Source: an uncultured Alphaproteobacteria bacterium (GTDB taxonomy: Bacteria > Pseudomonadota > Alphaproteobacteria > HIMB59 > GCA-002718135). Taken from it: DNA of 64,000 bases. The stretch lies in the NCBI GenBank assembly GCA_902614375.1, contig CACMKZ010000002.1:14477-78476 (forward strand), written 5' to 3'. The position numbers were made by a program, and so were the translations under genes. The notes under the pieces are model-generated. The model saw only the letters and a program-made list of their open reading frames with translations. It was not told where the DNA came from and did no database searches. Below are positions 1 through 64,000 of this stretch, one piece after another; position 1 is the stretch's first letter, and the number at the start of each line of letters is the position of its first letter.

Positions 1-212
1 TACCTTTACTTATAGGGGGATCAACTATTATCGAACAAGTTTACCAATGGCCAGGAATTGGGAGTATGTTTATTCGCTCTGTGCGCGCTTCTGATTATCC
101 TTTAGTTATGACAATTTCACTAATGTATGTTTTTGTTGTTCTTACAGCAAGTTTAATAATAGATGTTTTAACAGCGTTAATTGACCCAAGAGTTAGGTTA
201 GGAAAAGAATAA
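1..212 (+). CDS. ABC transporter permease, DppB/OppB type (3' fragment; start upstream of window)
   Basis: Frame open from window edge (codons from nt 3) to TAA 210-212. Translation PLLIGGSTIIEQVYQWPGIGSMFIRSVRASDYPLVMTISLMYVFVVLTASLIIDVLTALIDPRVRLGKE is the conserved C-terminus of peptide/nickel-family permeases. Stop overlaps next start (TAATG). Confidence 0.85.
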   Translation, partial: PLLIGGSTIIEQVYQWPGIGSMFIRSVRASDYPLVMTISLMYVFVVLTASLIIDVLTALIDPRVRLGKE

Positions 213-1126
213 TGGCAAAATCTTCACTAGATAAGAAATTTGATCAAATAAGAAAACGTGAAGAGGAAAAAACTTTTTCTACAAAAAAAAGAAGTAGAAT
301 AGTTAATAAATTTTTAAATAACCGTTTAGCGGTTTTAGGTTTAATCATTTTTACAATAATTATTTTAGCTTCTATTTTTGCTCCTCTTCTCTCACCATAT
401 GATCCAATGCGAGTAGATTTACGTTCTATGAGACAACCGCCATCGTTTGATCATTGGTTTGGAACAGATAGTACAGGACGAGATGTGTTTACAAGGGTCT
501 TATTTGGAGGCAGAGTTTCAATATTTATCGGTTTAGGAAGTGCTATTCTATCAGCTGTTGTGGGAATAGCGGTTGGTTGTTACGCAGGATATAAAGGTGG
601 TTGGATTGATGTTATTGCTCTTAGAATTTCTGAAATATTTATGTCTTTCCCTCAAATTATTTTAGTTTTATTACTCGTATCCATCACAGGTCAAAGTTTA
701 TTTAATTTAATGGCTATATTTATCCTTACAGGTTGGGGAGGTATGTACAGGCTTGCTCGAGCTAGAATGTTGTCTTTAAGAGAGGAAGAATATGTTCAAG
801 CACTAAGAAGTTTTGGCTTATCTACATTTACGATATGCTACAAACATATGTTGCCGAATGCATTAAGTCCCATAATGGTCAATATTACTCTATCAACGGC
901 AATGTTTATTTTAACAGAAGCAGGACTAAGTTTTCTAGGTTTAGGGGTACCGTTAAATATTCCTACATGGGGAAATATTTTAAATGTTGCACAAGATATT
1001 TTAATTTTACAAAACTATTGGTGGATGTGGGGACCAGTTGGAATTGTTATTTCAGTTTTTGTTCTTTGTGTTAATTTTATAGGAGATGGTCTACGAGATT
1101 CAACAGATCCATCACAGCAAGGTTAG
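212..1126 (+). CDS. ABC transporter permease, DppC/OppC type
   Basis: 304 aa with multiple hydrophobic spans. OppC-type N-terminal segment (NRLAVLGLIIFTIIILASIFAPLLSPYDP) and typical C-terminal ...NFIGDGLRD. Translationally coupled to flanking transporter genes. Confidence 0.9.
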   Translation: MAKSSLDKKFDQIRKREEEKTFSTKKRSRIVNKFLNNRLAVLGLIIFTIIILASIFAPLLSPYDPMRVDLRSMRQPPSFDHWFGTDSTGRDVFTRVLFGGRVSIFIGLGSAILSAVVGIAVGCYAGYKGGWIDVIALRISEIFMSFPQIILVLLLVSITGQSLFNLMAIFILTGWGGMYRLARARMLSLREEEYVQALRSFGLSTFTICYKHMLPNALSPIMVNITLSTAMFILTEAGLSFLGLGVPLNIPTWGNILNVAQDILILQNYWWMWGPVGIVISVFVLCVNFIGDGLRDSTDPSQQG

Positions 1127-1128
1127 TA

Positions 1129-2142
1129 ATGGAAGATAAAAATAATATAGCGCTTTCAGTTAGAGATCTTAAAACTTTTTTTTATACGAATAATCGATGC
1201 AACAAAGCGGTTAATGGAGTTTCCTTTGATGTTGAAAAAGGTAAAACACTTTGTATCGTTGGTGAAAGTGGTTGTGGTAAAAGTGTTACCGCAGCTACAA
1301 TTATGCAATTACTTCCAACACTATCAAGAATTGAAGAGGGTGAAATTAAATTTCAAAAAGATGATAAAATTATCAATATTGAAAAATTAGAAAAAAATGG
1401 AAAAGAAATGAGGGAGATTAGAGGCTCAGATATTGCAATGATATTCCAAGATCCAATGACAGCACTTAATCCTGTGTACACAGTCGGATTTCAAATAAGT
1501 GAAAATCTTAAGTATCATACTAATCTCAATAAAAAAGAAATAAGGGAAAAGTGTATTTCTCTTCTCAATGACATGGGCATACCACTTCCAGAAAAAAGAG
1601 TTGATGAATATCCTCACAGTTATTCTGGTGGGATGAGGCAAAGAGCAATGATAGCAATGGCCATGGCTTGTAATCCAAAAATATTAATTGCGGATGAGCC
1701 AACAACAGCTCTAGATGTTACAATTCAAGCACAAATATTTGAGCTAATGGATAAATTAAAAAAAGAAAATGATACGGCTATTATTCTTATAACGCATGAT
1801 ATGGGAGTTGTAGCAGAGTTAGCTGATAATGTTGCAGTCATGTATATGGGAAACATTGTTGAAGCTGGAACAGCAGACGATGTTTTAAGACGACCAACAC
1901 ACCCCTATACTAAAGCTCTATTGGAGTCAGTACCTGTACTTGGAAGAGGGAAGAATCAAGATATTAATCCTATTAAAGGATCAACACCTGATCCCTATAA
2001 CAGACCTATTGGTTGTCAATTTGCTCCAAGGTGCAATTGGCAAACAGAAAGTTGTGACGTGATGCCAGAAATCACACAAATAAATGAAACTCACCAAGTA
2101 AGATGTCACAAGTACGAACAATTTTTTGAGAAATATAAATGA
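1129..2142 (+). CDS. ABC transporter ATP-binding protein, DppD/OppD type
   Basis: 337 aa. Walker A GESGCGKS, signature YSGGMRQR, Walker B ILIADEPTTALD, and the oligopeptide/dipeptide-type Cys-rich C-terminal tail (GCQFAPRC...C...C). Confidence 0.92.
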   Translation: MEDKNNIALSVRDLKTFFYTNNRCNKAVNGVSFDVEKGKTLCIVGESGCGKSVTAATIMQLLPTLSRIEEGEIKFQKDDKIINIEKLEKNGKEMREIRGSDIAMIFQDPMTALNPVYTVGFQISENLKYHTNLNKKEIREKCISLLNDMGIPLPEKRVDEYPHSYSGGMRQRAMIAMAMACNPKILIADEPTTALDVTIQAQIFELMDKLKKENDTAIILITHDMGVVAELADNVAVMYMGNIVEAGTADDVLRRPTHPYTKALLESVPVLGRGKNQDINPIKGSTPDPYNRPIGCQFAPRCNWQTESCDVMPEITQINETHQVRCHKYEQFFEKYK

Positions 2143-3146
2143 AAAAAGAGATACTTAAATTACGCGGTGTAAAAGTACATTTTCCAGTACAAGCAGGTGT
2201 GTTTAATCGTGTTGTAGGACATGTTTTGGCTGTTGATGGTGTGGATTTAGATATTTTTAGAGGTGAAGTTTTAGGTCTAGCTGGAGAAAGTGGTTGTGGA
2301 AAGACAACTCTTGGTAAAGCCATCCTAAGATTGGTAGAACCTACAGATGGAGAAGTAAAATATATTTCAAAAGATGATAATGAGACAGAATTAACATCTT
2401 TAGAAAAAAAAGATATGGATCCATTTCGAAAGAAGTTACAAATAGTCTTTCAAGATCCGCACTCCTCTCTTAATCCTTCGTTTACAATTTTTGGCTCGCT
2501 TCAAGATCCATTAAAAAAATTTGGTATAAAATCAAAAGAGGAAAGAAGAAAAATTATTGGTGATCTCCTAGAAGCAGTAAATATGCGCAGAGAATATATG
2601 GATAGATATCCTCACGAATTTTCAGGAGGACAAAGACAAAGAATTGGTATTGTCAGAGCTTTATGTCTTGAGCCGGAACTTATAGTTTGTGATGAAGCGG
2701 TTAGTGCTCTTGATGTATCAATTCAAGCACAAGTACTAAAATTATTAATGCAACTTAAGAAAGAAAAAAATCTAACCTACCTTTTCATTACTCATGATTT
2801 GAGTGTAACAGAATATCTATGTGATCGAATTGCTGTTATGTATCTTGGGAGAATTGTTGAACTTTGTGATTCTGAAGATCTATATAATAATACTCTTCAC
2901 CCCTACTCTGAAGCTTTGATTTCAGCTATCCCAGTTGCAGATCTTGACAAACAAACGAAAAGAATTGTTTTGGAAGGAGATGTACCAAGTCCAGTTAATC
3001 CACCTAAAGGCTGTCCTTTTCATCCTCGGTGTCCTAAAGCAACTGACATTTGTAAAACTGAGGTACCAACATTAAAAAAATATTCAACAAATGGTAATGA
3101 ACACTATGCATCTTGCCACTTAATTGATTTACCCGAAATTAGCTAA
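2139..3146 (+). CDS. ABC transporter ATP-binding protein, DppF/OppF type
   Basis: 335 aa. GESGCGKTT, FSGGQRQR, LIVCDEAVSALD, C-terminal GCPFHPRCP tail. 4-nt overlap with upstream ATPase gene. Confidence 0.92.
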   Translation: MKKEILKLRGVKVHFPVQAGVFNRVVGHVLAVDGVDLDIFRGEVLGLAGESGCGKTTLGKAILRLVEPTDGEVKYISKDDNETELTSLEKKDMDPFRKKLQIVFQDPHSSLNPSFTIFGSLQDPLKKFGIKSKEERRKIIGDLLEAVNMRREYMDRYPHEFSGGQRQRIGIVRALCLEPELIVCDEAVSALDVSIQAQVLKLLMQLKKEKNLTYLFITHDLSVTEYLCDRIAVMYLGRIVELCDSEDLYNNTLHPYSEALISAIPVADLDKQTKRIVLEGDVPSPVNPPKGCPFHPRCPKATDICKTEVPTLKKYSTNGNEHYASCHLIDLPEIS

Positions 3147-4076
3147 ATGTCTAAATATGATCCAAAAGATCTAAATGGTGTTATGCCTGCTATGATCACA
3201 TCGATTAATAAAGATGAAACTATAAACAAGGAAGGTTTAAGAAAAATTATCAATCATTTAATAGCCGAAAATATTAATGGCTTGTACGTAACTGGTAGTA
3301 CAGGTGAAACTTTTTTAATGTCACCAGAAGAAAAAAAAGAAGTGCTTGATATTATTGTTGAAGAAGTAAATGGCAGAGTTCCTGTTATTGCGCATGTTGG
3401 ATCTATTGGAACTAAAATTACAACTGATCTAGCAAAATATGCCACTCATGCTGGAGTCGACGCATTATCAGCATTGCCACCTTTTTATTACAATTTTTCT
3501 AATGAAGAGATTTATAATTATTATAGTGACATAGCTCAATCCTCACATTTGCCAATTATTATATATAATATTAGTCACGCAAATTTGCTGGACATTGATA
3601 TGTTAAAAAGATTGGCCGCTATAGATAATATTAAAGGAGTTAAATATACGGCAGCAACTCATTTTAATTTTGAGAAGATAAAAAAGGAGATTGGAGCATA
3701 TTTTAAAATTTATTCTGGTATGGATGAAATGGCTATCTCTGGTCTGATATCAGGTGCTGATGGTATGATTGGATCGTTTTATAATTTAATGCCAGAAATG
3801 TTTGTAGGAATTTTTCAAAATATGAAAAATGGTAATGTTGTTGAGGCAAAAAAATTACAAGACAAAGTCAATATGATCATTTTGTATGCTTTAAAAAAAT
3901 CAGGTTATCCATTTATTAAAATGGGATTAAGTTGGATGGGAATTGATTCAGGGTATGTAAGGAAGCCTTTTTCAAGTATTGTCAATACAGAGATAGAAAA
4001 GGGAATAAAAGATGATTTAAAAAAATTAATGTCGGAAAATGATCTTTCAGAAATAAAATTTTTAAAAGCATTATAA
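3147..4076 (+). CDS. nanA: N-acetylneuraminate lyase (DHDPS/NanA family class I aldolase)
   Basis: 309 aa, collinear by eye with E. coli NanA along its whole length. Shared blocks: GVMPAM.T, GLYVTGSTGE, IAHVG, ALPPFYY.FS.EE, IIIYNI, Schiff-base Lys context GVKYT, GADGMIGS.YN. Starts 1 nt after the ATPase stop. Confidence 0.85.
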   Translation: MSKYDPKDLNGVMPAMITSINKDETINKEGLRKIINHLIAENINGLYVTGSTGETFLMSPEEKKEVLDIIVEEVNGRVPVIAHVGSIGTKITTDLAKYATHAGVDALSALPPFYYNFSNEEIYNYYSDIAQSSHLPIIIYNISHANLLDIDMLKRLAAIDNIKGVKYTAATHFNFEKIKKEIGAYFKIYSGMDEMAISGLISGADGMIGSFYNLMPEMFVGIFQNMKNGNVVEAKKLQDKVNMIILYALKKSGYPFIKMGLSWMGIDSGYVRKPFSSIVNTEIEKGIKDDLKKLMSENDLSEIKFLKAL

Positions 4077-4084
4077 TTAACTTT

Positions 4085-4759
4085 GTGAAAAAAAATATTT
4101 TAAAAAAATTAAAAAATAAAATCATTGTATCATGTCAGCCTAATGAGGGTGGGCCTCAAGACAAGACGTCTATTGTTGTTTCAATGGCAGAAGCTGCAAT
4201 TATAGGAGGTTGTGGTGGTGTGCGAATTGAAGGAGAAAAAAATATACGAGCAGTCAAAAAAAATATTTCTTTACCAATAATTGGCATAATAAAAAATGAC
4301 TTAGATAACTTTAAAGTTAGAATTACGCCTCTCTTAAAGGATGTCGATAAAATTATTAATAGTGGTGCAGATATAATAGCATATGATGCCACAAATAGGA
4401 AAAGGCCTTTTCCAACAAAAGAAATTATTTTAAAAATTAAAAAAGCAAATCGTTTAGCTATGGCAGATTGCTCAAATTTAGATGATGCTAAAAAAGCTAT
4501 TTTAGAGGGTGCGGATATTATTGGAACAACACTTGCTGGCTATGTTGGTAAACAAGTGAAAGATACGGATAAACCAAATATAAAATTAATTAAAGAATTT
4601 AAAAAACTTAATTGCTTTGTAATGGCTGAAGGTCGTTACAACACTCCAGAGCTTGCAAAGCAAGCTGTACAAGCAGGAGCAGATGCAGTTACAATTGGAA
4701 GTGCTATTACGCGTATTGATAATATTACGAGTTGGTTTGTAAAAAAAATTAAAAATTAA
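4085..4759 (+). CDS. nanE: N-acetylmannosamine-6-phosphate 2-epimerase
   Basis: 224 aa, GTG start. Blocks IVSCQP, GVRIEG, LPIIGIIK.D, RITP, GADIIAYDAT.R.RP, LAMADCS, GADIIGTTLAGY, MAEGRYNTPE and AVTIGSAITR match E. coli NanE order and spacing. Confidence 0.9.
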   Translation: MKKNILKKLKNKIIVSCQPNEGGPQDKTSIVVSMAEAAIIGGCGGVRIEGEKNIRAVKKNISLPIIGIIKNDLDNFKVRITPLLKDVDKIINSGADIIAYDATNRKRPFPTKEIILKIKKANRLAMADCSNLDDAKKAILEGADIIGTTLAGYVGKQVKDTDKPNIKLIKEFKKLNCFVMAEGRYNTPELAKQAVQAGADAVTIGSAITRIDNITSWFVKKIKN

Positions 4760-4760
4760 A

Positions 4761-5642
4761 ATGAATAAAAAAATATTTAACAAATCAGGTATCGCAATTG
4801 ATTTTGGAGCAACTAAGATATCAGTATCTCAAATAATTAAAGGAAAGTTTAAAAAAACTATTACTGAGCCAACTTCAATACATAAAATAGCAAATAATTA
4901 CATTCAACAAATTGAAAAAAATATTAAAAACTTAAATATATCTAAATCTAAAAAAATAGGCATTGCTATTACAGGAAGGGTTGACCAATACGGAAATTGG
5001 TACCCAGTAAATAAAGAAAATTTAGGAAATTTCAAAATACCCCTTAAAAAACTTATAGAAAAAAAATTTAATACAGCTTCTACAATAATAAATGATGCAA
5101 CAGCTGCAGCTTTGGGAGAAGCAAATTATGGAAAAGGTTTTAAATACAAACGTGTGGGATATATTACAATTTCAAGTGGTATAGGAGTTGGTGTAATTTT
5201 AAACAATAAACCTCTTCTCTCAGAAAATGGATTAGCAGGACATTTAGGATTTACAACTTCAACGTTAGCAAAAACAAAATGTGGGAGTGGTAGAATTGGA
5301 ACTTTTGAAAGTATCGCTTCTGGTAAAGCAATGAGTAAAATTGCTAAACAAAAAGGTCATAAAAATATTAGTGCTAAAGAAATTTTTAAGCTTAGTTTTC
5401 AAAATAAAAAATGGGCAAAAGAAATAATCGATCTATCTGCCAAATCTGTCTCAGAACTGTGTGCAAATTTGAAAGCTATATTTGATATAGACATAATTAT
5501 TCTTGGTGGAAGTATTGGAATGGCACAAGGATATGTAGAGCTCGTAAAAAAAAATTTGAAAAAAGAACCTAAATTGTTTCACATAAAAGTAGTAAAGTCA
5601 TCTCTTGGAGTAAAAGCATCAAAAATGGGTGTTTTGCTATAA
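4761..5642 (+). CDS. nanK: ROK-family sugar kinase, N-acetylmannosamine kinase-like
   Basis: 293 aa. IAIDFGATKI, INDATAAALGE, GIGVGVI and GLAGHLGF are collinear with E. coli NanK. The ROK zinc motif is degenerate (CGSGRIGT instead of CxCGxxGC). Position after nanA-nanE supports the call. Confidence 0.75.
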   Translation: MNKKIFNKSGIAIDFGATKISVSQIIKGKFKKTITEPTSIHKIANNYIQQIEKNIKNLNISKSKKIGIAITGRVDQYGNWYPVNKENLGNFKIPLKKLIEKKFNTASTIINDATAAALGEANYGKGFKYKRVGYITISSGIGVGVILNNKPLLSENGLAGHLGFTTSTLAKTKCGSGRIGTFESIASGKAMSKIAKQKGHKNISAKEIFKLSFQNKKWAKEIIDLSAKSVSELCANLKAIFDIDIIILGGSIGMAQGYVELVKKNLKKEPKLFHIKVVKSSLGVKASKMGVLL

Positions 5643-5692
5643 ACACAAGAAACTGATTGTGCTTTTAATGAAAATTGCATAGGTTAATTAAA

Positions 5693-6994
5693 ATGGGAAA
5701 AGGACAAAAATTATATTCAAAAGCAAAGCAAATTGTTGCTGGTGGAAATATGCTTTTATCAAAAAGACCTGAAATGTTTTTACCTGAACATTGGCCTGCT
5801 TATTTTACTAAAACAAGAGGTTGTGAAGTATGGGATCTCGATGGAAATAAATACATAGATACCTTGATGATGCCAGGAACTAATTCACTTGGCTATAGTC
5901 ATCCAGAAGTCGATGAAGCTGTCAAAGAAATAGTTGGGAATGGAAATATGTCTTCCCTAAATGCCCCGGAAGAAGTTGAGCTCACGGAAAGATTAGTTGA
6001 ACTACATCCATGGGCTGATATGGCAAGATTTGCAAGATCAGGAGGTGAAGCTAATTCAGTCGCTATTCGTCTTTCAAGAGCTGCGTCCGGAAGAGATAAT
6101 GTAGCATTTTGTGGATATCATGGCTGGCACGACTGGTACTTAGCTTCAAATTTATCTGACTCAAAAGGGTTAGATGGTCACCTTCTACCAGGTTTAGATC
6201 CTCATGGTGTACCACAAAATCTCAAAGGAAGTGTATATCCATTTGAATATAATAATTTTGATAAACTAGAAAACTTAGTCAAAACTAAAAACATAGGCGT
6301 TATCAAAATGGAAGTTTACCGAAACAAAGAACCAGAAAATAATTTTTTACAAAGAGTTAGAAAATTAGCAAACGATAATAATATTGTTTTAGTATTTGAT
6401 GAATGTACATCAGGATTTAGAAAAAATTATGGTGGCTTGCATATGCTTTATGATGTTGAGCCTGACGTTGCAATGTTTGGAAAAGCTCTTGGAAATGGAT
6501 ATGCTGTAACTGCAGTCCTTGGTAAAAGAGAGGTAATGCAAGCAGCAGAAAAATCTTTTATAAGCAGCACCTTTTGGACTGAACGAATTGGATCTAGTGC
6601 TGGTCTTGCGACACTAAAAGTTATGGATAAAGAAAAATCATGGGAAAAAATTACAAAAATTGGTGAATACGTTAATAGTGAGTGGATGAAGTTATCTAAA
6701 GAATTTGATCTTCCAATTACTATTAGTGGATTAGCGGCACTGACAACATTTTCATTTAAAAGTGAAAATGCATTGGCCTATAAAACATTTATTACTCAAG
6801 AAATGCTTAAAAAAGGTTATCTTGCTGCAACTGCAGTCTATGTTTGTACTGCACACACAAAAGACATCATTGATGGTTACATTGAAAATATACGCCCTAT
6901 TTTTCAAACGATAAAAGAGTGTGAGGATGGAAGAAATATTATGGATTTATTAGAAGGCCCTATTGCACATAATGGTTTTAAACGATTAAACTAA
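5693..6994 (+). CDS. Class III (fold type I) PLP aminotransferase, glutamate-1-semialdehyde-aminomutase-like
   Basis: ORF opens at TTG 5675, but the first ATG at 5693 (MGKGQKLY...) is preferred. Motifs DECTSGFR and PLP-Lys context MFGKALGNG. Length about 430 aa. Confidence 0.8.
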   Translation: MGKGQKLYSKAKQIVAGGNMLLSKRPEMFLPEHWPAYFTKTRGCEVWDLDGNKYIDTLMMPGTNSLGYSHPEVDEAVKEIVGNGNMSSLNAPEEVELTERLVELHPWADMARFARSGGEANSVAIRLSRAASGRDNVAFCGYHGWHDWYLASNLSDSKGLDGHLLPGLDPHGVPQNLKGSVYPFEYNNFDKLENLVKTKNIGVIKMEVYRNKEPENNFLQRVRKLANDNNIVLVFDECTSGFRKNYGGLHMLYDVEPDVAMFGKALGNGYAVTAVLGKREVMQAAEKSFISSTFWTERIGSSAGLATLKVMDKEKSWEKITKIGEYVNSEWMKLSKEFDLPITISGLAALTTFSFKSENALAYKTFITQEMLKKGYLAATAVYVCTAHTKDIIDGYIENIRPIFQTIKECEDGRNIMDLLEGPIAHNGFKRLN

Positions 6995-8478
6995 TCTAAA
7001 GATATAATTTTATTTCCAATTTTTTTAAAAGGCAATCTTTTTAAATTACTTGTGCAAAGACCTTGGCTATCAATATAAAAACTCTGAGATGCAATTGGAT
7101 CATAAGCATCTTTATGAGACACAGCTGCTTTAATTATTATTAATTTTGCATCTCTAGGATTAATACCTTGTGAAGTTAGTTGGCCTAAATCCATTGGTGG
7201 TGTTTTAATTGATGTTAACAATAAGGTTAATTGATCATTTTTTAATACAGCGGAAGGGCCCATATTAATTTTTGTTCCCATCATTGAAGCTAAGTGAGAT
7301 TGTTTATTTTCAAGTTCAAATCTTCCATCAGAAATTCTTTCTAAATTTGCTTTAATAAAAATAGGTTTACCATGAAATACATCAAATTTTGCACCTATAT
7401 GTAGCTGAACTTCATTATTAATATGAGCTTTATGACAAGCATCTGCAGCTTCAGGATCATTAATTATAGCAACGATCCCGTTATGATTAGTTTGTAATAA
7501 TCGATCTAATAAATCAGTAGCATCTCCTGGTGTTCCTCCACCAATATTATCAGCTGGTTCAATTAGTAAAATAGGTTTTTTAATTTCTGTAATATTATCA
7601 ATCACATTTAGAGCCTCATCCAGAGAATTTTCTTTTGGATAACCATCTTTAATTTTTGCTTCTAGTATATTGACCAATTTATCTAGGTAATTTTTTGCAT
7701 CACTAATTTTTCCTCTGGTACAACAATTTATACTAAAACCACAATCTGGAATATCGGCGTATGAATATCCTGCCATAACATTAATGCATATGATCTCTGG
7801 ATCTTTCTTCTCAATTTTTAATGCTTCTTCTAAAATTGTTTTCATTGGATCATTTGCTGTACCGACACCTGTTGGAGGTAAAATATATTTTGTATCCAGA
7901 TGTACTTGTTTTACATTAGGATCTAGAAAAAGGTCGTTTAAAATTGATGCAGCTTTAACTGCTGTTTCTCTAGAATCACTGTGAGGGTTTTTTCTATATG
8001 CATAAACACATGTACTATACTTAATCATATTTTCTGAAACATTGGCGTGTAAATCTAAAACAGCAACAATAGGAATAGATATATTTTCTTTTGATAAAAA
8101 ACTTTGAATATCTCTGAGAAAATCTCCCTCAAAATCATCATGGTTAGTGCTTACCATAGCTCCATGTAAAACTAAGAAAATAGCATCTAGGTTGTGACAA
8201 GAAACTTTTAATTTTTCAAAGAAATTTTTTTTAAAATAGTTTTCTGATTCTTCATCAACAGTACCTGAGGGTCTGGCTGACATTTGAATTCCTGGAATTA
8301 TATTCCAATTTTGACCAGAAGCATATTCTATAAAACCATCTGTTGGAGATCCATTCCCAGTGTTTTCATTAATTATTTCTTCATCATGAAAAATAATAAA
8401 ATCTTTTAAATTAGTTGGTTCACCTAAAAATGTATGGGTTTCATGATATATACCTGAGAGAAAAATATTTTTAGACAT
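6991..8478 (-). CDS. MlrC-like (M81 family) metallopeptidase
   Basis: 495 aa. N-terminal IFLSGIYHETHTF resembles the MlrC/DUF1485 ..G..HETNTF signature, and size fits the two-domain MlrC family. Family recalled from memory, not searched. Confidence 0.7.
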   Translation of the reverse strand: MSKNIFLSGIYHETHTFLGEPTNLKDFIIFHDEEIINENTGNGSPTDGFIEYASGQNWNIIPGIQMSARPSGTVDEESENYFKKNFFEKLKVSCHNLDAIFLVLHGAMVSTNHDDFEGDFLRDIQSFLSKENISIPIVAVLDLHANVSENMIKYSTCVYAYRKNPHSDSRETAVKAASILNDLFLDPNVKQVHLDTKYILPPTGVGTANDPMKTILEEALKIEKKDPEIICINVMAGYSYADIPDCGFSINCCTRGKISDAKNYLDKLVNILEAKIKDGYPKENSLDEALNVIDNITEIKKPILLIEPADNIGGGTPGDATDLLDRLLQTNHNGIVAIINDPEAADACHKAHINNEVQLHIGAKFDVFHGKPIFIKANLERISDGRFELENKQSHLASMMGTKINMGPSAVLKNDQLTLLLTSIKTPPMDLGQLTSQGINPRDAKLIIIKAAVSHKDAYDPIASQSFYIDSQGLCTSNLKRLPFKKIGNKIISLD

Positions 8479-9388
8479 TTAGTATTTCTTCTAATTCATT
8501 ATTTGCATGTATTTTTATTTTTTTTACATCTTCTGCAGTTGCTCCATCATAAGGCCAGAGAACTTTTTCGGAAACTGGTCCCCATCCGCCAACAGAAGCA
8601 AGTAATTTATCTAAACCAGTGTTTGATAATTTATTAGCAAAAGGTAAAATATATTGTTTCATAAAGTTTAGGACTTTAGCTTCTAGTTCTTGTGCTTTTT
8701 CATAATCTTTCTCGATTAAATCCCAAATTTTAACAGCGCCATTTGGACTTAAACATGCAACATTGGAATAAGATCCATTTGCTCCTAAAGGTTTTCCATA
8801 TACAACCGTATGTCCAGGCACAAATACCGAAAAATCATCTAATAATTCTCTTCTTTGTGAGTACCATTGCTCATCACCCCCTGCACATTTAATTCCTACA
8901 AGATTTTGAACAGATTGTTTTAATAATCTAATCTCTTCAAGAGAAAGCAGGACTTTTGCATGAGGAGGATTGTATAAAATCATATAAATATCCTCAACCA
9001 CCTCTTGCATACCTAAAATAAAATTCTTTGACTCATTAAAAGTTGGAGGCCACCAATCTGGTAAGGTAATTTGAAATCCATTTGGTTTTAAACTTACCAT
9101 TCGCTTTGCTCTTTCTTGGCAAACTCTTGGATTAGTATGACTTAAACCAAGTTGAAATTTTTTATTCTTTTTTAATGCAATTGTTGAAACTATTTCCGAT
9201 AATTTATCAAATTCTTGTTCTGTTTGATTATGACATTCTGCAGCTGTACCATTAGTATAGATACCAGAAACTTTGGAGTCACATAAAATATGAATCTGTT
9301 CTTCAAATGCAACCCAGTCAATTTGATCATTATTAATTGGCAAAAGAATAGTTCCCCAAATTCCATTTGGTTTCTCTAGTGTTTTCAT
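8471..9388 (-). CDS. DapA/DHDPS-family class I aldolase-like protein
   Basis: 305 aa. GIYTNGTAAE (cf. G.TGE block) and candidate Schiff-base Lys in VGIKCAGG. More divergent than nanA. 8-nt overlap with the MlrC-like gene. Confidence 0.6.
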   Translation of the reverse strand: MKTLEKPNGIWGTILLPINNDQIDWVAFEEQIHILCDSKVSGIYTNGTAAECHNQTEQEFDKLSEIVSTIALKKNKKFQLGLSHTNPRVCQERAKRMVSLKPNGFQITLPDWWPPTFNESKNFILGMQEVVEDIYMILYNPPHAKVLLSLEEIRLLKQSVQNLVGIKCAGGDEQWYSQRRELLDDFSVFVPGHTVVYGKPLGANGSYSNVACLSPNGAVKIWDLIEKDYEKAQELEAKVLNFMKQYILPFANKLSNTGLDKLLASVGGWGPVSEKVLWPYDGATAEDVKKIKIHANNELEEILNV

Positions 9389-9389
9389 T

Positions 9390-10310
9390 TTAATGTTTAT
9401 GTAATTGATCTTCTGCTTGCTTAATAATATCTACGCCCACTCTATCGCTCCACCCTTGAATCAATTTCTTAGTTACTGGACCAACATTTCCATCAGCAAT
9501 TGGCATTCCATTAAACTTTGTTGCAGGCATTATTGAATATGGAGTACTAGTAATAAACATTTCATCAGAAGTTGCTAAATCATAAGATTGAATAACAGCT
9601 TCGATCACTTCAATGTCTAAAGATCGGGCTATTTCCATTGTTGAATTTCTTGTAAGCCCCTCCAAACAATTAGCAGTGGTTGGTGTAATTAACTTTCCAT
9701 CTTTAATCATAAATATATTACCACCTTTATTTTCTGCAACATTTCCATGAATATCAAGAATGACACTTTGCGCATCAGGATCAACTAATTTAGCTTCAAT
9801 TTCAGCTAACGTGTAAAAAAGACGACTTCTATTTTTAATTCTTGCATCTAAAGATTGTGAAGGCACCATTCTGGTAGGAGGAGTTACTGCATGACAACCT
9901 TTGCTATAAAAAGGAGCCCATGAAACAAGGTTCATAGGTTGAGTGTAAATCATAACAGTTGGCTTAGAGACTTGCAAAGCTGGATTACCTCCAGTGATTG
10001 AATGTCCTCGAGAAATATTATGCACAAGCCAACAATCCTCATTAGCCTTGTAATTATCTTTATTAATTTCTAATAATTCAAGACTAACCTTTTTCATTTC
10101 CTCTATTCTCATTTGAGGGTCAATACGTGTTAATTTAAATGATTTATATAATCTTTCTAAATGCTCATCTAATTTGAATGGTTTGAAATTAAATGTTCTA
10201 GTAGATTCAGTAACTGTATCGCCTAACAGTACTGCGCTATCAAATATTGAAATTTTAGCATCTACTTCTGGTACAATCTCACCAGAAATATAAACTTTTC
10301 TATTGTTCAT
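9390..10310 (-). CDS. Class IV (fold type IV) aminotransferase (branched-chain / D-amino-acid aminotransferase family)
   Basis: 306 aa. ISIFDSAVLLGD, HLERLYKS, GGNIFMIKDGKLITP and CLEGLTR blocks are typical of fold-type IV transaminases. Confidence 0.8.
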   Translation of the reverse strand: MNNRKVYISGEIVPEVDAKISIFDSAVLLGDTVTESTRTFNFKPFKLDEHLERLYKSFKLTRIDPQMRIEEMKKVSLELLEINKDNYKANEDCWLVHNISRGHSITGGNPALQVSKPTVMIYTQPMNLVSWAPFYSKGCHAVTPPTRMVPSQSLDARIKNRSRLFYTLAEIEAKLVDPDAQSVILDIHGNVAENKGGNIFMIKDGKLITPTTANCLEGLTRNSTMEIARSLDIEVIEAVIQSYDLATSDEMFITSTPYSIMPATKFNGMPIADGNVGPVTKKLIQGWSDRVGVDIIKQAEDQLHKH

Positions 10311-10311
10311 T

Positions 10312-11091
10312 TTATAATTTGTTTTTTGATTTTAATTCTGCTTTTAATTGTTCTTGTTCCATTTTCTCTTTCTGCTTGTCGTGTTTTGCAGAAACACCAT
10401 GATAAACAAAACCAAAAGCTCTTCGTGAGCGAGTTTTAGATTTATTGGGATCAGCAAAATGAATAATTTTAGCATGGTGCATTAAAAACATTCCAGCTTT
10501 ACCTTCAAACTTTACAGTATTTTTTTTATCCTCTTCAGTTCCAAAATCAGTTACCCCTTTTGAAAAACCTAAAATTTCTGATTTGCCATGTGGCCTGTAT
10601 CCTTCATATTTATGTGAACCTTTAACATAATGGATACATCCATTTTCATCATCAACATCTTCAAGTGCAAGCCAACCAGTAACAGCTTTATCATTATCTA
10701 AATTAAAATAATAACCATCTTGATGAGGAGGAGTAGGATTGCTTTTACCAGGAGGTTTATTAAAGTATTCCATTGCTCTAGGTATAACATCCTCACCTAA
10801 AGCGTTCGCAGCTAATTCTTTTATTTTACTATTGTGAAATAGATCATGAAAGAAAGCATCGTACTCTTCTAACTTTTGCATTTGCATTAAAGTATCTTTG
10901 TTTTCTTTATCAACGTAATACACTTCCCCTTCTTTCATTTTAGGAACACAGTCTTTAATATATCTATCAAACTCATTATTTATAAGCTCCATATCAGACT
11001 TCGAGAAAAGTTCAGGAATATGATTATAACCATTTTCATCATAAATTTTTTTTAGATCACTTAATTCAGGGGTGTTGGTATTAAAATTCAT
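10312..11091 (-). CDS. PhyH-family Fe(II)/2-oxoglutarate dioxygenase (paralog 1)
   Basis: 259 aa. PTPPHQDGYYF (H-x-D iron ligands), CIHYVKGSHK, and a distal His in LMHHAKIIH. Clear paralog of the adjacent gene. Confidence 0.75.
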   Translation of the reverse strand: MNFNTNTPELSDLKKIYDENGYNHIPELFSKSDMELINNEFDRYIKDCVPKMKEGEVYYVDKENKDTLMQMQKLEEYDAFFHDLFHNSKIKELAANALGEDVIPRAMEYFNKPPGKSNPTPPHQDGYYFNLDNDKAVTGWLALEDVDDENGCIHYVKGSHKYEGYRPHGKSEILGFSKGVTDFGTEEDKKNTVKFEGKAGMFLMHHAKIIHFADPNKSKTRSRRAFGFVYHGVSAKHDKQKEKMEQEQLKAELKSKNKL

Positions 11092-11852
11092 ATAAGATTT
11101 TTCTCCTTCATTTCTTTTCGAAGTTTTTCTTGATAAGCATCATGTGCTTCTTGATTTATTTCTGCGCTTTCTCCATAATAAATAAATCCCAGTGCTTTTC
11201 TAGTTCTTGTTTGAGATTTATTTCCTTCAGCCCAATGTATTGTTTTAGCATTGTGAATTAAAAAAGTTCCTGGCTCTCCAGGAAAAGAGACTGTGTTCTT
11301 TTTATCTTCCTCATTTCCAAAATCAGTAATACCTTGAGAAAAACCTAATACATTGGATCTACCATGAGGCCTATATTCAGATTTATGAGAACCTTTTACA
11401 TAATGAATACATCCATTCTCTTCATCTACTTTTTCTAGAGCTAACCAACAAGTAACGGCATTATGTTTTTTTAACATAAAGTAATAACCATCCTGATGTG
11501 GTGGTGTTGGCTTTCCAATTCCTGGTGGTTTATTAAAAAATTGTAAATTTTTGGGCTCAGCTTTTTCTCGTAAAACTATTTCTGCAACTTCTCTAATAGG
11601 AGATTTTTCAATTAATTCTTTAAAGTAATCATCATAAGTAAACATTTGCTGAAGTTGCTTTATAGAAGTTTTATCATCTTTATTTTCATAAAATATATGA
11701 TGATCAGGTACATTAGGCGTAACTTCTTTAATGTATCTAGATAATTCAATCTTAATCTCTTCTATTTTATCAATTGAAAATAATGGGTTTATTGCAATAT
11801 AGCCGTTGTCATCAAATTTAGATTGAAGATCTTGATTATTAAAAGTTGTCAT
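11088..11852 (-). CDS. PhyH-family Fe(II)/2-oxoglutarate dioxygenase (paralog 2)
   Basis: 254 aa. PTPPHQDGYYF, CIHYVKGSHK, LIHNAKTIH. 4-nt overlap with paralog 1. Confidence 0.75.
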   Translation of the reverse strand: MTTFNNQDLQSKFDDNGYIAINPLFSIDKIEEIKIELSRYIKEVTPNVPDHHIFYENKDDKTSIKQLQQMFTYDDYFKELIEKSPIREVAEIVLREKAEPKNLQFFNKPPGIGKPTPPHQDGYYFMLKKHNAVTCWLALEKVDEENGCIHYVKGSHKSEYRPHGRSNVLGFSQGITDFGNEEDKKNTVSFPGEPGTFLIHNAKTIHWAEGNKSQTRTRKALGFIYYGESAEINQEAHDAYQEKLRKEMKEKNLI

Positions 11853-11865
11853 AATTTAATAAAAT

Positions 11866-11917
11866 TATGGTAACTGAAATTAAAAAGATAGCTAGTAAAA
11901 ATTAATTATTTACCATA
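11866..11917. promoter_or_regulatory. 8-bp inverted repeat TATGGTAA / TTACCATA in divergent promoter spacer
   Basis: Arms at 11866-11873 and 11910-11917, separated by 36 bp, inside the 96-bp spacer between the PhyH pair (-) and the PanB-like pair (+). These are the only GG/CC-containing symmetric elements in that spacer. Confidence 0.25.
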
Positions 11918-11948
11918 TTTTCTTAATTAAATTATAAATCATAAGAGA

Positions 11949-12791
11949 ATGCAAAAAAAATATAAAAGAGTTTTTTCTATAAACAATGATCTAGGATATA
12001 GAAATTATACTGTCAGAGATTTAATAAATTTAAAAGGTAAGAAAAAACTAACACAAGTGAGAGTTACCACAGTTGAAGAAGCTGCCGCTGCTGAAGAAGC
12101 AGGAATTGATTTATTATTAACTGGACCAGGAAAAGATTTTTCAAATATTAGAAAAGCTGCTTCAAAAACTTTTATGACTGTTGGTGTACCTTTTATTGAG
12201 AACCCGTCAAAAAGAGAAGCAACAAAAAAAGCATTCGAAATAATTGAGGCTGGTGCTGATTCACTAATGTGTCAAAATTGGAATCTTGAATGGATGGCAC
12301 ATTTAAGTAAATTTAGAATTCCCTTTCAAAGTCATGTTGGTTTTATTCCAAGAAGAACGACATGGATAGGTGGTATTAAATCTTTTGGAAAGACAGCAAA
12401 TGAAGCTGCAGAATTATTTAGAGATATAAAGGATATTGAGAAAACTGGTGCATGGGGCATAGAAGTAGAACTCGTTCCAGAAAATATTTTAAATGTTATT
12501 ACAAAGCACACATCACTTGTTACTATTTCAATTGGTTCGGGAATAGCTGCGGATGCTCAATTTTTATTTGCCGAAGATATATTAGGACAGAGTAAAATAA
12601 GTTTTCCAAGACATGCAAAAAAATATAAAAATTTTGATAAAATATTACGTGATATTCAAAAAGAAAGAATTGATGCTTTCAAAAAGTATAAAATAGAAGT
12701 TCAAAAAAATAAATTTCCAACAAAAAAACATACTATTTCAATTAAAAAAATAGAATTAAATAAATTTAGAAAGTTTCTGGAACAACATTAA
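11949..12791 (+). CDS. PanB (ketopantoate hydroxymethyltransferase)-family protein, divergent (paralog 1)
   Basis: 280 aa. The C-terminal two thirds are collinear with E. coli PanB (HVGFIPRR, GIEVELVPE, ISIGSG..ADAQFLFAEDILG, PRHAKKY, C-terminal ..FP...H). N-terminal blocks differ: LLTGPGKD for VGDSLG, VGVPF for ADLPF, LMCQNW for VKIEGG. Confidence 0.7.
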   Translation: MQKKYKRVFSINNDLGYRNYTVRDLINLKGKKKLTQVRVTTVEEAAAAEEAGIDLLLTGPGKDFSNIRKAASKTFMTVGVPFIENPSKREATKKAFEIIEAGADSLMCQNWNLEWMAHLSKFRIPFQSHVGFIPRRTTWIGGIKSFGKTANEAAELFRDIKDIEKTGAWGIEVELVPENILNVITKHTSLVTISIGSGIAADAQFLFAEDILGQSKISFPRHAKKYKNFDKILRDIQKERIDAFKKYKIEVQKNKFPTKKHTISIKKIELNKFRKFLEQH

Positions 12792-12793
12792 TT

Positions 12794-13639
12794 ATGAAAA
12801 ATAAATTTAAAAAAGTTTACTCTCTTGCACATCAAGCTGGTTATAGAAACTATACGATTAAAGATTTAATAAATTTAAAAGGTAAGAAAAAATTAACACA
12901 AATAAATGTTATATCTGCTGAAGAAGCTGCAGCTGCAGAAGCTGCTGGTATAGATATGATTATTTGTGGGGTAGATCAGTTAAAAGAAATACGCGAAGCT
13001 GCGCCCAATACATTTTTAACGTGTGGGATAAAATATACTGAGTATGCTTCCAAAGAAAGTATGATGAAAAAAGTATTTGAATTACTTGAAGTCGGTGTAG
13101 ACTCGATACACACCAATTCATGGAATATAAATTTTATTAAATATTTAAGTGAGTTTAATATCCCTTTTCAAGGACATGTAGGTTTTGTTCCAATGAAATC
13201 AACGTGGACAGGGGGTGTAAAACCAGTTGGGAAAAGTTCTGCTGAGGCTATTAAAGTTTATCATGATATAAAAGAATTAGAAAAAATTGGTGCTTGGGCT
13301 GTAGAAGTCGAATGTGTACCAGAGGATGTTTTAAAAGAAATAACAAAAGGTACCAAAGCTTTGACTATTTCAATAGGATCAGGCAGATATGCCGATATTC
13401 AATTTTTGTTCGGTGAAGATATTTTGGGATATCACTTCAATTCAATTAAAACACCCAGACATGCAAAAAAATATAAAGATTTTAATAAGACATACGAAAA
13501 GTTACAAAAGGATAGAATAGATGCTTTTAAAGAATATCAGAAGGATGTAGTAAGTAAGAAATTTCCATCAAAAAATAATGTTGTTTTTGCCGAAAAAAAA
13601 GAGCTAGAAAAATTTAAGAAATTAATAAAAAAAATCTAA
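12794..13639 (+). CDS. PanB-family protein, divergent (paralog 2)
   Basis: 281 aa. HVGFVPMK, AVEVECVPE, ISIGSGRYADIQFLFGEDILG, PRHAKKY. N-terminal blocks IICGVDQL, TCGIKY and IHTNSW replace the canonical PanB metal/substrate motifs. 2-nt spacer after paralog 1. Confidence 0.7.
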   Translation: MKNKFKKVYSLAHQAGYRNYTIKDLINLKGKKKLTQINVISAEEAAAAEAAGIDMIICGVDQLKEIREAAPNTFLTCGIKYTEYASKESMMKKVFELLEVGVDSIHTNSWNINFIKYLSEFNIPFQGHVGFVPMKSTWTGGVKPVGKSSAEAIKVYHDIKELEKIGAWAVEVECVPEDVLKEITKGTKALTISIGSGRYADIQFLFGEDILGYHFNSIKTPRHAKKYKDFNKTYEKLQKDRIDAFKEYQKDVVSKKFPSKNNVVFAEKKELEKFKKLIKKI

Positions 13640-14452
13640 ATGGAAATTAGTAAATTAGTTAGAAGATTAAATGATAATGAAATATCGCAGTATGAAGATA
13701 AGGGTTATATAAAAGGTCTGCCTGTATTTTCTCAAGGTGGTGTTAAAGATCTTCAAAAACTTTTTTTAGATTTAAGTAATAGACTACCCGCAGGCGTTAA
13801 CATAAATAAAACTAATATGTGGCATAAAGCGAGTAAAAAGTTTTATGATTTAGCCCATACGCCTGCTATTCTTGATTATGTGGAGGATCTTTTAGGACCA
13901 AACTTCTTCCTTTGGGGTGGACAATTTTTTTACAAAGCAGCTAAAAGTAAAGGTGTTGTTCCATGGCATCAAGATTCTCAATATTGGCCTTTAAATCCAT
14001 CAAACTCTGTTACAGTTTGGTTAGCTGTATACGATACAGATAAATCTAATTCAGCAATGAAAATAGTATCAGAAAGCCACAAAACAAAAAGATTTTTACA
14101 TAAAATTAATGACGATAAAAATTATGATTTAAATCAAGAAGTATCTAATGATCAAATTGATAAAGAAAAAATAGTATATATGAATTTAAAAGCTGGTGAG
14201 ATTTCTCTTCATTCAGATGCTCTTTTACATGGTTCTGATGCAAACCATTCAAATAATCCTAGATGTGGAATTACTCTAAGATATTCTCCTTCAAATGTTA
14301 AAGCAGATTTATCAGAGTGGCCTTTTTTTTCTGTTCAAATAGCTAGAGGTGAAACAAATCACTCTTTAAATCCTATTGCTCCTATGCCGAGAGGTGAAGC
14401 AACTCCTGTTAAGGGCTTTCAATTTCATCATGAATTTGAAAGTGAGTGGTGA
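13640..14452 (+). CDS. PhyH-family Fe(II)/2-oxoglutarate dioxygenase (third copy, distinct subfamily)
   Basis: 270 aa. VPWHQDSQYWPL (H-x-D), VTVWLAVYD, and a distal His in LHSDALLHGS. Starts directly after the PanB-like stop. Confidence 0.75.
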   Translation: MEISKLVRRLNDNEISQYEDKGYIKGLPVFSQGGVKDLQKLFLDLSNRLPAGVNINKTNMWHKASKKFYDLAHTPAILDYVEDLLGPNFFLWGGQFFYKAAKSKGVVPWHQDSQYWPLNPSNSVTVWLAVYDTDKSNSAMKIVSESHKTKRFLHKINDDKNYDLNQEVSNDQIDKEKIVYMNLKAGEISLHSDALLHGSDANHSNNPRCGITLRYSPSNVKADLSEWPFFSVQIARGETNHSLNPIAPMPRGEATPVKGFQFHHEFESEW

Positions 14453-14482
14453 AGAAATAAAATTTTAACTAGTATAAAATAA

Positions 14483-15562
14483 ATGAAAATAATTGATGAA
14501 ATAATTCTATACGAAAACCCTGATCCTTTACTCGTTAGTAAACAAGGTATTTTCCCGGGTATAGTAAAATTACAGGATAATTCCTTACTTGCATTATTTA
14601 CTATTGGGCAAGCTTTTGATTCTGCTGATCAAAGAACATTTGTTTCAAAAAGTTTTGATGATGGAAGAAGTTGGTCTAAACCAAAACCTTTACATAATCA
14701 TAAATATAAAAATAAGGAAGAATCAGAATCTCTTAAACCACTATTATTACAAAATAATAAATTACTGGCAATAGGTTATGCTTTTGTAAGACCAGATAGT
14801 TTAACACCAATTGTTAATCCTAATACATTTGAAATACTGCCGCTCAATAATAAAATAAGTATTTCTAACGATAATGGTGAAAGTTGGTCTATGCCAGAAA
14901 ATTTTAACGTCAATGAAACACCGCTTGAAATATCAGGGCCGTGTATTCAGTTAAAATCAGGTAGAATATTAGGAGCAGCGCCACCTTTCCATTTAAAAGA
15001 GTCAGATCATTCAGGATGGATAATTTATAGTGATGATGAAGGAGAAAATTGGAGTAAACTATCTGAATTTTATAAATCCAAGGAAGGACATATTTCAACT
15101 TGGGAATGTCGATTATGTGAAACGAACAGCAAAATTATTGTTATTTTTTGGGCTTATGACAATAAAAATAAAAAAAATCTTAGCAACCATGTTGTAATTT
15201 CCGATGATGCTGGAAAAACATTTAATACTGTAATTGATACTAAAATTAGAGGACAAGCGTCTAATGTAATGTTTTATAAAGATGATATAATTTTTACCAT
15301 TCATTGTCACAGAGAAAACCCAACGGGATTAATTCTAAGAAAAGTTGATGTCAGAGATAATAAGTTTTCAATTTTAGATGAAATCAATTTGTTTTCTAAA
15401 GATGGTTTATCAAGTGATGATACTAATATAAGTAAACAGTTTGGCTCGCTAAAGTTTGGTCAACCATCAATTCTTCTTTTAAATAACAATGAATTACTAA
15501 TTTGTTTTTGGTGCATTCATGATAACCAACATATTATTAAAACGTATATCGTAAATATTTAG
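14483..15562 (+). CDS. BNR/Asp-box repeat beta-propeller protein (sialidase-like fold, no signal peptide)
   Basis: 359 aa. Four Asp-boxes (SFDDGRSW, SNDNGESW, SDDEGENW, SDDAGKTF). Size matches small 6-bladed sialidases. No N-terminal signal sequence. The canonical (Y/F)RIP motif was not found (GIFPGIV at the equivalent position). Confidence 0.75.
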   Translation: MKIIDEIILYENPDPLLVSKQGIFPGIVKLQDNSLLALFTIGQAFDSADQRTFVSKSFDDGRSWSKPKPLHNHKYKNKEESESLKPLLLQNNKLLAIGYAFVRPDSLTPIVNPNTFEILPLNNKISISNDNGESWSMPENFNVNETPLEISGPCIQLKSGRILGAAPPFHLKESDHSGWIIYSDDEGENWSKLSEFYKSKEGHISTWECRLCETNSKIIVIFWAYDNKNKKNLSNHVVISDDAGKTFNTVIDTKIRGQASNVMFYKDDIIFTIHCHRENPTGLILRKVDVRDNKFSILDEINLFSKDGLSSDDTNISKQFGSLKFGQPSILLLNNNELLICFWCIHDNQHIIKTYIVNI

Positions 15563-15570
15563 TCATCAAT

Positions 15571-16896
15571 ATGTTCAATCTAATATCTAAAGAAAAAGAA
15601 AAAATGAAAGTAATTAATTATTATCATTTTTCAACTGCACTACAAATGTGTGCTGTTATAGGAACAGTTGCAGCCCCTTTAACATTATATTCTGTAGAAT
15701 TAGGATTAGATCCAGATAGAATTGGTATTTTAGGTAGTCTTATGGCTTTTTGCCAAGTTTTAGCTTTAATTAGTATCCCTTTAACTCTTTATTTTGGTAG
15801 TAAGATTTTATCTATTTGGACATTATTTAGCAGGTACATTTTTCTTTTAATTTTTTTAATTGTTCCGTTTTATCAAGATAATTTAACACTTGTTTTCTAC
15901 TTGTTATTTTTTGCAATGCTTATGTTTTCTATTTTACGTTCATTATCTGAAGCTGCATTTGTGCCTTGGATGCAAGAATTTATTCCAAGAGATGTTAGGG
16001 GTAGAGTTATTGGTATTAATGGAATTATCTGTACACCCTTTGCCTTAGTTGCATCATATGGAATAAAAATCTGGTTGGATAGTAGAGAGGGTTTAGAGAG
16101 ATTTTACCCAGTTTTTTTTATAGCAATAATGCTTGGACTAATATCAGCTCTTTTACTTTTAAAATTAAAAGGGGGAAAAAAGATTAAAGGACGAGATGAT
16201 GATCAAGGTTATTTAAAAAATTTACTTAAAGCAACTAAAGATAAAAATTTTAACTTATTTTTAGTTTCATCAGGAACACAATATTTAGTCATTACCATAC
16301 TAGCTATTTTCTTAACTCTCTATTTTAAAATTAGAATGAATATTCCAAGTGGGGAATTAATTTTTTCTTCAACTTTAATTCTAATTGGTGGGACGTGTAG
16401 TGGTTTAGTAGTTGGAAGAGTAACAGATAGTTATGGTTGTAGGGGTATAAGAGTAATATTCCAAAGTCTACAAATAGTACTATTACTTACTTTACCATTT
16501 ATAAATTCTGATACTCCTTACTTAAGCTACGTAATTGGAATAATTTTCTTTCTCTTTGGTTTCTTAATGTGGGGAAGTGCATCAATAGGTTATATTTTTA
16601 TGCTAAACTATGTACCAAGTAATAACAAAGAATCTTTTATGTCACTTGCTTACAGCTTAGATGGAATAACAGCAGGAGTAACAACAGTGCTAGCTGGTTA
16701 TTTAGTTGTTTGGTTAGATAATAATGAGATTATTGTTTTTGACAAATTACTTGGCAGCTATGAAGTTTTATTTGTTATTTGTGCTTTTATTATAGCAATA
16801 TCTATGAATGCTTTTATTCTTATAAGAGAAGAAGGAGCTATGGGAGTTAGGACTTTTTTGAGACAATTAATTTTTTACAGAAAGCAATTACCATAA
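15571..16896 (+). CDS. MFS-type transporter
   Basis: 441 aa (alternative start M12 at 15604). About 12 hydrophobic spans split by a basic central loop (KLKGGKKIKGRDDDQ). No substrate assignment is possible. Confidence 0.7.
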   Translation: MFNLISKEKEKMKVINYYHFSTALQMCAVIGTVAAPLTLYSVELGLDPDRIGILGSLMAFCQVLALISIPLTLYFGSKILSIWTLFSRYIFLLIFLIVPFYQDNLTLVFYLLFFAMLMFSILRSLSEAAFVPWMQEFIPRDVRGRVIGINGIICTPFALVASYGIKIWLDSREGLERFYPVFFIAIMLGLISALLLLKLKGGKKIKGRDDDQGYLKNLLKATKDKNFNLFLVSSGTQYLVITILAIFLTLYFKIRMNIPSGELIFSSTLILIGGTCSGLVVGRVTDSYGCRGIRVIFQSLQIVLLLTLPFINSDTPYLSYVIGIIFFLFGFLMWGSASIGYIFMLNYVPSNNKESFMSLAYSLDGITAGVTTVLAGYLVVWLDNNEIIVFDKLLGSYEVLFVICAFIIAISMNAFILIREEGAMGVRTFLRQLIFYRKQLP

Positions 16897-16900
16897 AATA

Positions 16901-18019
16901 TTATTCAAATTTTAAACGTATCCAATGTAGATCCATTTTTTTATCATTACCCGCATAATAAAAAACTAAAACTTTCCCACTCTGTAAAACATCAGCATAG
17001 GGCAATCCAAAACTCCATATATTCATGTCAGCTAATAACCCTCCTAGCTCTTTACTATTTTGTTTAATTTTTTTTTGATTAAAAATTGTTACCTCAGAAA
17101 TTTCATCAAAATGAGCATTGAGATTATCTGATACTCTTACTTTTATGCTTTGATTTTTAAATCTATCAACCCATGCTAACACTACCTTACCATCCTTTAA
17201 TAATGCAGGATGAGAAGGTTGATCAGAAATATTTAAATCTTTTGGCTGAGACCATGTTTTACCTTCATCATTACTTATTCTTTGATGAATATTAAGGAAA
17301 GTTTTTTTTGCCGAATCATATGTCCATGCAAAAGACGTAATAGTTCCATTTTTATTTACACCACATCTTAAATCCCAATTAAAAATTTTTCCAGTTTCAT
17401 CACCTGCTGCTAAATAAGGTTTAGACCATGTTTTTCCATTATCAGAAGAACATATGAAAATATTTTTTTGATACCATTTTGATTCATCATAATAATCTTT
17501 ATTATTTTCAATACTCATAATTAATTTTCCATTTGGTAATTTCATAATAGGATTGGTAAGACTTGGTGGACCAATGTCTTTAGGTAGCTGAACTTTTCTA
17601 AGTTTTGACCACGTATTCCCATTATCATAAGAATCTGCAATTAGAATTTTCATTGGAAGACAGCCTTCAGTATTAGCATTAAATAATTCTTTTCCTGGAA
17701 TAGAAGTTCGATCGATCCACAATAATGATGCAATAATATGAGAATCAGAAATTTCAGTTAAATAGCAAAGTTTTAGACTGCCTTTAAGATTATCTATTTT
17801 AACATTTTTAAAAGGCTCCCAAGGTTCTGACCATTTCTCACCTTCATCATCTGATCGAAAAAACTCTATTCCCTCTAATTCAGAATCTTTATTATTTCCA
17901 CCTCTTGCAGTGGCAAGAATAGATCCATTACTAAGAGAAACAAATGATGAAAAAGTATAGCATGCTTTATTTGAATCAATTTTTGCAGAACATAAGATGC
18001 CTGAAGAATCTATTTTCAT
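16901..18019 (-). CDS. BNR/Asp-box repeat beta-propeller protein (sialidase-like fold, no signal peptide)
   Basis: 372 aa. Four Asp-boxes (SDDEGEKW, SYDNGNTW, SSDNGKTW, SNDEGKTW). No signal peptide. The RIP position reads YTFSSFV. Confidence 0.75.
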   Translation of the reverse strand: MKIDSSGILCSAKIDSNKACYTFSSFVSLSNGSILATARGGNNKDSELEGIEFFRSDDEGEKWSEPWEPFKNVKIDNLKGSLKLCYLTEISDSHIIASLLWIDRTSIPGKELFNANTEGCLPMKILIADSYDNGNTWSKLRKVQLPKDIGPPSLTNPIMKLPNGKLIMSIENNKDYYDESKWYQKNIFICSSDNGKTWSKPYLAAGDETGKIFNWDLRCGVNKNGTITSFAWTYDSAKKTFLNIHQRISNDEGKTWSQPKDLNISDQPSHPALLKDGKVVLAWVDRFKNQSIKVRVSDNLNAHFDEISEVTIFNQKKIKQNSKELGGLLADMNIWSFGLPYADVLQSGKVLVFYYAGNDKKMDLHWIRLKFE

Positions 18020-18030
18020 TTAATAAAATT

Positions 18031-18516
18031 TTATTTTTTTTTCTTAGGCCATCCCATTAAAAGTTTGGCATTTTTTTCTTCTTCAATAGCCTTTTCTTTA
18101 TCTTTAAAAATTTTCACTACGCATTGAGGTTTATTACGATCAATTACATCATAAACTAGATGGTGATCTACTTTATCAATAAGTGGGCCTATCCAACCAG
18201 CACAATGATCGCAGTATCTTTTCATAGGCTCTGCATCATTATCCAAAACTTTACTAAGACTTGGACAAACATTCATTCTTAATTCTAATTTTTCGTCATC
18301 TAATTTTAAATCCATATCACAGTTTTCTTCAATTCTAATATGATCCCAGTATTCATACATCCCCTTCAAACCTTTTTCTTTGAATAACTTTAAAGTATGT
18401 TTTTCTTGATTTTTACTGATTTCCAACCAGTAAGCCTCTAGATGTTCTTCTCCTTGATCTTCGAGAAACTTAAAAACTTCGTTATAGAAACGGGTAAAAT
18501 GATCACTAGGTATCAT
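18031..18516 (-). CDS. Hypothetical small protein with conserved C-x17-C-x29-C pattern (paralog B)
   Basis: ORF runs to 18543, but the ATG at 18516 (MIPSDHF...) gives an ATGA overlap with the upstream stop and is preferred. Cys in NVCPSL, RYCDHC and PQCVV. No family recognised with confidence. Confidence 0.5.
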   Translation of the reverse strand: MIPSDHFTRFYNEVFKFLEDQGEEHLEAYWLEISKNQEKHTLKLFKEKGLKGMYEYWDHIRIEENCDMDLKLDDEKLELRMNVCPSLSKVLDNDAEPMKRYCDHCAGWIGPLIDKVDHHLVYDVIDRNKPQCVVKIFKDKEKAIEEEKNAKLLMGWPKKKK

Positions 18517-19013
18517 GCTCTTTTCCTTATAGTTTGTCTGCATGCTGCTTCTCCTAAAATTTCAGTTTTAATTTCGTATGGAGTATCTTCAGCCAGTGCT
18601 TCATTTGTTTTAATAGTTTGATCACAAAAGTTAGGTGAAACATTTCCAACCAACTTTCTTACATGTTCATATGCTGTACAACGATTAACCGTTAAAATAA
18701 TTTCTTCATCATTAATAGAAATATTATAATCAGCATTTTCCCGATCAAAAAAATGCTGCCAATGTTTAGCTAACATTTTGATATTCCCTTTTTTAATATG
18801 ATCTTTGATATCTTTATAAACATCATTACCAACTTTTTTGAAGATATCGTTCATGGTATCGATACCATATTTATTAATTATAAACTCAATAGTTGTATTT
18901 GTAGCACCGTGAAAATCCATGTGGACATTGCCACCATCGTTGTAACGAAGTTTTTGATCTAAATTATTTTTATTCACTTTTATATACAGATTTTCCAGCA
19001 ATATAGGTTTCAC
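18513..19013 (-). CDS. Hypothetical small protein with conserved C-x17-C-x27-C pattern (paralog A)
   Basis: 166 aa. Cys in NRCTAY, NFCDQT and AACRQT align with paralog B. The annotated start overlaps nagA by 44 nt; an alternative start is M32 at 18920. Confidence 0.5.
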   Translation of the reverse strand: MKPILLENLYIKVNKNNLDQKLRYNDGGNVHMDFHGATNTTIEFIINKYGIDTMNDIFKKVGNDVYKDIKDHIKKGNIKMLAKHWQHFFDRENADYNISINDEEIILTVNRCTAYEHVRKLVGNVSPNFCDQTIKTNEALAEDTPYEIKTEILGEAACRQTIRKRA

Positions 19014-20148
19014 TAATCTCCAAATTATCTTTTTGTAAAAGAATAAAATCAGCTAATTTATTTTTTTCAATACTTCCCATAATATTTTCTAAACCTATTA
19101 CTCTTGCTGGCACTAAACTTGCAGCAATAGCAACTTGGGATAAAGTTTTTTTTGAAAACTTATAATAATTTTGTAATGCTTCAATAGAAGTTAATGATGA
19201 TCCAGCTAATAAACCATTGTAAGTAGAAGCTTTCCCTTTTTCAACTGTACACCATCGTCCAGGAAAAAATTCAAACTTAACAGGAACTGGAGAACCAGCT
19301 CCCTTAACAGAATCCGTTTCTAAGAATACTCTATCAGTTGGTAAGTGAGATAGTAGTTCAACTAATTGTGGGTGAACATGAATACCGTCACATATAACTC
19401 CAAGAGCAATTCGTGTTTCAGCAATTAAAGCATCAGTTAGAGATAATACATGAACACCTGTGTCATCTGGTGGATAAGTTGGAAGTGCATCATACATATG
19501 TGTTACAGCATCAACCCCCCAATCTGCAAATTTAGGCACATCAATTGGATTAGCTCCACTGTGACCCAAATGAATTGAAATTTTTTCTTTTTTAAGTCTC
19601 TTTATAAATTCTTCTGAGCCATTCATTTCTGGCGCTAGTGTCAGAGCTTTTAGTTTACCCTGGCATGCATCTAATAATTCTTCGGCTAAAGGTACAGAAG
19701 GATTGCGAAGATTTTTAGGATCATGAGCCCCAGGTAATGCAAAACAAGGTCCTTCTGAATGAATTCCTAAAACACGTGCGCCCTCTTTAGCTTTATCAAT
19801 GTCATTTGATAGTGCGTTTAATAAAGTTTTAGTTTTTTCAGGTGGCAAGCATGGTGTTGACGGTAAAAAACCTGTTACTCCTACTGATGGTAATATTTTA
19901 GAATTATCAACAGTACAATTTTCTTCTGCATGACCATACAAATAATTTAAAAAACCATGTTGCAGTACATCGATCATTCCTGGAAAGATAAAGTTATTCT
20001 GACCATCAATTATTTTCCATTCATCAGAAATATTTTCATTCGGACTCAAAATATCAACAATTTTATCGCCATCAATTAGAAGATCTTTATCTTCTTCTCC
20101 ATATGGAGTTACCAAAGTAACATTTGTAAATCTTTGTTTGTGTTGCAT
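18970..20148 (-). CDS. nagA: N-acetylglucosamine-6-phosphate deacetylase
   Basis: 392 aa amidohydrolase. PGMIDVLQHG, GIHSEGPCF, HLGHSGA, THMYDAL, ICDGIHVHP and ETDSV occur in NagA order. The first metal motif lacks HxH, as in E. coli-type NagA. Confidence 0.8.
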   Translation of the reverse strand: MQHKQRFTNVTLVTPYGEEDKDLLIDGDKIVDILSPNENISDEWKIIDGQNNFIFPGMIDVLQHGFLNYLYGHAEENCTVDNSKILPSVGVTGFLPSTPCLPPEKTKTLLNALSNDIDKAKEGARVLGIHSEGPCFALPGAHDPKNLRNPSVPLAEELLDACQGKLKALTLAPEMNGSEEFIKRLKKEKISIHLGHSGANPIDVPKFADWGVDAVTHMYDALPTYPPDDTGVHVLSLTDALIAETRIALGVICDGIHVHPQLVELLSHLPTDRVFLETDSVKGAGSPVPVKFEFFPGRWCTVEKGKASTYNGLLAGSSLTSIEALQNYYKFSKKTLSQVAIAASLVPARVIGLENIMGSIEKNKLADFILLQKDNLEISETYIAGKSVYKSE

Positions 20149-20218
20149 ATATTTAATTTAATATTAAGGTAAAACCTAAAACAACTATAGTGAAAAAACA
20201 AGAACTAGGGAAAATAAG

Positions 20219-20983
20219 ATGAAAGACCAATGTGTATGTATAACTGGATCTACACATGGTATAGGATTTGGAATTGCAGAGGCATTTGCTAAAAAAGGAG
20301 CAAAAATTGTCATTAATTCTCATGAAAAAGATAATGGCGCTTTAGATAAGCTCAAGAAATTGACTGAGTGTTATTTTGTACAATCAGATCTATCAACAAT
20401 TGATGGAAATAAAAAACTAATTCAAGAAGCAAAAGATAAACTTGGAAAAATAGATACTCTTATAAATAATGCTGGTACTTTTCAAGATACTGATTTTGAA
20501 AATATTAATAAAGAAAAATTTGATACAACATTTAATCTGAACGTTAGAGGTTATATGTTTACATCTCAAGAATTTGTAAAACAAATTTCAAATGATCAAA
20601 ATAATAGTAGTATTGTTTGTATTGGTTCCTCTAACTCCTTAGCAGCTGAAAAAAACAGCGTCATGTATGATACTTCCAAAGGAGCTGTACTAATGATGAT
20701 TAAATCAATGGCTGTAAGTTTAGCATCAAAGAACATACGTGTTAATGGTATTGGTCCAGGAATACTCGAAACACCACTGACTACTGCAGGTCTAAATAAA
20801 GGAAACAATAAAAAAGTAATCAGTGCACAAATTCCACTTGGAAGAATTGGGGAGCCATCAGATATCGGTGGAGCAGCTGTATTTTTAGCGTCTGAAGAAG
20901 CAAAATATATTACAGGACAAATGTTATACGTCGATGGTGGAATTTTAGCTAATCAATTAAATTGGGATGAGTCACTTTTATAA
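20219..20983 (+). CDS. Short-chain dehydrogenase/reductase (SDR)
   Basis: 254 aa. TGSTHGIG cofactor motif, NNAG, catalytic YDTSK. Confidence 0.85.
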   Translation: MKDQCVCITGSTHGIGFGIAEAFAKKGAKIVINSHEKDNGALDKLKKLTECYFVQSDLSTIDGNKKLIQEAKDKLGKIDTLINNAGTFQDTDFENINKEKFDTTFNLNVRGYMFTSQEFVKQISNDQNNSSIVCIGSSNSLAAEKNSVMYDTSKGAVLMMIKSMAVSLASKNIRVNGIGPGILETPLTTAGLNKGNNKKVISAQIPLGRIGEPSDIGGAAVFLASEEAKYITGQMLYVDGGILANQLNWDESLL

Positions 20984-21006
20984 AAAAATTTAAAAAAGGA
21001 GAGAAT

Positions 21007-21396
21007 ATGATTAAAATAATAACCACTGGTGCAAAATCAGTTTTACCTTTTAGCCCTGCAATTAAAGCAGGTGATTTTGTATATGTTTCAGGGCAAGCTT
21101 CCGTTGATCGAGAAAATGGTTCAATCATTGAAGGTACATTTGAAGAAGAAATGAGACGTTCAATTGAAAATTTAGAAGTGATTTTAAAAGAAGCAGGTCT
21201 GACCTTGGATCATGTTATTAATGTTAAGGGCTACGTAGCTGATCAAAAAGATTTAAAAGAATATAATAAAATTTATCCTGAATATTTTAAAGATCCACTA
21301 CCAACAAGAAGCACAATTGTAAAAGTGTTGCCTACTTTCTTAAAATTTGAGCTTGATTGTGTTGCTTATGCGCCAAATACTAGACAAGAAGGATAA
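21007..21396 (+). CDS. ridA: RidA/YjgF-family reactive enamine/imine deaminase
   Basis: 129 aa. GDFVYVSGQ, TLDHVI, P.RSTI.V. Strong SD (AAGGAGAG) upstream. Confidence 0.85.
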   Translation: MIKIITTGAKSVLPFSPAIKAGDFVYVSGQASVDRENGSIIEGTFEEEMRRSIENLEVILKEAGLTLDHVINVKGYVADQKDLKEYNKIYPEYFKDPLPTRSTIVKVLPTFLKFELDCVAYAPNTRQEG

Positions 21397-22677
21397 TTAA
21401 AAATAAGTTAATATTCCATCAAGAACATTATAGTCTTCATCAACAACTGGAATAAACTTCCATTTATCAAATGCTGTGCATGGATGTGAAATACCAGAAC
21501 AAATCATATCCCCTACCTGCCATTGATGATTATCAGCAAGTTTAACAAAGGCATGCTGATCATTTGTGCTAAATATTTCTGCTTCACCAATATCTAAGAA
21601 ACCTTCACCAGGTCTAAATCTTTTTATTGGTTTTGGTAAACCTGAATCATATGGAGCATCTCGTTTTCCCATAGTTAGAAAAGCAAGATTATTTTCAGGA
21701 ATGGATTGTACATAGGACCAAATTTCAAGAGCTGGTTGCAGAGATTGATCCCATTGTCTATTGGAATCACTTTTAGCTGTCTCAAGTGCATCCAAATAAG
21801 GTCCATGATCATGTGTAATATAACATCCGCTTCGTAATAGTACTTTAATTGGAACACTAAGTTTAATTTTTGAAAATCTTTCCCCCACAATATCAAAATG
21901 AGTTGATCCACCAGCAGTAATTAATAATTCATTTAGATGAGAGTAATAATTTGAAGGAATATCATTAATAATATCTTCAATCTTTGAACAAAAATCATGC
22001 ACAGCATCTGATCCTTTCATTGCTACAGCTGCTATACCCTCGTATGAAGAAATACCTGCGAAAGTAAAATTCTTTGATGAATCCTCTCCAATTATATTAA
22101 CAAGTTTTAAAAAAACTTCTTTTTTGCGTATACCTGTCCGTCCATTTTCAGCACCTACTTCGGGCAATAAATTTATTGGATTGGTTAAATTTTGATCACC
22201 AAGATTTTTTTTTATATTTGAGAACTGCTCAATTGAATCAACAAAACAATAGAAAGAAAAATTTTTATTTTGATTAATATATGATGCTATTGTTTCTAAA
22301 TGTGATTTACCTAAAAGTTGATTAGCAAGTAAAACTTTTTTTATACCAAAATCAAACATAACTTGAATTTGATTAATAGCACCAGCTGTAATGCCCCATG
22401 CTCCATGTTTTATCTGCTCAGAAAAAATCTGAGGGGCCATGGTAGTTTTACCATGAGGAGCAATATCTAGATTGTGTTTTTCTAAATAATTAGAAAAAGT
22501 TTTTAAATTATGAAGATAATTTTTTTGTTTTAATACCATTAATGGCATAGGCATATCTTCCTTCAAAATATTCCATTTTTTATTTTTTAATTCTTTTAGT
22601 GGAAATGGTTCACTTGAACCTGGAATACCTTTGGTTCGCCTATCTAAAATAGTATTTTGAATTTCACTTAAATCCAT
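21397..22677 (-). CDS. Fold-type III PLP enzyme, D-serine dehydratase-like / D-threonine aldolase-like (alanine racemase N-domain family)
   Basis: 426 aa. PLP-Lys context APHGKTTMAP, and a C-terminal D-Ser-dehydratase-like domain (..GISHPCTAFDKW..). Its stop abuts the ridA stop with 0 nt between them. Confidence 0.72.
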   Translation of the reverse strand: MDLSEIQNTILDRRTKGIPGSSEPFPLKELKNKKWNILKEDMPMPLMVLKQKNYLHNLKTFSNYLEKHNLDIAPHGKTTMAPQIFSEQIKHGAWGITAGAINQIQVMFDFGIKKVLLANQLLGKSHLETIASYINQNKNFSFYCFVDSIEQFSNIKKNLGDQNLTNPINLLPEVGAENGRTGIRKKEVFLKLVNIIGEDSSKNFTFAGISSYEGIAAVAMKGSDAVHDFCSKIEDIINDIPSNYYSHLNELLITAGGSTHFDIVGERFSKIKLSVPIKVLLRSGCYITHDHGPYLDALETAKSDSNRQWDQSLQPALEIWSYVQSIPENNLAFLTMGKRDAPYDSGLPKPIKRFRPGEGFLDIGEAEIFSTNDQHAFVKLADNHQWQVGDMICSGISHPCTAFDKWKFIPVVDEDYNVLDGILTYF

Positions 22678-23501
22678 TAAGAATTAATTTCTTCAAACTG
22701 ACTAACTAAATTCTCTGCATAATCAGATAATGCAATTACATCAGCACCAATATTTAGAAGATTGTATCCCATATCAATATAATTTTTTGCAACTCCGGGT
22801 CCACCTGGAGTAGCTGCAATTTTATTATTTTTTCTTGCTACTTCTGCAACTCTTTTTCTTGCACTTACAACATCAGGATGATCCATTTGACCTGGAACAC
22901 CTAGTGAAAGAGAATAATCTCCAGGCCCAAAAAATAGTGCATCTACACCTTCCATTTCAGCAATGGCTTCGACATCATTAATTACTTCAGGTGTTTCAAT
23001 CTGATAGATTACTAATCTTTCTTGATTAGCTTGTTTAATATACTCTGCCATATCAAGCTTTGTATATTTTCCATCATTGTTACCACCATCAACTCCTCTT
23101 TTGCCAATAGGAGGAAATTTTGTAAACTCCTCAATCTCTTTCGCATCTGCTAAACTTTTTATTTGAGGTATGATTAATCCCGTACAATCAACTTCTAAAC
23201 CTCTAATATAATTACTGTAGCTACCTCTATTAACACGAAGAAGAGAGTCAACATCATATATCTTAGCAGCATTACTCTGATTTTCAGCTTGATTGTAATC
23301 AAGTGATCCATGTTCCATACAAAGCCAGATGGCATCTGGTTGTGCTAAGGCAAAAATTTCTGCTACTTTAATATCAACTGTGTTGCATTTTAATATTGTT
23401 GCAACTTTCCCTGCACTAGTCTTTCTTTTTACTCTGCTCTTTCGAAAGGTGTTAAATGGTTTTTTTCCATTATTTGTTGTTGTTTCATCATATTTAGTCA
23501 T
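22677..23501 (-). CDS. HpcH/HpaI-family class II (metal-dependent) 2-oxoacid aldolase
   Basis: 274 aa. LCMEHGS, LLRVN, GLIIPQI.S...A, FPPIGKRG, IYQIET and GPGDYS blocks are typical of HpaI/GarL/YfaU aldolases. Confidence 0.8.
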   Translation of the reverse strand: MTKYDETTTNNGKKPFNTFRKSRVKRKTSAGKVATILKCNTVDIKVAEIFALAQPDAIWLCMEHGSLDYNQAENQSNAAKIYDVDSLLRVNRGSYSNYIRGLEVDCTGLIIPQIKSLADAKEIEEFTKFPPIGKRGVDGGNNDGKYTKLDMAEYIKQANQERLVIYQIETPEVINDVEAIAEMEGVDALFFGPGDYSLSLGVPGQMDHPDVVSARKRVAEVARKNNKIAATPGGPGVAKNYIDMGYNLLNIGADVIALSDYAENLVSQFEEINS

Positions 23502-23516
23502 ATTCTTTATCCTTTG

Positions 23517-24308
23517 TTATTTTGCAGTATATCCACCATCAACAGCAATAATTGTTCCAGTCAAATAAGCTGATGAGTCTGATGCTAAAAAAATTATTGG
23601 GCCTTTTAAATCAGTACTATTAGCCATTCGTCCTAGCTGGGTTCTTTTACTATAATTTTCAACAAATCTGTCTGGATGAGAAGGAACTTTAAATCCTCCT
23701 GGAGCTAAACAATTTACTCGAATATTAAAAGGACCTAACATACTTGCTGCCCATCTTGTAAAATTGTGCATGCCTCCCTTTTCATAAAAATATAATGGAG
23801 AAGTAGCAGGGGTGAAGTCTGTACCTTCATAATTACCATTTTCTACACCAACAGTACCCATCATTGATCCAATATTTATAATAGATCCAGATTTATTTTT
23901 TTTCATTCCTTCAGCAAACATATTTGTAATTTTAAATAATGCTGATGCATTTATTCTTAAACTTTTATCAAAGTCATCTAGACTATTGTCCCAACCTAGA
24001 CTGCCATGCTCTCTGGAAACTGCATTATTTATCAAGACATCACATTTTCCACTTTTCTCAATAATGTCATTGTATAATTTTTCGATTGAGTCATCCTGAG
24101 ATAAATCTAATTGTAATGCAGTAACTTTATAGCCTCGTTTTGTTTCTTCTTCTGCTACTTGTTGTAAACTTTCAAAATTTCGTGAAGCTATATATGTATC
24201 TGCTCCAGCTTCAGCTAATGCTTCCACTATTTGTCTCCCGTAAAGTCCAGCACCTCCAGTAACAAGTGCAACTTTACCTTTTAAAGAAAAACTTTCTAAA
24301 ACATTCAT
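23517..24308 (-). CDS. Short-chain dehydrogenase/reductase (SDR)
   Basis: 263 aa. VTGGAGLYG, NNAV, a Y-x3-K in YFYEK, C-terminal VDGGYTA. Confidence 0.8.
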   Translation of the reverse strand: MNVLESFSLKGKVALVTGGAGLYGRQIVEALAEAGADTYIASRNFESLQQVAEEETKRGYKVTALQLDLSQDDSIEKLYNDIIEKSGKCDVLINNAVSREHGSLGWDNSLDDFDKSLRINASALFKITNMFAEGMKKNKSGSIINIGSMMGTVGVENGNYEGTDFTPATSPLYFYEKGGMHNFTRWAASMLGPFNIRVNCLAPGGFKVPSHPDRFVENYSKRTQLGRMANSTDLKGPIIFLASDSSAYLTGTIIAVDGGYTAK

Positions 24309-25268
24309 CTAACTAACCTCACTTAAATTAATTTTAATTCCACCCTCTTCTCTACTCTTTATACCAGCAGCAACAAGTTGCATTAATTCTTTGGTTTCCT
24401 CCCATGCAACTGGTTTTACACCTGTTCGTAAATAATGAACATATGACTCTAATTGTTTTTTAAATGCATAAAAAGTATCATTTGATTTTATTTGTATTCC
24501 ACTTTTAGTTCCAACTAAAGAAACAAGACCAAAACCTCCAATCATATCAAAGACATTAGCAATATTGATATCAATACCTTTTGAATGATGTAAATGAACA
24601 ATATTTCTATCTTTATCTCCTAGATTTTGTATTGAGGTAAAGCCTGGACCAACAATTGGATATAATGTTTCTAAAGCGTGTATCCCATATTTTTCCCAAC
24701 TTTTTGCCATAGTGACATTAATGTATCTTAAATCACCTAGTTCGTAAGTTGATTGATGGTATGGCTCGTACTCTTTACAATATCGCATTGCAGAAGAACT
24801 AATTATCGGCTTTCCTTCATCAATCCACTGTTGAAAAATTTTTAGATCAGTAAAATTATCGCATAATGGTTTATCAACAAAGATTGGTACATTTGCCTCA
24901 ACGAATGATTTACACCTCTCAACATGCTCTGAACCAATATCAGTTGCAACTAAAACTGCATCGACTTGTCCAATCACATCTTTTGGATCTTCAACAATAT
25001 TTTCAATTTCTGCAACTTTAGCGACAAGTTTTGCATCCTCAGGATTATCTGTCCATACATGTGAAACTTCTACATCTTTTATACCTAGGGTATTTTTTGG
25101 TTGCTTTGAAATATAATCAATAATTGCTGCATAAGGACATTGTGCTAATGCTTCAGCGTTATATCGACCGTTAATAATTATACTCCATGAGTAAGGATGT
25201 CCATTTCCTTCCGTCATTCCTAGCATTGCTAATTTGATTTTTTTATTTTCTATGGGAAACTGAGTCAT
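24309..25268 (-). CDS. Gfo/Idh/MocA-family oxidoreductase
   Basis: 319 aa. N-terminal Rossmann-like region and FVDKPL (a variant of the family EKP motif). Abuts the SDR gene with 0 nt. Confidence 0.7.
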   Translation of the reverse strand: MTQFPIENKKIKLAMLGMTEGNGHPYSWSIIINGRYNAEALAQCPYAAIIDYISKQPKNTLGIKDVEVSHVWTDNPEDAKLVAKVAEIENIVEDPKDVIGQVDAVLVATDIGSEHVERCKSFVEANVPIFVDKPLCDNFTDLKIFQQWIDEGKPIISSSAMRYCKEYEPYHQSTYELGDLRYINVTMAKSWEKYGIHALETLYPIVGPGFTSIQNLGDKDRNIVHLHHSKGIDINIANVFDMIGGFGLVSLVGTKSGIQIKSNDTFYAFKKQLESYVHYLRTGVKPVAWEETKELMQLVAAGIKSREEGGIKINLSEVS

Positions 25269-25281
25269 TAATTAATATCAC

Positions 25282-26061
25282 TTACCACGCTGTCCAACCA
25301 CCATCAACTATAAGTGAATGACCCGTCATATAACTTGATGCATCAGATAAAAGAAAAATTGTTGGTTTTGCGGTTTCGATAGGTTTACCGAAACGTTTTA
25401 ACATTGTAGAATTTTTTAAATTACTCAAAAATTTTTTATTATTATTTGCAGCCTTAGTTATGTTTGGAAAAGGTCCAGGTACAATTGCATTAATACGAAT
25501 ATTATTTTTACCATAATATGAGGAAAAATATTTTACCATTTGGTTTAGACCAGCTTTTCCAGCACCATATTCTACAGGATTAGGATTAATATTTTTTGGA
25601 TACATTTCCATTTTTGGCGATACTAATCCATACATTGAAGCAAACATTACGATACTTCCACCTTTTTTCATTTTATTTGCAACACCTCTCATAAGTAAAA
25701 AAGAACCTGTTAAATTAATTTGATTAGCTTTATTAAATTTTTCTGCAGTTAATTCTGATAGTTTATCTGAAGTTGATCCAAATGTTGCATTAACTAATCC
25801 ATCTATGTATTTAAATTTTTGATAAGCTAATTTAATATTTTTAGAAATAGATTTAGGATCAATCATATCTAAGTGAGAAAATATAATTTTACTCTTGGGA
25901 TATTTTTTTTGTAATTTTTTTATTACTAATTCAGATCTTTTGATGTCTTGGTCAGCTAAAAATAAATTTCCGTCTAGTTTCAATATTTCTTCACATAAAA
26001 CTGAACCAAGATATCCACTACCTCCAGCAATAAAAATATTTTTATTTTTCAAACTAATCAT
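25282..26061 (-). CDS. Short-chain dehydrogenase/reductase (SDR)
   Basis: 259 aa. IAGGSGYLG, catalytic YGAGK, C-terminal VDGGWTA. Confidence 0.8.
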   Translation of the reverse strand: MISLKNKNIFIAGGSGYLGSVLCEEILKLDGNLFLADQDIKRSELVIKKLQKKYPKSKIIFSHLDMIDPKSISKNIKLAYQKFKYIDGLVNATFGSTSDKLSELTAEKFNKANQINLTGSFLLMRGVANKMKKGGSIVMFASMYGLVSPKMEMYPKNINPNPVEYGAGKAGLNQMVKYFSSYYGKNNIRINAIVPGPFPNITKAANNNKKFLSNLKNSTMLKRFGKPIETAKPTIFLLSDASSYMTGHSLIVDGGWTAW

Positions 26062-26062
26062 A

Positions 26063-27067
26063 TTAACTGATTTTAATTATTTTTTTATTTTTCCAAGACG
26101 ATTTAGCAGCCAATACAACTTTTAAATTTAAATAAGCTTCTTCTAAAGTTGCTAAGTCACAATCCTTACCTTCATAACCATCTAAAAATCTGTTTGCCTG
26201 TAAAAGAAAATTATTTTGATGTACTTCCATTGGATCTTGACCTTTCATATAATCTTTTTGATCTTTCCAAACACCACTATCATCATCAGCAAACATTAAA
26301 GTAGAATGATCAAGTTTTATATTACCTTTAGTGCCAACAAACTCATATGTATTAATATTTGGTTTCTGAAATTGATTAACAGTTATATTGGCTAAACATC
26401 CATTAGAAAATTTTATATTAATAAGACAAGTATCCTCAGTTTCTGTTCCCTCTAATACTAATCTGTCGTACATACATCCTACCTCTTCAGGAATACCCAA
26501 TATCCAAATTAATTGATCAATCATATGAGTAGAAGCATCAAGAATGGCTCCGCCTCCGGTTTCTTCTTTTGCATAATAAATAGTTCGATAATCTGGCCTA
26601 TATTTAGGAAACTCTTGAGAAGAATTAATATAAGCTAATTTAACGTCACCAATTTTATTATTCATAATTTGATCTTTTAAGGCTCTGGAGACTAAGCTAT
26701 TTCTTCTTGTATATCCTACACGAACAAATAATTTTTTTTCTCTGACCTCTTTTATAATGTTTTCCAGACCATCAATTTTTGTAGAAAGAGGTTTTTCTAC
26801 CATAAATGATAGATTATTTTTTATACAAAACTGCATATGTTCCATATGCCAATTAGCTGGTGAACATATTATTGCTAGATCAAATTTTTGATTAACGTCA
26901 TCAAGAGAATTAAATGTATGTTGAATTTCAAATTCACTATTTAAGTTTTTTTGTTTATTAACATCTGGTTCAACAATAGAAATTTTAGCTCTGCTAGTTC
27001 CCAAATAACCTTTAATATGTCTTTTACCAATTCCACCTGCTCCAATTATTAAAATATTATAAATCAT
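26063..27067 (-). CDS. Gfo/Idh/MocA-family oxidoreductase
   Basis: 334 aa. IIGAGGIGKRH Rossmann motif, MVEKPL family motif, C-terminal alpha/beta domain. Confidence 0.8.
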   Translation of the reverse strand: MIYNILIIGAGGIGKRHIKGYLGTSRAKISIVEPDVNKQKNLNSEFEIQHTFNSLDDVNQKFDLAIICSPANWHMEHMQFCIKNNLSFMVEKPLSTKIDGLENIIKEVREKKLFVRVGYTRRNSLVSRALKDQIMNNKIGDVKLAYINSSQEFPKYRPDYRTIYYAKEETGGGAILDASTHMIDQLIWILGIPEEVGCMYDRLVLEGTETEDTCLINIKFSNGCLANITVNQFQKPNINTYEFVGTKGNIKLDHSTLMFADDDSGVWKDQKDYMKGQDPMEVHQNNFLLQANRFLDGYEGKDCDLATLEEAYLNLKVVLAAKSSWKNKKIIKIS

Positions 27068-27154
27068 TATTTATATAAAACTAACTTGACCACTTTATAA
27101 TAGTATGATGTTATATGAATAAGTAAATTGATAATATAAATAAATTCAAAAAAA

Positions 27155-27811
27155 ATGGCTCTTAATTTTGAAGAATATAAAACGAAACTTTATTCAGCTG
27201 TATTAGCTGATACATTAGATAGTTTGGGTTATCATAAACAAACATTAACGCCTGGTATCAAATCAATAAAACCAGATGTAATTATATGTGGGCTTGCGAG
27301 AGTTGGTTTGTATATGCCTATTTATCATGATGATGAAAATACAAATGTTTACGAACATGAAATAGCATTGATTGATAGTTTAAAAGAAAATGAAATTGCT
27401 GTTTTATGTTGTCATGGAAATGAAAAGATAGCTCCATGGGGAGAATTATTATCAACTCGCGCAACTTATCTAAAATCAGCAGGTTGTTTAACAGATGGTT
27501 GCGTTCGTGATACAAAAATGATTAATGAAATTGGTTTTCCAGTTTTTGCAAAAGGCACTAATCCTGTTGATACAAAATTTAGAGGTAAAATGATGATGGC
27601 AGATGTGCCAGGCGAAATAGCAAATGTCTATGTTGAAAGTGGAGATTTGGTATTTGGCGATAATGATGGTGTTGTTATTGTACCATCTAAAGTTATTGAT
27701 GAAGTAATAAGAAAAGCTCTAGAAAAAGTAAGTAGTGAAAATACTGTTAGAGATGAACTAAAAAAAGGTGATAGTTTAACTGCCGTATTTGAGAAACATA
27801 AAATTTTATAA
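27155..27811 (+). CDS. RraA-family protein (4-hydroxy-4-methyl-2-oxoglutarate aldolase / oxaloacetate decarboxylase-like)
   Basis: 218 aa. GCLTDGCVRD, FPVFAKG.NP and GDLVFGDNDGVVIVP are typical of the RraA/HMG-aldolase fold. Confidence 0.8.
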   Translation: MALNFEEYKTKLYSAVLADTLDSLGYHKQTLTPGIKSIKPDVIICGLARVGLYMPIYHDDENTNVYEHEIALIDSLKENEIAVLCCHGNEKIAPWGELLSTRATYLKSAGCLTDGCVRDTKMINEIGFPVFAKGTNPVDTKFRGKMMMADVPGEIANVYVESGDLVFGDNDGVVIVPSKVIDEVIRKALEKVSSENTVRDELKKGDSLTAVFEKHKIL

Positions 27812-28639
27812 TTTTATATTATTATTTTCAGCAACTGCTACCCATAAATTTGGATAAGTTTTAAGAAAAGAATTTTTTGCATTTTCAGCTTTAAGTTTAT
27901 TTTCAAAAACTGAAAAAATACATGATCCACTACCTGTTAGTCTTGTAAAAATAGTATCTTCTAAATTATCCATCTTATTATAAATAGAATTAAAATCAGG
28001 CTCGAGTTTTTTAATTACTTTTTCAAAATCATTCCCGTTATCATTATCATTAATTTCTTCAATATCTTCCTCGACATTATAATCAAAATCAGAAGGAATG
28101 AATGTGTCGTACATTTTTTTTGTGGAGCAATTAAAATTAGGTTTTGTTATTAAAAAAAAATATTTTGGGAAGACAATATTTGAAATTAAGTCTCCCCTTC
28201 CTCTTACCAAACTATCGTGCTGATTAAGAAAGAAAGGAATATCAGAACCTAAATCTGTATAGTCAAAAATATTTTTTTTATTAATAATTTCTAGATTTTC
28301 TAGTATCTTTATTACTGTTGCTGCATTTGAAGATGCCGAGCCCAATCCAGCTTGATAGGGAAAGTTTTTTGTAATTGAAAACGAAATGTTGGGAGGTGCA
28401 ATATTCAAAAAACTAAATATTTTTTTTATAATACAATCATCAAATATATTATTTTCTGGAGCAAATGCACCCCTGTATTCAACATTGAATTGATTGCTTG
28501 GCTTTACCTCTATTTCATCACATAAATTAATACTGGTTATTCCTGTTCTAATATTATGATAATTATCTTCTCTTCGATTTAAAATTTTAAGAAATAAATT
28601 TATTTTTGCAGGTGACTTCTCAGTAATACTATTATCCAT
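27806..28639 (-). CDS. ispE: 4-diphosphocytidyl-2-C-methyl-D-erythritol kinase
   Basis: 277 aa. PAKINLFLKI, R.DNYH, GHMP-kinase motif GLGSASSNAA. Confidence 0.9.
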   Translation of the reverse strand: MDNSITEKSPAKINLFLKILNRREDNYHNIRTGITSINLCDEIEVKPSNQFNVEYRGAFAPENNIFDDCIIKKIFSFLNIAPPNISFSITKNFPYQAGLGSASSNAATVIKILENLEIINKKNIFDYTDLGSDIPFFLNQHDSLVRGRGDLISNIVFPKYFFLITKPNFNCSTKKMYDTFIPSDFDYNVEEDIEEINDNDNGNDFEKVIKKLEPDFNSIYNKMDNLEDTIFTRLTGSGSCIFSVFENKLKAENAKNSFLKTYPNLWVAVAENNNIKL

Positions 28640-29939
28640 TAAATTTTTCTAATTTAATTTTAACATTTTCTTCAATTTCATCTTCAGGTTCAGCTAATTC
28701 TAGTGCTTGTTGCCAGAAATGAATAGCTTCTCTTTTTCTATTCATAGCATAATAAATATCTCCTAGGTGGTCTAGAGATATTGCTTCACCTGGTGCAATA
28801 TCTATTACCATTTCCATTAAACGAGCAGCTTCTGAAAGATTATTTTTTTTAAAATGTGCCCAAGCAAGACTGTCAATAATATAGAAACTTTCAGGGTTAG
28901 CTTCATACGCTTCTTCTAACATTTGTAAAGAACGATCTAATTTCATTTCTCTTTCAACCCAACCATAAGCAAGATAATTTAATACATTTGGACTATCAGG
29001 TTTTATTTCAAGTGATTTTAAAAAATCTTTTTCTGCTAAATCCCAATCACCTAATTGTTCAAAACATATACCTCTCATATAATATATATTCCAAATGTCA
29101 CCGCGGTTTTCTTCAATCATCTGGTTATAAATTGATAAAGCTAAATCATATTTTTTATTGTACCGATAAAAATCACCAAGAATTTTTTTAAGAGAATAAT
29201 TGTTATGGTTATTTTGTAGAATAGACAAAATTTTATTTTCAGCATCTTCATATGAACTATTATATAAATAATTTATTGCTAAACTACTTTGTGCATCTAA
29301 ATAATATGGACTTTCCTTCCCTATCTTCTCAAAAGTATTTCTTGCCACTTCGAATTGACCAACTTGATCAAATAGTTCAGCCTTAATAATTATTGCTCTT
29401 TCATTTTTTGGATCAATTAATTTGGCAAGTGAAGTGTAAAATAATAAAAAATTATAATTTAAACGTCTTTGCTCATTGTTTGAAAAAGATGATGCCACAA
29501 TTTCAACAAGTGAACGACTAATGGTAGCACCATCCTTAAGTCTATTATTTGTGAAGAAAATAAAATCTAGTAATTCATTTGGTTGGTCTAAATTATCTCG
29601 TAATTCTTTTATCTGATTAAATTTTTTATCTAAAAATAAGGATGAAATTTTAATTATATATGCTTCTTGATTATTTTTGTTTTTTTCCAAAATTTTATTA
29701 GCAATATCTTTGGCTAAATTAATATCTTCGGTAATAATCGCCGCTATTGCTTTATCAAGTAGTTGGTCTTGTGATAGTTTTATTTTATCGACATTAAAAT
29801 TCAATAATGTTGCAGGATAATCATAATTTTTAAAGGCTAGTTGTGAGATTAAAAAGTTAGAACTACTTGTTGCAAAAACAGTAGTATTGAAGGAGATAAT
29901 AAGACAAATAAAAAACCATTTTTTAATCAAATTAATCAT
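28632..29939 (-). CDS. TPR-repeat protein with signal peptide
   Basis: 435 aa. Hydrophobic N-terminus, and several TPR-like units in the C-terminal half (e.g. W..A...F.K.L...P....). 8-nt overlap with ispE. Confidence 0.75.
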   Translation of the reverse strand: MINLIKKWFFICLIISFNTTVFATSSSNFLISQLAFKNYDYPATLLNFNVDKIKLSQDQLLDKAIAAIITEDINLAKDIANKILEKNKNNQEAYIIKISSLFLDKKFNQIKELRDNLDQPNELLDFIFFTNNRLKDGATISRSLVEIVASSFSNNEQRRLNYNFLLFYTSLAKLIDPKNERAIIIKAELFDQVGQFEVARNTFEKIGKESPYYLDAQSSLAINYLYNSSYEDAENKILSILQNNHNNYSLKKILGDFYRYNKKYDLALSIYNQMIEENRGDIWNIYYMRGICFEQLGDWDLAEKDFLKSLEIKPDSPNVLNYLAYGWVEREMKLDRSLQMLEEAYEANPESFYIIDSLAWAHFKKNNLSEAARLMEMVIDIAPGEAISLDHLGDIYYAMNRKREAIHFWQQALELAEPEDEIEENVKIKLEKFNG

Positions 29940-29986
29940 TTTAAATATACTAGAGTTGCACTATGAATAGATAATTGTAATTTTAC

Positions 29987-30697
29987 ATGAATCAATCAAA
30001 TAAAAAAAATTTAGAATTCATAGTTAATTCTGGAGTAAACTATTTTCTTCAAGATTCTCCAAGAAACTGGTTTGAAAATGAGAAAAAATCTGAATTACCT
30101 GATCCCAATATCAATGCTGGGGATAAAAAAAGGGAAATTGATGATGTGATTAAAGACCTTAAAGATCACAAATCTAATCTTCAAAAAACCGCAAAAAATT
30201 TAGTAGTCTATGATGGAAATTTAAATGCAAAAGTTATGTTAATTGGTGAGGCTCCAGGAAGAGATGAGGATCAGCAAGGTATTCCATTTGTTGGCAGAGC
30301 TGGGCAACTACTAAATAAAATGCTTTTAGCAATTAATTTACAAAGAGAAGACGTCTACATTACTAATGTTGTTAATTGGCGTCCGCCTGATAATAGAACT
30401 CCTAATGATGAAGAAATTTTAGAATTTTTGCCATTTTTACAAAGACAAATTGATATCATTAAACCAAAATTTATCTTTCTATTAGGAGGCGTTGCAGCAA
30501 AAGCTATTTTATCAACGCCTCTAGCGCTTGGAAAACTCAGAGGTAAATGGCATGAATACAAATCACTCAATTTAGATGAATCAATTCCGACGATAGCTTC
30601 CTATCATCCTGCTTTTTTACTGCGATCTCCTCAGTATAAAAAACATTCTTGGGAAGATTTACAAATGCTACAAGAGAAATTGAAAAATGTATCATAA
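29987..30697 (+). CDS. Uracil-DNA glycosylase, family 4
   Basis: 236 aa. GEAPGRDEDQQGIPFVGRAGQLL and SYHPAFLLR motifs. Confidence 0.85.
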   Translation: MNQSNKKNLEFIVNSGVNYFLQDSPRNWFENEKKSELPDPNINAGDKKREIDDVIKDLKDHKSNLQKTAKNLVVYDGNLNAKVMLIGEAPGRDEDQQGIPFVGRAGQLLNKMLLAINLQREDVYITNVVNWRPPDNRTPNDEEILEFLPFLQRQIDIIKPKFIFLLGGVAAKAILSTPLALGKLRGKWHEYKSLNLDESIPTIASYHPAFLLRSPQYKKHSWEDLQMLQEKLKNVS

Positions 30698-32432
30698 AAA
30701 ATTTTTAATTTTTTGTTTTTTTGTATTCTTTATAATTTTTTCAAAACAAATATACGCATACCAACAAGATATAGTCACCAAATACGATGATATATTCTCA
30801 TCAAAGGTTCTTAGTGAAGAAGATGTTTATAACTATCAACAAGCATACAAGTTTCAAGATATATGCAAATGGAAAAGTGCAAACAATTTTATTTTAAAAA
30901 TTAAAAATAAATCTTTATTAGGACACATCTATGCACAAAAATTTTTGCATCCAAATTGTTATCGATCAAAGTATTTAGAATTATATTATTGGCTAAAAAA
31001 ATATAATGATCATCCACAAGCAAAGCAAATATATAAATTGGCTATTCGAAGAATGCCAGAGGGTTATAAAAGCCCAACTAAACCAAGCATTCCAATTGGG
31101 ATAGAATCGGAACAGGTAAATAGTAAGAAATCTAATAAATATAAAAGTTCCAAAAAACTATCTAACAATCAAAGAGCTGAAAAAAGAAAATTAATTAACG
31201 GAATTAAATCAAGAGTTAACAAAGGATGGCCGACAGGTGCAGTACAATTATTAAATCAAAGAGATGTAGATCTATTATTAGATCAAGTTGAGATAGATCA
31301 ACAAAAAGAATTAATCGCCAAAGGATATTTCTTAGCAAATAAAAATGACTTAGCAATCCAATACGCTTCTGAAGCTCTTGTAAATTCTGCAAAATATGTT
31401 CCTTATGCAGCTTGGACTGCTGGTTTATCTTCTTGGAGGCTAGAAAAATATGAAAATGCTGCAAAATATTTTTCTCTCTTTTCGATTAGTTTAAAAGATG
31501 ATGCGTGGCATCAAACGTCAGGAAGTTTTTGGACAGCTAGATCATATGCAAAACTTGGTCGTTATGATGATATTAATTTTTGGTTAAAAAGAGCATCAAA
31601 TAATCCAAATAGTTTTTATGGAATGCTTGCATTAGAAATTTTAGGTGTAGATGAAAAAATAGAATGGGTAGAACATACTGATCTAAATAAAAATAATAGT
31701 ACAATTTTAAATATACCAGCAGGAAAAAGAATACAGACACTAATACAAGTAGGTTTTGCAGATGAATTAGAAAAGGAAATTGTTCATATCAATTCCATTT
31801 TAAATAGAGAAATAGCAAAAGAGTCTATTCAAATTGCCGAAAATTTTGATCTTGCCTATACACAATTAAAAATTGTCAATAAGCTTGAGAACTTTGGTAT
31901 GGATGTTCCTACTTACCTCTATTACCCAACTAGTGTTTGGAAGCCACGAGATGGTTTCAAATTAGAAAAAGAATTACTCCACGCCTTTATGCATCAAGAA
32001 TCTATGTTTAATATAAAAGCAAAAAGTAAAGATGGTGCCATAGGGTTAATGCAAGTTTTACCTTCAACAGCTAAATTTATTACAAAAAGTAAAGACGTAA
32101 AAAGAAGCAATAGTAATATTCTTAAAAATCCAGAAATAAATCTGGAGGTGGGACAAGAATACTTGACGTATCTTCTAGATCTAGAGCAGGTTTCAAGAAA
32201 TCTTATATTTCTAGCAGCAGCATATAATGGTGGTCCAGGAAATTTACAAAAATGGAAAAATGAAACAAATTATATGGAAGACTCACTCTTTTTTATGGAA
32301 AGTATTCCATCAAGAGAAACAAGATGGTTCATAGAAAAGATCTTAACAAAATATTGGATTTACCAAAATAAAAACAATAAAGAAATGCGCTCCCTAAAAA
32401 TGCTAGCAAATGGAAATGATCCACTTTATTAA
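30687..32432 (+). CDS. slt: Soluble lytic murein transglycosylase (Slt family)
   Basis: 581 aa. Signal peptide, superhelical N-domain, catalytic ESMFN...GAIGLMQVLPSTA and AAYNGGPGN. Confidence 0.85.
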   Translation: MYHKKFLIFCFFVFFIIFSKQIYAYQQDIVTKYDDIFSSKVLSEEDVYNYQQAYKFQDICKWKSANNFILKIKNKSLLGHIYAQKFLHPNCYRSKYLELYYWLKKYNDHPQAKQIYKLAIRRMPEGYKSPTKPSIPIGIESEQVNSKKSNKYKSSKKLSNNQRAEKRKLINGIKSRVNKGWPTGAVQLLNQRDVDLLLDQVEIDQQKELIAKGYFLANKNDLAIQYASEALVNSAKYVPYAAWTAGLSSWRLEKYENAAKYFSLFSISLKDDAWHQTSGSFWTARSYAKLGRYDDINFWLKRASNNPNSFYGMLALEILGVDEKIEWVEHTDLNKNNSTILNIPAGKRIQTLIQVGFADELEKEIVHINSILNREIAKESIQIAENFDLAYTQLKIVNKLENFGMDVPTYLYYPTSVWKPRDGFKLEKELLHAFMHQESMFNIKAKSKDGAIGLMQVLPSTAKFITKSKDVKRSNSNILKNPEINLEVGQEYLTYLLDLEQVSRNLIFLAAAYNGGPGNLQKWKNETNYMEDSLFFMESIPSRETRWFIEKILTKYWIYQNKNNKEMRSLKMLANGNDPLY

Positions 32433-32438
32433 TAGGTT

Positions 32439-32966
32439 ATGCCAATTGATACTTCTCTAGATTTTGTTCCCATAAATATTGCTGTTATTACAATTTCAGA
32501 TTCAAGAACTAAAGAAAACGATACATCTGGAGATACATTAGAAAAGCGCATTACTGATGCTGGTCATACAATGATTAAACGGACAATTATACCAGATGAT
32601 GTTTCTCAAATAAAAGATACCTTAAATACAATGTCTAAAGAAAAAGAGATTGATTGCATTATTACAACTGGTGGGACTGGATTAACAGGAAGAGATACTA
32701 CACCAGAAGCTGTAAACGCTATTGCTAGTAAACATATCGATGGATTTGGGGAATTATTTCGCAAAGTTAGTTTTGAAAAAATTGGTACATCGGCAATTCA
32801 ATCACGAGCAGTTGCAGCCTTAATAAATAGCACGTATGTTTTTTGTTTACCTGGATCAACAGGTGCATGCAAGGACGGCTGGGATGAAATTTTACAATAT
32901 CAATTGGACATTAGACATAAGCCCTGTAATTTTGTTGAAATCATGCCAAGATTAAATGAAAAGTAG
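32439..32966 (+). CDS. moaB: MoaB/MogA-family molybdenum cofactor biosynthesis protein
   Basis: 175 aa. TTGGTGLTGRDTTPEA motif. Confidence 0.8.
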   Translation: MPIDTSLDFVPINIAVITISDSRTKENDTSGDTLEKRITDAGHTMIKRTIIPDDVSQIKDTLNTMSKEKEIDCIITTGGTGLTGRDTTPEAVNAIASKHIDGFGELFRKVSFEKIGTSAIQSRAVAALINSTYVFCLPGSTGACKDGWDEILQYQLDIRHKPCNFVEIMPRLNEK

Positions 32967-33580
32967 TGACTGATTTTTCTATAGAGAAATCAATAGATGG
33001 GCCTGTGATTGGTTTAGATGAAGTTGGCAGAGGTCCATTAGCAGGCCCAGTGGTGAGTTGTGGATGTTATTTTTCTAATTATGATAATTTAGAATCAGAA
33101 ATACCCATTACTGACTCAAAAAAACATACAGCAAAACAAAGAGAAAAATTATTCTTATTTTTTAAAAAATTACAAAAAGAAAAAAAACTTCAATATTACT
33201 TAGGCTACGCTAGCGTAAAAGAAATAGATACAATTAATATTTTGGAAGCAACAAAATTATCAATGAAAAGAGTAATTGAAAAATTTAATTTTGAAAATCC
33301 ATATCTTATTATTGATGGAAACTTTTCATTAAATTATCAAAATGAAAAATCTATAATAGGTGGAGATAAAAAATCTTTATCGATTGCAAGTGCATCTATT
33401 ATTGCAAAAGTTCACCGTGATCGACTGATGAGTATTCTTGATAGTAAGTTTACATTTTATGATTGGAAAAAAAATGCAGGTTATGGAACTAAAAAACATA
33501 TTGATGCAATACACAAACACGGTGTAACTCAATTTCACCGAAAATCGTTTGAACCAATTAAATCGTTATTAAAAAAATAA
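32966..33580 (+). CDS. rnhB: Ribonuclease HII
   Basis: 204 aa, GTG start overlapping the moaB stop. GLDEVGRGPLAGPVV and IIDGN, with the catalytic Asp context conserved. Confidence 0.9.
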   Translation: MTDFSIEKSIDGPVIGLDEVGRGPLAGPVVSCGCYFSNYDNLESEIPITDSKKHTAKQREKLFLFFKKLQKEKKLQYYLGYASVKEIDTINILEATKLSMKRVIEKFNFENPYLIIDGNFSLNYQNEKSIIGGDKKSLSIASASIIAKVHRDRLMSILDSKFTFYDWKKNAGYGTKKHIDAIHKHGVTQFHRKSFEPIKSLLKK

Positions 33581-33670
33581 ATTACCCAAATTTATCCATG
33601 CAAAGAATGCATACCAAATATTATATTATTATGCTTCAAAAAGATGCGACAAACACTAAATAGATATTAG

Positions 33671-33728
33671 GTTTCATCATTCCTCCCATTTGATGAACTA
33701 TTCTAGGGGTCTTCGGACCCCTTTTTTT
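33671..33728 (+). ncRNA. Candidate sRNA 3' module: CCUCCC-loop hairpin followed by intrinsic terminator (5' end undefined, possibly about 33600)
   Basis: Hairpin 1 has stem 33673-33679 (TTCATCA) pairing with 33691-33697 (TGATGAA) and an 11-nt loop TTCCTCCCATT. Terminator hairpin follows 8 nt later. It lies 90-145 nt downstream of the rnhB stop, in the largest non-coding gap of the window. Confidence 0.3.
33705..33728 (+). terminator. Rho-independent terminator (GC stem, UUCG tetraloop, U7)
   Basis: GGGGTC (33706-33711), loop TTCG, GACCCC (33716-33721), then TTTTTTT (33722-33728). This is the only GC-rich canonical terminator I could find in the window. Confidence 0.75.
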
Positions 33729-33733
33729 ATGTT

Positions 33734-33832
33734 TTTGGCCAAATTTTAAGGTTATCCCTACCTAAAGATTCCCCCTGTTGATAACTCAATTGACCTGATT
33801 CCATATCTGCTTAAAGATTCTTTTTATCAATT
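33734..33832 (+). promoter_or_regulatory. ccrM upstream region with three GANTC sites and two palindromes
   Basis: GATTC at 33767-33771, 33797-33801 and 33816-33820. A 10-bp palindrome TTTGGCCAAA at 33734-33743. An inverted repeat GTTATC (33751-33756) / GATAAC (33780-33785) brackets the first GANTC. Confidence 0.5.
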
Positions 33833-34903
33833 ATGAAGAATAATCAAATTATTTTAGGTGATTCTATTAAGGAAATGAAAAAATTAAAAGATCATTCGGT
33901 TGATCTTATTTTTGCTGATCCACCCTATAATCTTCAATTAAAGGATACATTATACAGACCTGATCAAACAACGGTGGAAGCAGTTACACAAGATTGGGAT
34001 AAATTTAGTACGTATATAGAATATGATCAATTTACTAATGCTTGGCTTAGTGAATGTAAACGTATTTTAAAAAAAGGTGGGGCACTTTGGGTGATAGGAA
34101 GTTATCATAATATTTTACGTGTAGGTTCTACAATCCAAGATGAAGGCTTATGGATCTTAAATGATATTATTTGGCATAAAACAAACCCTATGCCAAACTT
34201 TCGTGGTACACGTTTCACAAATGCGCATGAAACACTGTTATGGTGCACAACATCAAGAGAAGCAAAATACACATTCAACTATCAAAATCTCAAAGAACTA
34301 AATGAAGGAAAACAAATGCGAAGTGACTGGTATATTCCTATTTGTTCAGGTAAAGAAAGACTGCGAAAAAATAATAATCAGCGATCGCATCCAACACAAA
34401 AACCAGAAGCGCTCCTTTATCGAATTCTACTAGCATCGACAAACAAAGGTGACCTTGTTCTTGATCCATTTTCAGGCAGTGGAACAACTGCGGTTGTTGC
34501 AAAAAAATTACAACGTAACTTTATTGGTATAGAAAAAGATGAGGACTACGTTAAACTATCAAAAGAACGATTAAAGAAAACTAAAGTATTGAAAGAAGAA
34601 GTTGTAACTATTGCAAAGAGCAGAAGAGAGTTACCAAAAGTTCCTTTTGGTGAATTAGTCGAGCAAGGAATTATTCCACCTGGTGCTGTATTAACTGATA
34701 AAAAAGAACGCTTTAAAGCAACGGTTAGTATTGATGGAACACTTAAAATAAAAGATTTAACAGGTTCTATTCATCAAATGGGAGCAAAGATACAAGGACT
34801 ACCAAGTTGTAATGGATGGGATTTTTGGCATGTAAAAGATAAATCTAAATCAATCCTTCTAGATGAAATACGATCTAATTACCGTAGAGATAAACTAAAT
34901 TAA
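33833..34903 (+). CDS. ccrM: CcrM-type N6-adenine DNA methyltransferase (GANTC-specific family)
   Basis: 356 aa, collinear with Caulobacter CcrM. Shared blocks: [75 protein letters not shown]-terminal GSIH..GA......NGW.FWH. Confidence 0.93.
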
Positions 34904-35448
34904 TAATCTTTTATTCTTCCAACGACATTAAGATTTCGATCAGCTATTAATATTTCACCGGAAGTTACTGCCTGACCAAAGATAGCAGCGATTACTACGT
35001 AGTGTGTGACGAATACTATATTACCTTCATTTTCTAAATTATTTATAAAATTAATTAATTTCTCAAGTTGTGGCTCTTTATTTTTGTAAAATTTAGGATC
35101 ATAAAACGAATTAAGAGCATCAAATGTTTCAAATTTTTGGAATGCTAGATTTGCTGTTTCTTTACAACGACACCATTCACTAGATAAAACTAAATCTATA
35201 GAGATATTGTTTGTATCAAAAAATTTACCTAATTCGATAGATTGCTCTTTACCTACACTATTAAGATTCCGCTGAGTAGAACAATCAAAAATATCAAAAT
35301 TATCAGGATCTCCATTACCAGGAGCTAGAGCATGTCGAATAAATATTAATTTATTGTTTTGTTTTAATACCTTTACATAATCTGAATTAGCATTAGTTGA
35401 TAAAGAATAAATAAAAGTCAGTACAATAATAATTAATTTCTTAATCAA
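34900..35448 (-). CDS. Histidine phosphatase superfamily protein with signal peptide
   Basis: 182 aa. Hydrophobic N-terminus ([16 protein letters not shown]), catalytic [14 protein letters not shown]...CSTQRNL and distal VTHYVV. Its stop overlaps the convergent ccrM stop in TTAA. Confidence 0.8.
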
Positions 35449-36760
35449 TTATAATTCTAGGTTCGAAAGGGTGTAGTTTTTCTAGGCGTTCAACTGCCCA
35501 AAGATTATCTTCAGTAACTTGATTCAAAGAATACATGCCCTCTACATCACCATTAATATCAAAGTCTAATGATCCTGACACACCTTCATAATTAATTTCG
35601 ACACCTCGAACAAGTAAAGCACGAGCAGCTTCCCAACTTCCCGGTCCCATTTTAATTCCTGGTGGATTTGCAACACTAACTAAACTTTTCGATAAATCTT
35701 CCTTTGCAATATTATTGTGTGCCTGATGCTGTAGTGCCAAAGCTGCTAGCATCATAGTGTCAAAACTTATAGCTGAGTAGGGAGAATTGGGATCAACGCC
35801 TGCATTCAACATAATATTTGCGTAAGTTTGAAATTCTTCTGAACTTTGTGAAGTTGCTTGGGCAACAATAGTTGTATTTTCGTTTAATTGAATTGGAATA
35901 TACGAATAAATTAAATCTTTAACTTCATTGGTTAACATACTATCAGAACCATAATGATGTTTAAAAATTCCTGAGGTTCCTAATTCTTGTAATCTGCTTA
36001 AAACAGTATTGGTAAACTGTTCAAGTAAATTGACTGTTCTCTCATTTCCATGAAGAAACATAACTAAACCTGGTTGATCATTCTCTATGGCAATATCAAC
36101 AAATGTATTGATGAAGTTTTGATTGATAACTGTTTTGTCTGTCAGTAAAGTATTAAATAACACTATACCTTCTTGCTCAGTGTAAACTTTTAAAAAATTT
36201 TGAGCCAGTGTAGAATTATAATTATCATCACCGTAAAGAAGAATTATTTCTCTGATATTCTTGGATAGAAGATAATTGGCAATAGAGGTTGATTGCTGAA
36301 TATCAGAAGGAATGGTTCTAAAAAATAGATCATTATCTTCAATTGTTGAAAGTAAAGGGTAACTTGCAGAAGAAGAGATCGTTAATATTTTTTCTGGAAT
36401 AGTAACTTTCTCTATTACTCTAACAGCACTTGTTGAGCACGTCGGTCCTAAAAGAATTTCAGGGTCATTTTTTTTTAAATAGTCATTTAAACTATCTTCT
36501 GTTTTTCTAGGATCACATCCTGAATCAATGCTATCAATAGAGATGAGGCCTCTTCCTACAATACCAATACCATCCGCATTAATTGTTTCTACAGCAACTC
36601 TTTTTGCTTCTGCAATTGACTCAGCAATTTCACTCACTGGGCCACTTTCTGCATAAAGGGCAGCAATTTTCACTTCTGCACTCACAAAAGTTGAGTAAAA
36701 TAATATGATCTTGAGGATAATTATCGTAAAAATTTTCATTATGTGAGATGTTTTTATCAT
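35441..36760 (-). CDS. Type-I periplasmic binding protein (Leu/Ile/Val-binding / ANF-receptor family), orphan
   Basis: 439 aa. Signal peptide (..FYSTFVSA-EV), KIAALY..SGP, GPTCSTS and LFFRTIPSD blocks of the Peripla_BP_6/ANF_receptor fold. No cognate permease or ATPase nearby. Confidence 0.75.
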   Translation of the reverse strand: MIKTSHIMKIFTIIILKIILFYSTFVSAEVKIAALYAESGPVSEIAESIAEAKRVAVETINADGIGIVGRGLISIDSIDSGCDPRKTEDSLNDYLKKNDPEILLGPTCSTSAVRVIEKVTIPEKILTISSSASYPLLSTIEDNDLFFRTIPSDIQQSTSIANYLLSKNIREIILLYGDDNYNSTLAQNFLKVYTEQEGIVLFNTLLTDKTVINQNFINTFVDIAIENDQPGLVMFLHGNERTVNLLEQFTNTVLSRLQELGTSGIFKHHYGSDSMLTNEVKDLIYSYIPIQLNENTTIVAQATSQSSEEFQTYANIMLNAGVDPNSPYSAISFDTMMLAALALQHQAHNNIAKEDLSKSLVSVANPPGIKMGPGSWEAARALLVRGVEINYEGVSGSLDFDINGDVEGMYSLNQVTEDNLWAVERLEKLHPFEPRIIID

Positions 36761-36766
36761 AAATTT

Positions 36767-38449
36767 TTAGAATGAAAATGTGGTATTAAGTAAATACACA
36801 GGTCTAGAAGTAGTTCCCTCAATACTTTTATCAGCTTCTGCTACTTCAAAACTAATATCAAGGCTGTTAGAATTAAGAGGAATTTTAATTTTAACACCGT
36901 ACCCTCCACTTGCTACTTCTGTTCGGCTGAACTCACCTGATGCTGGTCGTTTATAGTAGGTAGCACCAACACCGAGATGGATGTAAGGTTCAATACGTAT
37001 AGACTCTTCCCTTTTATCTTCGTCATCTTCTGAAAAAGGATACAAGGGCCTACTCAATTCTGTTCGCAAAAACAAGCCTTGATCACCAGACATATTACCT
37101 GATTCAAAACCAGACATTTGTCCTGGTCCTGTTATATTTATTTGTTCTGAATTGATTAAACCTCTATCGCTAACAAGTTTTTGAAAAACAAAACGTGTAT
37201 TCAATAAATACTCTCTAAATATTTGCCTATTCAAATTAATATCACTATTCCATTTTATAAAATTTAACGTGGAACCAACACGGGATAATGTTTTTGTATC
37301 AGCTGTTTTGTTTGTATAGATGGGAGTGCCAAACTTTAAAACTGAACTACCTTTAAGCGAGAAAGAATCTAAGAAAGATAAGTTAGTGGTTGTATATTTT
37401 AACTCTAGAGCATTGTATTCATCATAAAAGGTATCATTTGTGAGGAAAGATAATGTTCGATGTTCTCTTTCCTTAATCCATTGCCAATCTAATGAAAGGT
37501 TATTTTTTATGAGCCGCGTATTTTTTATTTGATATTCAAGACCAAGGTTAATTTTTTTAAATTCCCCTTTTTTATTTAAACCTTTAGGTTCTGAATAAGA
37601 TTCATTAACAGCACCAAAAATAGAAAAGTCTGAGGCAAGAAGTGGTACTTTACCACCAACAAGATATGCTTCTCGAAAATCTGTTCGTTTAATAATTTCT
37701 GTTTCATCAATTGGAACATTAACACCATTTTCAGGATCTAAGACGTAGGCTGCATAAAGATTTTCACCATAACCAAAAGGGCTATTAAAACTTAGGTAAG
37801 AGGTGAACTGATCTTTTCCTGCTGTTTCTGATAATCCATTTGAATAGGTAAAATAACCACTTACTAATTCGTGTTCAGCATTTAGTTGTAGTGAAGATGT
37901 TCCAGGTTCTTCTCCTGCCTTAATTGTTGTTTCTAAATCAACACCTGGTAATTCTCGTGATTTAATGATTGATTTTTCAATAGCAGGATATTCTAACCCT
38001 TTAATACCAACGAGTTTATCGAAATATTTCTTTATTGGTTTTGAAATACGTTTATCTAATTGTGAGTAATCAATTGATTCAATTTTACCAGGAAAAACAA
38101 TAGCTTTTATTTTAGTATTTTGTTCAATCGTTTGAGGTGGAACAATAAAACGCGTTAAAAAATATCCATTTAAAACGTACAATTGCTCTAATGCAATCAG
38201 TAAATTATAAAAATCTTTTAATGTTATTGTTTTAAAAATTTTTGAGCTAAATAAATTTTTACGAAACTCAATCATGTCTTCGATTTCATTTTCAATTTCA
38301 ATTCCAACAAAATTAAATGAAATATTTTCTGCTCCAGGTGGTACGACCAAACCTGTTTCATAAACAATATAATTACCAGTATTTGTCAAACCAGGATATG
38401 ACATGAATGAAATAGAAATAAAAAAGATAAAAGATAAAAAATATCGCAT
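36767..38449 (-). CDS. TpsB outer-membrane transporter (ShlB/FhaC/HecB family, Omp85 superfamily)
   Basis: 560 aa. Signal peptide, POTRA-like N-region (..FPGKIESIDY.., ..ELPGVDLETTIKAGEEPGTSSLQL..), then a long beta-strand-rich C-domain ending in the aromatic OMP signature ...LLNTTFSF. Directly follows tpsA. Confidence 0.85.
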   Translation of the reverse strand: MRYFLSFIFFISISFMSYPGLTNTGNYIVYETGLVVPPGAENISFNFVGIEIENEIEDMIEFRKNLFSSKIFKTITLKDFYNLLIALEQLYVLNGYFLTRFIVPPQTIEQNTKIKAIVFPGKIESIDYSQLDKRISKPIKKYFDKLVGIKGLEYPAIEKSIIKSRELPGVDLETTIKAGEEPGTSSLQLNAEHELVSGYFTYSNGLSETAGKDQFTSYLSFNSPFGYGENLYAAYVLDPENGVNVPIDETEIIKRTDFREAYLVGGKVPLLASDFSIFGAVNESYSEPKGLNKKGEFKKINLGLEYQIKNTRLIKNNLSLDWQWIKEREHRTLSFLTNDTFYDEYNALELKYTTTNLSFLDSFSLKGSSVLKFGTPIYTNKTADTKTLSRVGSTLNFIKWNSDINLNRQIFREYLLNTRFVFQKLVSDRGLINSEQINITGPGQMSGFESGNMSGDQGLFLRTELSRPLYPFSEDDEDKREESIRIEPYIHLGVGATYYKRPASGEFSRTEVASGGYGVKIKIPLNSNSLDISFEVAEADKSIEGTTSRPVYLLNTTFSF

Positions 38450-41400
38450 TTATAGTCTTTGAATACTAAGCGCGTCTACCTGAGGAAAAGATGTAATAAA
38501 TTCATTTTGTATTAGTGCTGCATTAGATGCACCATCAACAGATATAAAAGACACAATTCGAGATACGTCATCGAAAACATCTTTATTTATTTTTTCTTGA
38601 ACAACAATTTTTTCTTTTTCTTCATCTGGTGCTACTCCTGGAAGTGGCGGAGTTTTAGAACCACTAAGAATGTTAGCAAGTTGAACCGTTTCTAAAGGTC
38701 CATTTGAATCTTCAATTGTAATACTACCTGAAGTAAACCCTGAGAGTTGATAATTGATTGGAACCTCTTTATTATTTTCAACATCTGCTGTTAAAAAACT
38801 ACCAGAGGAATTTAAAGAAAGATCAGTACCTGTTAAATTTAAACCTGATATTGTTCCTCCACTAACTGTAGCTGATGTAGTTCCATCATATGTCTTATCG
38901 TCAGCGCTAGCCCCTGATATTGAAAAATTATCTGAAATTAGAGTACCTGTGGTAGCAGTGACATTAGATAGATTTATATTTCCCATACTAGCATTGGTTA
39001 ATGTACCGCCATCTAAAAGTTTTATAGTTAAATCATCTGCTGTTAAGCTTGCAGAACTAGCAACAACATCTCCTACTCCAGCATCTCTATCACTATCAGA
39101 AACATTGTTAGTATTTGTGTCACTTGCAATAATTTCTAGATCTGCTGCTGTATTGATATTGCTGTTAATATTAACATCCCTTCCGGCATGAAGATTTAAA
39201 TTTCCAGTTCCTGTAACAGTAATAGCAGAACTAATGGTAATATCTGTATTTGCTTGAAGGGTAACTTCAACGCCGTTATTTAAAAATTCCTCTAATTCTG
39301 TTATGTTGATAACCACATCATCACTTGCAAAATCTGTGTAAGATGTTGCCCCTTGCATGATTGTATCAGACCATAAATATACTGCTCCCGCATCTGTTCC
39401 ATCAACGTCATCATTACCAAGTCCATCATCCCTAGTTGCTCCTACAGCCATTAATGTTCCTGTATCATCCATAGCTATACTGTTTGGAAATTCATCAGCA
39501 TCTTCTAGTCCGTGAGTCGTAGCATTAAGCGTATTACTACCAGTTTGACCAAGTCCTATAGTAAATTGTAAACTTGCTCCATTTAAAGATGTATCCTGAA
39601 AACCAAATACATGTACATCATCCGTATCATGGTGACCAATTGCTAGTCGATTTCCATCACCATCAATAGCTACCTGACCTGCCTTAAAACCAGAAATTCC
39701 TGATGTATCGTAATCTTTTCCACCATTACCCTCATATTTATTTCCTATAGATGCAACATAGTCAGGAGTGCTAAAATTATCACCAAAGGTGAAAAGGTGC
39801 ACTGCACCTGTATCAGTATAATTGCCATCAAAACCATCATCTTTATGCGTTCCAACAGCTAAAATTTTACCATCCTTTGTTAATGCAATATGACTAGCAA
39901 AATTGTCATTATTATCTAAAATTGCACTTATATTTTCATTATTATTTCCTGTATAACCAGATCCTATTGTGCCGACATGATTAGGATTATCAAAATCGGT
40001 ATTACTAAATCTAATTAAATGAACTGCACCTGCATTTGTTGCGGTATCATCATATCCATCATCTCTTTGAGCGCCAACAACAAGACCTGATCCATCATCA
40101 GTTAAAGCCACTGAGGTAAATAAATCACCGTCATCTAAAGTACTTATTGATAGATTGTGTTCGTTATCTGAGGGATAACTTCTTCCAATTGTACCGACAT
40201 GTTCAGGAGTACTAAAATTATCACCAAATGTTACTAAATAGACAGATCCTGTTTCTACTGCTCCTGTAGTAGTTTTATATCCTGAAAAAGCTAATCTGTC
40301 ACCGTCTCCATCTAAAGCTACTCGCCATGCTCTTTCATTATTTGCTAGAGAATTTATATCTAAATTGTTGGACCCTGTATAACCTTTTCCAATTTTTCCT
40401 TTAAATTCTGGGGTAGAAAAATTTGTATCAGCAAATGTAAATAAATATACTGCTCCAGTATTTGTTTGGAGGTCGTCACTTCCATCATCATAAGTTGATG
40501 TTACAGCCATTCTATCTCCATCACGATCGAGAGATATACCTCTACCAAATTGGTCATTACTATCTAGTTGATCATCAATATCTAAATTACTAGCACCATA
40601 TCCACTACCAACGATTCCATAAATTTCACCACTGCTGAAAGCATCATCATCAAATTTAATAAGCATCACTTCACCACTTTTAGATTGTGTATTACTATTT
40701 CCGCTTGCAAGCATACCTGAAATTACAAGACGACTGCCCGTTTCATTCAAATCTACACCATCTCCAAAAAGATCTTTAGCATCCATATACGCACTTAAAT
40801 CAACATTTTTACCACCACTATACCCATCACCTATTGTTGCTACATAAGATGCTGATGCTAAATTATCAGTTAAATTATATAAATGTACACCACCAGGCTT
40901 GGTAGTACCACCCTCAGATAACTTGTCGTTAAAGCTAACAGCTAAACGATTAGCATCTTTATCAAACGCCACTGATTTACCTAAAACATCTTGTGATCCA
41001 AGTGTTTCTGTGTGTTCACTATCATCACTCGTATCTAGATAATCGTAACCATACCCAATTGTTCCAACATAAGTAGCTGTTCCCGTTTCAGCAGAAACAA
41101 CACTACCGTCTTTCATAAATTTAAATAAATTAACTGCTCCCGCATTTGTTGCATTATTACCTTTACCATCATCAAATATCCTTGATGCTGCAAGTAAAGA
41201 TCCTTCATGATTTAACGTTACACTCCAACCAAGACGATCTCTTCTGTTTAACTTTAAATCGGTTTCACTTTCTGTATCAAAATCCTGTGAAAATGATGCA
41301 CAAGTGCTATTTGCATAACAATCAGAACCTGTATTATATGTATAGCCATGACCAATTCGAGATTTAACTTCACCACCTTTAAAATCTGAATTTAAGGAAA

Positions 41401-43690
41401 TCATAAAAACTGAACCAGAGTCATCTCTTTCTGACCCTCCCTCCGAATAACCATGGTCACCATAACTACCGACTGCCAAAACATCAGCATCACCATCTAG
41501 AGCTACACTTACTCCAAATAAATCAGATACCTCAATAACAGGAGCATTATTATCTCCCTGACTCAATAAATTTATATCGTTAGAACCAGTATAACCAGCA
41601 CCTATTGTGCCTACGTGTTCACCACCTGCGTATGATGTATCACTAAAAGTAATTAAATAAACTGCACCTGCATTTTTATAATCACCATCATAACCATCAT
41701 CACCCGTTGCTCCAATTGCTAGTCGTTTTCCTGTGCTATCAAAAGATACAGATCGTCCAAATTTATCATCTTTACCTATAGTGCTGATATTTATATTAAG
41801 ACCTCCGGTATATCCTTTTCCTATACGACCCATGAGTGTAGCATTTGTAAAATCGCCATCATCAAATTTATACAAATATACTTCTCCAGATGATGATGAT
41901 TGATTTGAAGATCCTTTACCGTGCCTTGCTCCAACTACCATTAAAGTAGCATCATCACTAATGCTAACATCTGATCCAAAATTATCATCTATTTCTAGAT
42001 TTCCTTCATTTAGATTTCCATCTAGTAATGTATCTACGTAATCGTGTCCAATCAAACCACGATAGATCCAATTCTGTGATGTTACGCCTGTTCCTACAGT
42101 TATATTTTTTGGATCAAGTAATAAATGACCACCGTCTGATATATTGACATTTGATAAGCCCACATGACGTAAGGTATCTTTAGAAGAAATTTCAACCGCA
42201 CCACCTATTGTTCCTGTTGCAAGAATATTTCCAAGCATGGTTGTTTCTTGATCACTCCAAATAATAGCGGTACCGGCTTTTCCATTTGAGGATGAAATAT
42301 CAATCCTAGAACCGTCCGAGACTAAAACTGTTTTTGCATTTGTGAGCGATCGTCTTTCACCCCATCTATCAACAAAAACATTTTGTTGTTCTGCAGTTCT
42401 TGTTAAATTATTATTGCCTTGAAACTCTCCACCAATACGAACTAAACCACCTTGGGTATTGCCTGCAACATCAATCTTAGAAGATAATAATCGAATATAC
42501 CCCTCTGATTCTAAGTCAATGTATCCACCTTGTTGATTACCTTTTGCGGAAACTGAACCAGAAGACATAATATTTGGTGCGGATAAAAGAATATCACCAC
42601 CATTGGTATTTCCTGATGAATTAATTTCACTGCCGTAACTTTGAACAATTTTATACTCAGATTTAATATTTATATCACCGCCATCATTACTAGTAGAAGA
42701 AGCATTTAAATTGCCTCCCAAAGAAATTTCTCCAGAACTATTTAAATTTATTGCGCCTGCATTTGTTCCAGATACATCAACTTCTCCTCCAAAAGATAAA
42801 AAGTCTCCTTCAACATTAATGTTGCCACCCTCTTTTGCCGTTAAGTTTCCTGCAACAACAATGTCACTTCCACTACCAAGAGTAATGACACCGTTTTGTT
42901 GTGAAGCCGTAGTTGCAACAAGATTACCGGGAATGTTAACAGCACGCTGAACAACATTTTTGGCAGCACCAACATCAATGTCTATTCTATTTGCCGTTGA
43001 TGTTCCTGCATGATTGATTATGGTATTTAATTCTTCTGCATTTTGATCGAGTAATGTTATCGCTTCACTAAATGGAATGCTTACTTGTAAAAATTTATCA
43101 CCACTCAAGTCTAACGTAATTTCTTTTCCAGCCCCTATGCCAATTTTACCAAGATTAGCATTAATCGTACCTTCATTATTAATAGCGCCACCTAAGAGAG
43201 CAGTAAAACCTCCATCCAAAGTAGTAATTGAACCTTTATGAATAATAGAAGAAAAAATATTATTTACATTATCTGCTTTAAATAAAAATCTATTATTGAG
43301 AAAATCATCATTGGATAAAGCCAGCGTGGAGGCAGCAAAGGAATGCGCATTGATTGTCGACGTGGGTGTAAAGTAAACGCCGTTTTCATTCACCACAAAA
43401 ACTTTACCATTGGCATTTAGTACACCAGCAAGCGTTGTTGGATTTCCAGAGACAACTCTATTTAAAGCACTTGCATTAACAGAAGGTTGATTAAAAGTAA
43501 CTGTATTATTTTCTCCAATGTTAAAACTATTCCATTCTATGATAGCTTGGTCTGATTGCTGTTGAATTGTCAGCGTCTGATCATCAGTAGTAAGTGAAAC
43601 ATCACCTGATATCGTTGTACTTCCACTCGGTAATTCAGCAAATAAATGAAGTGAATAAAAAAAGAATAAAATAATTACAAATACTCTCAT
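38450..43690 (-). CDS. TpsA-type giant exoprotein: TPS secretion domain + beta-helix + about 12 FG-GAP repeats + YDG module
   Basis: 1746 aa. Signal peptide, then TPS (haemagglutination-activity) domain IIEWNSFNIGENNTVTFNQP...LNRVVSGNPTTLAGVLNANGKVFVVNENGVYF. Gly-rich helix repeats end in GGAVEISSK...GHLLLDPKNITVG. The FG-GAP array spans aa 568-1442. A KTYDGTTSATV module sits near aa 1600. Confidence 0.9.
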   Translation of the reverse strand: MRVFVIILFFFYSLHLFAELPSGSTTISGDVSLTTDDQTLTIQQQSDQAIIEWNSFNIGENNTVTFNQPSVNASALNRVVSGNPTTLAGVLNANGKVFVVNENGVYFTPTSTINAHSFAASTLALSNDDFLNNRFLFKADNVNNIFSSIIHKGSITTLDGGFTALLGGAINNEGTINANLGKIGIGAGKEITLDLSGDKFLQVSIPFSEAITLLDQNAEELNTIINHAGTSTANRIDIDVGAAKNVVQRAVNIPGNLVATTASQQNGVITLGSGSDIVVAGNLTAKEGGNINVEGDFLSFGGEVDVSGTNAGAINLNSSGEISLGGNLNASSTSNDGGDINIKSEYKIVQSYGSEINSSGNTNGGDILLSAPNIMSSGSVSAKGNQQGGYIDLESEGYIRLLSSKIDVAGNTQGGLVRIGGEFQGNNNLTRTAEQQNVFVDRWGERRSLTNAKTVLVSDGSRIDISSSNGKAGTAIIWSDQETTMLGNILATGTIGGAVEISSKDTLRHVGLSNVNISDGGHLLLDPKNITVGTGVTSQNWIYRGLIGHDYVDTLLDGNLNEGNLEIDDNFGSDVSISDDATLMVVGARHGKGSSNQSSSSGEVYLYKFDDGDFTNATLMGRIGKGYTGGLNINISTIGKDDKFGRSVSFDSTGKRLAIGATGDDGYDGDYKNAGAVYLITFSDTSYAGGEHVGTIGAGYTGSNDINLLSQGDNNAPVIEVSDLFGVSVALDGDADVLAVGSYGDHGYSEGGSERDDSGSVFMISLNSDFKGGEVKSRIGHGYTYNTGSDCYANSTCASFSQDFDTESETDLKLNRRDRLGWSVTLNHEGSLLAASRIFDDGKGNNATNAGAVNLFKFMKDGSVVSAETGTATYVGTIGYGYDYLDTSDDSEHTETLGSQDVLGKSVAFDKDANRLAVSFNDKLSEGGTTKPGGVHLYNLTDNLASASYVATIGDGYSGGKNVDLSAYMDAKDLFGDGVDLNETGSRLVISGMLASGNSNTQSKSGEVMLIKFDDDAFSSGEIYGIVGSGYGASNLDIDDQLDSNDQFGRGISLDRDGDRMAVTSTYDDGSDDLQTNTGAVYLFTFADTNFSTPEFKGKIGKGYTGSNNLDINSLANNERAWRVALDGDGDRLAFSGYKTTTGAVETGSVYLVTFGDNFSTPEHVGTIGRSYPSDNEHNLSISTLDDGDLFTSVALTDDGSGLVVGAQRDDGYDDTATNAGAVHLIRFSNTDFDNPNHVGTIGSGYTGNNNENISAILDNNDNFASHIALTKDGKILAVGTHKDDGFDGNYTDTGAVHLFTFGDNFSTPDYVASIGNKYEGNGGKDYDTSGISGFKAGQVAIDGDGNRLAIGHHDTDDVHVFGFQDTSLNGASLQFTIGLGQTGSNTLNATTHGLEDADEFPNSIAMDDTGTLMAVGATRDDGLGNDDVDGTDAGAVYLWSDTIMQGATSYTDFASDDVVINITELEEFLNNGVEVTLQANTDITISSAITVTGTGNLNLHAGRDVNINSNINTAADLEIIASDTNTNNVSDSDRDAGVGDVVASSASLTADDLTIKLLDGGTLTNASMGNINLSNVTATTGTLISDNFSISGASADDKTYDGTTSATVSGGTISGLNLTGTDLSLNSSGSFLTADVENNKEVPINYQLSGFTSGSITIEDSNGPLETVQLANILSGSKTPPLPGVAPDEEKEKIVVQEKINKDVFDDVSRIVSFISVDGASNAALIQNEFITSFPQVDALSIQRL
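39365..41989 (-). repeat. Protein-level array of about 12 FG-GAP (integrin-alpha-like) units, period about 70 aa, inside tpsA
   Basis: The recurring unit has three parts. First, (D/N)xFGxSV(A/S).D.(D/T)G.RLA(V/I)GA. Second, ..DDG....NAGAVYLFTF. Third, the linker ..(H/Y)VGTIG.GYTG.N. Examples are DDKFGRSVSFDSTGKRLAIGATGDDGYDGDYKNAGAVYLITF and NDQFGRGISLDRDGDRMAVTSTYDDGSDDLQTNTGAVYLFTF. The units are diverged, so there is no nucleotide-level tandem repeat. Confidence 0.75.
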
Positions 43691-43781
43691 AATAATGTTT
43701 ATCGCCTTTTAAAAATTTAGACCAAATTTTTGATATTATTTATATATGTTTTAAAAAAAATATAGGTATTTTCTCAGTTTT

Positions 43782-45095
43782 TTAGGTGATGCGTTGATAA
43801 ATTTTACCTAAATAAGAAAATAAAGTCAAAGCTCTGGCAATAAAGAAGATGCAGAGTGATAACCATAAGCCTGTATTACCAAAACTTGCTATTAAAAAAA
43901 AAGAAGCGACAATATAAATCACCACAGATACTATCATTGCGTTTCGCAGTTCTGTTGTTTGGGATGCACCTACAAAAATACCATCAAATTGAAAACAGAA
44001 AGAGGAAATAAAAGGAATAATAACAATCCAATATGCATAGGAAAAACAGATATCTCTAATCTCGGACAAATCAGTCATGGCAATAATAAAGTAATGATTA
44101 CCAAAGAAAAAAATAACACATATTAATAAAGCTGTAGAAGCACTTAAAATAAAAGAATTTTTAATAACGTCTTTTAATAAACGTAAATTTTTAGAGCCAA
44201 TAGAATATCCAACAATACCCTCTGTTGAAAATGCATAGGCATCAAGAATAAACGCAGATAGCATCGTTAGATTAAGCAATATTGTGTTTGCAGCAACCGT
44301 CTCCTCACTAATAGAATTGCCAAGATAGGTAAAATATAAGAAAGCAAATGTAAGAAGAATAGATCGGATAAATATATTAAAATTAATATTAAAAATATTT
44401 TTAATTTTTTTAAAGTTAAAAATCTTTTGTTTATTATATTCTAACTGAGCAAACTTATTTAAATCAAAAAAAGTATAAAATAAAAAAATAATTGTAGTCA
44501 GAGAAGAAGAGACTAAAGTACCAAGAGCAACACCCTGAACATTCAAATTTAAATATAAAACAAAAAATAAGCTAAAGAGTATATTTGTAATAGAAAAGAA
44601 ACCAATAATGATACTTGATGTTTTTGTTTTCTGTAAACCAATAAACAATCCTGTAATAACAAAAATAGTAAGCTCTCCAAATGAGGAATAAATACGAAGA
44701 TTAAAATAGTCTTTAAAATATTTTTTTGTTTCTAATGATAGTTCAAATATAGATAATGATATTTGAAATATATATCTCTGAAAAATAATAAGTAGTAAGG
44801 AAATAATAATTACAAAAGAAATATTTCGTAAAAATATATTTATAATTTCCTGATAATCTTTTGATCCATAAGCTTGAGCTACCATGCCGACCGTACCCAT
44901 GCGCAGGAAGCCAAAACTCCAGAAAATCATCGAAAAAACACTTGCTGCAATACTGGTAGCAACCAAGTAACTAGCATTATCAAGATTGCCCATTAGTCCT
45001 GTGTCAACAATAGCAACTAAAGGAATAGCTAAGTTTGCAAAAAATATTGGAATAGAAAGTTTAATTATATTTTTGATAGAAGATTTAAAGGACAT
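43782..45095 (-). CDS. MATE-family efflux transporter
   Basis: 437 aa, about 12 TM spans. The N-terminal IPIFFANLAIPLVAIVDTGLMGNL block is typical of MATE (NorM/DinF) proteins. Confidence 0.8.
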   Translation of the reverse strand: MSFKSSIKNIIKLSIPIFFANLAIPLVAIVDTGLMGNLDNASYLVATSIAASVFSMIFWSFGFLRMGTVGMVAQAYGSKDYQEIINIFLRNISFVIIISLLLIIFQRYIFQISLSIFELSLETKKYFKDYFNLRIYSSFGELTIFVITGLFIGLQKTKTSSIIIGFFSITNILFSLFFVLYLNLNVQGVALGTLVSSSLTTIIFLFYTFFDLNKFAQLEYNKQKIFNFKKIKNIFNINFNIFIRSILLTFAFLYFTYLGNSISEETVAANTILLNLTMLSAFILDAYAFSTEGIVGYSIGSKNLRLLKDVIKNSFILSASTALLICVIFFFGNHYFIIAMTDLSEIRDICFSYAYWIVIIPFISSFCFQFDGIFVGASQTTELRNAMIVSVVIYIVASFFLIASFGNTGLWLSLCIFFIARALTLFSYLGKIYQRIT

Positions 45096-45212
45096 TATAA
45101 ATTTAGATTTTTATTAGTAAAATTTGATAATAAACTATTTATCCAATCACTAAAGTAACAAATTATTCACTATCTTTATTAATCAAATCTTATAAAGCAT
45201 TACATACTTTAA

Positions 45213-45692
45213 ATGAAAATTGGCAGATACAAATACGAGTTTGATTTCTTTAGTTGGATCAAAAAAACCGAGCTAGTAGAACTCGATGGTGTTAATCCAT
45301 CTGATGATCCGGTACGACCAGAACTTGATAATGAATTTCGAACTTCTAAAGGAAGAAAAATTTTTGGCCTTAAATATAAGGATGATATTGAGGGTATTGC
45401 CTGCTTTGCCTTTACAAATGAAATACCAGCAACCATTAAAGAAATGGATTTGATGAGTGTTGAAGAAGATCAAGCAACCATTCCAATCGCCTATACGTTA
45501 TGGTCTTTTAAAAAAGGGGCTGGGAAAAAAATTATGAAAGAATTACAAAAATATATCAAATCAAAAGAGCAGTTTGAAAGCATCATTACCATTTCGCCTT
45601 TAACTCCTGTTGCTACCCACTATCATATTCGAAATGGTGCAAGATTAATTAAGATTAACCCTACAACACAGAACTTCGAATATAAAATTTAA
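45213..45692 (+). CDS. Hypothetical protein (possible GNAT-fold acetyltransferase)
   Basis: 159 aa and the longest ORF in this gap. The weak motif-A-like WSFKKGAGKKIMKEL is the only support for a GNAT call. Confidence 0.4.
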   Translation: MKIGRYKYEFDFFSWIKKTELVELDGVNPSDDPVRPELDNEFRTSKGRKIFGLKYKDDIEGIACFAFTNEIPATIKEMDLMSVEEDQATIPIAYTLWSFKKGAGKKIMKELQKYIKSKEQFESIITISPLTPVATHYHIRNGARLIKINPTTQNFEYKI

Positions 45693-45701
45693 GACGTAGG
45701 G

Positions 45702-45723
45702 GTTCAAAAATTATTATTTGAAC
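45702..45723 (+). terminator. Weak AT-rich hairpin after the hypothetical gene (possible terminator)
   Basis: GTTCAAA (45702-45708), 8-nt loop, TTTGAAC (45717-45723), followed by the interrupted T-rich TATTTATTTTA. Confidence 0.3.
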
Positions 45724-45764
45724 TATTTATTTTACAAATCGAAACAAAATAAATATTGTTGGAA

Positions 45765-46871
45765 ATGGCCTACCAGATAAATACTAATTATTCCGTTACT
45801 TTTGATGATGTTCTGCTCTCACCAGCGTATTCGGAGATAAAACCAAAAGATGTAGATACATCGATTACCATTGGAAAAGTCAAATTACATATTCCTATAC
45901 TCTCTGCTGCTATGGATACCGTTACAGAGAATAAAATGGCAATCAATCTCGCACTACATGGTGGTCTTGGTGTTATTCACCGTAATATGCCAATTGATAA
46001 ACAAGCAAGTGAAGTCAAAAAAGTTCATAGTTTTAAAGTTAACGTTAAAAAATTTCAAAATGCTGTGATTAATTCTAACAAACAAATTGCAGTAGGCGCT
46101 GCAATCGGTGTTGAAAATAATGCTTACTTACGACTATTAGAATTATTAAAAGTCGGCGTTGATATTGTCTTTATTGATGTAGCTCATGCACATACAAAAA
46201 CAACTTTACAGTTTATTGAAAAAGCAAAAAAAGTTTTAAAGAAAACCCCTCTTATAGTTGGAAACATTGCTACAAAAAAAGCTGCATCAGATTTAATCAG
46301 TGCTGGTGTTGATGCTATCAAAGTAGGTATTGGACCAGGATCAATTTGTACTACAAGAGTTGTAACTGGTGTTGGTATTCCTCAACTCTCAGCTGTTATG
46401 GATACATTTCAAGTTGCCAAAAGATTTAAAATTCCAGTAATTGCAGATGGAGGAATAAAAACATCCGGTGATATTGCAAAAGCTATAGCAGGTGGTGCAA
46501 GTGCTTGTATGATAGGGTCTTTATTTGCTGGCACTGAAGAGTCACCAGGGAAATTATTAAAGATTAAAGGTAAAAAATATAAATCTTACAGAGGTATGGG
46601 TTCTGTAGGAGCAATGCAAAAAGGATCTTTTGATCGATACTCGCAAGAAGAAACAAAGAATGCAAAAAAATTAGTAGCAGAAGGTGTGGAAGGGATGGTT
46701 CCATACAAAGGTAAAATAGAAGATGTAGCGTATCAACTTGTTGGTGGCTTAAGATCTTCTATGGGGTACACTGGTCATAAAACGATAAAAAAAATGCAAG
46801 GGAATTGTAAATTTGTCTTTATTTCAAAAGCAGGAGCCCGCGAAAGTAATGTCCACGATGTCATTATGTAA
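45765..46871 (+). CDS. guaB: IMP dehydrogenase lacking the CBS/Bateman subdomain
   Basis: ORF opens at TTG 45756, but ATG 45765 is preferred (368 aa). [18 protein letters not shown], catalytic [25 protein letters not shown] and ESNVHDV are collinear with E. coli GuaB. Only about 20 aa (46026-46088) stand where the roughly 115-aa CBS pair normally lies. Confidence 0.85.
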
Positions 46872-46913
46872 TAATGTATCGAATCATCATTGAATTGATA
46901 CAATAAAATAAAA

Positions 46914-47405
46914 ATGATGTCAGCATCAACAAAACATAAGGTAGCAATTGTGATGGGTAGCAAGTCTGATTATGCTACCATGAAAAATTGTGAAAAAATT
47001 TTAAAATTACTAAAAGTTAAGTTTGAAACCAAAATTGTTTCTGCACACCGTACACCAGAGAGAATGTTTAAATTTGCCAAAGCAGCGGAAGATAATAATA
47101 TTTCTGTCATTATTGCTGGTGCAGGAGGCTCTGCGCATTTACCAGGAATGATTGCATCATTAACAACTATACCTGTTATCGGTGTACCAGTAGAAAGTCG
47201 TAAATTAAAGGGATTGGATAGTTTGTTATCTATAGTACAAATGCCAAAAGGTATCCCTGTTGGTAGTGTGGCAATTGGTGAGGACGGCGCAATGAATGCC
47301 GGTTTATATGCAGCTTCCATTATTGCTCTTACGAATAAAGAAATTAAGAAAAATTTAAAAAATTACCGAACTAAACAATCAAAAGCTGTTAAACAAAAAC
47401 CATAA
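46914..47405 (+). CDS. purE: N5-carboxyaminoimidazole ribonucleotide mutase
   Basis: 163 aa. [27 protein letters not shown]. Confidence 0.92.
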
Positions 47406-47408
47406 GTC

Positions 47409-48452
47409 ATGAATACACCCACACTTGGCATTATCGGTGGTGGACAATTAGGAAGTCTTTTAGCAGATGCAGCAAAAAAAATAGATATACAAACCGTCAT
47501 ATTAAGTGATGATCCTGATGCGCCTGGACAACACTTTGCGACTAAATTTATTTTTGGTCAGTATGATGATGATACAACGATAAATAATTTTATTAATGCA
47601 GTTGATCTTGTTACATTTGAATTTGAAAATATTCCCTTTGCAATATTAAAAAAGATAAATGAAAAGAAACAAGTTTTACCTAAACCAGAAATTAATAGAC
47701 TCATTCAACACCGGGAAACAGAAAAAAAATTTCTCAATAATAATAATATAACAACAACAAAATATGTAACTGTCAAAAATGAAAAGGATGTGAGTGAAAA
47801 TGTAGGCTTGCTTCCTGGTTTGTTAAAAACAACAACATTAGGATACGATGGCAAAGGTCAATATAAATTACATACTGTAGATGATATTACGGACGAAATT
47901 GATTTTACAAAAGAATACATTTTAGAAAAACTCATTCATCTTAAAAAAGAAATTTCAGTCGTCATTACTCGTTATGATCAAAATAGTTATGAGATCTATG
48001 ATCCTATTGAGAATGTTCATGAAGAACAAATTTTAAAATATTCAACAATACCAAGTGATATTTCTGATGACATACGAAAAAAATCGATTGAGTGGGCAAA
48101 ACACGTTGTAGAAAAACTAGATTACATTGGAACGTTATGTGTAGAATTTTTTATTGATACTGATGATAATTTATATGCTAACGAAATTGCTCCTCGTGTT
48201 CATAATTCTGGGCATCTGACAATGAACTCTCATAATATTAGTCAATTTGAAAATCATGTACGAGCAGTATGCGGCTTAGAAAAGATTGAAACAAAAAAAT
48301 TGTATAATGCCAAAATGATTAATTTAATTGGTGATGAGATATCACCGTATCGAAATAAAACATTTAAGGATAACGAATTTTTTTATGATTATTTAAAAAC
48401 AGAAATTAAACAAAAAAGAAAAATGGGTCATTTAACGATTATAGAAAAATAA
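47409..48452 (+). CDS. purK: N5-carboxyaminoimidazole ribonucleotide synthase
   Basis: 347 aa ATP-grasp. LGIIGGGQLG, GYDGKGQ, NEIAPRVHNSGH, KMGH near the C-terminus. Confidence 0.88.
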   Translation: MNTPTLGIIGGGQLGSLLADAAKKIDIQTVILSDDPDAPGQHFATKFIFGQYDDDTTINNFINAVDLVTFEFENIPFAILKKINEKKQVLPKPEINRLIQHRETEKKFLNNNNITTTKYVTVKNEKDVSENVGLLPGLLKTTTLGYDGKGQYKLHTVDDITDEIDFTKEYILEKLIHLKKEISVVITRYDQNSYEIYDPIENVHEEQILKYSTIPSDISDDIRKKSIEWAKHVVEKLDYIGTLCVEFFIDTDDNLYANEIAPRVHNSGHLTMNSHNISQFENHVRAVCGLEKIETKKLYNAKMINLIGDEISPYRNKTFKDNEFFYDYLKTEIKQKRKMGHLTIIEK

Positions 48453-48456
48453 ATTA

Positions 48457-49359
48457 TTAACTTAAATTAAATTGATCAGTTAGTTGTGTTACCAGTTGAT
48501 ATTTATTGGCAACATCTACTAAATCTTCTCCTTCACGAAAAGATTGTTTATCTAATTGTTTTGTTGGATCTCCGCCAGGCCATATTCGCCAACTATCATT
48601 ATCAACAACATCAGATAAAACTAACGAGTTATCCGATACTTTAAAACCAAGCTCAAACTTAATATCTACTAAATGTATAGGACCATCAATTGTCTCAATA
48701 GTTTTCCATTTGTCTTCAATAAGTTCAAAACTTGGAAGAATAATTTTATTAATAGCTATTTCTAATTCTTGATCAGACAATAATTTTTTGGTTTTCATCA
48801 AGCTTTTGCTTGTTATAGGCTGTTTGGCAGAAAATAACTCCCATTCTTCTCCAGTTTTTACTAAAGGATCCGTAAATACACCCTCTTCCCATTTTCCATC
48901 TTTTAAAAATTGTCTTCTCGCTTCACTCTCATCCATTTGAACAGGTTCTTCAACATGTGGAGGGATAACAACCGCTTGTTTATGAAATATTTCCCAAACT
49001 AAGTTTTCAAATTGGTGAGGATTACTTTTATCTTTTGCAAATTGAGTGTTTCTACTTAAATAACTTCCCCATGCATAGCGCCTAACTACAAATTCTAAGG
49101 GAAGCATATTACAGTTGTAACTTAAAAGACTATTTGGCGAATCTTGTTCAATAAATGATGTTGCTATACCTGCCTTGGTGAGCATACTAAACACATTACT
49201 TGTTTGTTTTGTCTTTTGTATTCCAATATCTTTAATTTCCTCTTTCTTCGCTGCATCCCCACCTGTTAAAAAATCTTTTGTTACAATTCGAATGATATTT
49301 TGATCATTTGTTTTCTCAATAATTTTTGTTTTTCCTTCAACTAAAAAAGAATTACTCAT
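48457..49359 (-). CDS. purC: SAICAR synthetase (long, about 300-aa form)
   Basis: ORF extends to 49401, but ATG 49359 (MSNSFLVEGKTK...) leaves only an 8-nt overlap with purD. GKTK, LPLEFVVRRYAWGS and DIKFELG blocks. Confidence 0.85.
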   Translation of the reverse strand: MSNSFLVEGKTKIIEKTNDQNIIRIVTKDFLTGGDAAKKEEIKDIGIQKTKQTSNVFSMLTKAGIATSFIEQDSPNSLLSYNCNMLPLEFVVRRYAWGSYLSRNTQFAKDKSNPHQFENLVWEIFHKQAVVIPPHVEEPVQMDESEARRQFLKDGKWEEGVFTDPLVKTGEEWELFSAKQPITSKSLMKTKKLLSDQELEIAINKIILPSFELIEDKWKTIETIDGPIHLVDIKFELGFKVSDNSLVLSDVVDNDSWRIWPGGDPTKQLDKQSFREGEDLVDVANKYQLVTQLTDQFNLS

Positions 49360-50629
49360 CAATATATCTCCAACCAATATCTTTTCGATAATATCCCTCA
49401 TCCCAATTAATTTGATTGATTATATTGTGAATATTTTCTCTAATAGTTTTTAAATCTTTACCCGTATTAGAGATATTTAAGACGCGCCCACCATTAGAGA
49501 GCCATTTGTTTTCTTTGAGGATTGTTCCTGCATGAAATAGATAGTCATCTTTTGTTAAATTAAGATTTTCCAAATTATTAATTGGTGTTAATTTTTTATA
49601 ATCCTCAGGATAACCATGAGCAGCCATTACTACTGTCATGGCATAATCATTTTTCCACTTAATTTTTTTTATTTCATTTAAGGTGCCTATCGCTGATGCA
49701 TGAAGGAGTTCTAATAAATCTGTTTCTAATAGTGGAATAATTGCTTGTGTTTCCGGATCGCCGAAACGAACATTAATTTCGAGTAAATTTGGACCCTTAT
49801 CTGTTAGAATTAATCCTGCATAAAACATTCCTTGATACTTGATGCCTTGTTCAGCAAGATGTTGAACGATAGGTTCAACAAATGTTTTGGATAATTCATT
49901 CATTTTATTTGACGAAATAGAAGGAACAGGAGTGTAGGCTCCCATACCACCAGTATTTAACCCTTTTTCTCCTTCTAAGATTTTTTTATGATCTTGTGCT
50001 GTTGTAAGTGGCAATACAAATCCATTTTTATCAACAAGTGAAAATAAACTTACCTCTTCACCAACTAAAAATTCTTCAATAACAACAACTGAACCAGCAT
50101 CACCAAAAGAATTATCTTTAAAACATTTAATCAGTGCATCTTTTGCATCTTCCATTGTTTGACAAATAATAACTCCTTTTCCTGCTGCTAAACCATCAGC
50201 TTTAATAACAAGAGGATAGGATTGGTTTTGACAAAAAATGAAGGCATCATCATAGTTGTCAAATACGTCATAAGCAGCTGTTGCTATATGTAATTTTTTA
50301 CAAATATCTTTTGTAAACTTTTTTGATTTTTCTAGTTCAGCTCCCATCTGATCAGGGCCAAAGACTAAAATAGAATTGTTCATTAAAAGGTTGGATAATC
50401 CTTTAGTTAAAGGTAGTTCTGGACCTATTACCACTAGATCAATTTTATTTTCTAGACAAAATTGAAGAATAGCATCATGATCATCAACATCTGTGATAAT
50501 TGAAGAAGCAATCTCACTGATACTATCACTTCCAGGAATACAATATAAATTAGAACAATTAGGAGATTGTTTTATACCATAACATAATGCGTGCTCTCTT
50601 CCACCATTACCAATGACAAGAACGTTCAT
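49352..50629 (-). CDS. purD: Phosphoribosylamine-glycine ligase
   Basis: 425 aa. MNVLVIGNGGREHAL, VIKADGLAAGKGV, LEINVRFGDPE. Confidence 0.92.
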   Translation of the reverse strand: MNVLVIGNGGREHALCYGIKQSPNCSNLYCIPGSDSISEIASSIITDVDDHDAILQFCLENKIDLVVIGPELPLTKGLSNLLMNNSILVFGPDQMGAELEKSKKFTKDICKKLHIATAAYDVFDNYDDAFIFCQNQSYPLVIKADGLAAGKGVIICQTMEDAKDALIKCFKDNSFGDAGSVVVIEEFLVGEEVSLFSLVDKNGFVLPLTTAQDHKKILEGEKGLNTGGMGAYTPVPSISSNKMNELSKTFVEPIVQHLAEQGIKYQGMFYAGLILTDKGPNLLEINVRFGDPETQAIIPLLETDLLELLHASAIGTLNEIKKIKWKNDYAMTVVMAAHGYPEDYKKLTPINNLENLNLTKDDYLFHAGTILKENKWLSNGGRVLNISNTGKDLKTIRENIHNIINQINWDEGYYRKDIGWRYIDE

Positions 50630-50649
50630 GAAAAAAAATAATTCATTAA

Positions 50650-52137
50650 TTAATTATTTGAAGCAAGACTTAAGAATGAAAGTTTTTTTAAGCTTTCGTC
50701 ATTCAAGTAATCTAAAGGTCTGACTGGATACTCTCCTGTAAAATAATGATCAGTAAATTGAGGATTATCATTATCTCTCTCATCATAACCAAGAGCTTGA
50801 TACAAACCGTCTAATGATAAAAATTTTAATGATTTAGCTCCAATATATTTACACATTTCCTCTAAATTTTTGTTTGCAGCTAATAATTCTTCTTGGGTCG
50901 GAGTATCAACTCCATAAAAATCAGGATATTTAATTGCAGGTGAAGCAATACGCATATGGACTTCTTTTGCGCCAAAATCATAAAGCATTTTTATTATCTT
51001 AGTGGATGTTGTTCCTCGAACCAATGAGTCGTCAATTAAAACAACTTTCTTTTTTTTAATAGAACTTTGGTTAGGATTTAGTTTTAACTTTACACCTAAA
51101 CTTCTAATTTGCTGAGTTGGCTCAATAAATGTCCTCCCCACATAATGATTTCGTATTAATCCTAACTCAAAAGGAATACCAGACTCTTGACTAAAACCAA
51201 GCGCAGCAGGAACACCTGAGTCTGGAACTGGTACGACTACATCAGGTTTTATATCGGTTTCTTTTGCTAAGTATGTACCTAAATTTTTTCTATATTCATA
51301 GGCGGTTTTATTTTTTAAAATACTATCTGGCCGCGAAAAATAAATATATTCAAATACACATGGTTTGATTTGTTTTTTTGGAAAAGGTCTTCGACTTTCA
51401 ACTTTATTATCTTTTATAACTACAACTTCTCCATTTTCAATTTCACGGATAAATTTTGCACCTATAATGTCTAGCGCGCAAGTTTCAGAGGCAAGGATAA
51501 ATGCATTTTTAAATTTACCTAAAACAAGTGGTCTAATACCTAATGGATCTCTTGCACCAATTAACGTACCATTAGCAATAATTGATAAAGCATAACCACC
51601 TTGAATTTGCATTAAAGCATCAATAATTTTATTTAAAATATCTTTCTTTTTTGAACGAGCTACAAGCTGAACAATTGTTTCGGTATCTGATGTTGTTTGA
51701 AATATTGCACCTTCACGTACCATTTGCTCTCTTAAAAGTAGTGCATTAGTTAAATTACCATTATGAGCAATACTAATAGCTCCACCATGAAGGTCAGCAT
51801 AAAAAGGTTGTATATTCCTTATTGTTTCACCGCCCGTTGTTGAATAGCGATTGTGTCCTATCGCAATTTTTCCCTTTAACTTGTCTAATGAGTGTTTCTT
51901 CGTAAAATTATCGCCAACCAATCCAAATTTTCTTTCTGAGTGATAGGAGTTGCCATCATAACTTACAATTCCACAACCTTCTTGACCACGATGTTGCAAC
52001 GCATGCAAACCAAGAGCTGTTAAGGCAGCAGCATCCTTGGTTCCACTTATTCCAAAAACTCCACACTCCTCATTAAATCTGGGAACATGAGATTGCCTTA
52101 CCCTGAATTTTTTTAGAAAATTTAATCGATTTTTCAT
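50650..52137 (-). CDS. purF: Amidophosphoribosyltransferase
   Basis: 495 aa. Ntn Cys in EECGVFGI, HRGQEG, and PRTase motif VVLIDDSLVRGTT. Confidence 0.92.
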   Translation of the reverse strand: MKNRLNFLKKFRVRQSHVPRFNEECGVFGISGTKDAAALTALGLHALQHRGQEGCGIVSYDGNSYHSERKFGLVGDNFTKKHSLDKLKGKIAIGHNRYSTTGGETIRNIQPFYADLHGGAISIAHNGNLTNALLLREQMVREGAIFQTTSDTETIVQLVARSKKKDILNKIIDALMQIQGGYALSIIANGTLIGARDPLGIRPLVLGKFKNAFILASETCALDIIGAKFIREIENGEVVVIKDNKVESRRPFPKKQIKPCVFEYIYFSRPDSILKNKTAYEYRKNLGTYLAKETDIKPDVVVPVPDSGVPAALGFSQESGIPFELGLIRNHYVGRTFIEPTQQIRSLGVKLKLNPNQSSIKKKKVVLIDDSLVRGTTSTKIIKMLYDFGAKEVHMRIASPAIKYPDFYGVDTPTQEELLAANKNLEEMCKYIGAKSLKFLSLDGLYQALGYDERDNDNPQFTDHYFTGEYPVRPLDYLNDESLKKLSFLSLASNN

Positions 52138-52138
52138 C

Positions 52139-52708
52139 TTACTGTTGTCTTTTTAAAAGTGTTTTTGCAACCATTTGTAATGCTCTAGGATAAACCTTAT
52201 GCTCTTCTATCAATATTTTCTTTGAGAGTGATTCGGTATTATCTTTCTTCAAAATCTTTACTTTTTTTTGCAAAATAATCTTTCCAGAGTCAATTTTAGC
52301 GCTTACGTAATGAACACTACAACCAGAATAGCTCGCTTTAGCTTTTATGGCCTGATCCTGAGCATTTAAGCCTTTGAAAGCTGGAAGATAAGATGGATGA
52401 ATATTGATTAATCGCGATCGCCACTGCCTGACAAATTTTGAGTCTAAAACTTGCATAAAACCAGCTAAACAAATGATATCTATATTTTTTAGATACTTCA
52501 TGACTTTGCTTTCGAAATTTTTTCTTGGAATAAAATGTATGAATGGAATTTTATTTTTTTTGGCAATAGTTAAACCTTTTGCTCTGGCGTTATTGGATAC
52601 GACTAATTGAACCTGTACTAAACTTTGCTTTTTAAATGATGTTTGTATTAGTGATTCTAAATTGGAACCTCTTCCCGATATGAAAATAGCAACTTGTAAT
52701 TTTTTCAA
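52139..52708 (-). CDS. purN: Phosphoribosylglycinamide formyltransferase
   Basis: 189 aa. AIFISGRGSNL, LAGFM, INIHPSYLP. Confidence 0.9.
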   Translation of the reverse strand: MKKLQVAIFISGRGSNLESLIQTSFKKQSLVQVQLVVSNNARAKGLTIAKKNKIPFIHFIPRKNFESKVMKYLKNIDIICLAGFMQVLDSKFVRQWRSRLINIHPSYLPAFKGLNAQDQAIKAKASYSGCSVHYVSAKIDSGKIILQKKVKILKKDNTESLSKKILIEEHKVYPRALQMVAKTLLKRQQ

Positions 52709-53739
52709 CTAATTGTGCACCTTGATGATTTGTTAACTTCTATTTTCCCAATTTCAAAAATATCTAAATTTTCATCTTTTATTAATTGCTCAAATTCTTT
52801 GTAATTATTTTTTGAAATAGTCATTATTAAACCTAATCCACAATTAAAGGTCTTTAACATTTCTTCATCTGAAATGTTAGCTAAACTTTGAAACCATTGG
52901 AAAATTTCTTCATCACAAATAAATTTTTTATCAATCCTTGCTGATAAATTTTCAGAGAGCATTCTTGGTGCATTACCAATAATGCCTCCGCCTGTTATAT
53001 GCGAAATACCATTGATAAGATTTGTTGTTAAAATTTTTTTTAAAAAAGGAAAATATAATTTTGTTGGAGCCATTAAGGCTGCTGCATTTGTTTCATAAGA
53101 TGATTTAAATTCTGTTTCTTTATGTAGATCTATATTTTTGTCTTTTAAAACTTTTCGAATGAGAGAATATCCATTTGAATGAAAGCCCGAAGATCTAATC
53201 CCATATAGAAGATCATCTTCTTTCATGACATCTCTTTTAGGTAGAATTTTTTTTCTCTCTACTGCACCAACACAAAATCCGGCAAAATCAAAGTCATCTT
53301 TTTTATAAAGCCCAGGCATCTCTGCTGTTTCACCACCAATAAGAGAGCAATTATTTATCTTGCAAGCTTCAGTAATGCTTTTCATAATTTTTAAAAAAGA
53401 ATTTTTATCAATCTTGGAAGAAGCATAGTAATCTAAAAAAAATAATGGCTCTGCACCATGGCAAAGAATATCATTAAGGCACATACCAACGAGATCATGA
53501 CCCAAACCATCTAAAATGTCAGTTTCAATCCCTAGTAATATTTTTGTCCCTATACCATCTGTTCCAGAGACCAATAAAGGATCTTCATATCCACAATTTT
53601 TAAGATCAAAAATACCACCAAATCCGCCAATTTTATCAAAATTTCCGTTTCTGTTTGTTGATTTGCTTAGCTCAGAAATATCTTCAACAAGGGCATCTGT
53701 ATTTTCTATATCAACACCTGCTTCTTTATATGTTGTCAT
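52705..53739 (-). CDS. purM: Phosphoribosylformylglycinamidine cyclo-ligase (AIR synthetase)
   Basis: 344 aa. YKEAGVDI, GGFGGIFDL, SGTDGIGTK, GGETAEMPG, HITGGG. Confidence 0.92.
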   Translation of the reverse strand: MTTYKEAGVDIENTDALVEDISELSKSTNRNGNFDKIGGFGGIFDLKNCGYEDPLLVSGTDGIGTKILLGIETDILDGLGHDLVGMCLNDILCHGAEPLFFLDYYASSKIDKNSFLKIMKSITEACKINNCSLIGGETAEMPGLYKKDDFDFAGFCVGAVERKKILPKRDVMKEDDLLYGIRSSGFHSNGYSLIRKVLKDKNIDLHKETEFKSSYETNAAALMAPTKLYFPFLKKILTTNLINGISHITGGGIIGNAPRMLSENLSARIDKKFICDEEIFQWFQSLANISDEEMLKTFNCGLGLIMTISKNNYKEFEQLIKDENLDIFEIGKIEVNKSSRCTIS

Positions 53740-53754
53740 ATTTAATTAGTTTTA

Positions 53755-53803
53755 AACGAATCGTTAACGAGTAAACTATTAATATAGTAAATTAAGTTGA
53801 TTC
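53755..53803. promoter_or_regulatory. Palindrome AACGA-A-TCGTT plus repeated GATTCGT motif in the purM/purL divergent spacer (both contain GANTC)
   Basis: An 11-nt palindrome at 53755-53765 contains GAATC (53758-53762). GATTCGT recurs at 53799-53805 and contains GATTC (53799-53803). The spacer is only 73 bp. Confidence 0.3.
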
Positions 53804-53812
53804 GTACTCATA

Positions 53813-56740
53813 ATGACAAATACAATTCAAATTCTCTCCATTGAGAAGACAGGGAAAGAAAGTTCACTACAAAAAGAACACAATAATAAATCCATCAAAA
53901 TTATAGATGGATATTTCTTTTCGACAAACCTTGATGATCAAAAGTTTACTAAAATTAGTAAACTTATTTCTAATGACGTTTCTCAAACAATATTAACAAA
54001 AAAAAATGTAAATAAGGTTTTATCTGGTTATAGTAATTTTAACTGGGTTGTAGAAATAAAATTTTTACCAGGTGTAACTGATAATATTGCTACAACTGTA
54101 AAAGAAATAATCAAAGATAATCTTAAAAGTAGTTTTAAAAGCTTTGAACTTGGTTCAACAAAAATTATTTTAATAAAAGGAAGAAAAGAAGATATTACCA
54201 AAATATCTAAAAATGAAGCAAATCCCTTAATTCAAACAATTAAGATTTATCCATTTAAAAAATATTTAAATAATTTTAAAAAAAATCAATTTAAAATAGA
54301 AAAGGTAAAATTACCGAAAAAAAAATATAGTAAAAAAGAAATTAATTTAAATATTTCTGATCATCAACTCAGTCTTATTGGTAAACTTGGTATTGAAGAA
54401 AATGATAAATCTAGAAGGGGAACACTTGGCTTAGATCTGGAATCTCTAAAAGCCATAAGAAATTATTTTTCCACTATAAAACGTAAACCAACAGATGTAG
54501 AAATTGAAACATTAGCACAGACGTGGTCCGAGCATTGTAAACACAAAATATTTTCAGCTAAGATTGATGATATTCACGAAGGTATATTTAAAAAATACAT
54601 TAAAGGCGCAACTGAAAAAATTATTCAATTAAGAAAAGATAATTTTTGTGTTTCTCTTTTTACGGATAATGCCGGTGGAATAGAATTCAATAAAGATTGG
54701 ATTATTTGTCATAAAGTTGAAACACATAATACGCCTTCAGCCTTAGATCCATTTGGCGGTGCCATCACTGGAATTGTTGGTGTTAATAGGGATTGTCTTG
54801 GATTTGGGAAAGGAGCAAAACCTATAGCGAATACGTATGCATATTATTTAGCAGACCCGAATAAGAAATATCAATTGTATCGTCAAAAAAATAAGGATCC
54901 AATGCTTCCAGCAAATTTTATTGCGAAGGGCATTATAAGTGGTGTTAGAGTTGGAGGAAATTGTTCGGGTATTCCTACTCCACAAGGTAATGTGTATTTT
55001 GATGATCGGTTTGCAGGAAAGCCTCTTGTGTTTTGTGGAACAGTTGGGATTATTCCAAAAAAAATAAAAGGAAAATTATCACATAAGAAGAAAGCTAATC
55101 CAGGAGATATCATACTAATGGCTGGAGGCAGAGTAGGAAAAGATGGTATTCACGGTGCAACATTTTCATCGGAAGAGTTAGATCCTAATAGTCCAGTTTC
55201 TGCCGTACAAATTGGTGATCCAATAACACAAAAGAAAATGTCTGATGTCATCATTAGAGAATTGCGTGATGAAAATCTTTACTCGAGCATAACAGATAAT
55301 GGGGCTGGAGGATTATCATCATCAATTGGAGAAATGGCAAAAGAGAGTGGTGGTTTTATAGTTAATCTTGAAAAAGTTCCCCTCAAATATAATGGTTTAT
55401 ATCCTTGGGAGATTTGGGTTTCTGAATCACAAGAAAGAATGACACTAGCAGTACCTCCGAAGAATGTAAAAAAAGTTATAAAGAGATTTAATGTAAGAGG
55501 TGTAGAAGCAACAATAATTGGTAAGTTTATTAAAAAAGAAAAAGCTATAGTAAAATATAATAAAACTGAAATTCTCAATTTAGATATGGAATTTCTTCAT
55601 GAAGGTTATCCTAAATTAAATTTAAAAACATCTTTTCCAAAAATTAAAAAAGAGAAGAAAAAAATAATTAAAAAAAGTTCCTTAATAGATAAATTACATA
55701 AACTTCTCTCTAGTCCAAATATTGTATCAAAAGAATTTATAGCCACGCAATATGATCACGAAGTACAAGCAACCTCCATTATAAAACCATTACAAGGCGA
55801 AGGCAGAGTTTTTGGAAATGCTACTGCTATTAAACCTCTATTTGATGATGAAAAATCAATAGCTCTTTCTCAAGCTGCTTATCCTCAGTACGCCGAAACA
55901 AATCCTTATGATATGGCTGGGTGCTCTATCGATACAGCATATAAAAATTTAATTGTAAGTGGTGCCAACTCAAAAAAAATTGCAATTCTTGATAACTTTT
56001 GTTGGTGCAGCTCCGATGAACCTGATCGCTTATATCAATTGAAAGAAGCAGCAAAAGCTTGTTATGATTATGCAGTTGCGTACCAAACACCTTTTATTTC
56101 AGGAAAAGATAGTATGTTTAATGATTTTAAAGGTTTTGATAAAACTGGAAAATCAGTAAAAATTTCAATACCTCCAACATTGCTTATTTCTTCTATTGGA
56201 GTGGTAGATAAAATTTCACACTTAACAAAAATAACACCAGATGATGGTGATATACTTTTAGTTTTAGGAGCTACCCGTAATGAATTACAGGATAGTGTTT
56301 ATTCCAAAATTATAGGTTATGAAAAATCAAAAAATCCAGTTGTAAATAGCAAGGATGCACTTCGCACATATAGAAATTTTGAAAAAGCTAACAAACTCGG
56401 AATTATAAATTCTGCAATTGGAATAGATTTGGGTGGACTTGGAATTGCAGTTACAAAGATGGCAATTGCTTCAAAGAAAGGTTTTACCATTGATTTAAAA
56501 CTTAAAAATAAAATCTCAGTTGACCAATTTTTATTTTCTGAAACACAAAGCAGAATTCTTGTTTCCATGAAAAAAAATAAGTTAGCCAATTTTAAAAAAA
56601 TATTTAAAGCTTCTGATTATACAATTATTGGTAAATGTACGGGCTCAGATGTAATTGAGTTTAAAGATAACAAAAAAATTATGAGAGGTAAAATTTCAGA
56701 TTTTGCTAAGTCATACAAACAAAATATTAAAGGGTTATGA
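53813..56740 (+). CDS. purL: FGAM synthase subunit PurL with N-terminal PurS-like extension (PurS-PurL fusion)
   Basis: 975 aa. The canonical small-PurL core starts near aa 176 (WSEHCKHK at aa 238-245; the equivalent motif sits near aa 51 in B. subtilis PurL). In the extension, aa 75-147 (NWVVEIKFLPGVTDNIATTVKEII...ANPLIQTIKIY) resemble PurS. No separate purS is present in the cluster. Confidence 0.88.
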   Translation: MTNTIQILSIEKTGKESSLQKEHNNKSIKIIDGYFFSTNLDDQKFTKISKLISNDVSQTILTKKNVNKVLSGYSNFNWVVEIKFLPGVTDNIATTVKEIIKDNLKSSFKSFELGSTKIILIKGRKEDITKISKNEANPLIQTIKIYPFKKYLNNFKKNQFKIEKVKLPKKKYSKKEINLNISDHQLSLIGKLGIEENDKSRRGTLGLDLESLKAIRNYFSTIKRKPTDVEIETLAQTWSEHCKHKIFSAKIDDIHEGIFKKYIKGATEKIIQLRKDNFCVSLFTDNAGGIEFNKDWIICHKVETHNTPSALDPFGGAITGIVGVNRDCLGFGKGAKPIANTYAYYLADPNKKYQLYRQKNKDPMLPANFIAKGIISGVRVGGNCSGIPTPQGNVYFDDRFAGKPLVFCGTVGIIPKKIKGKLSHKKKANPGDIILMAGGRVGKDGIHGATFSSEELDPNSPVSAVQIGDPITQKKMSDVIIRELRDENLYSSITDNGAGGLSSSIGEMAKESGGFIVNLEKVPLKYNGLYPWEIWVSESQERMTLAVPPKNVKKVIKRFNVRGVEATIIGKFIKKEKAIVKYNKTEILNLDMEFLHEGYPKLNLKTSFPKIKKEKKKIIKKSSLIDKLHKLLSSPNIVSKEFIATQYDHEVQATSIIKPLQGEGRVFGNATAIKPLFDDEKSIALSQAAYPQYAETNPYDMAGCSIDTAYKNLIVSGANSKKIAILDNFCWCSSDEPDRLYQLKEAAKACYDYAVAYQTPFISGKDSMFNDFKGFDKTGKSVKISIPPTLLISSIGVVDKISHLTKITPDDGDILLVLGATRNELQDSVYSKIIGYEKSKNPVVNSKDALRTYRNFEKANKLGIINSAIGIDLGGLGIAVTKMAIASKKGFTIDLKLKNKISVDQFLFSETQSRILVSMKKNKLANFKKIFKASDYTIIGKCTGSDVIEFKDNKKIMRGKISDFAKSYKQNIKGL

Positions 56741-57501
56741 ACGTATTAGTTTTGTCAGGTTATGGTATTAATTGTGAAAATGAAACACTACATGCATTTG
56801 AAGTAGTAGGATTTAAAGGAAAAATTATTCATATTAATGATCTGATTCAAAATCCTAAACAACTTTATAACTATCAAGTATTCGCTATACCTGGTGGTTT
56901 TTCTTATGGCGATGATACAGGTTCAGGAAATGCAATGGCGAAAAAAATTATGACCAATTTGTATGATCAGTTAACAGATTTTTCATTAAAAGATAAATTA
57001 ATCATAGGTATTTGTAATGGATGCCAAATATTAATTAATCTTGGATTAGTACCAAGTCTAAATAAAAAAGATCCAGAAGTAGCATTGATTGAAAATAAAT
57101 CTGGTAGCTATGAGTGTCGATGGGTTGATGTAAAAGTAAGTAATAATAAATCACCATGGCTAGAAAATATTAGTACGCTGAACTTGCCTGTTGCCCATCA
57201 AGAAGGGCAATTTATGATACCTATTAATATATTAAAAAGTATTAAAGCTAATAACCTTATTGGTTTGCAATACATTGATCATCATAAAAAATTAGCAAAA
57301 GGTCAATTTCCTTTTAATCCGAATGGATCTAAAGATGATATTGCTGCGTTAACAAATCAAAATGGTAATGTTCTTGCAATGATGCCTCATCCTGAAAGAG
57401 CATTTTATCATTATCATATTCCCAATTGGCAAAGTAAAACCTTAAAAAAATTTGGGGATGGATATAAAATTTTTATGAACGCAAAAAAATTCTTTGCATA
57501 A
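56737..57501 (+). CDS. purQ: FGAM synthase glutamine amidotransferase subunit
   Basis: 254 aa. PGGFSYGD, catalytic GICNGCQ, MMPHPER. Confidence 0.9.
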   Translation: MNVLVLSGYGINCENETLHAFEVVGFKGKIIHINDLIQNPKQLYNYQVFAIPGGFSYGDDTGSGNAMAKKIMTNLYDQLTDFSLKDKLIIGICNGCQILINLGLVPSLNKKDPEVALIENKSGSYECRWVDVKVSNNKSPWLENISTLNLPVAHQEGQFMIPINILKSIKANNLIGLQYIDHHKKLAKGQFPFNPNGSKDDIAALTNQNGNVLAMMPHPERAFYHYHIPNWQSKTLKKFGDGYKIFMNAKKFFA

Positions 57502-57502
57502 A

Positions 57503-58552
57503 TTATACTGCTATATCTACTATTTTTTTCATCACGGTTGGCATTCTAGAGCTAGAATAAGAAGATTTCTTTATCCAATTACTTTTTGATAATTTTGCTT
57601 TTTTAACATTGCCATAAAAAATTTCTGTCTCTAAATCAAAATGACTAAATGAATATTCAAATGAGCCTTTAGATTGTAATTTTGTTTTTATTTTTTGTAT
57701 ATCTTGATCAGTGGTTAATAATTTCTTATTTTTAACCCAGACATCATTTGGTACTTCAAGCATGGAAGCCAACATTCCTTTATTTGGTCTACTTCGCACA
57801 AGGATTTCATTTTTTTCATTCACAATTACATAAGCTCTTGTATACTTTATAGGTTTAGTAGTTTTCTTTTTTAGTTTTAAAGGAATTTTTTGCTGTAAAT
57901 TTTTTTTATATGATTGGCAAAATTTATTAATTCCACAAATATTACATTTGGGGTTTCTTGGAAGACAGATCTCTGATCCGTAATCCATAAAAGACTGAAT
58001 TAAATTTGAAGAATATTTATCTGAGATGAATTTTTTTCCTAAATCTTTAAGTTTATTTTTGACTTTATTAATTGGTTTATCGATAGCATATAACCTAACC
58101 AAAATTCTCTCAATATTAGCATCAAGTGGCATAACTGATTGATTATATCCTATTCCAAGAATTGCTTTTGCTGTGTAATCTCCAATGCCAGGAAGTTGGA
58201 TGAGTTCATCATAAGTTTTTGGTATATTATTTTTAAAATTTTTATGAATTATTTTTGCAGACTTTAATAAATTTCTTGCTCTTGAATAATAACCAAGGCC
58301 TGACCAGAACTTTAAAATATTTGGTTCTGAAGTTTGCGCTAATTTATTTAGTGAAGGCCATTTTAAAATAAAATCATTAAATTTATTTTTTACGGTATTT
58401 ACTGTTGTTTGTTGGAGCATATATTCACTTACAAACACAAAGTATGGATCAGGTAAATTTAGAGTATTTTTCTTCCGCCACGGTAAATTTCTGGCATTCA
58501 CGGAATACCATTGAAGCAAAAAATTTATTACTTGTGTTTCGTGTTTAAACAT
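57503..58552 (-). CDS. mutY: A/G-specific adenine DNA glycosylase
   Basis: 349 aa. HhH-GPD LPGIGDYTAKAILGIGY, 4Fe-4S loop C.PRNPKCNICGINKFC, and a C-terminal NUDIX-like domain. Confidence 0.88.
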   Translation of the reverse strand: MFKHETQVINFLLQWYSVNARNLPWRKKNTLNLPDPYFVFVSEYMLQQTTVNTVKNKFNDFILKWPSLNKLAQTSEPNILKFWSGLGYYSRARNLLKSAKIIHKNFKNNIPKTYDELIQLPGIGDYTAKAILGIGYNQSVMPLDANIERILVRLYAIDKPINKVKNKLKDLGKKFISDKYSSNLIQSFMDYGSEICLPRNPKCNICGINKFCQSYKKNLQQKIPLKLKKKTTKPIKYTRAYVIVNEKNEILVRSRPNKGMLASMLEVPNDVWVKNKKLLTTDQDIQKIKTKLQSKGSFEYSFSHFDLETEIFYGNVKKAKLSKSNWIKKSSYSSSRMPTVMKKIVDIAV

Positions 58553-58585
58553 ATTGCTTTCATATTTAGGTACTATAAATTATTT

Positions 58586-59107
58586 ATGCATATGGACAAA
58601 AAAAATATAAAGCAAAAAAGAACATTTGTTCCACAATCTATAGGCGATACTCTAAGGAAGGTTAATCGAAAATTTTCCTCTAAATATAATCGTACAGAAT
58701 TTATAATTAACTCCAAATGGCCTGAAATTGCTGGTAGTTATTTTAAAGAATATTCAGAGCCTTTAAATGTTTCAAGGGTGCGTGATTTTGAGAACGATGT
58801 AGGTGAGACAGTATATAAAAATTATCTAAATGTGAGTGTTGCTCCAGCTGCAGCCATTGAATTTCAACACTTTAAGGACACTATAATTGAAAAAATTAAT
58901 ACTTATTTTGGCTATAAAGCTATAATAGACTTGAGAATTCATCAAAATTACATACCTAAGTATATTCATATGAAACAAAGTAAGAAAAAACAAATAGATA
59001 AAGATGACATAGAATTTGTTAAGCAAAACATTAAAGAATTTCAAAATTCTGATTTAAAAAAATCGCTATTAAATTTAGGTAATAAAATTACAACTGAGGA
59101 CAAATAA
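58586..59107 (+). CDS. DUF721-family protein (DciA-like)
   Basis: ORF opens at 58511 inside mutY; ATG 58586 (or 58592) is preferred. WPEIAGSYFKEYSEPLNVS....LNVSVAPAAAIEFQH fits the DUF721 pattern. The position between mutY and dsbA-like/smc is a common alphaproteobacterial arrangement (from memory). Confidence 0.6.
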   Translation: MHMDKKNIKQKRTFVPQSIGDTLRKVNRKFSSKYNRTEFIINSKWPEIAGSYFKEYSEPLNVSRVRDFENDVGETVYKNYLNVSVAPAAAIEFQHFKDTIIEKINTYFGYKAIIDLRIHQNYIPKYIHMKQSKKKQIDKDDIEFVKQNIKEFQNSDLKKSLLNLGNKITTEDK

Positions 59108-59718
59108 TGAAAATTAAAATTTTATTTATTTCTATTATACTATCACTACTTTTTATTACTGCCAAAGCAGCTGAAAACTCAATACTAGATGTTAAAGATA
59201 ATGATTTTTATATTGGGGAAGAAAATGCCCCAATCACAATTATAGAATATGCTTCAATGTCTTGTAGTCACTGTGCAGATTTTCATAATGATACCCTAGA
59301 AGAATTAAAAAAAGAGTTTATTGATACTGGTAAAGTTAAGTTTATTTTTCGTGATTTTCCCTTTAATTATCCGGCTCTTGCTGGAAGTATGATTTTAAGA
59401 TGTGTCCCAGAAGATGTAAGATATGATTACATGAATGGCCTTTATAAACTCCAAAATAATTGGGTTAATAGAGATCATTCAAAAACAAAGTCCGAGTTAT
59501 ACAAAATAATGCAAAGTGGCGGTATGCAACAAGAAGATTTTGATGCATGTTTAAGTAATGTGGATTTAGAGAATCAATTACTTGAGGGTGTAATGGAAGC
59601 GCAAAGAGAATATAAAATAGGCTCCACTCCGTCATTCATTGTTAATGGAGTTTTATATTCCGGGAATAAAAACATAAAAGAGTTTAGACAAATCATCGAT
59701 AAAATATTATCACAATAG
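59107..59718 (+). CDS. DsbA-like thiol:disulfide oxidoreductase
   Basis: 203 aa. Signal peptide, thioredoxin-fold active site SCSHC, and GSTPSFIVNG near the C-terminus. Confidence 0.8.
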   Translation: MKIKILFISIILSLLFITAKAAENSILDVKDNDFYIGEENAPITIIEYASMSCSHCADFHNDTLEELKKEFIDTGKVKFIFRDFPFNYPALAGSMILRCVPEDVRYDYMNGLYKLQNNWVNRDHSKTKSELYKIMQSGGMQQEDFDACLSNVDLENQLLEGVMEAQREYKIGSTPSFIVNGVLYSGNKNIKEFRQIIDKILSQ

Positions 59719-59721
59719 TTG

Positions 59722-62367
59722 ATGATTAATTTTAGGACCCTTAAAGTCAAAGGCTTTAAGTCTTTTGTTGAACCCACAGAAATTTTGATTGAAAATGGCT
59801 TAACAGGTATTGTTGGTCCAAACGGATGTGGTAAATCTAATCTTGTAGAGGCTTTTAGGTTTGTTATGGGTGAACTTTCTCCAAAACAAATGAGAGGAAG
59901 TGAATTAGACGATGTTATCTTTAATGGAACAGATGATAGACCAGCATGGGATATTGCCGAGGTTACTATAGATTTAGATAATAAAGCAAGAAAAGCACCA
60001 AGTATTTTCAATGAAAATGATACTATTGAAGTCACTAGAAGAATTTGGCGAGGTGAAGGCTCAGAATATAGAGTTAATGGCAAGGAGGTGCGTTTAAAGG
60101 ATGTGCAATTGCTATTTGCTGATGCAGCAACAGGTGCTCGTTCAACATCGATGGTTAGTCAAGGTAGAGTTGGTGCTATTATCGCTGCTAAGCCAGAGCA
60201 AAGAAGAACATTACTTGAAGAAGCTGCGGGAATTACAGGTCTGCATTCAAGGCGACATGAAGCTGAATTGCGATTAAATGCGACTGAAAATAATTTAGAG
60301 CGTGTTAAGGACGTATTAAAAGCACAAGATGAACAATTAACAATATTAAAGAAACAATCTAAACAAGCCGAAAGATATAAGTACATCCAAAAAGATATTA
60401 CTAAAGCAAGAGCAAGATTATTTTATAAGAAATGGATTGATGAAAAAGATAAATTAAAAAATGCTAATGAAAAAATTCAATCTGAAACAAATGTAGTAAA
60501 TGATCAAACACAGGTTGTAGCAAAAATAAATATCGAATTTGAAAAAGTTCAAGAAAGTCTTCCAAACCTTAGACTCCAAGAAAGTAAGGTTGCAGCTGAA
60601 CTACAAAAATATTCAATTAGTTTAGAAAATCAAGAAAAAGAAATTGAAAGAGCAAATATTGCAGTAGACGAAACAAAAGTCCGTATAGAGCAAATTAAAA
60701 ATGATATTGATAGAGAAAAATTTTTATATGAAGATGCAAAACAAAATCTTGAAAGAGTACAAGAAGAAAAATCAATACTTTTAAAACAACAAGGTGATCT
60801 TTTTATTCAAAATGATGATGATCAAAATAATGAAAATGTTTCTAATAAAAAAAATAATAACCCAATAATTGATTATCTAGATTTTGAAGATGGTCTTGAA
60901 CAAGCAATTGCTGCAGTTTTTTCAGATGAATTAATTGCATCTATTGATGAAGAACAAAGCATTTTTTGGAGAAAATTAGATGTGGAAGATTCTTCCTTTA
61001 ACTCAGAAATTACAAAATTTTCTTCTCTAATCAAAGCACCAGATAATTTGAAAAAGAAATTAGAATTTGTTGGATTAATAGAAAATAAGGAAAATATTTT
61101 AGAAATTCAAAAAACCTTAAAGCCAGGACAAATATTAGTCAGCAAACTAGGAGAAATTTGGAGATGGGATGGCTATGTATCCAGAGGTAAACAAAATAAT
61201 TCTACTAAAGCCATATTGGAGCAATTAAAAAATAGACGAATAAAGCAATTAAGTGCTGAAGAAAAACAATGGAATGATATTTCTTCAAAAGCAAATCAAA
61301 GAATAGAAGAGTTAAATTCAAGGCAAAGTTCATTAATTGGTGAATTATCAAATCTCCAATCCGTTCCTGAAGATGTATCAAGTGAAAAATTAAAAATACA
61401 AAAGTTGATTGATGAAAATAAAAGTTCTTATGAACAAATAGCTGAGCAGCTTCGTCAAACTGAACAAAATTCTAATGAGATCAATAAGAAATTAAAATTA
61501 GAAGAAATTAAATTAAATGAACTACGAGAAGAGAGAATCAGAACTGAAGGTCAAATTAATACAATTAATGAAGCAATTAAATTATTATCTACTCAAGTAA
61601 AAGAAAGATTGAGTGTAGATCTAGAAGAACTTTACAATATTGGAGAAATCAATCCAAATAAAGTTTTAGGCGAGACTGATTATTTAGAAAAAAAGCTAGA
61701 GAGACTAATTGGAGAACAAGAACGTTTAGGTGGTGTTAATCTTCTCGCAGAACAAGAGTCAAAAGATTTAGAAGAAAAAGTCAATACGATAAAGAAAGAT
61801 CAAAGCGACCTTTTAAGTGCGATTGCAAAACTAAGGGAAGCAATTGATTCACTTAATACAGAAGGTAGACAACGCTTACTTGCTGCATATGGAATAGTAA
61901 ATGAAAATTTTCAAAAGTTATTTACCAGGTTGTTTGGTGGTGGAAAGGCTTATCTAAAGTTTACAGATGAGTCAGATCCTCTTCAAGCTGGTTTAGAAAT
62001 ATTTGCTAGTCCTCCTGGAAAAAAATTACAAAATCTAAATTTACTTTCTGGAGGTGAGCAAGCTCTTACAGCCTTATCATTATTATTTGCTGTATTTTTA
62101 TCAAACCCAGCTCCAATTTGTGTACTTGATGAGGTTGACGCTCCATTAGATGATACTAATGTTGATAGATTTTGTTCATTAGTGGAGGAAATAGCTAAAA
62201 CTTCTTCAACAAAATTCTTAGTAATAACTCACCATAGAATGACAATGGCGAGAGTAAATAGATTATTTGGTGTTACTATGCCTGAGAAAGGTGTATCACA
62301 ATTAGTTTCCGTTGATCTTGAAAAAGCAATTGAGATAAAAGAGCAAGACGCTACAAATGAATTATAA
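59722..62367 (+). CDS. smc: Chromosome partition protein SMC (short-armed, 881 aa)
   Basis: Head N-lobe FKSF...GIVGPNGCGKSN. Hinge-like centre (IIDYLDFEDGLEQAIAAVF...; ...ILVSKLGEIWRWDGYVSRG). C-lobe LSGGEQALTALSLLFA, VLDEVDAPLDD. TTG at 59719 or ATG at 59722. Confidence 0.88.
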   Translation: MINFRTLKVKGFKSFVEPTEILIENGLTGIVGPNGCGKSNLVEAFRFVMGELSPKQMRGSELDDVIFNGTDDRPAWDIAEVTIDLDNKARKAPSIFNENDTIEVTRRIWRGEGSEYRVNGKEVRLKDVQLLFADAATGARSTSMVSQGRVGAIIAAKPEQRRTLLEEAAGITGLHSRRHEAELRLNATENNLERVKDVLKAQDEQLTILKKQSKQAERYKYIQKDITKARARLFYKKWIDEKDKLKNANEKIQSETNVVNDQTQVVAKINIEFEKVQESLPNLRLQESKVAAELQKYSISLENQEKEIERANIAVDETKVRIEQIKNDIDREKFLYEDAKQNLERVQEEKSILLKQQGDLFIQNDDDQNNENVSNKKNNNPIIDYLDFEDGLEQAIAAVFSDELIASIDEEQSIFWRKLDVEDSSFNSEITKFSSLIKAPDNLKKKLEFVGLIENKENILEIQKTLKPGQILVSKLGEIWRWDGYVSRGKQNNSTKAILEQLKNRRIKQLSAEEKQWNDISSKANQRIEELNSRQSSLIGELSNLQSVPEDVSSEKLKIQKLIDENKSSYEQIAEQLRQTEQNSNEINKKLKLEEIKLNELREERIRTEGQINTINEAIKLLSTQVKERLSVDLEELYNIGEINPNKVLGETDYLEKKLERLIGEQERLGGVNLLAEQESKDLEEKVNTIKKDQSDLLSAIAKLREAIDSLNTEGRQRLLAAYGIVNENFQKLFTRLFGGGKAYLKFTDESDPLQAGLEIFASPPGKKLQNLNLLSGGEQALTALSLLFAVFLSNPAPICVLDEVDAPLDDTNVDRFCSLVEEIAKTSSTKFLVITHHRMTMARVNRLFGVTMPEKGVSQLVSVDLEKAIEIKEQDATNEL

Positions 62368-62644
62368 AAATAAAAATTTAGAAGAATTAGGTAAAAAAAT
62401 TGATGATTTAGATAATCAAAATAAAGAACCTAATATTAAAAAAAAAGAAAGTGGTGCAGGATTTGGTTTTAAAATTAGTACAGAAATTATAGCTGCACTA
62501 GTTGTTGGAGTTGGAATTGGGCTTATTGTGGATAATTACTTTAATACTAAACCAATAGGCTTAATTATTTTCTTCATATTTGGCGCATTAGCTGGATTTT
62601 TGAACGTTTATCGTGTAATGCGTCGCATTGAAAAGCAAAGGTAA
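62357..62644 (+). CDS. atpI: AtpI/AtpZ-like ATP synthase accessory protein
   Basis: 95 aa. Two TM spans with ..GIGLIVD...T.P...IFFIFGALAGFLNVYR. Sits immediately upstream of atpB as in alphaproteobacterial F0 operons. Confidence 0.7.
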   Translation: MNYKNKNLEELGKKIDDLDNQNKEPNIKKKESGAGFGFKISTEIIAALVVGVGIGLIVDNYFNTKPIGLIIFFIFGALAGFLNVYRVMRRIEKQR

Positions 62645-62665
62645 TTTTAATATTCAATATCAATT

Positions 62666-63400
62666 ATGGCCGCAAAAGATAGTCCTCTAAAACAGTTCGA
62701 AATAGATCCAATATCTAATATTGAACTTGGAGGTTATAACATTTCTTTCACAAACTCATCTTTTGCAATGCTAATTACTGTTTTAGTGATTACTCTATTT
62801 TTAACCTTAACAGTGAACACAAGATCAATTATCCCTTCTAGGATGCAGCTTATCTCAGAGCTTATGTATAATTTTATTGCTCAGCTACTCTCTGATACAG
62901 TTGGAGATAATGGAAAAAGATATTTCCCATTTGTTTTCTCTTTATTCATGTTTGTACTAATTGGAAATATGGTTGGAATGATACCATATCAATTTACTTT
63001 CACGAGTCACATCATTGTTACATTTGCATTAGCAGCAGTTGTATTTATTGGCGTAACTATTCTTGGATTTATTAACCATGGTATTAAATTTTTTACTTTC
63101 TTCTATATACCAGGTGTACCGTTTTACATGCATCCACTGCTTATTCCCATTGAGGTAATTTCTTATTTATCAAGACCTATAAGTTTATCAGTTAGATTAT
63201 TTGCAAACATGCTGGCTGGTCACACACTACTAAAAGTGTTTGCAGGATTTGTTGTTTCCATGCCATTTTTTACAGGAGTTTTTCCTTTAGCTTTCATTGT
63301 AGCTTTAACAGGATTAGAAATTTTAATTGCTTTTTTGCAAGCATATGTGTTTGCAATACTGACGTGTTTATATATTAACGATGCTTATCATTTACATTAA
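62666..63400 (+). CDS. atpB: ATP synthase F0 subunit a
   Basis: 244 aa. Essential Arg context SLSVRLFANMLAGH, and five hydrophobic spans. Confidence 0.92.
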   Translation: MAAKDSPLKQFEIDPISNIELGGYNISFTNSSFAMLITVLVITLFLTLTVNTRSIIPSRMQLISELMYNFIAQLLSDTVGDNGKRYFPFVFSLFMFVLIGNMVGMIPYQFTFTSHIIVTFALAAVVFIGVTILGFINHGIKFFTFFYIPGVPFYMHPLLIPIEVISYLSRPISLSVRLFANMLAGHTLLKVFAGFVVSMPFFTGVFPLAFIVALTGLEILIAFLQAYVFAILTCLYINDAYHLH

Positions 63401-63418
63401 TTTAAAATAGGAGGACTT

Positions 63419-63643
63419 ATGGAAATTGAAGCAGCAAAAGTAATCGGAGCGGGTTTAGCCGTTATCGGTGTTATTGGATCAGGTATTGGAATTGGGAATA
63501 TTTTCTCATCTTTTATCCAAGCAGTTGGAAGAAATCCAGCAGCAAGAGGTGAAGTTTTTACAATGACAATGTTAGGTTTCGCATTAGTTGAAGCGATTGC
63601 ACTTTTCGCACTAGTTATTGCGTTAGTTATTTTGTTTGGATAG
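63419..63643 (+). CDS. atpE: ATP synthase F0 subunit c
   Basis: 74 aa. Hairpin with GRNP loop and carboxylate in LVEAIALFAL. Strong SD (AGGAGG) 6 nt upstream. Confidence 0.92.
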   Translation: MEIEAAKVIGAGLAVIGVIGSGIGIGNIFSSFIQAVGRNPAARGEVFTMTMLGFALVEAIALFALVIALVILFG

Positions 63644-63660
63644 AACTTAATAATTAATTA

Positions 63661-64000
63661 ATGCCTCAATTAAATCCAGAGTTTTTTGTTTCACAGCTCT
63701 TTTGGTTAGCTGTATTTTTTACTTTTCTATTTGTATTTTTATGGAGGGTATCACTTCCAAGAATAGCTACAGTTTTAGAAAAAAGACAAAATAAAATAGA
63801 TGAAAATTTATCTTCAGCAAAAGAGCTTCAAGAACAGGCAATGGAAATTGAAAAAAAAATCAATGATCAGATCAATAAGGCTAAACTAGAAACAGATGAG
63901 AAAATTAAAGAAACAATCAATGCTTTACAAGAAAATGTTTCTTCTCAACTTTCTTCACTTGATAAAGATTTAGAAAAAAAAGTTTCTGATGCAGAAAAAG
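63661..64000 (+). CDS. atpF: ATP synthase F0 subunit b' (5' fragment; continues beyond window)
   Basis: ATG 63661. MPQLNPEFFVSQLFWLAVFFTFLFVFLWRVSLPRIATVLEKRQNKIDENL... is a single TM followed by a charged coiled coil, typical of b/b' subunits. The frame stays open to the window end. Confidence 0.75.
   Translation, partial: MPQLNPEFFVSQLFWLAVFFTFLFVFLWRVSLPRIATVLEKRQNKIDENLSSAKELQEQAMEIEKKINDQINKAKLETDEKIKETINALQENVSSQLSSLDKDLEKKVSDAEK

What the first reader, a model, noticed from the sequence alone, without database searches (positions are those of the whole stretch)
14483..18019. Two cytoplasmic BNR/Asp-box propeller proteins flanking an MFS transporter, both apparently lacking the sialidase RIP arginine
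Seen in sequence: both proteins (359 and 372 aa) carry four S-x-D-x-G-x-x-W Asp-boxes and are the size of small single-domain sialidases. Neither has a signal peptide. At the position where sialidases carry (Y/F)RIP I read GIFPGIV and YTFSSFV, so the first arginine of the catalytic triad seems to be absent (by-eye alignment, uncertain). They bracket an MFS transporter, and the second is last in a nagA-led operon. Established knowledge: exo-sialidases need the Arg triad to bind the sialate carboxylate. Some small sialidases are cytoplasmic. Anhydro-sialic acids are handled by an MFS transporter plus a Gfo/Idh/MocA oxidoreductase (E. coli YjhB/YjhC, R. gnavus NanOx), and Gfo/Idh/MocA genes also occur in this island. 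Inference: these may be intracellular glycoside- or sialate-derivative-processing enzymes with non-canonical chemistry, rather than classical sialidases.
Basis: partly seen in the sequence, partly recalled or inferred. Interest (0 to 1): 0.55.

Follow-up and report, generated by a model that had tools for sequence, protein, structure and literature searches.

The report
Re-tooled sialidase-fold enzymes in SAR11
Two cytoplasmic proteins in a SAR11 marine bacterium have the sialidase fold but have lost most of the residues that make a sialidase work, and they sit at the centre of a conserved, uncharacterised gene cluster for breaking down amino-sugar acids, so they probably carry out an undescribed reaction.

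Summary
The ORFs at 14483-15562(+) and 16901-18019(-) encode 359- and 372-aa single-domain six-bladed BNR_2 propellers. Each has four Asp-boxes and no signal peptide. They flank an MFS transporter, and the second closes a nagA-like operon.

Profile alignment to verified GH33 sialidases shows that both lack the RIP arginine, the second arginine and the nucleophilic tyrosine (Gln327 in A, Leu339 in B). Only the blade-5 arginine and the blade-4 Glu/Asp persist. They are therefore not classical exo-sialidases.

The active-site face is nevertheless almost invariant within each family, with a different residue set. The closest solved structure is Dfer_1899 (5hx0), of unknown function. I found no characterised relative.

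The window comes from a Pelagibacteraceae (SAR11) genome. The same gene cluster recurs in Devosia, Maritalea, Hyphomicrobiales and Rhodobacteraceae.
- BNR-A, MFS transporter, BNR-B, two V4R-like small proteins, NagA-like deacetylase.
- SDR, RidA, D-serine-deaminase-like enzyme, HpcH aldolase, further oxidoreductases.
- nanA/nanE/nanK are often nearby.

Best reading: these are catalytically re-tooled enzymes that process an imported acidic amino-sugar derivative for the aldolase and deaminase module. The exact reaction is unknown.

The parts
14483..15562 (+). BNR-A: 359-aa cytoplasmic six-bladed sialidase-fold propeller. RIP-Arg replaced by I23/F24, second Arg by Y225, Tyr nucleophile by Q327. 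Retained or new invariant residues: D46, R103, E208, R210, R277, and a His cluster (H176, H274, H276).
14651..14674 (+). BNR-A Asp-box 1 (SFDDGRSW)
14864..14887 (+). BNR-A Asp-box 2 (SNDNGESW)
15029..15052 (+). BNR-A Asp-box 3 (SDDEGENW)
15200..15223 (+). BNR-A Asp-box 4 (SDDAGKTF)
15571..16896 (+). MFS transporter (441 aa), presumed importer of the substrate. Its orthologues in Devosia and Hyphomicrobiales carry a C-terminal HEAT-repeat extension.
16901..18019 (-). BNR-B: 372-aa cytoplasmic six-bladed sialidase-fold propeller, 26% identical to BNR-A. RIP-Arg replaced by T22/F23, second Arg by W232/Y234, Tyr nucleophile by L339. Invariant: D45, D103-R104, E171, K174, D216-x-R218, Q267, R286, Y355.
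17831..17854 (-). BNR-B Asp-box 1 (SDDEGEKW)
17609..17632 (-). BNR-B Asp-box 2 (SYDNGNTW)
17426..17449 (-). BNR-B Asp-box 3 (SSDNGKTW)
17252..17275 (-). BNR-B Asp-box 4 (SNDEGKTW)
18031..18543 (-). Small protein 2 (170 aa), a paralogue of small protein 1. Function unknown. Co-conserved with BNR-B and the NagA-like gene.
18513..19013 (-). Small protein 1 (166 aa as called; the start is uncertain). Weak MsvR and ATC_hydrolase similarity. UniRef names the Devosia orthologue a 4-vinyl reductase (V4R) domain protein.
18970..20148 (-). NagA-like amidohydrolase (392 aa; TIGR00221 200.8 bits, below the 225.65 cut-off), first gene of the operon that ends in BNR-B. It is one of the two most constant partners of BNR-A (39 of 41 loci).
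13640..14452 (+). PhyH-family Fe(II)/2-oxoglutarate dioxygenase directly upstream of BNR-A. PhyH genes recur next to both BNR families.
20219..20983 (+). SDR1, which passes the NCBIfam glucose 1-dehydrogenase subfamily cut-off (226.6 > 215 bits)
21007..21396 (+). RidA-family imine deaminase
21397..22677 (-). PLP-dependent D-serine-deaminase-like enzyme (PDB 3gwq, E 2.6e-81)
22677..23501 (-). HpcH/HpaI class II pyruvate aldolase. Homologues lie directly next to BNR-B relatives in unrelated phyla.
23517..27067 (-). Oxidoreductase block: SDR2 (gluconate-5-DH/KduD-like), GFO1, SDR3, GFO2 (IolG-like). Co-conserved with the cluster.
6991..8478 (-). MlrC-like M81 metallopeptidase, found near BNR-A in 31 of 41 related loci
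212..5642 (+). Opp/Dpp-type ABC transporter components, NanA (equivalog-level hit), NanE and a ROK kinase: the canonical sialic-acid catabolic genes of the same island

Best explanation
BNR-A and BNR-B are distant paralogues (26% identity). They belong to an uncharacterised branch of the sialidase-fold (Pfam BNR_2) superfamily in which the catalytic pocket has been rebuilt.

They are soluble cytoplasmic enzymes. They are not exo-sialidases of the GH33 type: they cannot form the tyrosyl-sialyl intermediate, and they lack two of the three carboxylate-clamping arginines.

Together with the MFS importer and the NagA-like deacetylase they form the uptake and first-processing part of a conserved alphaproteobacterial catabolic supercluster.

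My committed mechanism is inferred, not shown:
1. The MFS transporter imports a small acidic amino-sugar derivative. Candidates are a ketoside, or an anhydro or unsaturated form of an N-acylated ulosonic or aldonic acid.
2. BNR-A and BNR-B convert it by hydrolysis or hydration that uses water directly rather than a covalent Tyr intermediate. Candidate catalysts are the conserved carboxylates D46/E208 in A and D45/D103/E171/D216 in B. The anionic group would be held by relocated basic residues: R103, R210 and R277 in A; R104, K174, R218 and R286 in B.
3. The free sugar acid is deacetylated by the NagA-like enzyme.
4. It is deaminated by the D-serine-deaminase-like enzyme plus RidA, or perhaps by a PhyH dioxygenase.
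5. It is cleaved by the pyruvate aldolases (HpcH, NanA).

The confidence of 0.5 is for the whole statement. The part that they are re-tooled non-GH33 enzymes of this cluster I hold at about 0.85. The specific water-based hydrolysis or hydration step on an imported ulosonate or aldonate derivative I hold at about 0.35.
For: Shown:
- Fold. The AF2 models are confident (pLDDT 90.2 and 94.3). Foldseek gives TM about 0.7 to GH33 sialidases and 0.71-0.77 to 5hx0.
- In-register profile-profile alignment to GH33 has probability 99.5-99.7% for A and 98.4-99.2% for B.
- Loss of catalytic residues. There is no Arg at the RIP site in 47 A, 49 B or 81 superfamily sequences. The R237 equivalent is Y225 (A) or W232/Y234 (B). 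The Y334 equivalent is invariant Q327 (A) or L339 (B), and H/L/Q across the superfamily. A has no conserved Tyr anywhere in blade 6.
- Retained. E218 corresponds to E208 (A) and D216 (B), with high alignment confidence. The blade-5 Arg is R277/R286 (80 of 81 superfamily sequences) and lies at the end of strand 2 of blade 5, as R304 does.
- The invariant polar residues cluster at the strand ends that form the sialidase active-site face. This argues for a working pocket.
- Context. Of 41 BNR-A loci with at least 4 kb on both sides, NagA-like occurs in 39, RidA 37, DSD-like 32, MlrC 31, HpcH 30, MFS 29 and BNR-B 22. The cluster is syntenic from SAR11 to Devosia and Hyphomicrobiales.
- A cluster variant without SDR1, DSD-like, RidA and the V4R genes still keeps A, MFS, B, NagA-like, PhyH and HpcH.
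- BNR-B relatives in Caldilineaceae and other metagenome contigs sit directly beside HpcH aldolases and among sugar-acid oxidoreductases.
- A BNR-A paralogue abuts NanA plus an Opp-type ABC transporter in Devosia.
- NanA, NanE and a ROK kinase are in the window.

From the literature:
- The set deacetylase + D-amino-acid-type deaminase + RidA is the proven logic for the amino-sugar acid GlcNAc1A (PMC9537276).
- A sialidase that loses its Tyr can still hydrolyse with inversion. PDB 2ber is the Y370G mutant bound to beta-Neu5Ac (title). The mechanistic reading of that entry is from my own knowledge.
Against: - No substrate or activity is known for any family member. NCBI and UniRef call them only 'sialidase family protein'.
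- No coordinates were available to me, so I could not check that the relocated Arg/Lys and carboxylates converge on one pocket.
- Alignment confidence is low around the R304 and Y334 columns. Those two assignments rest on strand topology and on the absence of any conserved Tyr.
- The Asp aligned with the sialidase acid/base (D46/D45) is conserved in A and B but not across the wider superfamily (D18, E14, N11, G9 of 81). It may not be catalytic.
- BNR-A often occurs without BNR-B (19 of 41 loci), so the two need not act in sequence.
- The contexts fit a lactonase role almost as well.
- BNR-A lacks the superfamily core residues D103, E171 and K174 and has a His cluster instead. It may use quite different, perhaps metal-dependent, chemistry.
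Confidence: 0.5

Rival explanations
1. Propeller lactonases. SDR1 (a glucose-1-dehydrogenase-type SDR) or the GFO/SDR enzymes oxidise GlcNAc or ManNAc (the latter from NanA) to the N-acetylhexosaminono-lactone. BNR-A and/or BNR-B hydrolyse the lactone. NagA-like, DSD-like plus RidA, and HpcH then give pyruvate plus glyceraldehyde. This would be a non-phosphorylative counterpart of the Ong pathway.
For: - SDR1 passes the glucose 1-dehydrogenase subfamily cut-off and its best PDB relatives include glucose 1-dehydrogenases.
- No conventional lactonase is found in the core cluster.
- BNR-B-only contexts are typical non-phosphorylative sugar-acid clusters: dehydrogenases, an enolase-superfamily dehydratase and an HpcH aldolase.
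- Six-bladed propeller lactonases (SMP30/gluconolactonase) exist (my own knowledge).
- The superfamily core of Asp/Glu/Asn residues could bind a metal.
Against: - A cluster variant lacks SDR1 but keeps BNR-A, MFS, BNR-B and NagA-like.
- Some BNR-B contexts already encode an Amidohydro_2 enzyme, a family that includes sugar lactonases.
- The tight pairing with a transporter and an AraC regulator suggests a first step on the imported compound rather than a mid-pathway step.
- Pfam reported no SGL/SMP30 match.
- Two different lactonases for one pathway would need explaining.
Confidence: 0.2
2. Ordinary small cytoplasmic GH33 exo-sialidases whose catalytic residues were simply misaligned.
For: - BNR_2 hits above threshold, four Asp-boxes and the size of small sialidases.
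- Nearly all best structural matches are sialidases.
- nanA, nanE and nanK are in the same island.
Against: - Two independent alignment methods agree on the RIP site, and no Arg occurs there in 177 sequences.
- BNR-A has no conserved Tyr anywhere in blade 6. In BNR-B the nearby Y341 is replaced by Phe in 12 of 49 members.
- Only 12-17% identity to sialidases.
- No NCBIfam sialidase model matches.
Confidence: 0.03
3. Non-catalytic pseudo-sialidases: ligand-binding, sensing or scaffolding proteins, for example partners of the V4R-like proteins or of the transporter.
For: - The canonical catalytic residues are lost.
- They are co-conserved with two V4R-like small proteins, a domain thought to bind small molecules.
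- The MFS orthologue in Devosia carries a cytoplasmic HEAT-repeat extension that could dock a partner.
Against: - About 20 invariant polar or charged residues lie at active-site-face positions in each family, and the core is conserved down to about 21-25% identity.
- The genes are embedded in enzyme operons, next to aldolases, in several phyla.
- V4R genes are absent from many loci that keep both BNR genes.
Confidence: 0.07
4. Metal-dependent eliminases (lyases), at least for BNR-A. The His/Gln cluster binds a metal, and the enzyme cleaves a uronate- or ulosonate-containing disaccharide by beta-elimination, as cytoplasmic propeller lyases do. BNR-B then hydrates or hydrolyses the unsaturated product.
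For: - BNR-A has invariant H176, H274, H276, Q258 and Q327, and nearly invariant H170, where BNR-B has none of these.
- SDR2 resembles KduD/gluconate 5-dehydrogenase, which acts downstream of unsaturated uronates.
- The comparison with PL22 oligogalacturonide lyase (three His plus one Gln binding Mn) is from my memory only.
Against: - No sequence or fold match to any polysaccharide lyase in the PDB searches.
- No KduI-type isomerase was seen among the conserved cluster genes I could label.
- I could not check whether the His residues are close in space.
Confidence: 0.1

Closest known systems
GH33 exo-alpha-sialidases (human NEU2, PDB 1snt; Micromonospora viridifaciens, 1eur/1eus; Clostridium perfringens NanH)
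   Same: - Single-domain six-bladed beta-propeller of about 360-380 aa with four Asp-boxes, and Pfam BNR_2 membership.
- Foldseek TM about 0.7.
- The blade-4 Glu (E218) corresponds to E208 in A and D216 in B. The blade-5 Arg and the blade-5 Gln (NEU2 Q270) are kept.
- Some small sialidases are also cytoplasmic.
   Different: - No RIP arginine, no second arginine and no tyrosine nucleophile.
- The C-terminal Glu that braces the first Arg is Tyr in B. It is Glu in most A members but His in this window's copy.
- Only 12-17% identity.
- New invariant residues appear: R103/R104, R210/R218, the W-x-Y-D motif, and a His cluster in A.
- The GH33 double-displacement mechanism is not possible.
Dfer_1899 of Dyadobacter fermentans (PDB 5hx0), a structural-genomics protein of unknown function
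   Same: - It is the best sequence and structure match for both proteins: profile E 2.5e-13 (A) and 2.3e-9 (B), TM 0.71-0.77.
- It also has F-P instead of R-I-P.
- It shares the A-F-x-R-P-D motif (R103), the blade-4 Glu and the blade-5 Arg with BNR-A.
   Different: - Only 18-19% identity.
- It lacks R210/R218 and Q267 equivalents.
- It may keep an Arg at the second-arginine position (F-L-R-T).
- Its function is unknown, and I found no paper that cites the entry.
Intramolecular trans-sialidase with a 2,7-anhydro-Neu5Ac transporter and NanOx/YjhC oxidoreductase (Ruminococcus gnavus; E. coli YjhB/YjhC)
   Same: The logic is similar: a transporter, cytoplasmic conversion of a modified sialic acid, then the aldolase. 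An MFS transporter and GFO/IDH/MocA genes are present, and nanA/nanE/nanK are in the same island.
   Different: - In that system the propeller enzyme is extracellular and has the full GH33 catalytic set. The cytoplasmic converter is the oxidoreductase, not a propeller.
- The GFO genes here are not YjhC orthologues by NCBIfam.
Ong pathway for oxidised chitin (OngB deacetylase, OngC D-amino-acid-type deaminase, OngD RidA, KdgK) in Pseudoalteromonas (PMC9537276)
   Same: The downstream module here has the same chemical logic for an N-acetyl-2-amino-2-deoxy sugar acid: amidohydrolase, PLP D-serine-deaminase-like enzyme, RidA, then a 2-keto-3-deoxy-acid enzyme.
   Different: - The deacetylase here is NagA-like, not D-aminoacylase-like.
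- An HpcH aldolase replaces the KDG kinase.
- The glycosidase of the Ong system is a periplasmic GH20 enzyme, not a cytoplasmic BNR propeller.
- The inner-membrane importer is MFS here, SSS there.
Sialidase-like Kdo hydrolases of Francisella and Helicobacter (recalled from memory, not tested here)
   Same: Precedent for sialidase-fold proteins that act on a different 2-keto-3-deoxy sugar acid and work with a small partner protein.
   Different: Those are membrane-associated and act on lipid A-core. I made no sequence comparison.

Membership tests
Pfam BNR_2 (PF13088) / sialidase-fold superfamily | HMM score above the gathering threshold (31.4 bits) | tested here: met
   43.8 bits (A) and 49.5 bits (B)
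Pfam BNR_2 (PF13088) / sialidase-fold superfamily | Six-bladed beta-propeller with Asp-box repeats | tested here: met
   AF2 models with pLDDT 90 and 94 consist almost entirely of beta-strands (about 21-22), which fits six four-stranded blades. Foldseek TM is about 0.7 to sialidases. Four Asp-boxes in each protein.
GH33 exo-alpha-sialidase | First arginine of the triad (R-I-P motif, blade 1) | tested here: not met
   I23/F24-P25 in A and T22-F23-S24 in B. No Arg at this site in 47, 49 and 81 aligned sequences.
GH33 exo-alpha-sialidase | Second arginine (end of strand 2, blade 4; NEU2 R237) | tested here: not met
   It aligns to the invariant W223-x-Y225-D226 in A and W232-x-Y234-D235 in B, with moderate alignment confidence.
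GH33 exo-alpha-sialidase | Third arginine (end of strand 2, blade 5; NEU2 R304) | tested here: inconclusive
   Invariant R277 (A) and R286 (B; 80 of 81 in the superfamily) lie at the end of strand 2 of blade 5. They are 3 columns from R304 in the hhalign output, where confidence is low.
GH33 exo-alpha-sialidase | Nucleophilic tyrosine (start of strand 1, blade 6; NEU2 Y334) | tested here: not met
   Invariant Q327 (A) and L339 (B), and H/L/Q across the superfamily. No conserved Tyr in blade 6 of A. Y341 of B is Phe in 12 of 49 members.
GH33 exo-alpha-sialidase | Glutamate partner of the tyrosine (blade 4; NEU2 E218) | tested here: met
   E208 in A, with high alignment confidence. D216 in B via the A-B profile alignment. 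D69/E9 of 81 in the superfamily.
GH33 exo-alpha-sialidase | General acid/base aspartate on the blade-1 loop (NEU2 D46) | tested here: inconclusive
   D46 (47 of 47) and D45 (48 of 49) align with D46. The site is a loop, and the column is not conserved across the wider superfamily.
GH33 exo-alpha-sialidase | Sialidase activity on sialosides | not testable with these tools
   Needs an enzyme assay
Intramolecular trans-sialidase / anhydrosialidase | Full GH33 catalytic set | tested here: not met
   The same catalytic residues are missing. The HMMER match to 4x47 covers only the N-terminal 60 residues and places T-F-P against R-I-P.
Dfer_1899-like proteins (PDB 5hx0) | Closest sequence and structure relative. 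No functional definition exists. | tested here: inconclusive
   Profile E 2.5e-13 and 2.3e-9, TM 0.71-0.77 and 18-19% identity. It shares some motifs but not all, and its function is unknown.
SMP30/gluconolactonase-type propeller lactonases | Membership of the SGL/SMP30 sequence family | tested here: not met
   The Pfam scan at E up to 0.01 lists no SGL hit. This does not exclude an analogous activity.

The most novel reading that the evidence does not exclude
BNR-A and BNR-B found two new enzyme families on the sialidase fold, either new glycoside-hydrolase or hydratase families. They would use a Tyr-free mechanism with relocated arginines to open or release non-canonical nonulosonic or amino-sugar acids inside the cell. 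This would be the entry step of a previously unrecognised, largely non-phosphorylative sialic / amino-sugar-acid catabolic pathway shared by SAR11, roseobacters and Devosia.
Probability: 0.25. Interest if true: 0.8.

Novelty: new variant of a known kind. Interest (0 to 1): 0.55.

Why it matters
SAR11 is the most abundant heterotroph in the surface ocean, and its streamlined genome keeps few dispensable genes. Here it carries a roughly 27-kb island that is conserved down to gene order with Devosia and other Alphaproteobacteria.

If the two propellers catalyse a new reaction on sialic-acid-like or oxidised amino-sugar compounds, three things follow:
- A new enzyme family on a well-studied fold would be defined.
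- About 190 clusters of 'sialidase family proteins' at 50% identity (E up to 1e-30) could be annotated correctly instead of being counted as sialidases in metagenomic surveys.
- A pool of marine dissolved organic nitrogen and carbon used by SAR11 would be identified.

The case is directly testable, because cultivable carriers exist (Devosia rhodophyticola, D. algicola, Oceanicola granulosus).

Tried and rejected
- hhalign of the family profiles against the single NEU2 sequence aligned only one Asp-box. I then built a GH33 reference alignment from NEU2 (checked against 1snt) and eight plasmid-borne sialidases. That alignment worked.
- Model coordinates are not exposed. No superposition or pocket geometry could be computed.
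- Literature searches for 5hx0/Dfer_1899, PF13088/BNR_2, sialidase-like proteins with MlrC, sialidase-fold proteins lacking the arginine triad, and glucosaminate/mannosaminate pathways found nothing about this family.
- tblastn of both proteins against the plasmid collection found nothing.
- The promoter and terminator scan gave no more sites than shuffled sequence, so it says nothing about operon structure.
- NCBIfam has no model for either BNR protein, the MFS transporter or small protein 2, and only sub-threshold chance-level hits for small protein 1.
- Long superfamily members were checked for informative domain fusions. One is a secreted protein with two BNR_2 propellers, one has an N-terminal Barstar domain, and the others show only BNR domains. 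None gives a functional clue.
- The YjhC/NanOx analogy was considered and not adopted, because the GFO genes are not YjhC-like.
- An AmpG/muropeptide reading of the MFS transporter was considered and dropped, because NCBIfam gave no hit for it at all.

Full report
**What is there.** The coordinates coincide with three ORFs.
- BNR-A: 14483-15562(+), 359 aa.
- An MFS transporter: 15571-16896(+), 441 aa.
- BNR-B: 16901-18019(-), 372 aa.

Both BNR proteins exceed the Pfam BNR_2 gathering score (43.8 and 49.5 bits against 31.4). The middle gene is MFS_1. NCBIfam has no model for either BNR protein.

Each protein has four S-x-D-x-G-x-x-[WF] Asp-boxes: A at residues 57, 128, 183 and 240; B at 56, 130, 191 and 249. 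Residue shuffles give 0.01-0.02 per protein.

Three things point to cytoplasmic proteins. Neither has an N-terminal hydrophobic stretch. In the AF2 models residue 2 is already part of a propeller strand. Homologues have the same lengths.

The two proteins are distant paralogues. BLASTP gives 26% identity and E 3e-24. The profile-profile comparison gives 99.9% probability over the full length.

BNR-B ends the minus-strand run nagA-like, small gene, small gene, BNR-B, in which genes overlap or are 11 nt apart. The stop codons of the MFS gene and BNR-B converge with 4 nt between them. The consensus promoter and terminator scan was uninformative.

**Fold.** AF2 models built on 47- and 49-sequence alignments are confident: pLDDT 90.2 and pTM 0.90 for A, 94.3 and 0.92 for B.

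Foldseek against the PDB puts Dfer_1899 of Dyadobacter fermentans first for both (5hx0, a structural-genomics entry of unknown function; TM 0.71-0.77, 18-19% identity). Dozens of GH33 sialidases follow at TM about 0.7 and 11-17% identity. Profile searches of PDB sequences give the same order: 5hx0 at E 2.5e-13 and 2.3e-9, sialidases at 1e-7 to 1e-5. I found no paper that mentions the PDB entry 5hx0.

**Are the sialidase catalytic residues there?** I verified a recalled human NEU2 sequence against 1snt (one mismatch). I then fetched eight bacterial sialidases from plasmids.

In that reference alignment the NEU2 residues R21, E218, R237, Y334 and E355 are conserved in 9 of 9 sequences and R304 in 8 of 9. 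That NEU2 residues R21, R237, R304, D46, E218 and Y334 are the catalytic set is from my own knowledge of the NEU2 literature.

hhalign of the family profiles to this alignment gives in-register matches: probability 99.7% and 99.2% in global mode, 99.5% and 98.4% in local mode. Blade-shifted alternatives score lower. The results, position by position:

| GH33 residue (NEU2) | BNR-A | BNR-B | Alignment confidence |
|---|---|---|---|
| R21 (R-I-P) | I23/F24-P25 | T22-F23-S24 | high |
| D46 (acid/base) | D46 (47 of 47) | D45 (48 of 49) | loop, uncertain |
| E218 | E208 | D216 (via the A-B alignment) | high |
| R237 | W223-x-Y225-D226 | W232-x-Y234-D235 | moderate |
| R304 | R277, 3 columns away | R286 | low |
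| Y334 | Q327 (invariant) | L339 (invariant) | low |
| E355 | E in 43 of 47, His346 in this window | Y355 | not assessed |

Notes on the table:
- R21: HMMER and hhalign agree to within one residue.
- R304: although the alignment is weak here, R277 and R286 sit at the end of strand 2 of blade 5, the same topological place as R304.
- Y334: BNR-A has no conserved Tyr anywhere in blade 6. In BNR-B the nearby Y341 is Phe in 12 of 49 members.

Two of three arginines and the nucleophile are gone. The GH33 double-displacement mechanism is excluded.

**Is the pocket dead?** No. Each family has about 20 invariant polar or aromatic residues. They fall at the strand ends that form the sialidase active-site face.
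- A: Q21, D46, K85, Y99, R103, E149, H176, E208, R210, W223, Y225, Q258, H274, H276, R277, Q327, W343, Q349.
- B: K44, W101, D103, R104, E118, C120, E171, N173, K174, Y176, W215, D216, R218, W232, D266, Q267, D285, R286, Y355.

An exhaustive HMMER search of 1.84 billion representatives with the B profile finds 194 clusters at E up to 1e-30, 690 at 1e-10 and 4184 at 1e-3. I aligned 76 full-length representatives with A, B and three A-family homologues, 81 sequences in all at 21-47% identity to B. The conserved core in that alignment is as follows.
- F-P, never Arg, at the RIP site.
- D103 (66 of 81) and R104 (48 Arg plus 11 His).
- E171 (70) and K174 (68).
- W215 (70), D/E216 (78) and R218 (68).
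- W232 (75) and D235 (64).
- Q267 (79) and R286 (80).
- G338 (81) and P340 (74).
- Y/W355 (79).

The column of the sialidase tyrosine holds H, L or Q. Three invariant arginines are shared by A and B: blade 2, blade 4 strand 1 and blade 5. This suggests that an anionic substrate is still bound, but differently. That is an inference, because I had no access to coordinates.

BNR-A departs from the superfamily core. It has no D103, E171 or K174 equivalents and carries a His cluster instead. The two proteins therefore probably do different things.

**Organism and distribution.** A scan of one genome per GTDB species with the A profile returns 20 near-identical loci (94-100% identity). They come from GORG single-cell genomes labelled uncultured Alphaproteobacteria and 'Pelagibacteraceae bacterium AG-337-I02'; one is 100% identical. 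The window is about 30% G+C. It is therefore a SAR11 genome.

More distant A homologues (35-64% identity) are almost all alphaproteobacterial. They occur in other Pelagibacteraceae, Planktomarina, Sulfitobacter, Roseicyclus, Oceanicola granulosus, Maritalea, many Devosia and Hyphomicrobiales. B relatives reach further, to Caldilineaceae and other Chloroflexota.

**Context.** The Devosia rhodophyticola chromosome is syntenic with the window. Its gene order is:
- MlrC, PhyH, AraC regulator;
- BNR-A, MFS (with a HEAT extension), BNR-B;
- two small proteins, amidohydrolase;
- SDR, a 331-aa GntR-like protein, RidA, D-serine-dehydratase-like enzyme.

The same order occurs in a 63%-identical marine contig and in Hyphomicrobiales, where NanE and a ROK kinase are also adjacent.

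I called ORFs in the fetched loci and labelled them by BLASTP against a reference set. Among 41 BNR-A loci with at least 4 kb on both sides the counts were as follows.

| Neighbour | Loci (of 41) |
|---|---|
| NagA-like | 39 |
| GntR-like 331-aa protein | 39 |
| RidA | 37 |
| DSD-like | 32 |
| MlrC | 31 |
| HpcH aldolase | 30 |
| SDR1 | 29 |
| MFS | 29 |
| Small proteins 1 / 2 | 26 / 25 |
| PhyH | 25 |
| BNR-B | 22 |

Further points from the locus comparisons:
- A second cluster type lacks SDR1, DSD-like, RidA and the small proteins. It keeps PhyH, AraC, BNR-A, MFS, BNR-B, NagA-like, HpcH and the SDR2/GFO1/SDR3/GFO2 block.
- In several Devosia genomes a 45-48%-identical BNR-A paralogue lies next to a NanA-like lyase, an Opp-type ABC transporter and an epimerase, immediately beside the same oxidoreductase, HpcH, DSD-like, RidA and NagA-like block.
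- Outside the Alphaproteobacteria, BNR-B relatives sit directly upstream of HpcH aldolases. Their other neighbours are Zn-ADH, aldo-keto reductases, GFO/IDH/MocA, class III aminotransferase, Amidohydro_2, DUF455, enolase-superfamily, PhyH and Opp-type ABC genes.

In the window itself:
- 3147-4076 passes the NCBIfam equivalog cut-off for N-acetylneuraminate lyase (290.4 > 281 bits). NanE and a ROK kinase follow it.
- SDR1 passes the glucose 1-dehydrogenase subfamily cut-off.
- The DSD-like enzyme matches the 'D-serine deaminase' 3gwq at E 2.6e-81.
- The nagA-like gene scores 200.8 bits on TIGR00221, below its 225.65 cut-off.
- The two small proteins are paralogues. UniRef calls the Devosia orthologue of small protein 1 a 4-vinyl-reductase (V4R) domain protein, and there are weak MsvR and ATC_hydrolase hits.
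- The island ends near 27.8 kb. The rest of the window is housekeeping.

**Interpretation.** The downstream module is a deacetylase, a D-amino-acid-type PLP deaminase, RidA and a 2-keto-3-deoxy-acid enzyme. This reproduces the experimentally proven logic for the amino-sugar acid GlcNAc1A in Pseudoalteromonas (PMC9537276). Here a NagA-like deacetylase and a class II aldolase replace OngB and KdgK.

Four observations bear on the role of the BNR proteins.
- Both BNR families are repeatedly adjacent to pyruvate aldolases (NanA, HpcH). The substrates of these aldolases are 4-hydroxy-2-oxo acids, the open-chain form of ulosonic acids.
- The sialidase fold is the classical binder of such acids.
- The most constant partners of BNR-A include the NagA-like enzyme and a transporter.
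- BNR-A and BNR-B stay in the cluster when SDR1 is lost.

I therefore favour a first-processing role on the imported compound. This would be hydrolysis or hydration of a ketoside, or of an anhydro or unsaturated derivative of an N-acylated sugar acid, with water as the nucleophile. A sialidase mutant without the tyrosine still turns over and yields the beta-anomer (2ber, Y370G with beta-Neu5Ac; title; the mechanistic reading is from my own knowledge).

A lactonase role in an oxidative N-acetylhexosamine route fits the contexts nearly as well and is the main rival. Lesser rivals are a metal-dependent lyase role for BNR-A, a non-catalytic role, and, now very unlikely, an ordinary sialidase. None of these chemistries is shown. 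What is shown is the fold, the loss of the GH33 machinery, the conservation of a different pocket, and the gene neighbourhood.

**Comparison with known systems, and novelty.** The proteins are members of Pfam BNR_2. They fail three defining catalytic features of GH33. The closest relative, 5hx0, has no known function. Public annotation calls the homologues 'sialidase family protein' or 'exo-alpha-sialidase', which is misleading. A metagenomic survey has already noted nanE in a Pelagibacter species (PMC10570557), so sialic-acid genes in SAR11 are not new in themselves. The new elements are the re-tooled propellers and the conserved supercluster around them.

I rate this a new variant of a known kind, of moderate interest. 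It is a well-defined and testable enzymological unknown in the ocean's most abundant heterotroph, but its function is so far inferred only from context.

Noticed in passing
window 212-5642: Opp/Dpp-type ABC transporter genes followed by NanA (passes the NCBIfam N-acetylneuraminate lyase equivalog cut-off, 290.4 > 281 bits), NanE and a ROK kinase. This is a canonical sialic-acid catabolic set in a Pelagibacteraceae genome. No nagB was seen in the island.
   Followed up: partly
window 18031-19013 (-): Two overlapping paralogous small genes (170 and 166 aa, 25% identical over a 61-residue local match) with no significant Pfam hit. UniRef names the Devosia orthologue of one of them a 4-vinyl reductase (V4R) domain protein. 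They are co-conserved with BNR-B and the NagA-like gene in one cluster type and absent from the other. Function unknown.
   Followed up: partly
window 20984-21006, compared with L001, L011 and L013: A 331-aa protein with a weak GntR-type HTH lies between SDR1 and RidA in 39 of 41 related loci. It is missing here: only 23 nt separate the two genes. This fits the loss of regulators in streamlined SAR11 genomes.
   Followed up: partly
window 6991-14452: A dense block: MlrC-like M81 peptidase, a DHDPS-like protein, a class IV aminotransferase, three PhyH dioxygenases and two tandem PanB-like (ketopantoate hydroxymethyltransferase family) paralogues. The PanB pair, the DHDPS-like gene and the class IV aminotransferase accompany the cluster only in SAR11-type loci. 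Their substrate is unknown.
   Followed up: partly
window 36767-43690 (-): A two-partner secretion pair: a ShlB/FhaC-type outer-membrane transporter (560 aa) and a 1746-aa exoprotein with a TPS domain, FG-GAP repeats and a YDG domain. This is an unexpectedly large secreted protein for a streamlined SAR11 genome.
   Followed up: no
window 33833-34903: An N6/N4 DNA methyltransferase with a C-terminal RAMA domain (CcrM-like), next to RNase HII.
   Followed up: no
window 15518-15520 (BNR-A residue 346): The window's BNR-A has His where 43 of 47 family members have Glu. This is the position aligned with the sialidase Glu that braces the first arginine. It is a lineage-specific change in the pocket.
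   Followed up: partly
protein P0348, not in the window: A 953-aa secreted relative with a signal peptide carries two BNR_2 propellers separated by a middle region of about 200 residues that has no Pfam match. The C-terminal propeller has motifs that resemble those of BNR-A. So not all members of this clade are cytoplasmic, and two different propellers can be fused.
   Followed up: partly
window 27155-27811: An RraA-like (aldolase / oxaloacetate decarboxylase family) gene marks the right-hand end of the catabolic island. Homologues also occur inside the Devosia superclusters, between the ABC transporter and the BNR-A paralogue.
   Followed up: no

Follow-up and report, generated by a model that had tools for sequence, protein, structure and literature searches.

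A LivJ-like periplasmic binding protein is the third gene of a two-partner secretion cassette in a minority of SAR11 lineages

Gene-neighbourhood comparison indicates that tpsA, tpsB and the gene for a periplasmic type I binding protein (PBP) form a conserved unit, of which the PBP gene is the obligate third member. Carriers of this cassette are a minority of SAR11/Pelagibacteraceae lineages, which are marine bacteria. TpsB was encoded directly upstream of an in-clade PBP in 59/59 loci (all those in which 300 nt or more of upstream sequence were available), at PBP identities of 52-100%, and the linkage held at 52-59% identity, too. The clades of TpsB and PBP coincide in extent, and beyond them identity falls sharply to ~23-33% for either protein; TpsB clade members share at least 54% identity, the next relatives fall to 23%, and the nearest outgroup TpsBs belong to plain two-gene tpsB-tpsA loci. 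The cassette occupies at least three genomic contexts, namely beside ccrM (a flank that the deep clade shares with the window lineage), after tRNA-Gln (loci L007/L008) and before ThuA/GFO genes (L011). A preliminary description of the window, i.e. the whole 64-kb stretch of DNA analysed here, had proposed a four-gene envelope module with a histidine phosphatase as its last member. The tie of the orphan PBP to the TPS pair withstood the comparison, whereas phosphatase membership did not: that gene was intact in 17, a remnant in one and absent from 11 of the 29 assessable species-level genomes.

In the window, the ORF listing and domain matches (Pfam and NCBIfam for tpsA) place four genes on the minus strand: tpsA (38450-43690, 1746 aa); tpsB (36767-38449, 560 aa), encoding an Omp85-type transporter with POTRA domains and a ShlB/FhaC barrel; the PBP gene (35441-36760, 439 aa, LivJ/ANF-receptor fold); and the phosphatase gene (34900-35448, 182 aa, TTG start), whose product is a secreted, PRK06193-like protein of the histidine-phosphatase family. 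Coordinates and junctions were reproduced as described before: read directly in the sequence, tpsB begins right where tpsA ends (0 nt), the first PBP ATG follows the tpsB stop after 6 nt, and the phosphatase gene, counted from its TTG, shares 8 nt with the end of the PBP gene. A second PBP ATG 21 nt further (36739) would yield a 432-aa product and widen the gap to tpsB to 27 nt, and many database relatives of PBP are called from this codon. The signal sequences ascribed to all four products are visible by eye as hydrophobic N-terminal leaders. On the left, the cassette of the window lineage is flanked by a MatE-family gene (43782-45095, minus strand), the stop of which lies 91 nt from the tpsA start. 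Together with this gap, the interval 43691-43829 (minus strand) comprises a candidate cassette promoter just upstream of tpsA, TTGACT-17-TAAAAT (43829-43801), within the 3' end of MatE; it is a consensus match only, from a scan in which promoter-like sites were no more numerous than in shuffles. The promoter/terminator consensus scan returned no convincing terminator between the four genes. The right flank is a convergent ccrM-type N6-adenine methyltransferase gene (33833-34903, plus strand), whose stop overlaps that of the phosphatase by 4 nt.

TpsA matched the TPS domain (PF05860, E = 1.6e-23; TIGR01901, E = 5e-19), FG-GAP_2 (E = 9e-32) and YDG (E = 3e-7). Its N-terminal TPS secretion domain and beta-helix (~aa 20-550) are followed by a hypervariable block (~aa 551-1450) with about 10-13 FG-GAP-type propeller repeats by motif count, and by a conserved C-terminal region with the YDG domain. 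The last ~70 residues are strongly conserved even at 50% overall identity, as seen in the conservation profile and the C-terminal alignment. Such a pattern, with a conserved secretion domain and strongly strain-variable central FG-GAP repeats, would be expected of a surface-exposed binding or adhesion protein. A second tpsA paralogue was observed at the cassette locus, which is prone to recombination and in which small genes are shuffled. TpsB matched ShlB (PF03865, E = 6.5e-17) and reached POTRA_2 exactly at the gathering score.

The third protein matched ANF_receptor (E = 2.8e-27) and Peripla_BP_6 (E = 1.4e-16), and its AF2 model was confident (pLDDT 93.6, pTM 0.89), with LivJ/LivK as the best structural matches (Foldseek E ~5e-20), followed by the flytrap domains of GABA-B and mGluR. 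The PBP clade retains the LivJ ligand-contact residues (S109, A132, S133, Y181, D273, Y328) without variation, and likewise the C82-C108 disulfide. Two features are clade-specific and absent from outgroups, an inserted helix at aa 250-260 and a C-terminal tail whose last residues read P-x-I-x-I-D. PBP has the fold, the disulfide and the alpha-amino-acid contact residues in common with LivJ/LivK (HAAT family), yet it is only 17-19% identical to the solved LivJ/LivK structures, remains far below the NCBIfam equivalog cut-offs (63 vs 477 bits) and is, with its tail, ~60-90 residues longer. Unlike LivJ/LivK, it has no adjacent permease or ATPase and always lies downstream of tpsB. No LivH/LivM-type permease gene was present in the 64-kb window, which agrees with the earlier remark that the binding protein has no ABC partner nearby, or in any TPS-linked locus, and no permease or ATPase partner was found within 10 kb of PBP in ~60 loci. 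Distant PBPs, by contrast, adjoin LivH/LivM-type permease genes, and the one nearest-outgroup PBP with context retrieved lies in a livFGHM-type ABC operon. PBP is descended from LivJ-type ABC binding proteins and has since left the transporter context, keeping the amino-acid-type pocket and gaining a tail. With a dN/dS of 0.04-0.055 (vs 0.09-0.155 for TpsB), it is the most constrained gene.

As a tentative reading, we propose that PBP is a dedicated ligand-binding accessory that acts on the type Vb (two-partner) secretion system itself. In the mechanism that we infer, TpsB would export the ~1750-aa TpsA, and soluble periplasmic PBP would bind a small ligand that is probably an amino acid or closely related to one. 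PBP may then report its ligand either to the POTRA domains of TpsB or to the conserved C-terminus of TpsA, a signal that might tune the export, retention or release of TpsA. Binding proteins that serve as sensors outside transport have precedent (PMC6069109): in mycobacterial GlnH-GlnX-PknG as well as in BvgS, GABA-B and mGluR, a ligand-binding flytrap module does not feed a transporter but signals a small molecule to other machinery, and the structural matches of PBP include the GABA-B and mGluR domains. Unlike these sensor flytraps, PBP is not accompanied by a kinase, transducer or membrane sensor gene, and TpsB/TpsA is a hypothetical receiver. Against the accessory reading, the intact amino-acid pocket would equally fit a transport binding protein, HAAT-family permeases can take more than one such protein, and strict linkage in one family could partly reflect the inheritance of a single island.

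Among the added partners of TPS systems, a review covers CdiI, BcpO, CdiC, HMW1C and HxuC, and no binding protein (PMC5422565). The cassette resembles HMW1A-HMW1B-HMW1C of Haemophilus influenzae and EtpBAC of ETEC in joining a TPS pair and one dedicated accessory in one operon, for HMW1 even in the same A-B-C gene order, and in both systems the accessory modulates the exoprotein (PMC5422565). However, HMW1C and EtpC are cytoplasmic glycosyltransferases, whereas the type I binding protein encoded third here is secreted to the periplasm and has a small-ligand pocket. Burkholderia BcpAIOB (CDI) is likewise a type Vb locus enlarged by one small protein of the envelope, BcpO, which TpsA function requires and which is a predicted periplasmic lipoprotein in some species (PMC5422565), but BcpO is unrelated to binding proteins. 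Classification of the cassette itself as a CDI system was rejected: the VENN tetrapeptide at TpsA aa 1637 is not conserved in the C-terminal alignment, and there is neither a polymorphic C-terminal toxin nor an immunity gene.

A possible, if more doubtful, alternative is that PBP is an orphan transport binding protein that hands a solute resembling an amino acid to an ABC importer of the LivHMGF type, the genes of which lie elsewhere, with surface TpsA capturing or liberating that solute according to the haem-capture logic of HxuA/HxuB/HxuC; the genes would then travel together since the binding protein is useful only with the exoprotein. The fully conserved LivJ-type pocket residues, the LivJ-like fold and the relative in an ABC operon would all fit such a relay. 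Besides, HAAT permeases can be shared among several binding proteins, and SAR11 invests heavily in binding proteins. A three-gene TPS nutrient-capture operon also has precedent in HxuCBA, the haem-hemopexin system of H. influenzae, where a TPS pair is genetically joined to a nutrient-uptake component (PMC5422565). That component is an outer-membrane TonB-dependent transporter, though, and not a periplasmic binding protein devoid of a nearby transporter gene, and HxuA binds a host protein, whereas the cassette resides in a free-living oligotroph. The relay is weakened by the lack of a permease or ATPase in the surveyed neighbourhoods and by the absence of the tail and helix insertion from transporter-linked relatives, which suggests a new protein partner. 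Domain searches also recognised no hydrolase or ligand-releasing domain in TpsA.

Alternatively, and in our view improbably, PBP could have been recruited, independently of any ligand, as a chaperone in the periplasm, preventing the 1750-aa TpsA from folding and directing it to TpsB in the way that general chaperones serve FHA. The strict linkage, the tight gene spacing, the clade-specific tail and the higher conservation of PBP relative to its variable partner are compatible with such an escort, for which the conserved TpsA termini could serve as binding sites. However, a pure chaperone would have no need for the complete and invariant small-ligand constellation, and type I binding proteins are not among the TPS chaperones in the review (PMC5422565). 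We consider it less probable still that PBP is a mere passenger of a mobile TPS island, linked by descent and not by function. While the confinement of the cassette to one family and the recombination-prone nature of its locus, where small genes are shuffled and the tpsA paralogue occurs, could be accounted for in this way, the linkage survives down to 52% identity, across the different contexts and despite heavy recombination that removes or swaps neighbours. PBP is, moreover, the most strongly constrained of the three genes, and streamlined SAR11 genomes readily shed dispensable DNA, as exemplified by the phosphatase indel described below.

The notion that the secreted histidine phosphatase works with PBP and the TPS pair is largely refuted by its distribution and very improbable, despite the 8-nt overlap with PBP, the recurrence of this junction in 17 species-level genomes and purifying selection on the gene where present (dN/dS 0.085-0.17). 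The protein itself is as described before, with an RH motif, a second His and a His_Phos_1 match above the cut-off (30.7 vs 21.7 bits); the additional suggestion that it dephosphorylates an organophosphate captured by the propeller protein found no support. In the alignment, its presence or absence amounts to a clean 541-bp indel (34900-35440, no strand assigned), which begins immediately past the PBP stop and ends with the final base of the phosphatase stop codon, with the bounds ...GATTAA and ...GATTATTAA; in genomes without this segment, the stop codon of PBP overlaps that of ccrM. The phosphatase is absent from all deep-clade loci and from the three genomes L022-L024, although the PBP there is 100% identical to that of the window, and the remnant (L028) spans aa 11-66 only. 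Its family, with >7,900 homologous clusters, is far wider than the cassette, and its synonymous divergence differs sharply from that of the adjacent PBP, which indicates separate histories for the two genes. From these sequence comparisons, we regard the phosphatase as a resident 'tail' gene of the locus that is repeatedly lost, dispensable and outside the cassette mechanism. In the window, it is probably co-transcribed with the cassette because the latter has ended up ahead of this gene. The preliminary description had held that finding the PBP and phosphatase genes here in relatives without tpsAB would speak against a module; such a separation was encountered for the phosphatase only, and not for PBP. 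In L015, a Pelagibacteraceae genome without tpsA, tpsB and PBP, the phosphatase directly follows MatE at the same locus, and in L016 it stands behind an unrelated ABC operon.

The unit of interest at this locus is three genes rather than four, and it is better supported than the preliminary description could know. That description had placed four minus-strand ORFs here, and all of them lie exactly where it put them: tpsA (38450-43690, 1746 aa), tpsB (36767-38449, 560 aa), a gene for a type I periplasmic binding protein (PBP; 35441-36760, 439 aa) and a histidine phosphatase gene (34900-35448, 182 aa, TTG start). No nucleotide (0 nt) separates the tpsA stop from the tpsB start; tpsB is followed after 6 nt by the first ATG of the PBP gene and after 27 nt by a second, which is the start (432 aa) annotated for most database relatives of the PBP; and the PBP stop overlaps the phosphatase start by 8 nt. 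The cassette formed by the first three genes falls exactly between the MatE gene (43782-45095) and the phosphatase gene, and ccrM (33833-34903) is convergent with the latter, their stop codons overlapping. Gene packing is extreme, in that convergent genes share stop-codon bases, be it the phosphatase gene and ccrM in the window (34900-34903) or the PBP gene and ccrM in genomes that lack the phosphatase (around 11317-11322 in L022 and L023). A scan for promoters and terminators, in which promoter-like sites were no more frequent than in shuffled sequence and terminator-like matches inside tpsA were few and weak, was counted neither for nor against any reading. The host is best regarded as a SAR11-type alphaproteobacterium, because the G+C content of the window is about 30%, an in-clade PBP (MDC3005574.1) is placed under Pelagibacteraceae by NCBI, and the flanking genes share 70-90% identity with those of a Pelagibacteraceae MAG that lacks the cassette (L015).

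The first two genes bear the marks of two-partner secretion (TPS, type Vb). TpsA carries a TPS domain (PF05860, E 1.6e-23, 84.4 bits vs a cut-off of 33.5; TIGR01901, E 5e-19) together with FG-GAP_2 (E 9e-32) and YDG domains. TpsB matches the ShlB barrel (PF03865, E 6.5e-17, 62.4 bits vs a cut-off of 22.7), and its POTRA_2 match is borderline, its 24.0 bits lying exactly at the cut-off of 24. With a TPS domain, an Omp85-type TpsB and same-strand adjacency of tpsA and tpsB, the last kept in all related loci, the cassette can be assigned to the TPS family by domain content and gene order.

To follow the third gene across genomes, relatives of the PBP were collected by a word-indexed search and then by an exhaustive HMMER scan of 1.84 billion representatives. 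The former returned 62 clusters, all at least 52% identical to the PBP save two at 25%; in the latter, the next full-length relatives beyond the clade were 25-33% identical. Contexts came from exact look-ups, from 185,579 species-representative genomes and from metagenomes, with the window genes mapped onto the loci by tblastn; the species-representative set yielded 31 assemblies, from single cells or MAGs, whose PBP is at least 83% identical. Upstream DNA of 300 nt or more was available for 59 in-clade loci, and in all 59 tpsB stands immediately 5' of the PBP gene (L049 and L075 were counted as adjacent from their coordinates, the automated filter having been misled by split or N-terminally truncated tblastn matches), and a TPS-domain, FG-GAP tpsA precedes tpsB wherever the contig reaches far enough. 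The linkage is kept in a deep sub-clade, where the PBP is 52-59%, TpsB 54-57% and TpsA about 50-54% identical. The TpsB clade (79 clusters at 54% identity or more, followed by a drop to 23%) ends at the same limit as the PBP clade, around 52-54% identity. Beyond this limit, the nearest outgroup TpsBs belong to plain tpsB-tpsA pairs without a PBP, and the one close PBP outgroup with a retrieved context (L093) lies in a livF-livG-livH-livM-PBP operon. The two tandem PBPs at 25% identity (P0061 and P0062), with no TPS genes nearby, were placed outside the clade. From the constant linkage, the shared clade boundary and the outgroups lacking the partner, we conclude that tpsA-tpsB-PBP represents a conserved three-gene cassette, confined to one bacterial family. 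That the cassette consists of these three genes and excludes the phosphatase, taken as one claim, is highly probable.

The setting of the cassette varies. It lies beside ccrM with a mutY-like left flank (L066, L068), directly after tRNA-Gln in a polysaccharide-gene region (L007/L008) or ahead of ThuA/GFO genes (L011). Since the whole tpsA-tpsB-PBP set is found just downstream of tRNA-Gln in one deep-clade lineage (tRNA at 1422-1496 in L007 and 50-124 in L008), the cassette has moved as a unit. By eye, a glycosyltransferase-like ORF lies beyond this tRNA, on the side away from the cassette, and a sulfotransferase-like short ORF lies just 3' of the cassette.

TpsA combines conserved ends with a variable, apparently exposed middle. 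When orthologues were compared in 50-residue blocks, the N-terminal ~550 residues (TPS domain and beta-helix) were conserved, while the centre (aa ~551-1450, window 39341-42040), with about 10 FG-GAP blade motifs of the G-A-V-Y-L-F type, was hypervariable across L019-L048, at 48-75% identity per block even where the PBPs are 100% identical. This suggests diversifying selection or recombination acting on a surface-exposed repeat region. Conservation returns in the C-terminal region and is highest for the whole protein in its last ~70 residues (...EEKEKIVVQEKINKDVFDDVSRIVSFISVDGASNAALIQ...VDALSIQRL), which hardly vary within the main clade and are still plainly conserved across the deep clade. 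Searches of Pfam and the PDB with the C-terminal 297 aa returned only YDG and designed beta-helix proteins, with no match to the last 70 aa. CdiBAI systems have a conserved VENN/pretoxin boundary, a toxin of polymorphic sequence at the C-terminus and an immunity gene further downstream, whereas TpsA here has none of the three: its VENN (aa 1637) is VGND, VGDN or VGSD in orthologues, its C-terminus is conserved, and the gene after tpsA is tpsB rather than an immunity gene. A contact-dependent inhibition toxin was therefore ruled out. An anti-phage defence system was likewise dropped, as no PADLOC model matched any of the four proteins.

The PBP matches ANF_receptor (E 2.8e-27) and Peripla_BP_6. 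Its AF2 model, built from a 108-sequence alignment (pLDDT 93.6, pTM 0.89; an earlier model from 11 sequences was discarded at pLDDT 53.6), retrieved 4gnr, 1z15 and 2lbp in Foldseek (E 5e-20 to 4e-19), with LivJ/LivK best and the flytrap domains of GABA-B, mGluR and NPR behind them; the protein is thus predicted to belong structurally to the type I/LivJ fold class. Ligand contacts were mapped by aligning E. coli LivJ/LivK to the PBP clade, a correspondence by alignment and not from a ligand complex, with residue roles as in the LivJ structures. LivJ S79, A101, T102, Y150, E226 and F276 correspond to the clade-invariant S109, A132, S133, Y181, D273 and Y328, and the C53-C78 disulfide to C82-C108; the lid aromatic Y18 is I45, and Y202 is H237 (Y in two members). 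Because the contact residues map to invariant positions, the pocket that grips the alpha-amino acid backbone appears intact, with an altered side-chain cavity.

That the binding protein has no ABC partner nearby, as described from the window, holds well beyond it: no LivH/LivM-type permease occurs in the 64 kb of the window, nor does any TPS-linked locus have one within 10 kb. Such permeases lie alongside distant PBPs (L055, L078, L086). The PBP thus lacks the operational mark of a HAAT binding protein, an adjacent ABC partner. It scores below the curated NCBIfam family cut-offs (PRK15404, 63.4 bits vs 477; urea-binding models, 20-27 vs about 493), and its NCBI label is the generic 'ABC transporter substrate-binding protein'. 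Having left the transporter context, the PBP has acquired new conserved surface features, namely a clade-specific helix insertion (aa 250-260, relative to 97 outgroups) and a C-terminal tail of 18-22 residues ending in P-x-I-x-I-D (outgroup median 9, LivJ 4). With a dN/dS of 0.04-0.055, against 0.09-0.155 for TpsB, its gene is under the strongest constraint in the cassette. Its nearest non-clade relatives include a caspase (Peptidase_C14)-PBP fusion, tandem double PBPs and a PBP-PBP-YceI protein (P0270, P0263, P0267, P0274, P0277), architectures suggesting that this subfamily of binding proteins has been put to other uses outside transport.

The type Vb pair is inherited as one unit with a periplasmic PBP that looks ligand-competent, and the PBP may act on the secretion system itself. 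It would sense a periplasmic amino-acid-like molecule and, with its new tail, contact either TpsB, at its POTRA domains, or TpsA, at its conserved C-terminus, and this contact would tune the export, retention or release of TpsA. FhaB and CdiA keep their C-terminal part in the periplasm during export. That the PBP has a specific sensing or gating role is a tentative proposal, though the one we favour; the full version, a small-molecule-gated periplasmic switch on a type Vb machine operating through the tail on POTRA or the TpsA C-terminus, is more doubtful. Should it be true, an amino-acid-like cue would prompt SAR11 cells to display or release a giant surface protein of hypervariable sequence. 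Two-partner secretion under ligand control would then have its first example, and a lineage with very few regulators would possess a sensory device of a rare, post-transcriptional kind. The leading rival, to which we likewise give limited credence, makes the PBP an orphan binder for a LivHMGF importer encoded elsewhere, with TpsA supplying the ligand. Such an uptake relay would be analogous in logic to HxuCBA, although the extra partner there is a TonB-dependent receptor. Escort of TpsA by the PBP independently of any ligand, from a protein whose predicted backbone contacts are invariant, is improbable, and mere hitch-hiking of a gene under this degree of constraint is even less probable.

Two-partner secretion is generally taken to be a minimal pathway of two proteins, and the interest of the cassette lies in its host lineage and in the ligand-binding component that it would add to a pathway thought to have none. 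Known extra TPS partners are immunity proteins, acyl- and glycosyltransferases, BcpO and a TonB-dependent receptor; the parts of a review dealing with additions to the core name CdiI, BcpO, CdiC, the HMW1C/HMW2C glycosyltransferases, HxuC and out-of-operon proteases, and no binding protein among them (PMC5422565). In HMW1ABC and EtpBAC, the third gene encodes a glycosyltransferase, whereas here it encodes the PBP. A full-text search of a limited literature collection turned up neither a SAR11 TPS system nor a binding protein linked to TpsB, and in the same collection a search on SAR11 with hemagglutinin or FG-GAP found no description of the cassette. A dedicated periplasmic ligand-binding protein would thus be a new kind of TPS partner, implying either that small molecules feed into secretion or that nutrients are relayed from surface to periplasm in a new way. 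Its host lineage, SAR11, is described in the literature as the most abundant marine bacteria. Keeping a costly cassette of about 8.3 kb in extremely streamlined genomes, as those of SAR11 are, suggests an ecologically important surface function, with adhesion, nutrient capture and interaction with phages and grazers as candidates.

The fourth gene has a different history. Its product has the RH...H pattern ascribed to it, with 'IRHALAPG' and the second His in 'VTHYVV' legible in the sequence and PF00300 (His_Phos_1) at 30.7 bits vs a cut-off of 21.7; no PDB sequence matched at E <= 0.01. Among the 31 species-level genomes, the gene is intact in 17, a remnant (aa 11-66) in 1, absent in 11 and not assessable in 2. 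It is missing from L022, L023 and L024, whose PBP is 100% identical to that of the window, and was found in no deep-clade locus. Presence and absence differ by a clean 541-bp indel (window 34900-35440, bounded by ...GATTAA and ...GATTATTAA) that keeps both flanking stops exactly, so that the PBP and ccrM stop codons overlap in genomes without it. Conversely, L015 shares the neighbourhood (IMPDH, orf159, MatE ... ccrM, RNase HII, MoCF, SLT) without tpsA, tpsB or the PBP gene, and has a 70%-identical phosphatase 9 nt after MatE, i.e. the gene at this locus in a relative lacking tpsAB, an arrangement that the preliminary description itself had set against its module. In L016 (5736-8561), an unrelated amino-acid ABC operon with SBP_bac_3 and two permeases ends in an overlapping gene for a 59%-identical homologue, and the family exceeds 7,900 clusters. 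Against L030/L039, dS is 0.12-0.19 for the phosphatase, 0.31-0.38 for TpsB and 0.54-0.60 for the PBP; such abrupt shifts indicate recombination breakpoints at or near gene junctions and, because dS differs so sharply, separate histories of phosphatase and PBP. With a dN/dS of 0.085-0.17, the phosphatase gene looks functional, and as it follows MatE in L015, the ABC operon in L016 and the PBP in the window, it appears to be a habitual operon tail behind envelope or transport genes, probably co-transcribed in the window but most plausibly a dispensable neighbour outside the cassette. The four-gene envelope module proposed earlier was therefore half right: TpsB and PBP co-occur throughout and tpsA-tpsB-PBP stands, while the phosphatase drops out, and a functional unit of all four genes is very improbable since they fail to co-occur. 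The phosphatase exemplifies that tight overlap in a compact genome is no proof of functional membership.

Several further ORFs surround the cassette. A 159-aa ORF (window 45213-45692, plus strand) is 91-100% conserved in all related genomes and L015, where its orthologue has no Pfam family among the precomputed matches. A 145-aa ORF antisense within tpsA (38754-39191, plus strand) is in all likelihood not a gene but a chance frame in the repeat-rich coding sequence. In some genomes, the stretch from the PBP or phosphatase gene to ccrM holds a secreted ORF of 138-143 aa, often paired with a rhodanese of 122-125 aa (L018, 10589-11385; L014, 11400-11816), and one of the same type lies upstream of tpsA in L040 (1655-2461). 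The cassette borders appear to be a recombination hot spot. In many related genomes, a second, shorter TPS-domain gene (TpsA', at least 1241 aa) holds the position that MatE has in the window (L014, 1-2954; L018, 1-1662; L029-L039, L044, L045 and L048, first ~3 kb); because it is directly upstream of tpsA, one TpsB may serve two exoproteins, TpsA and TpsA'.
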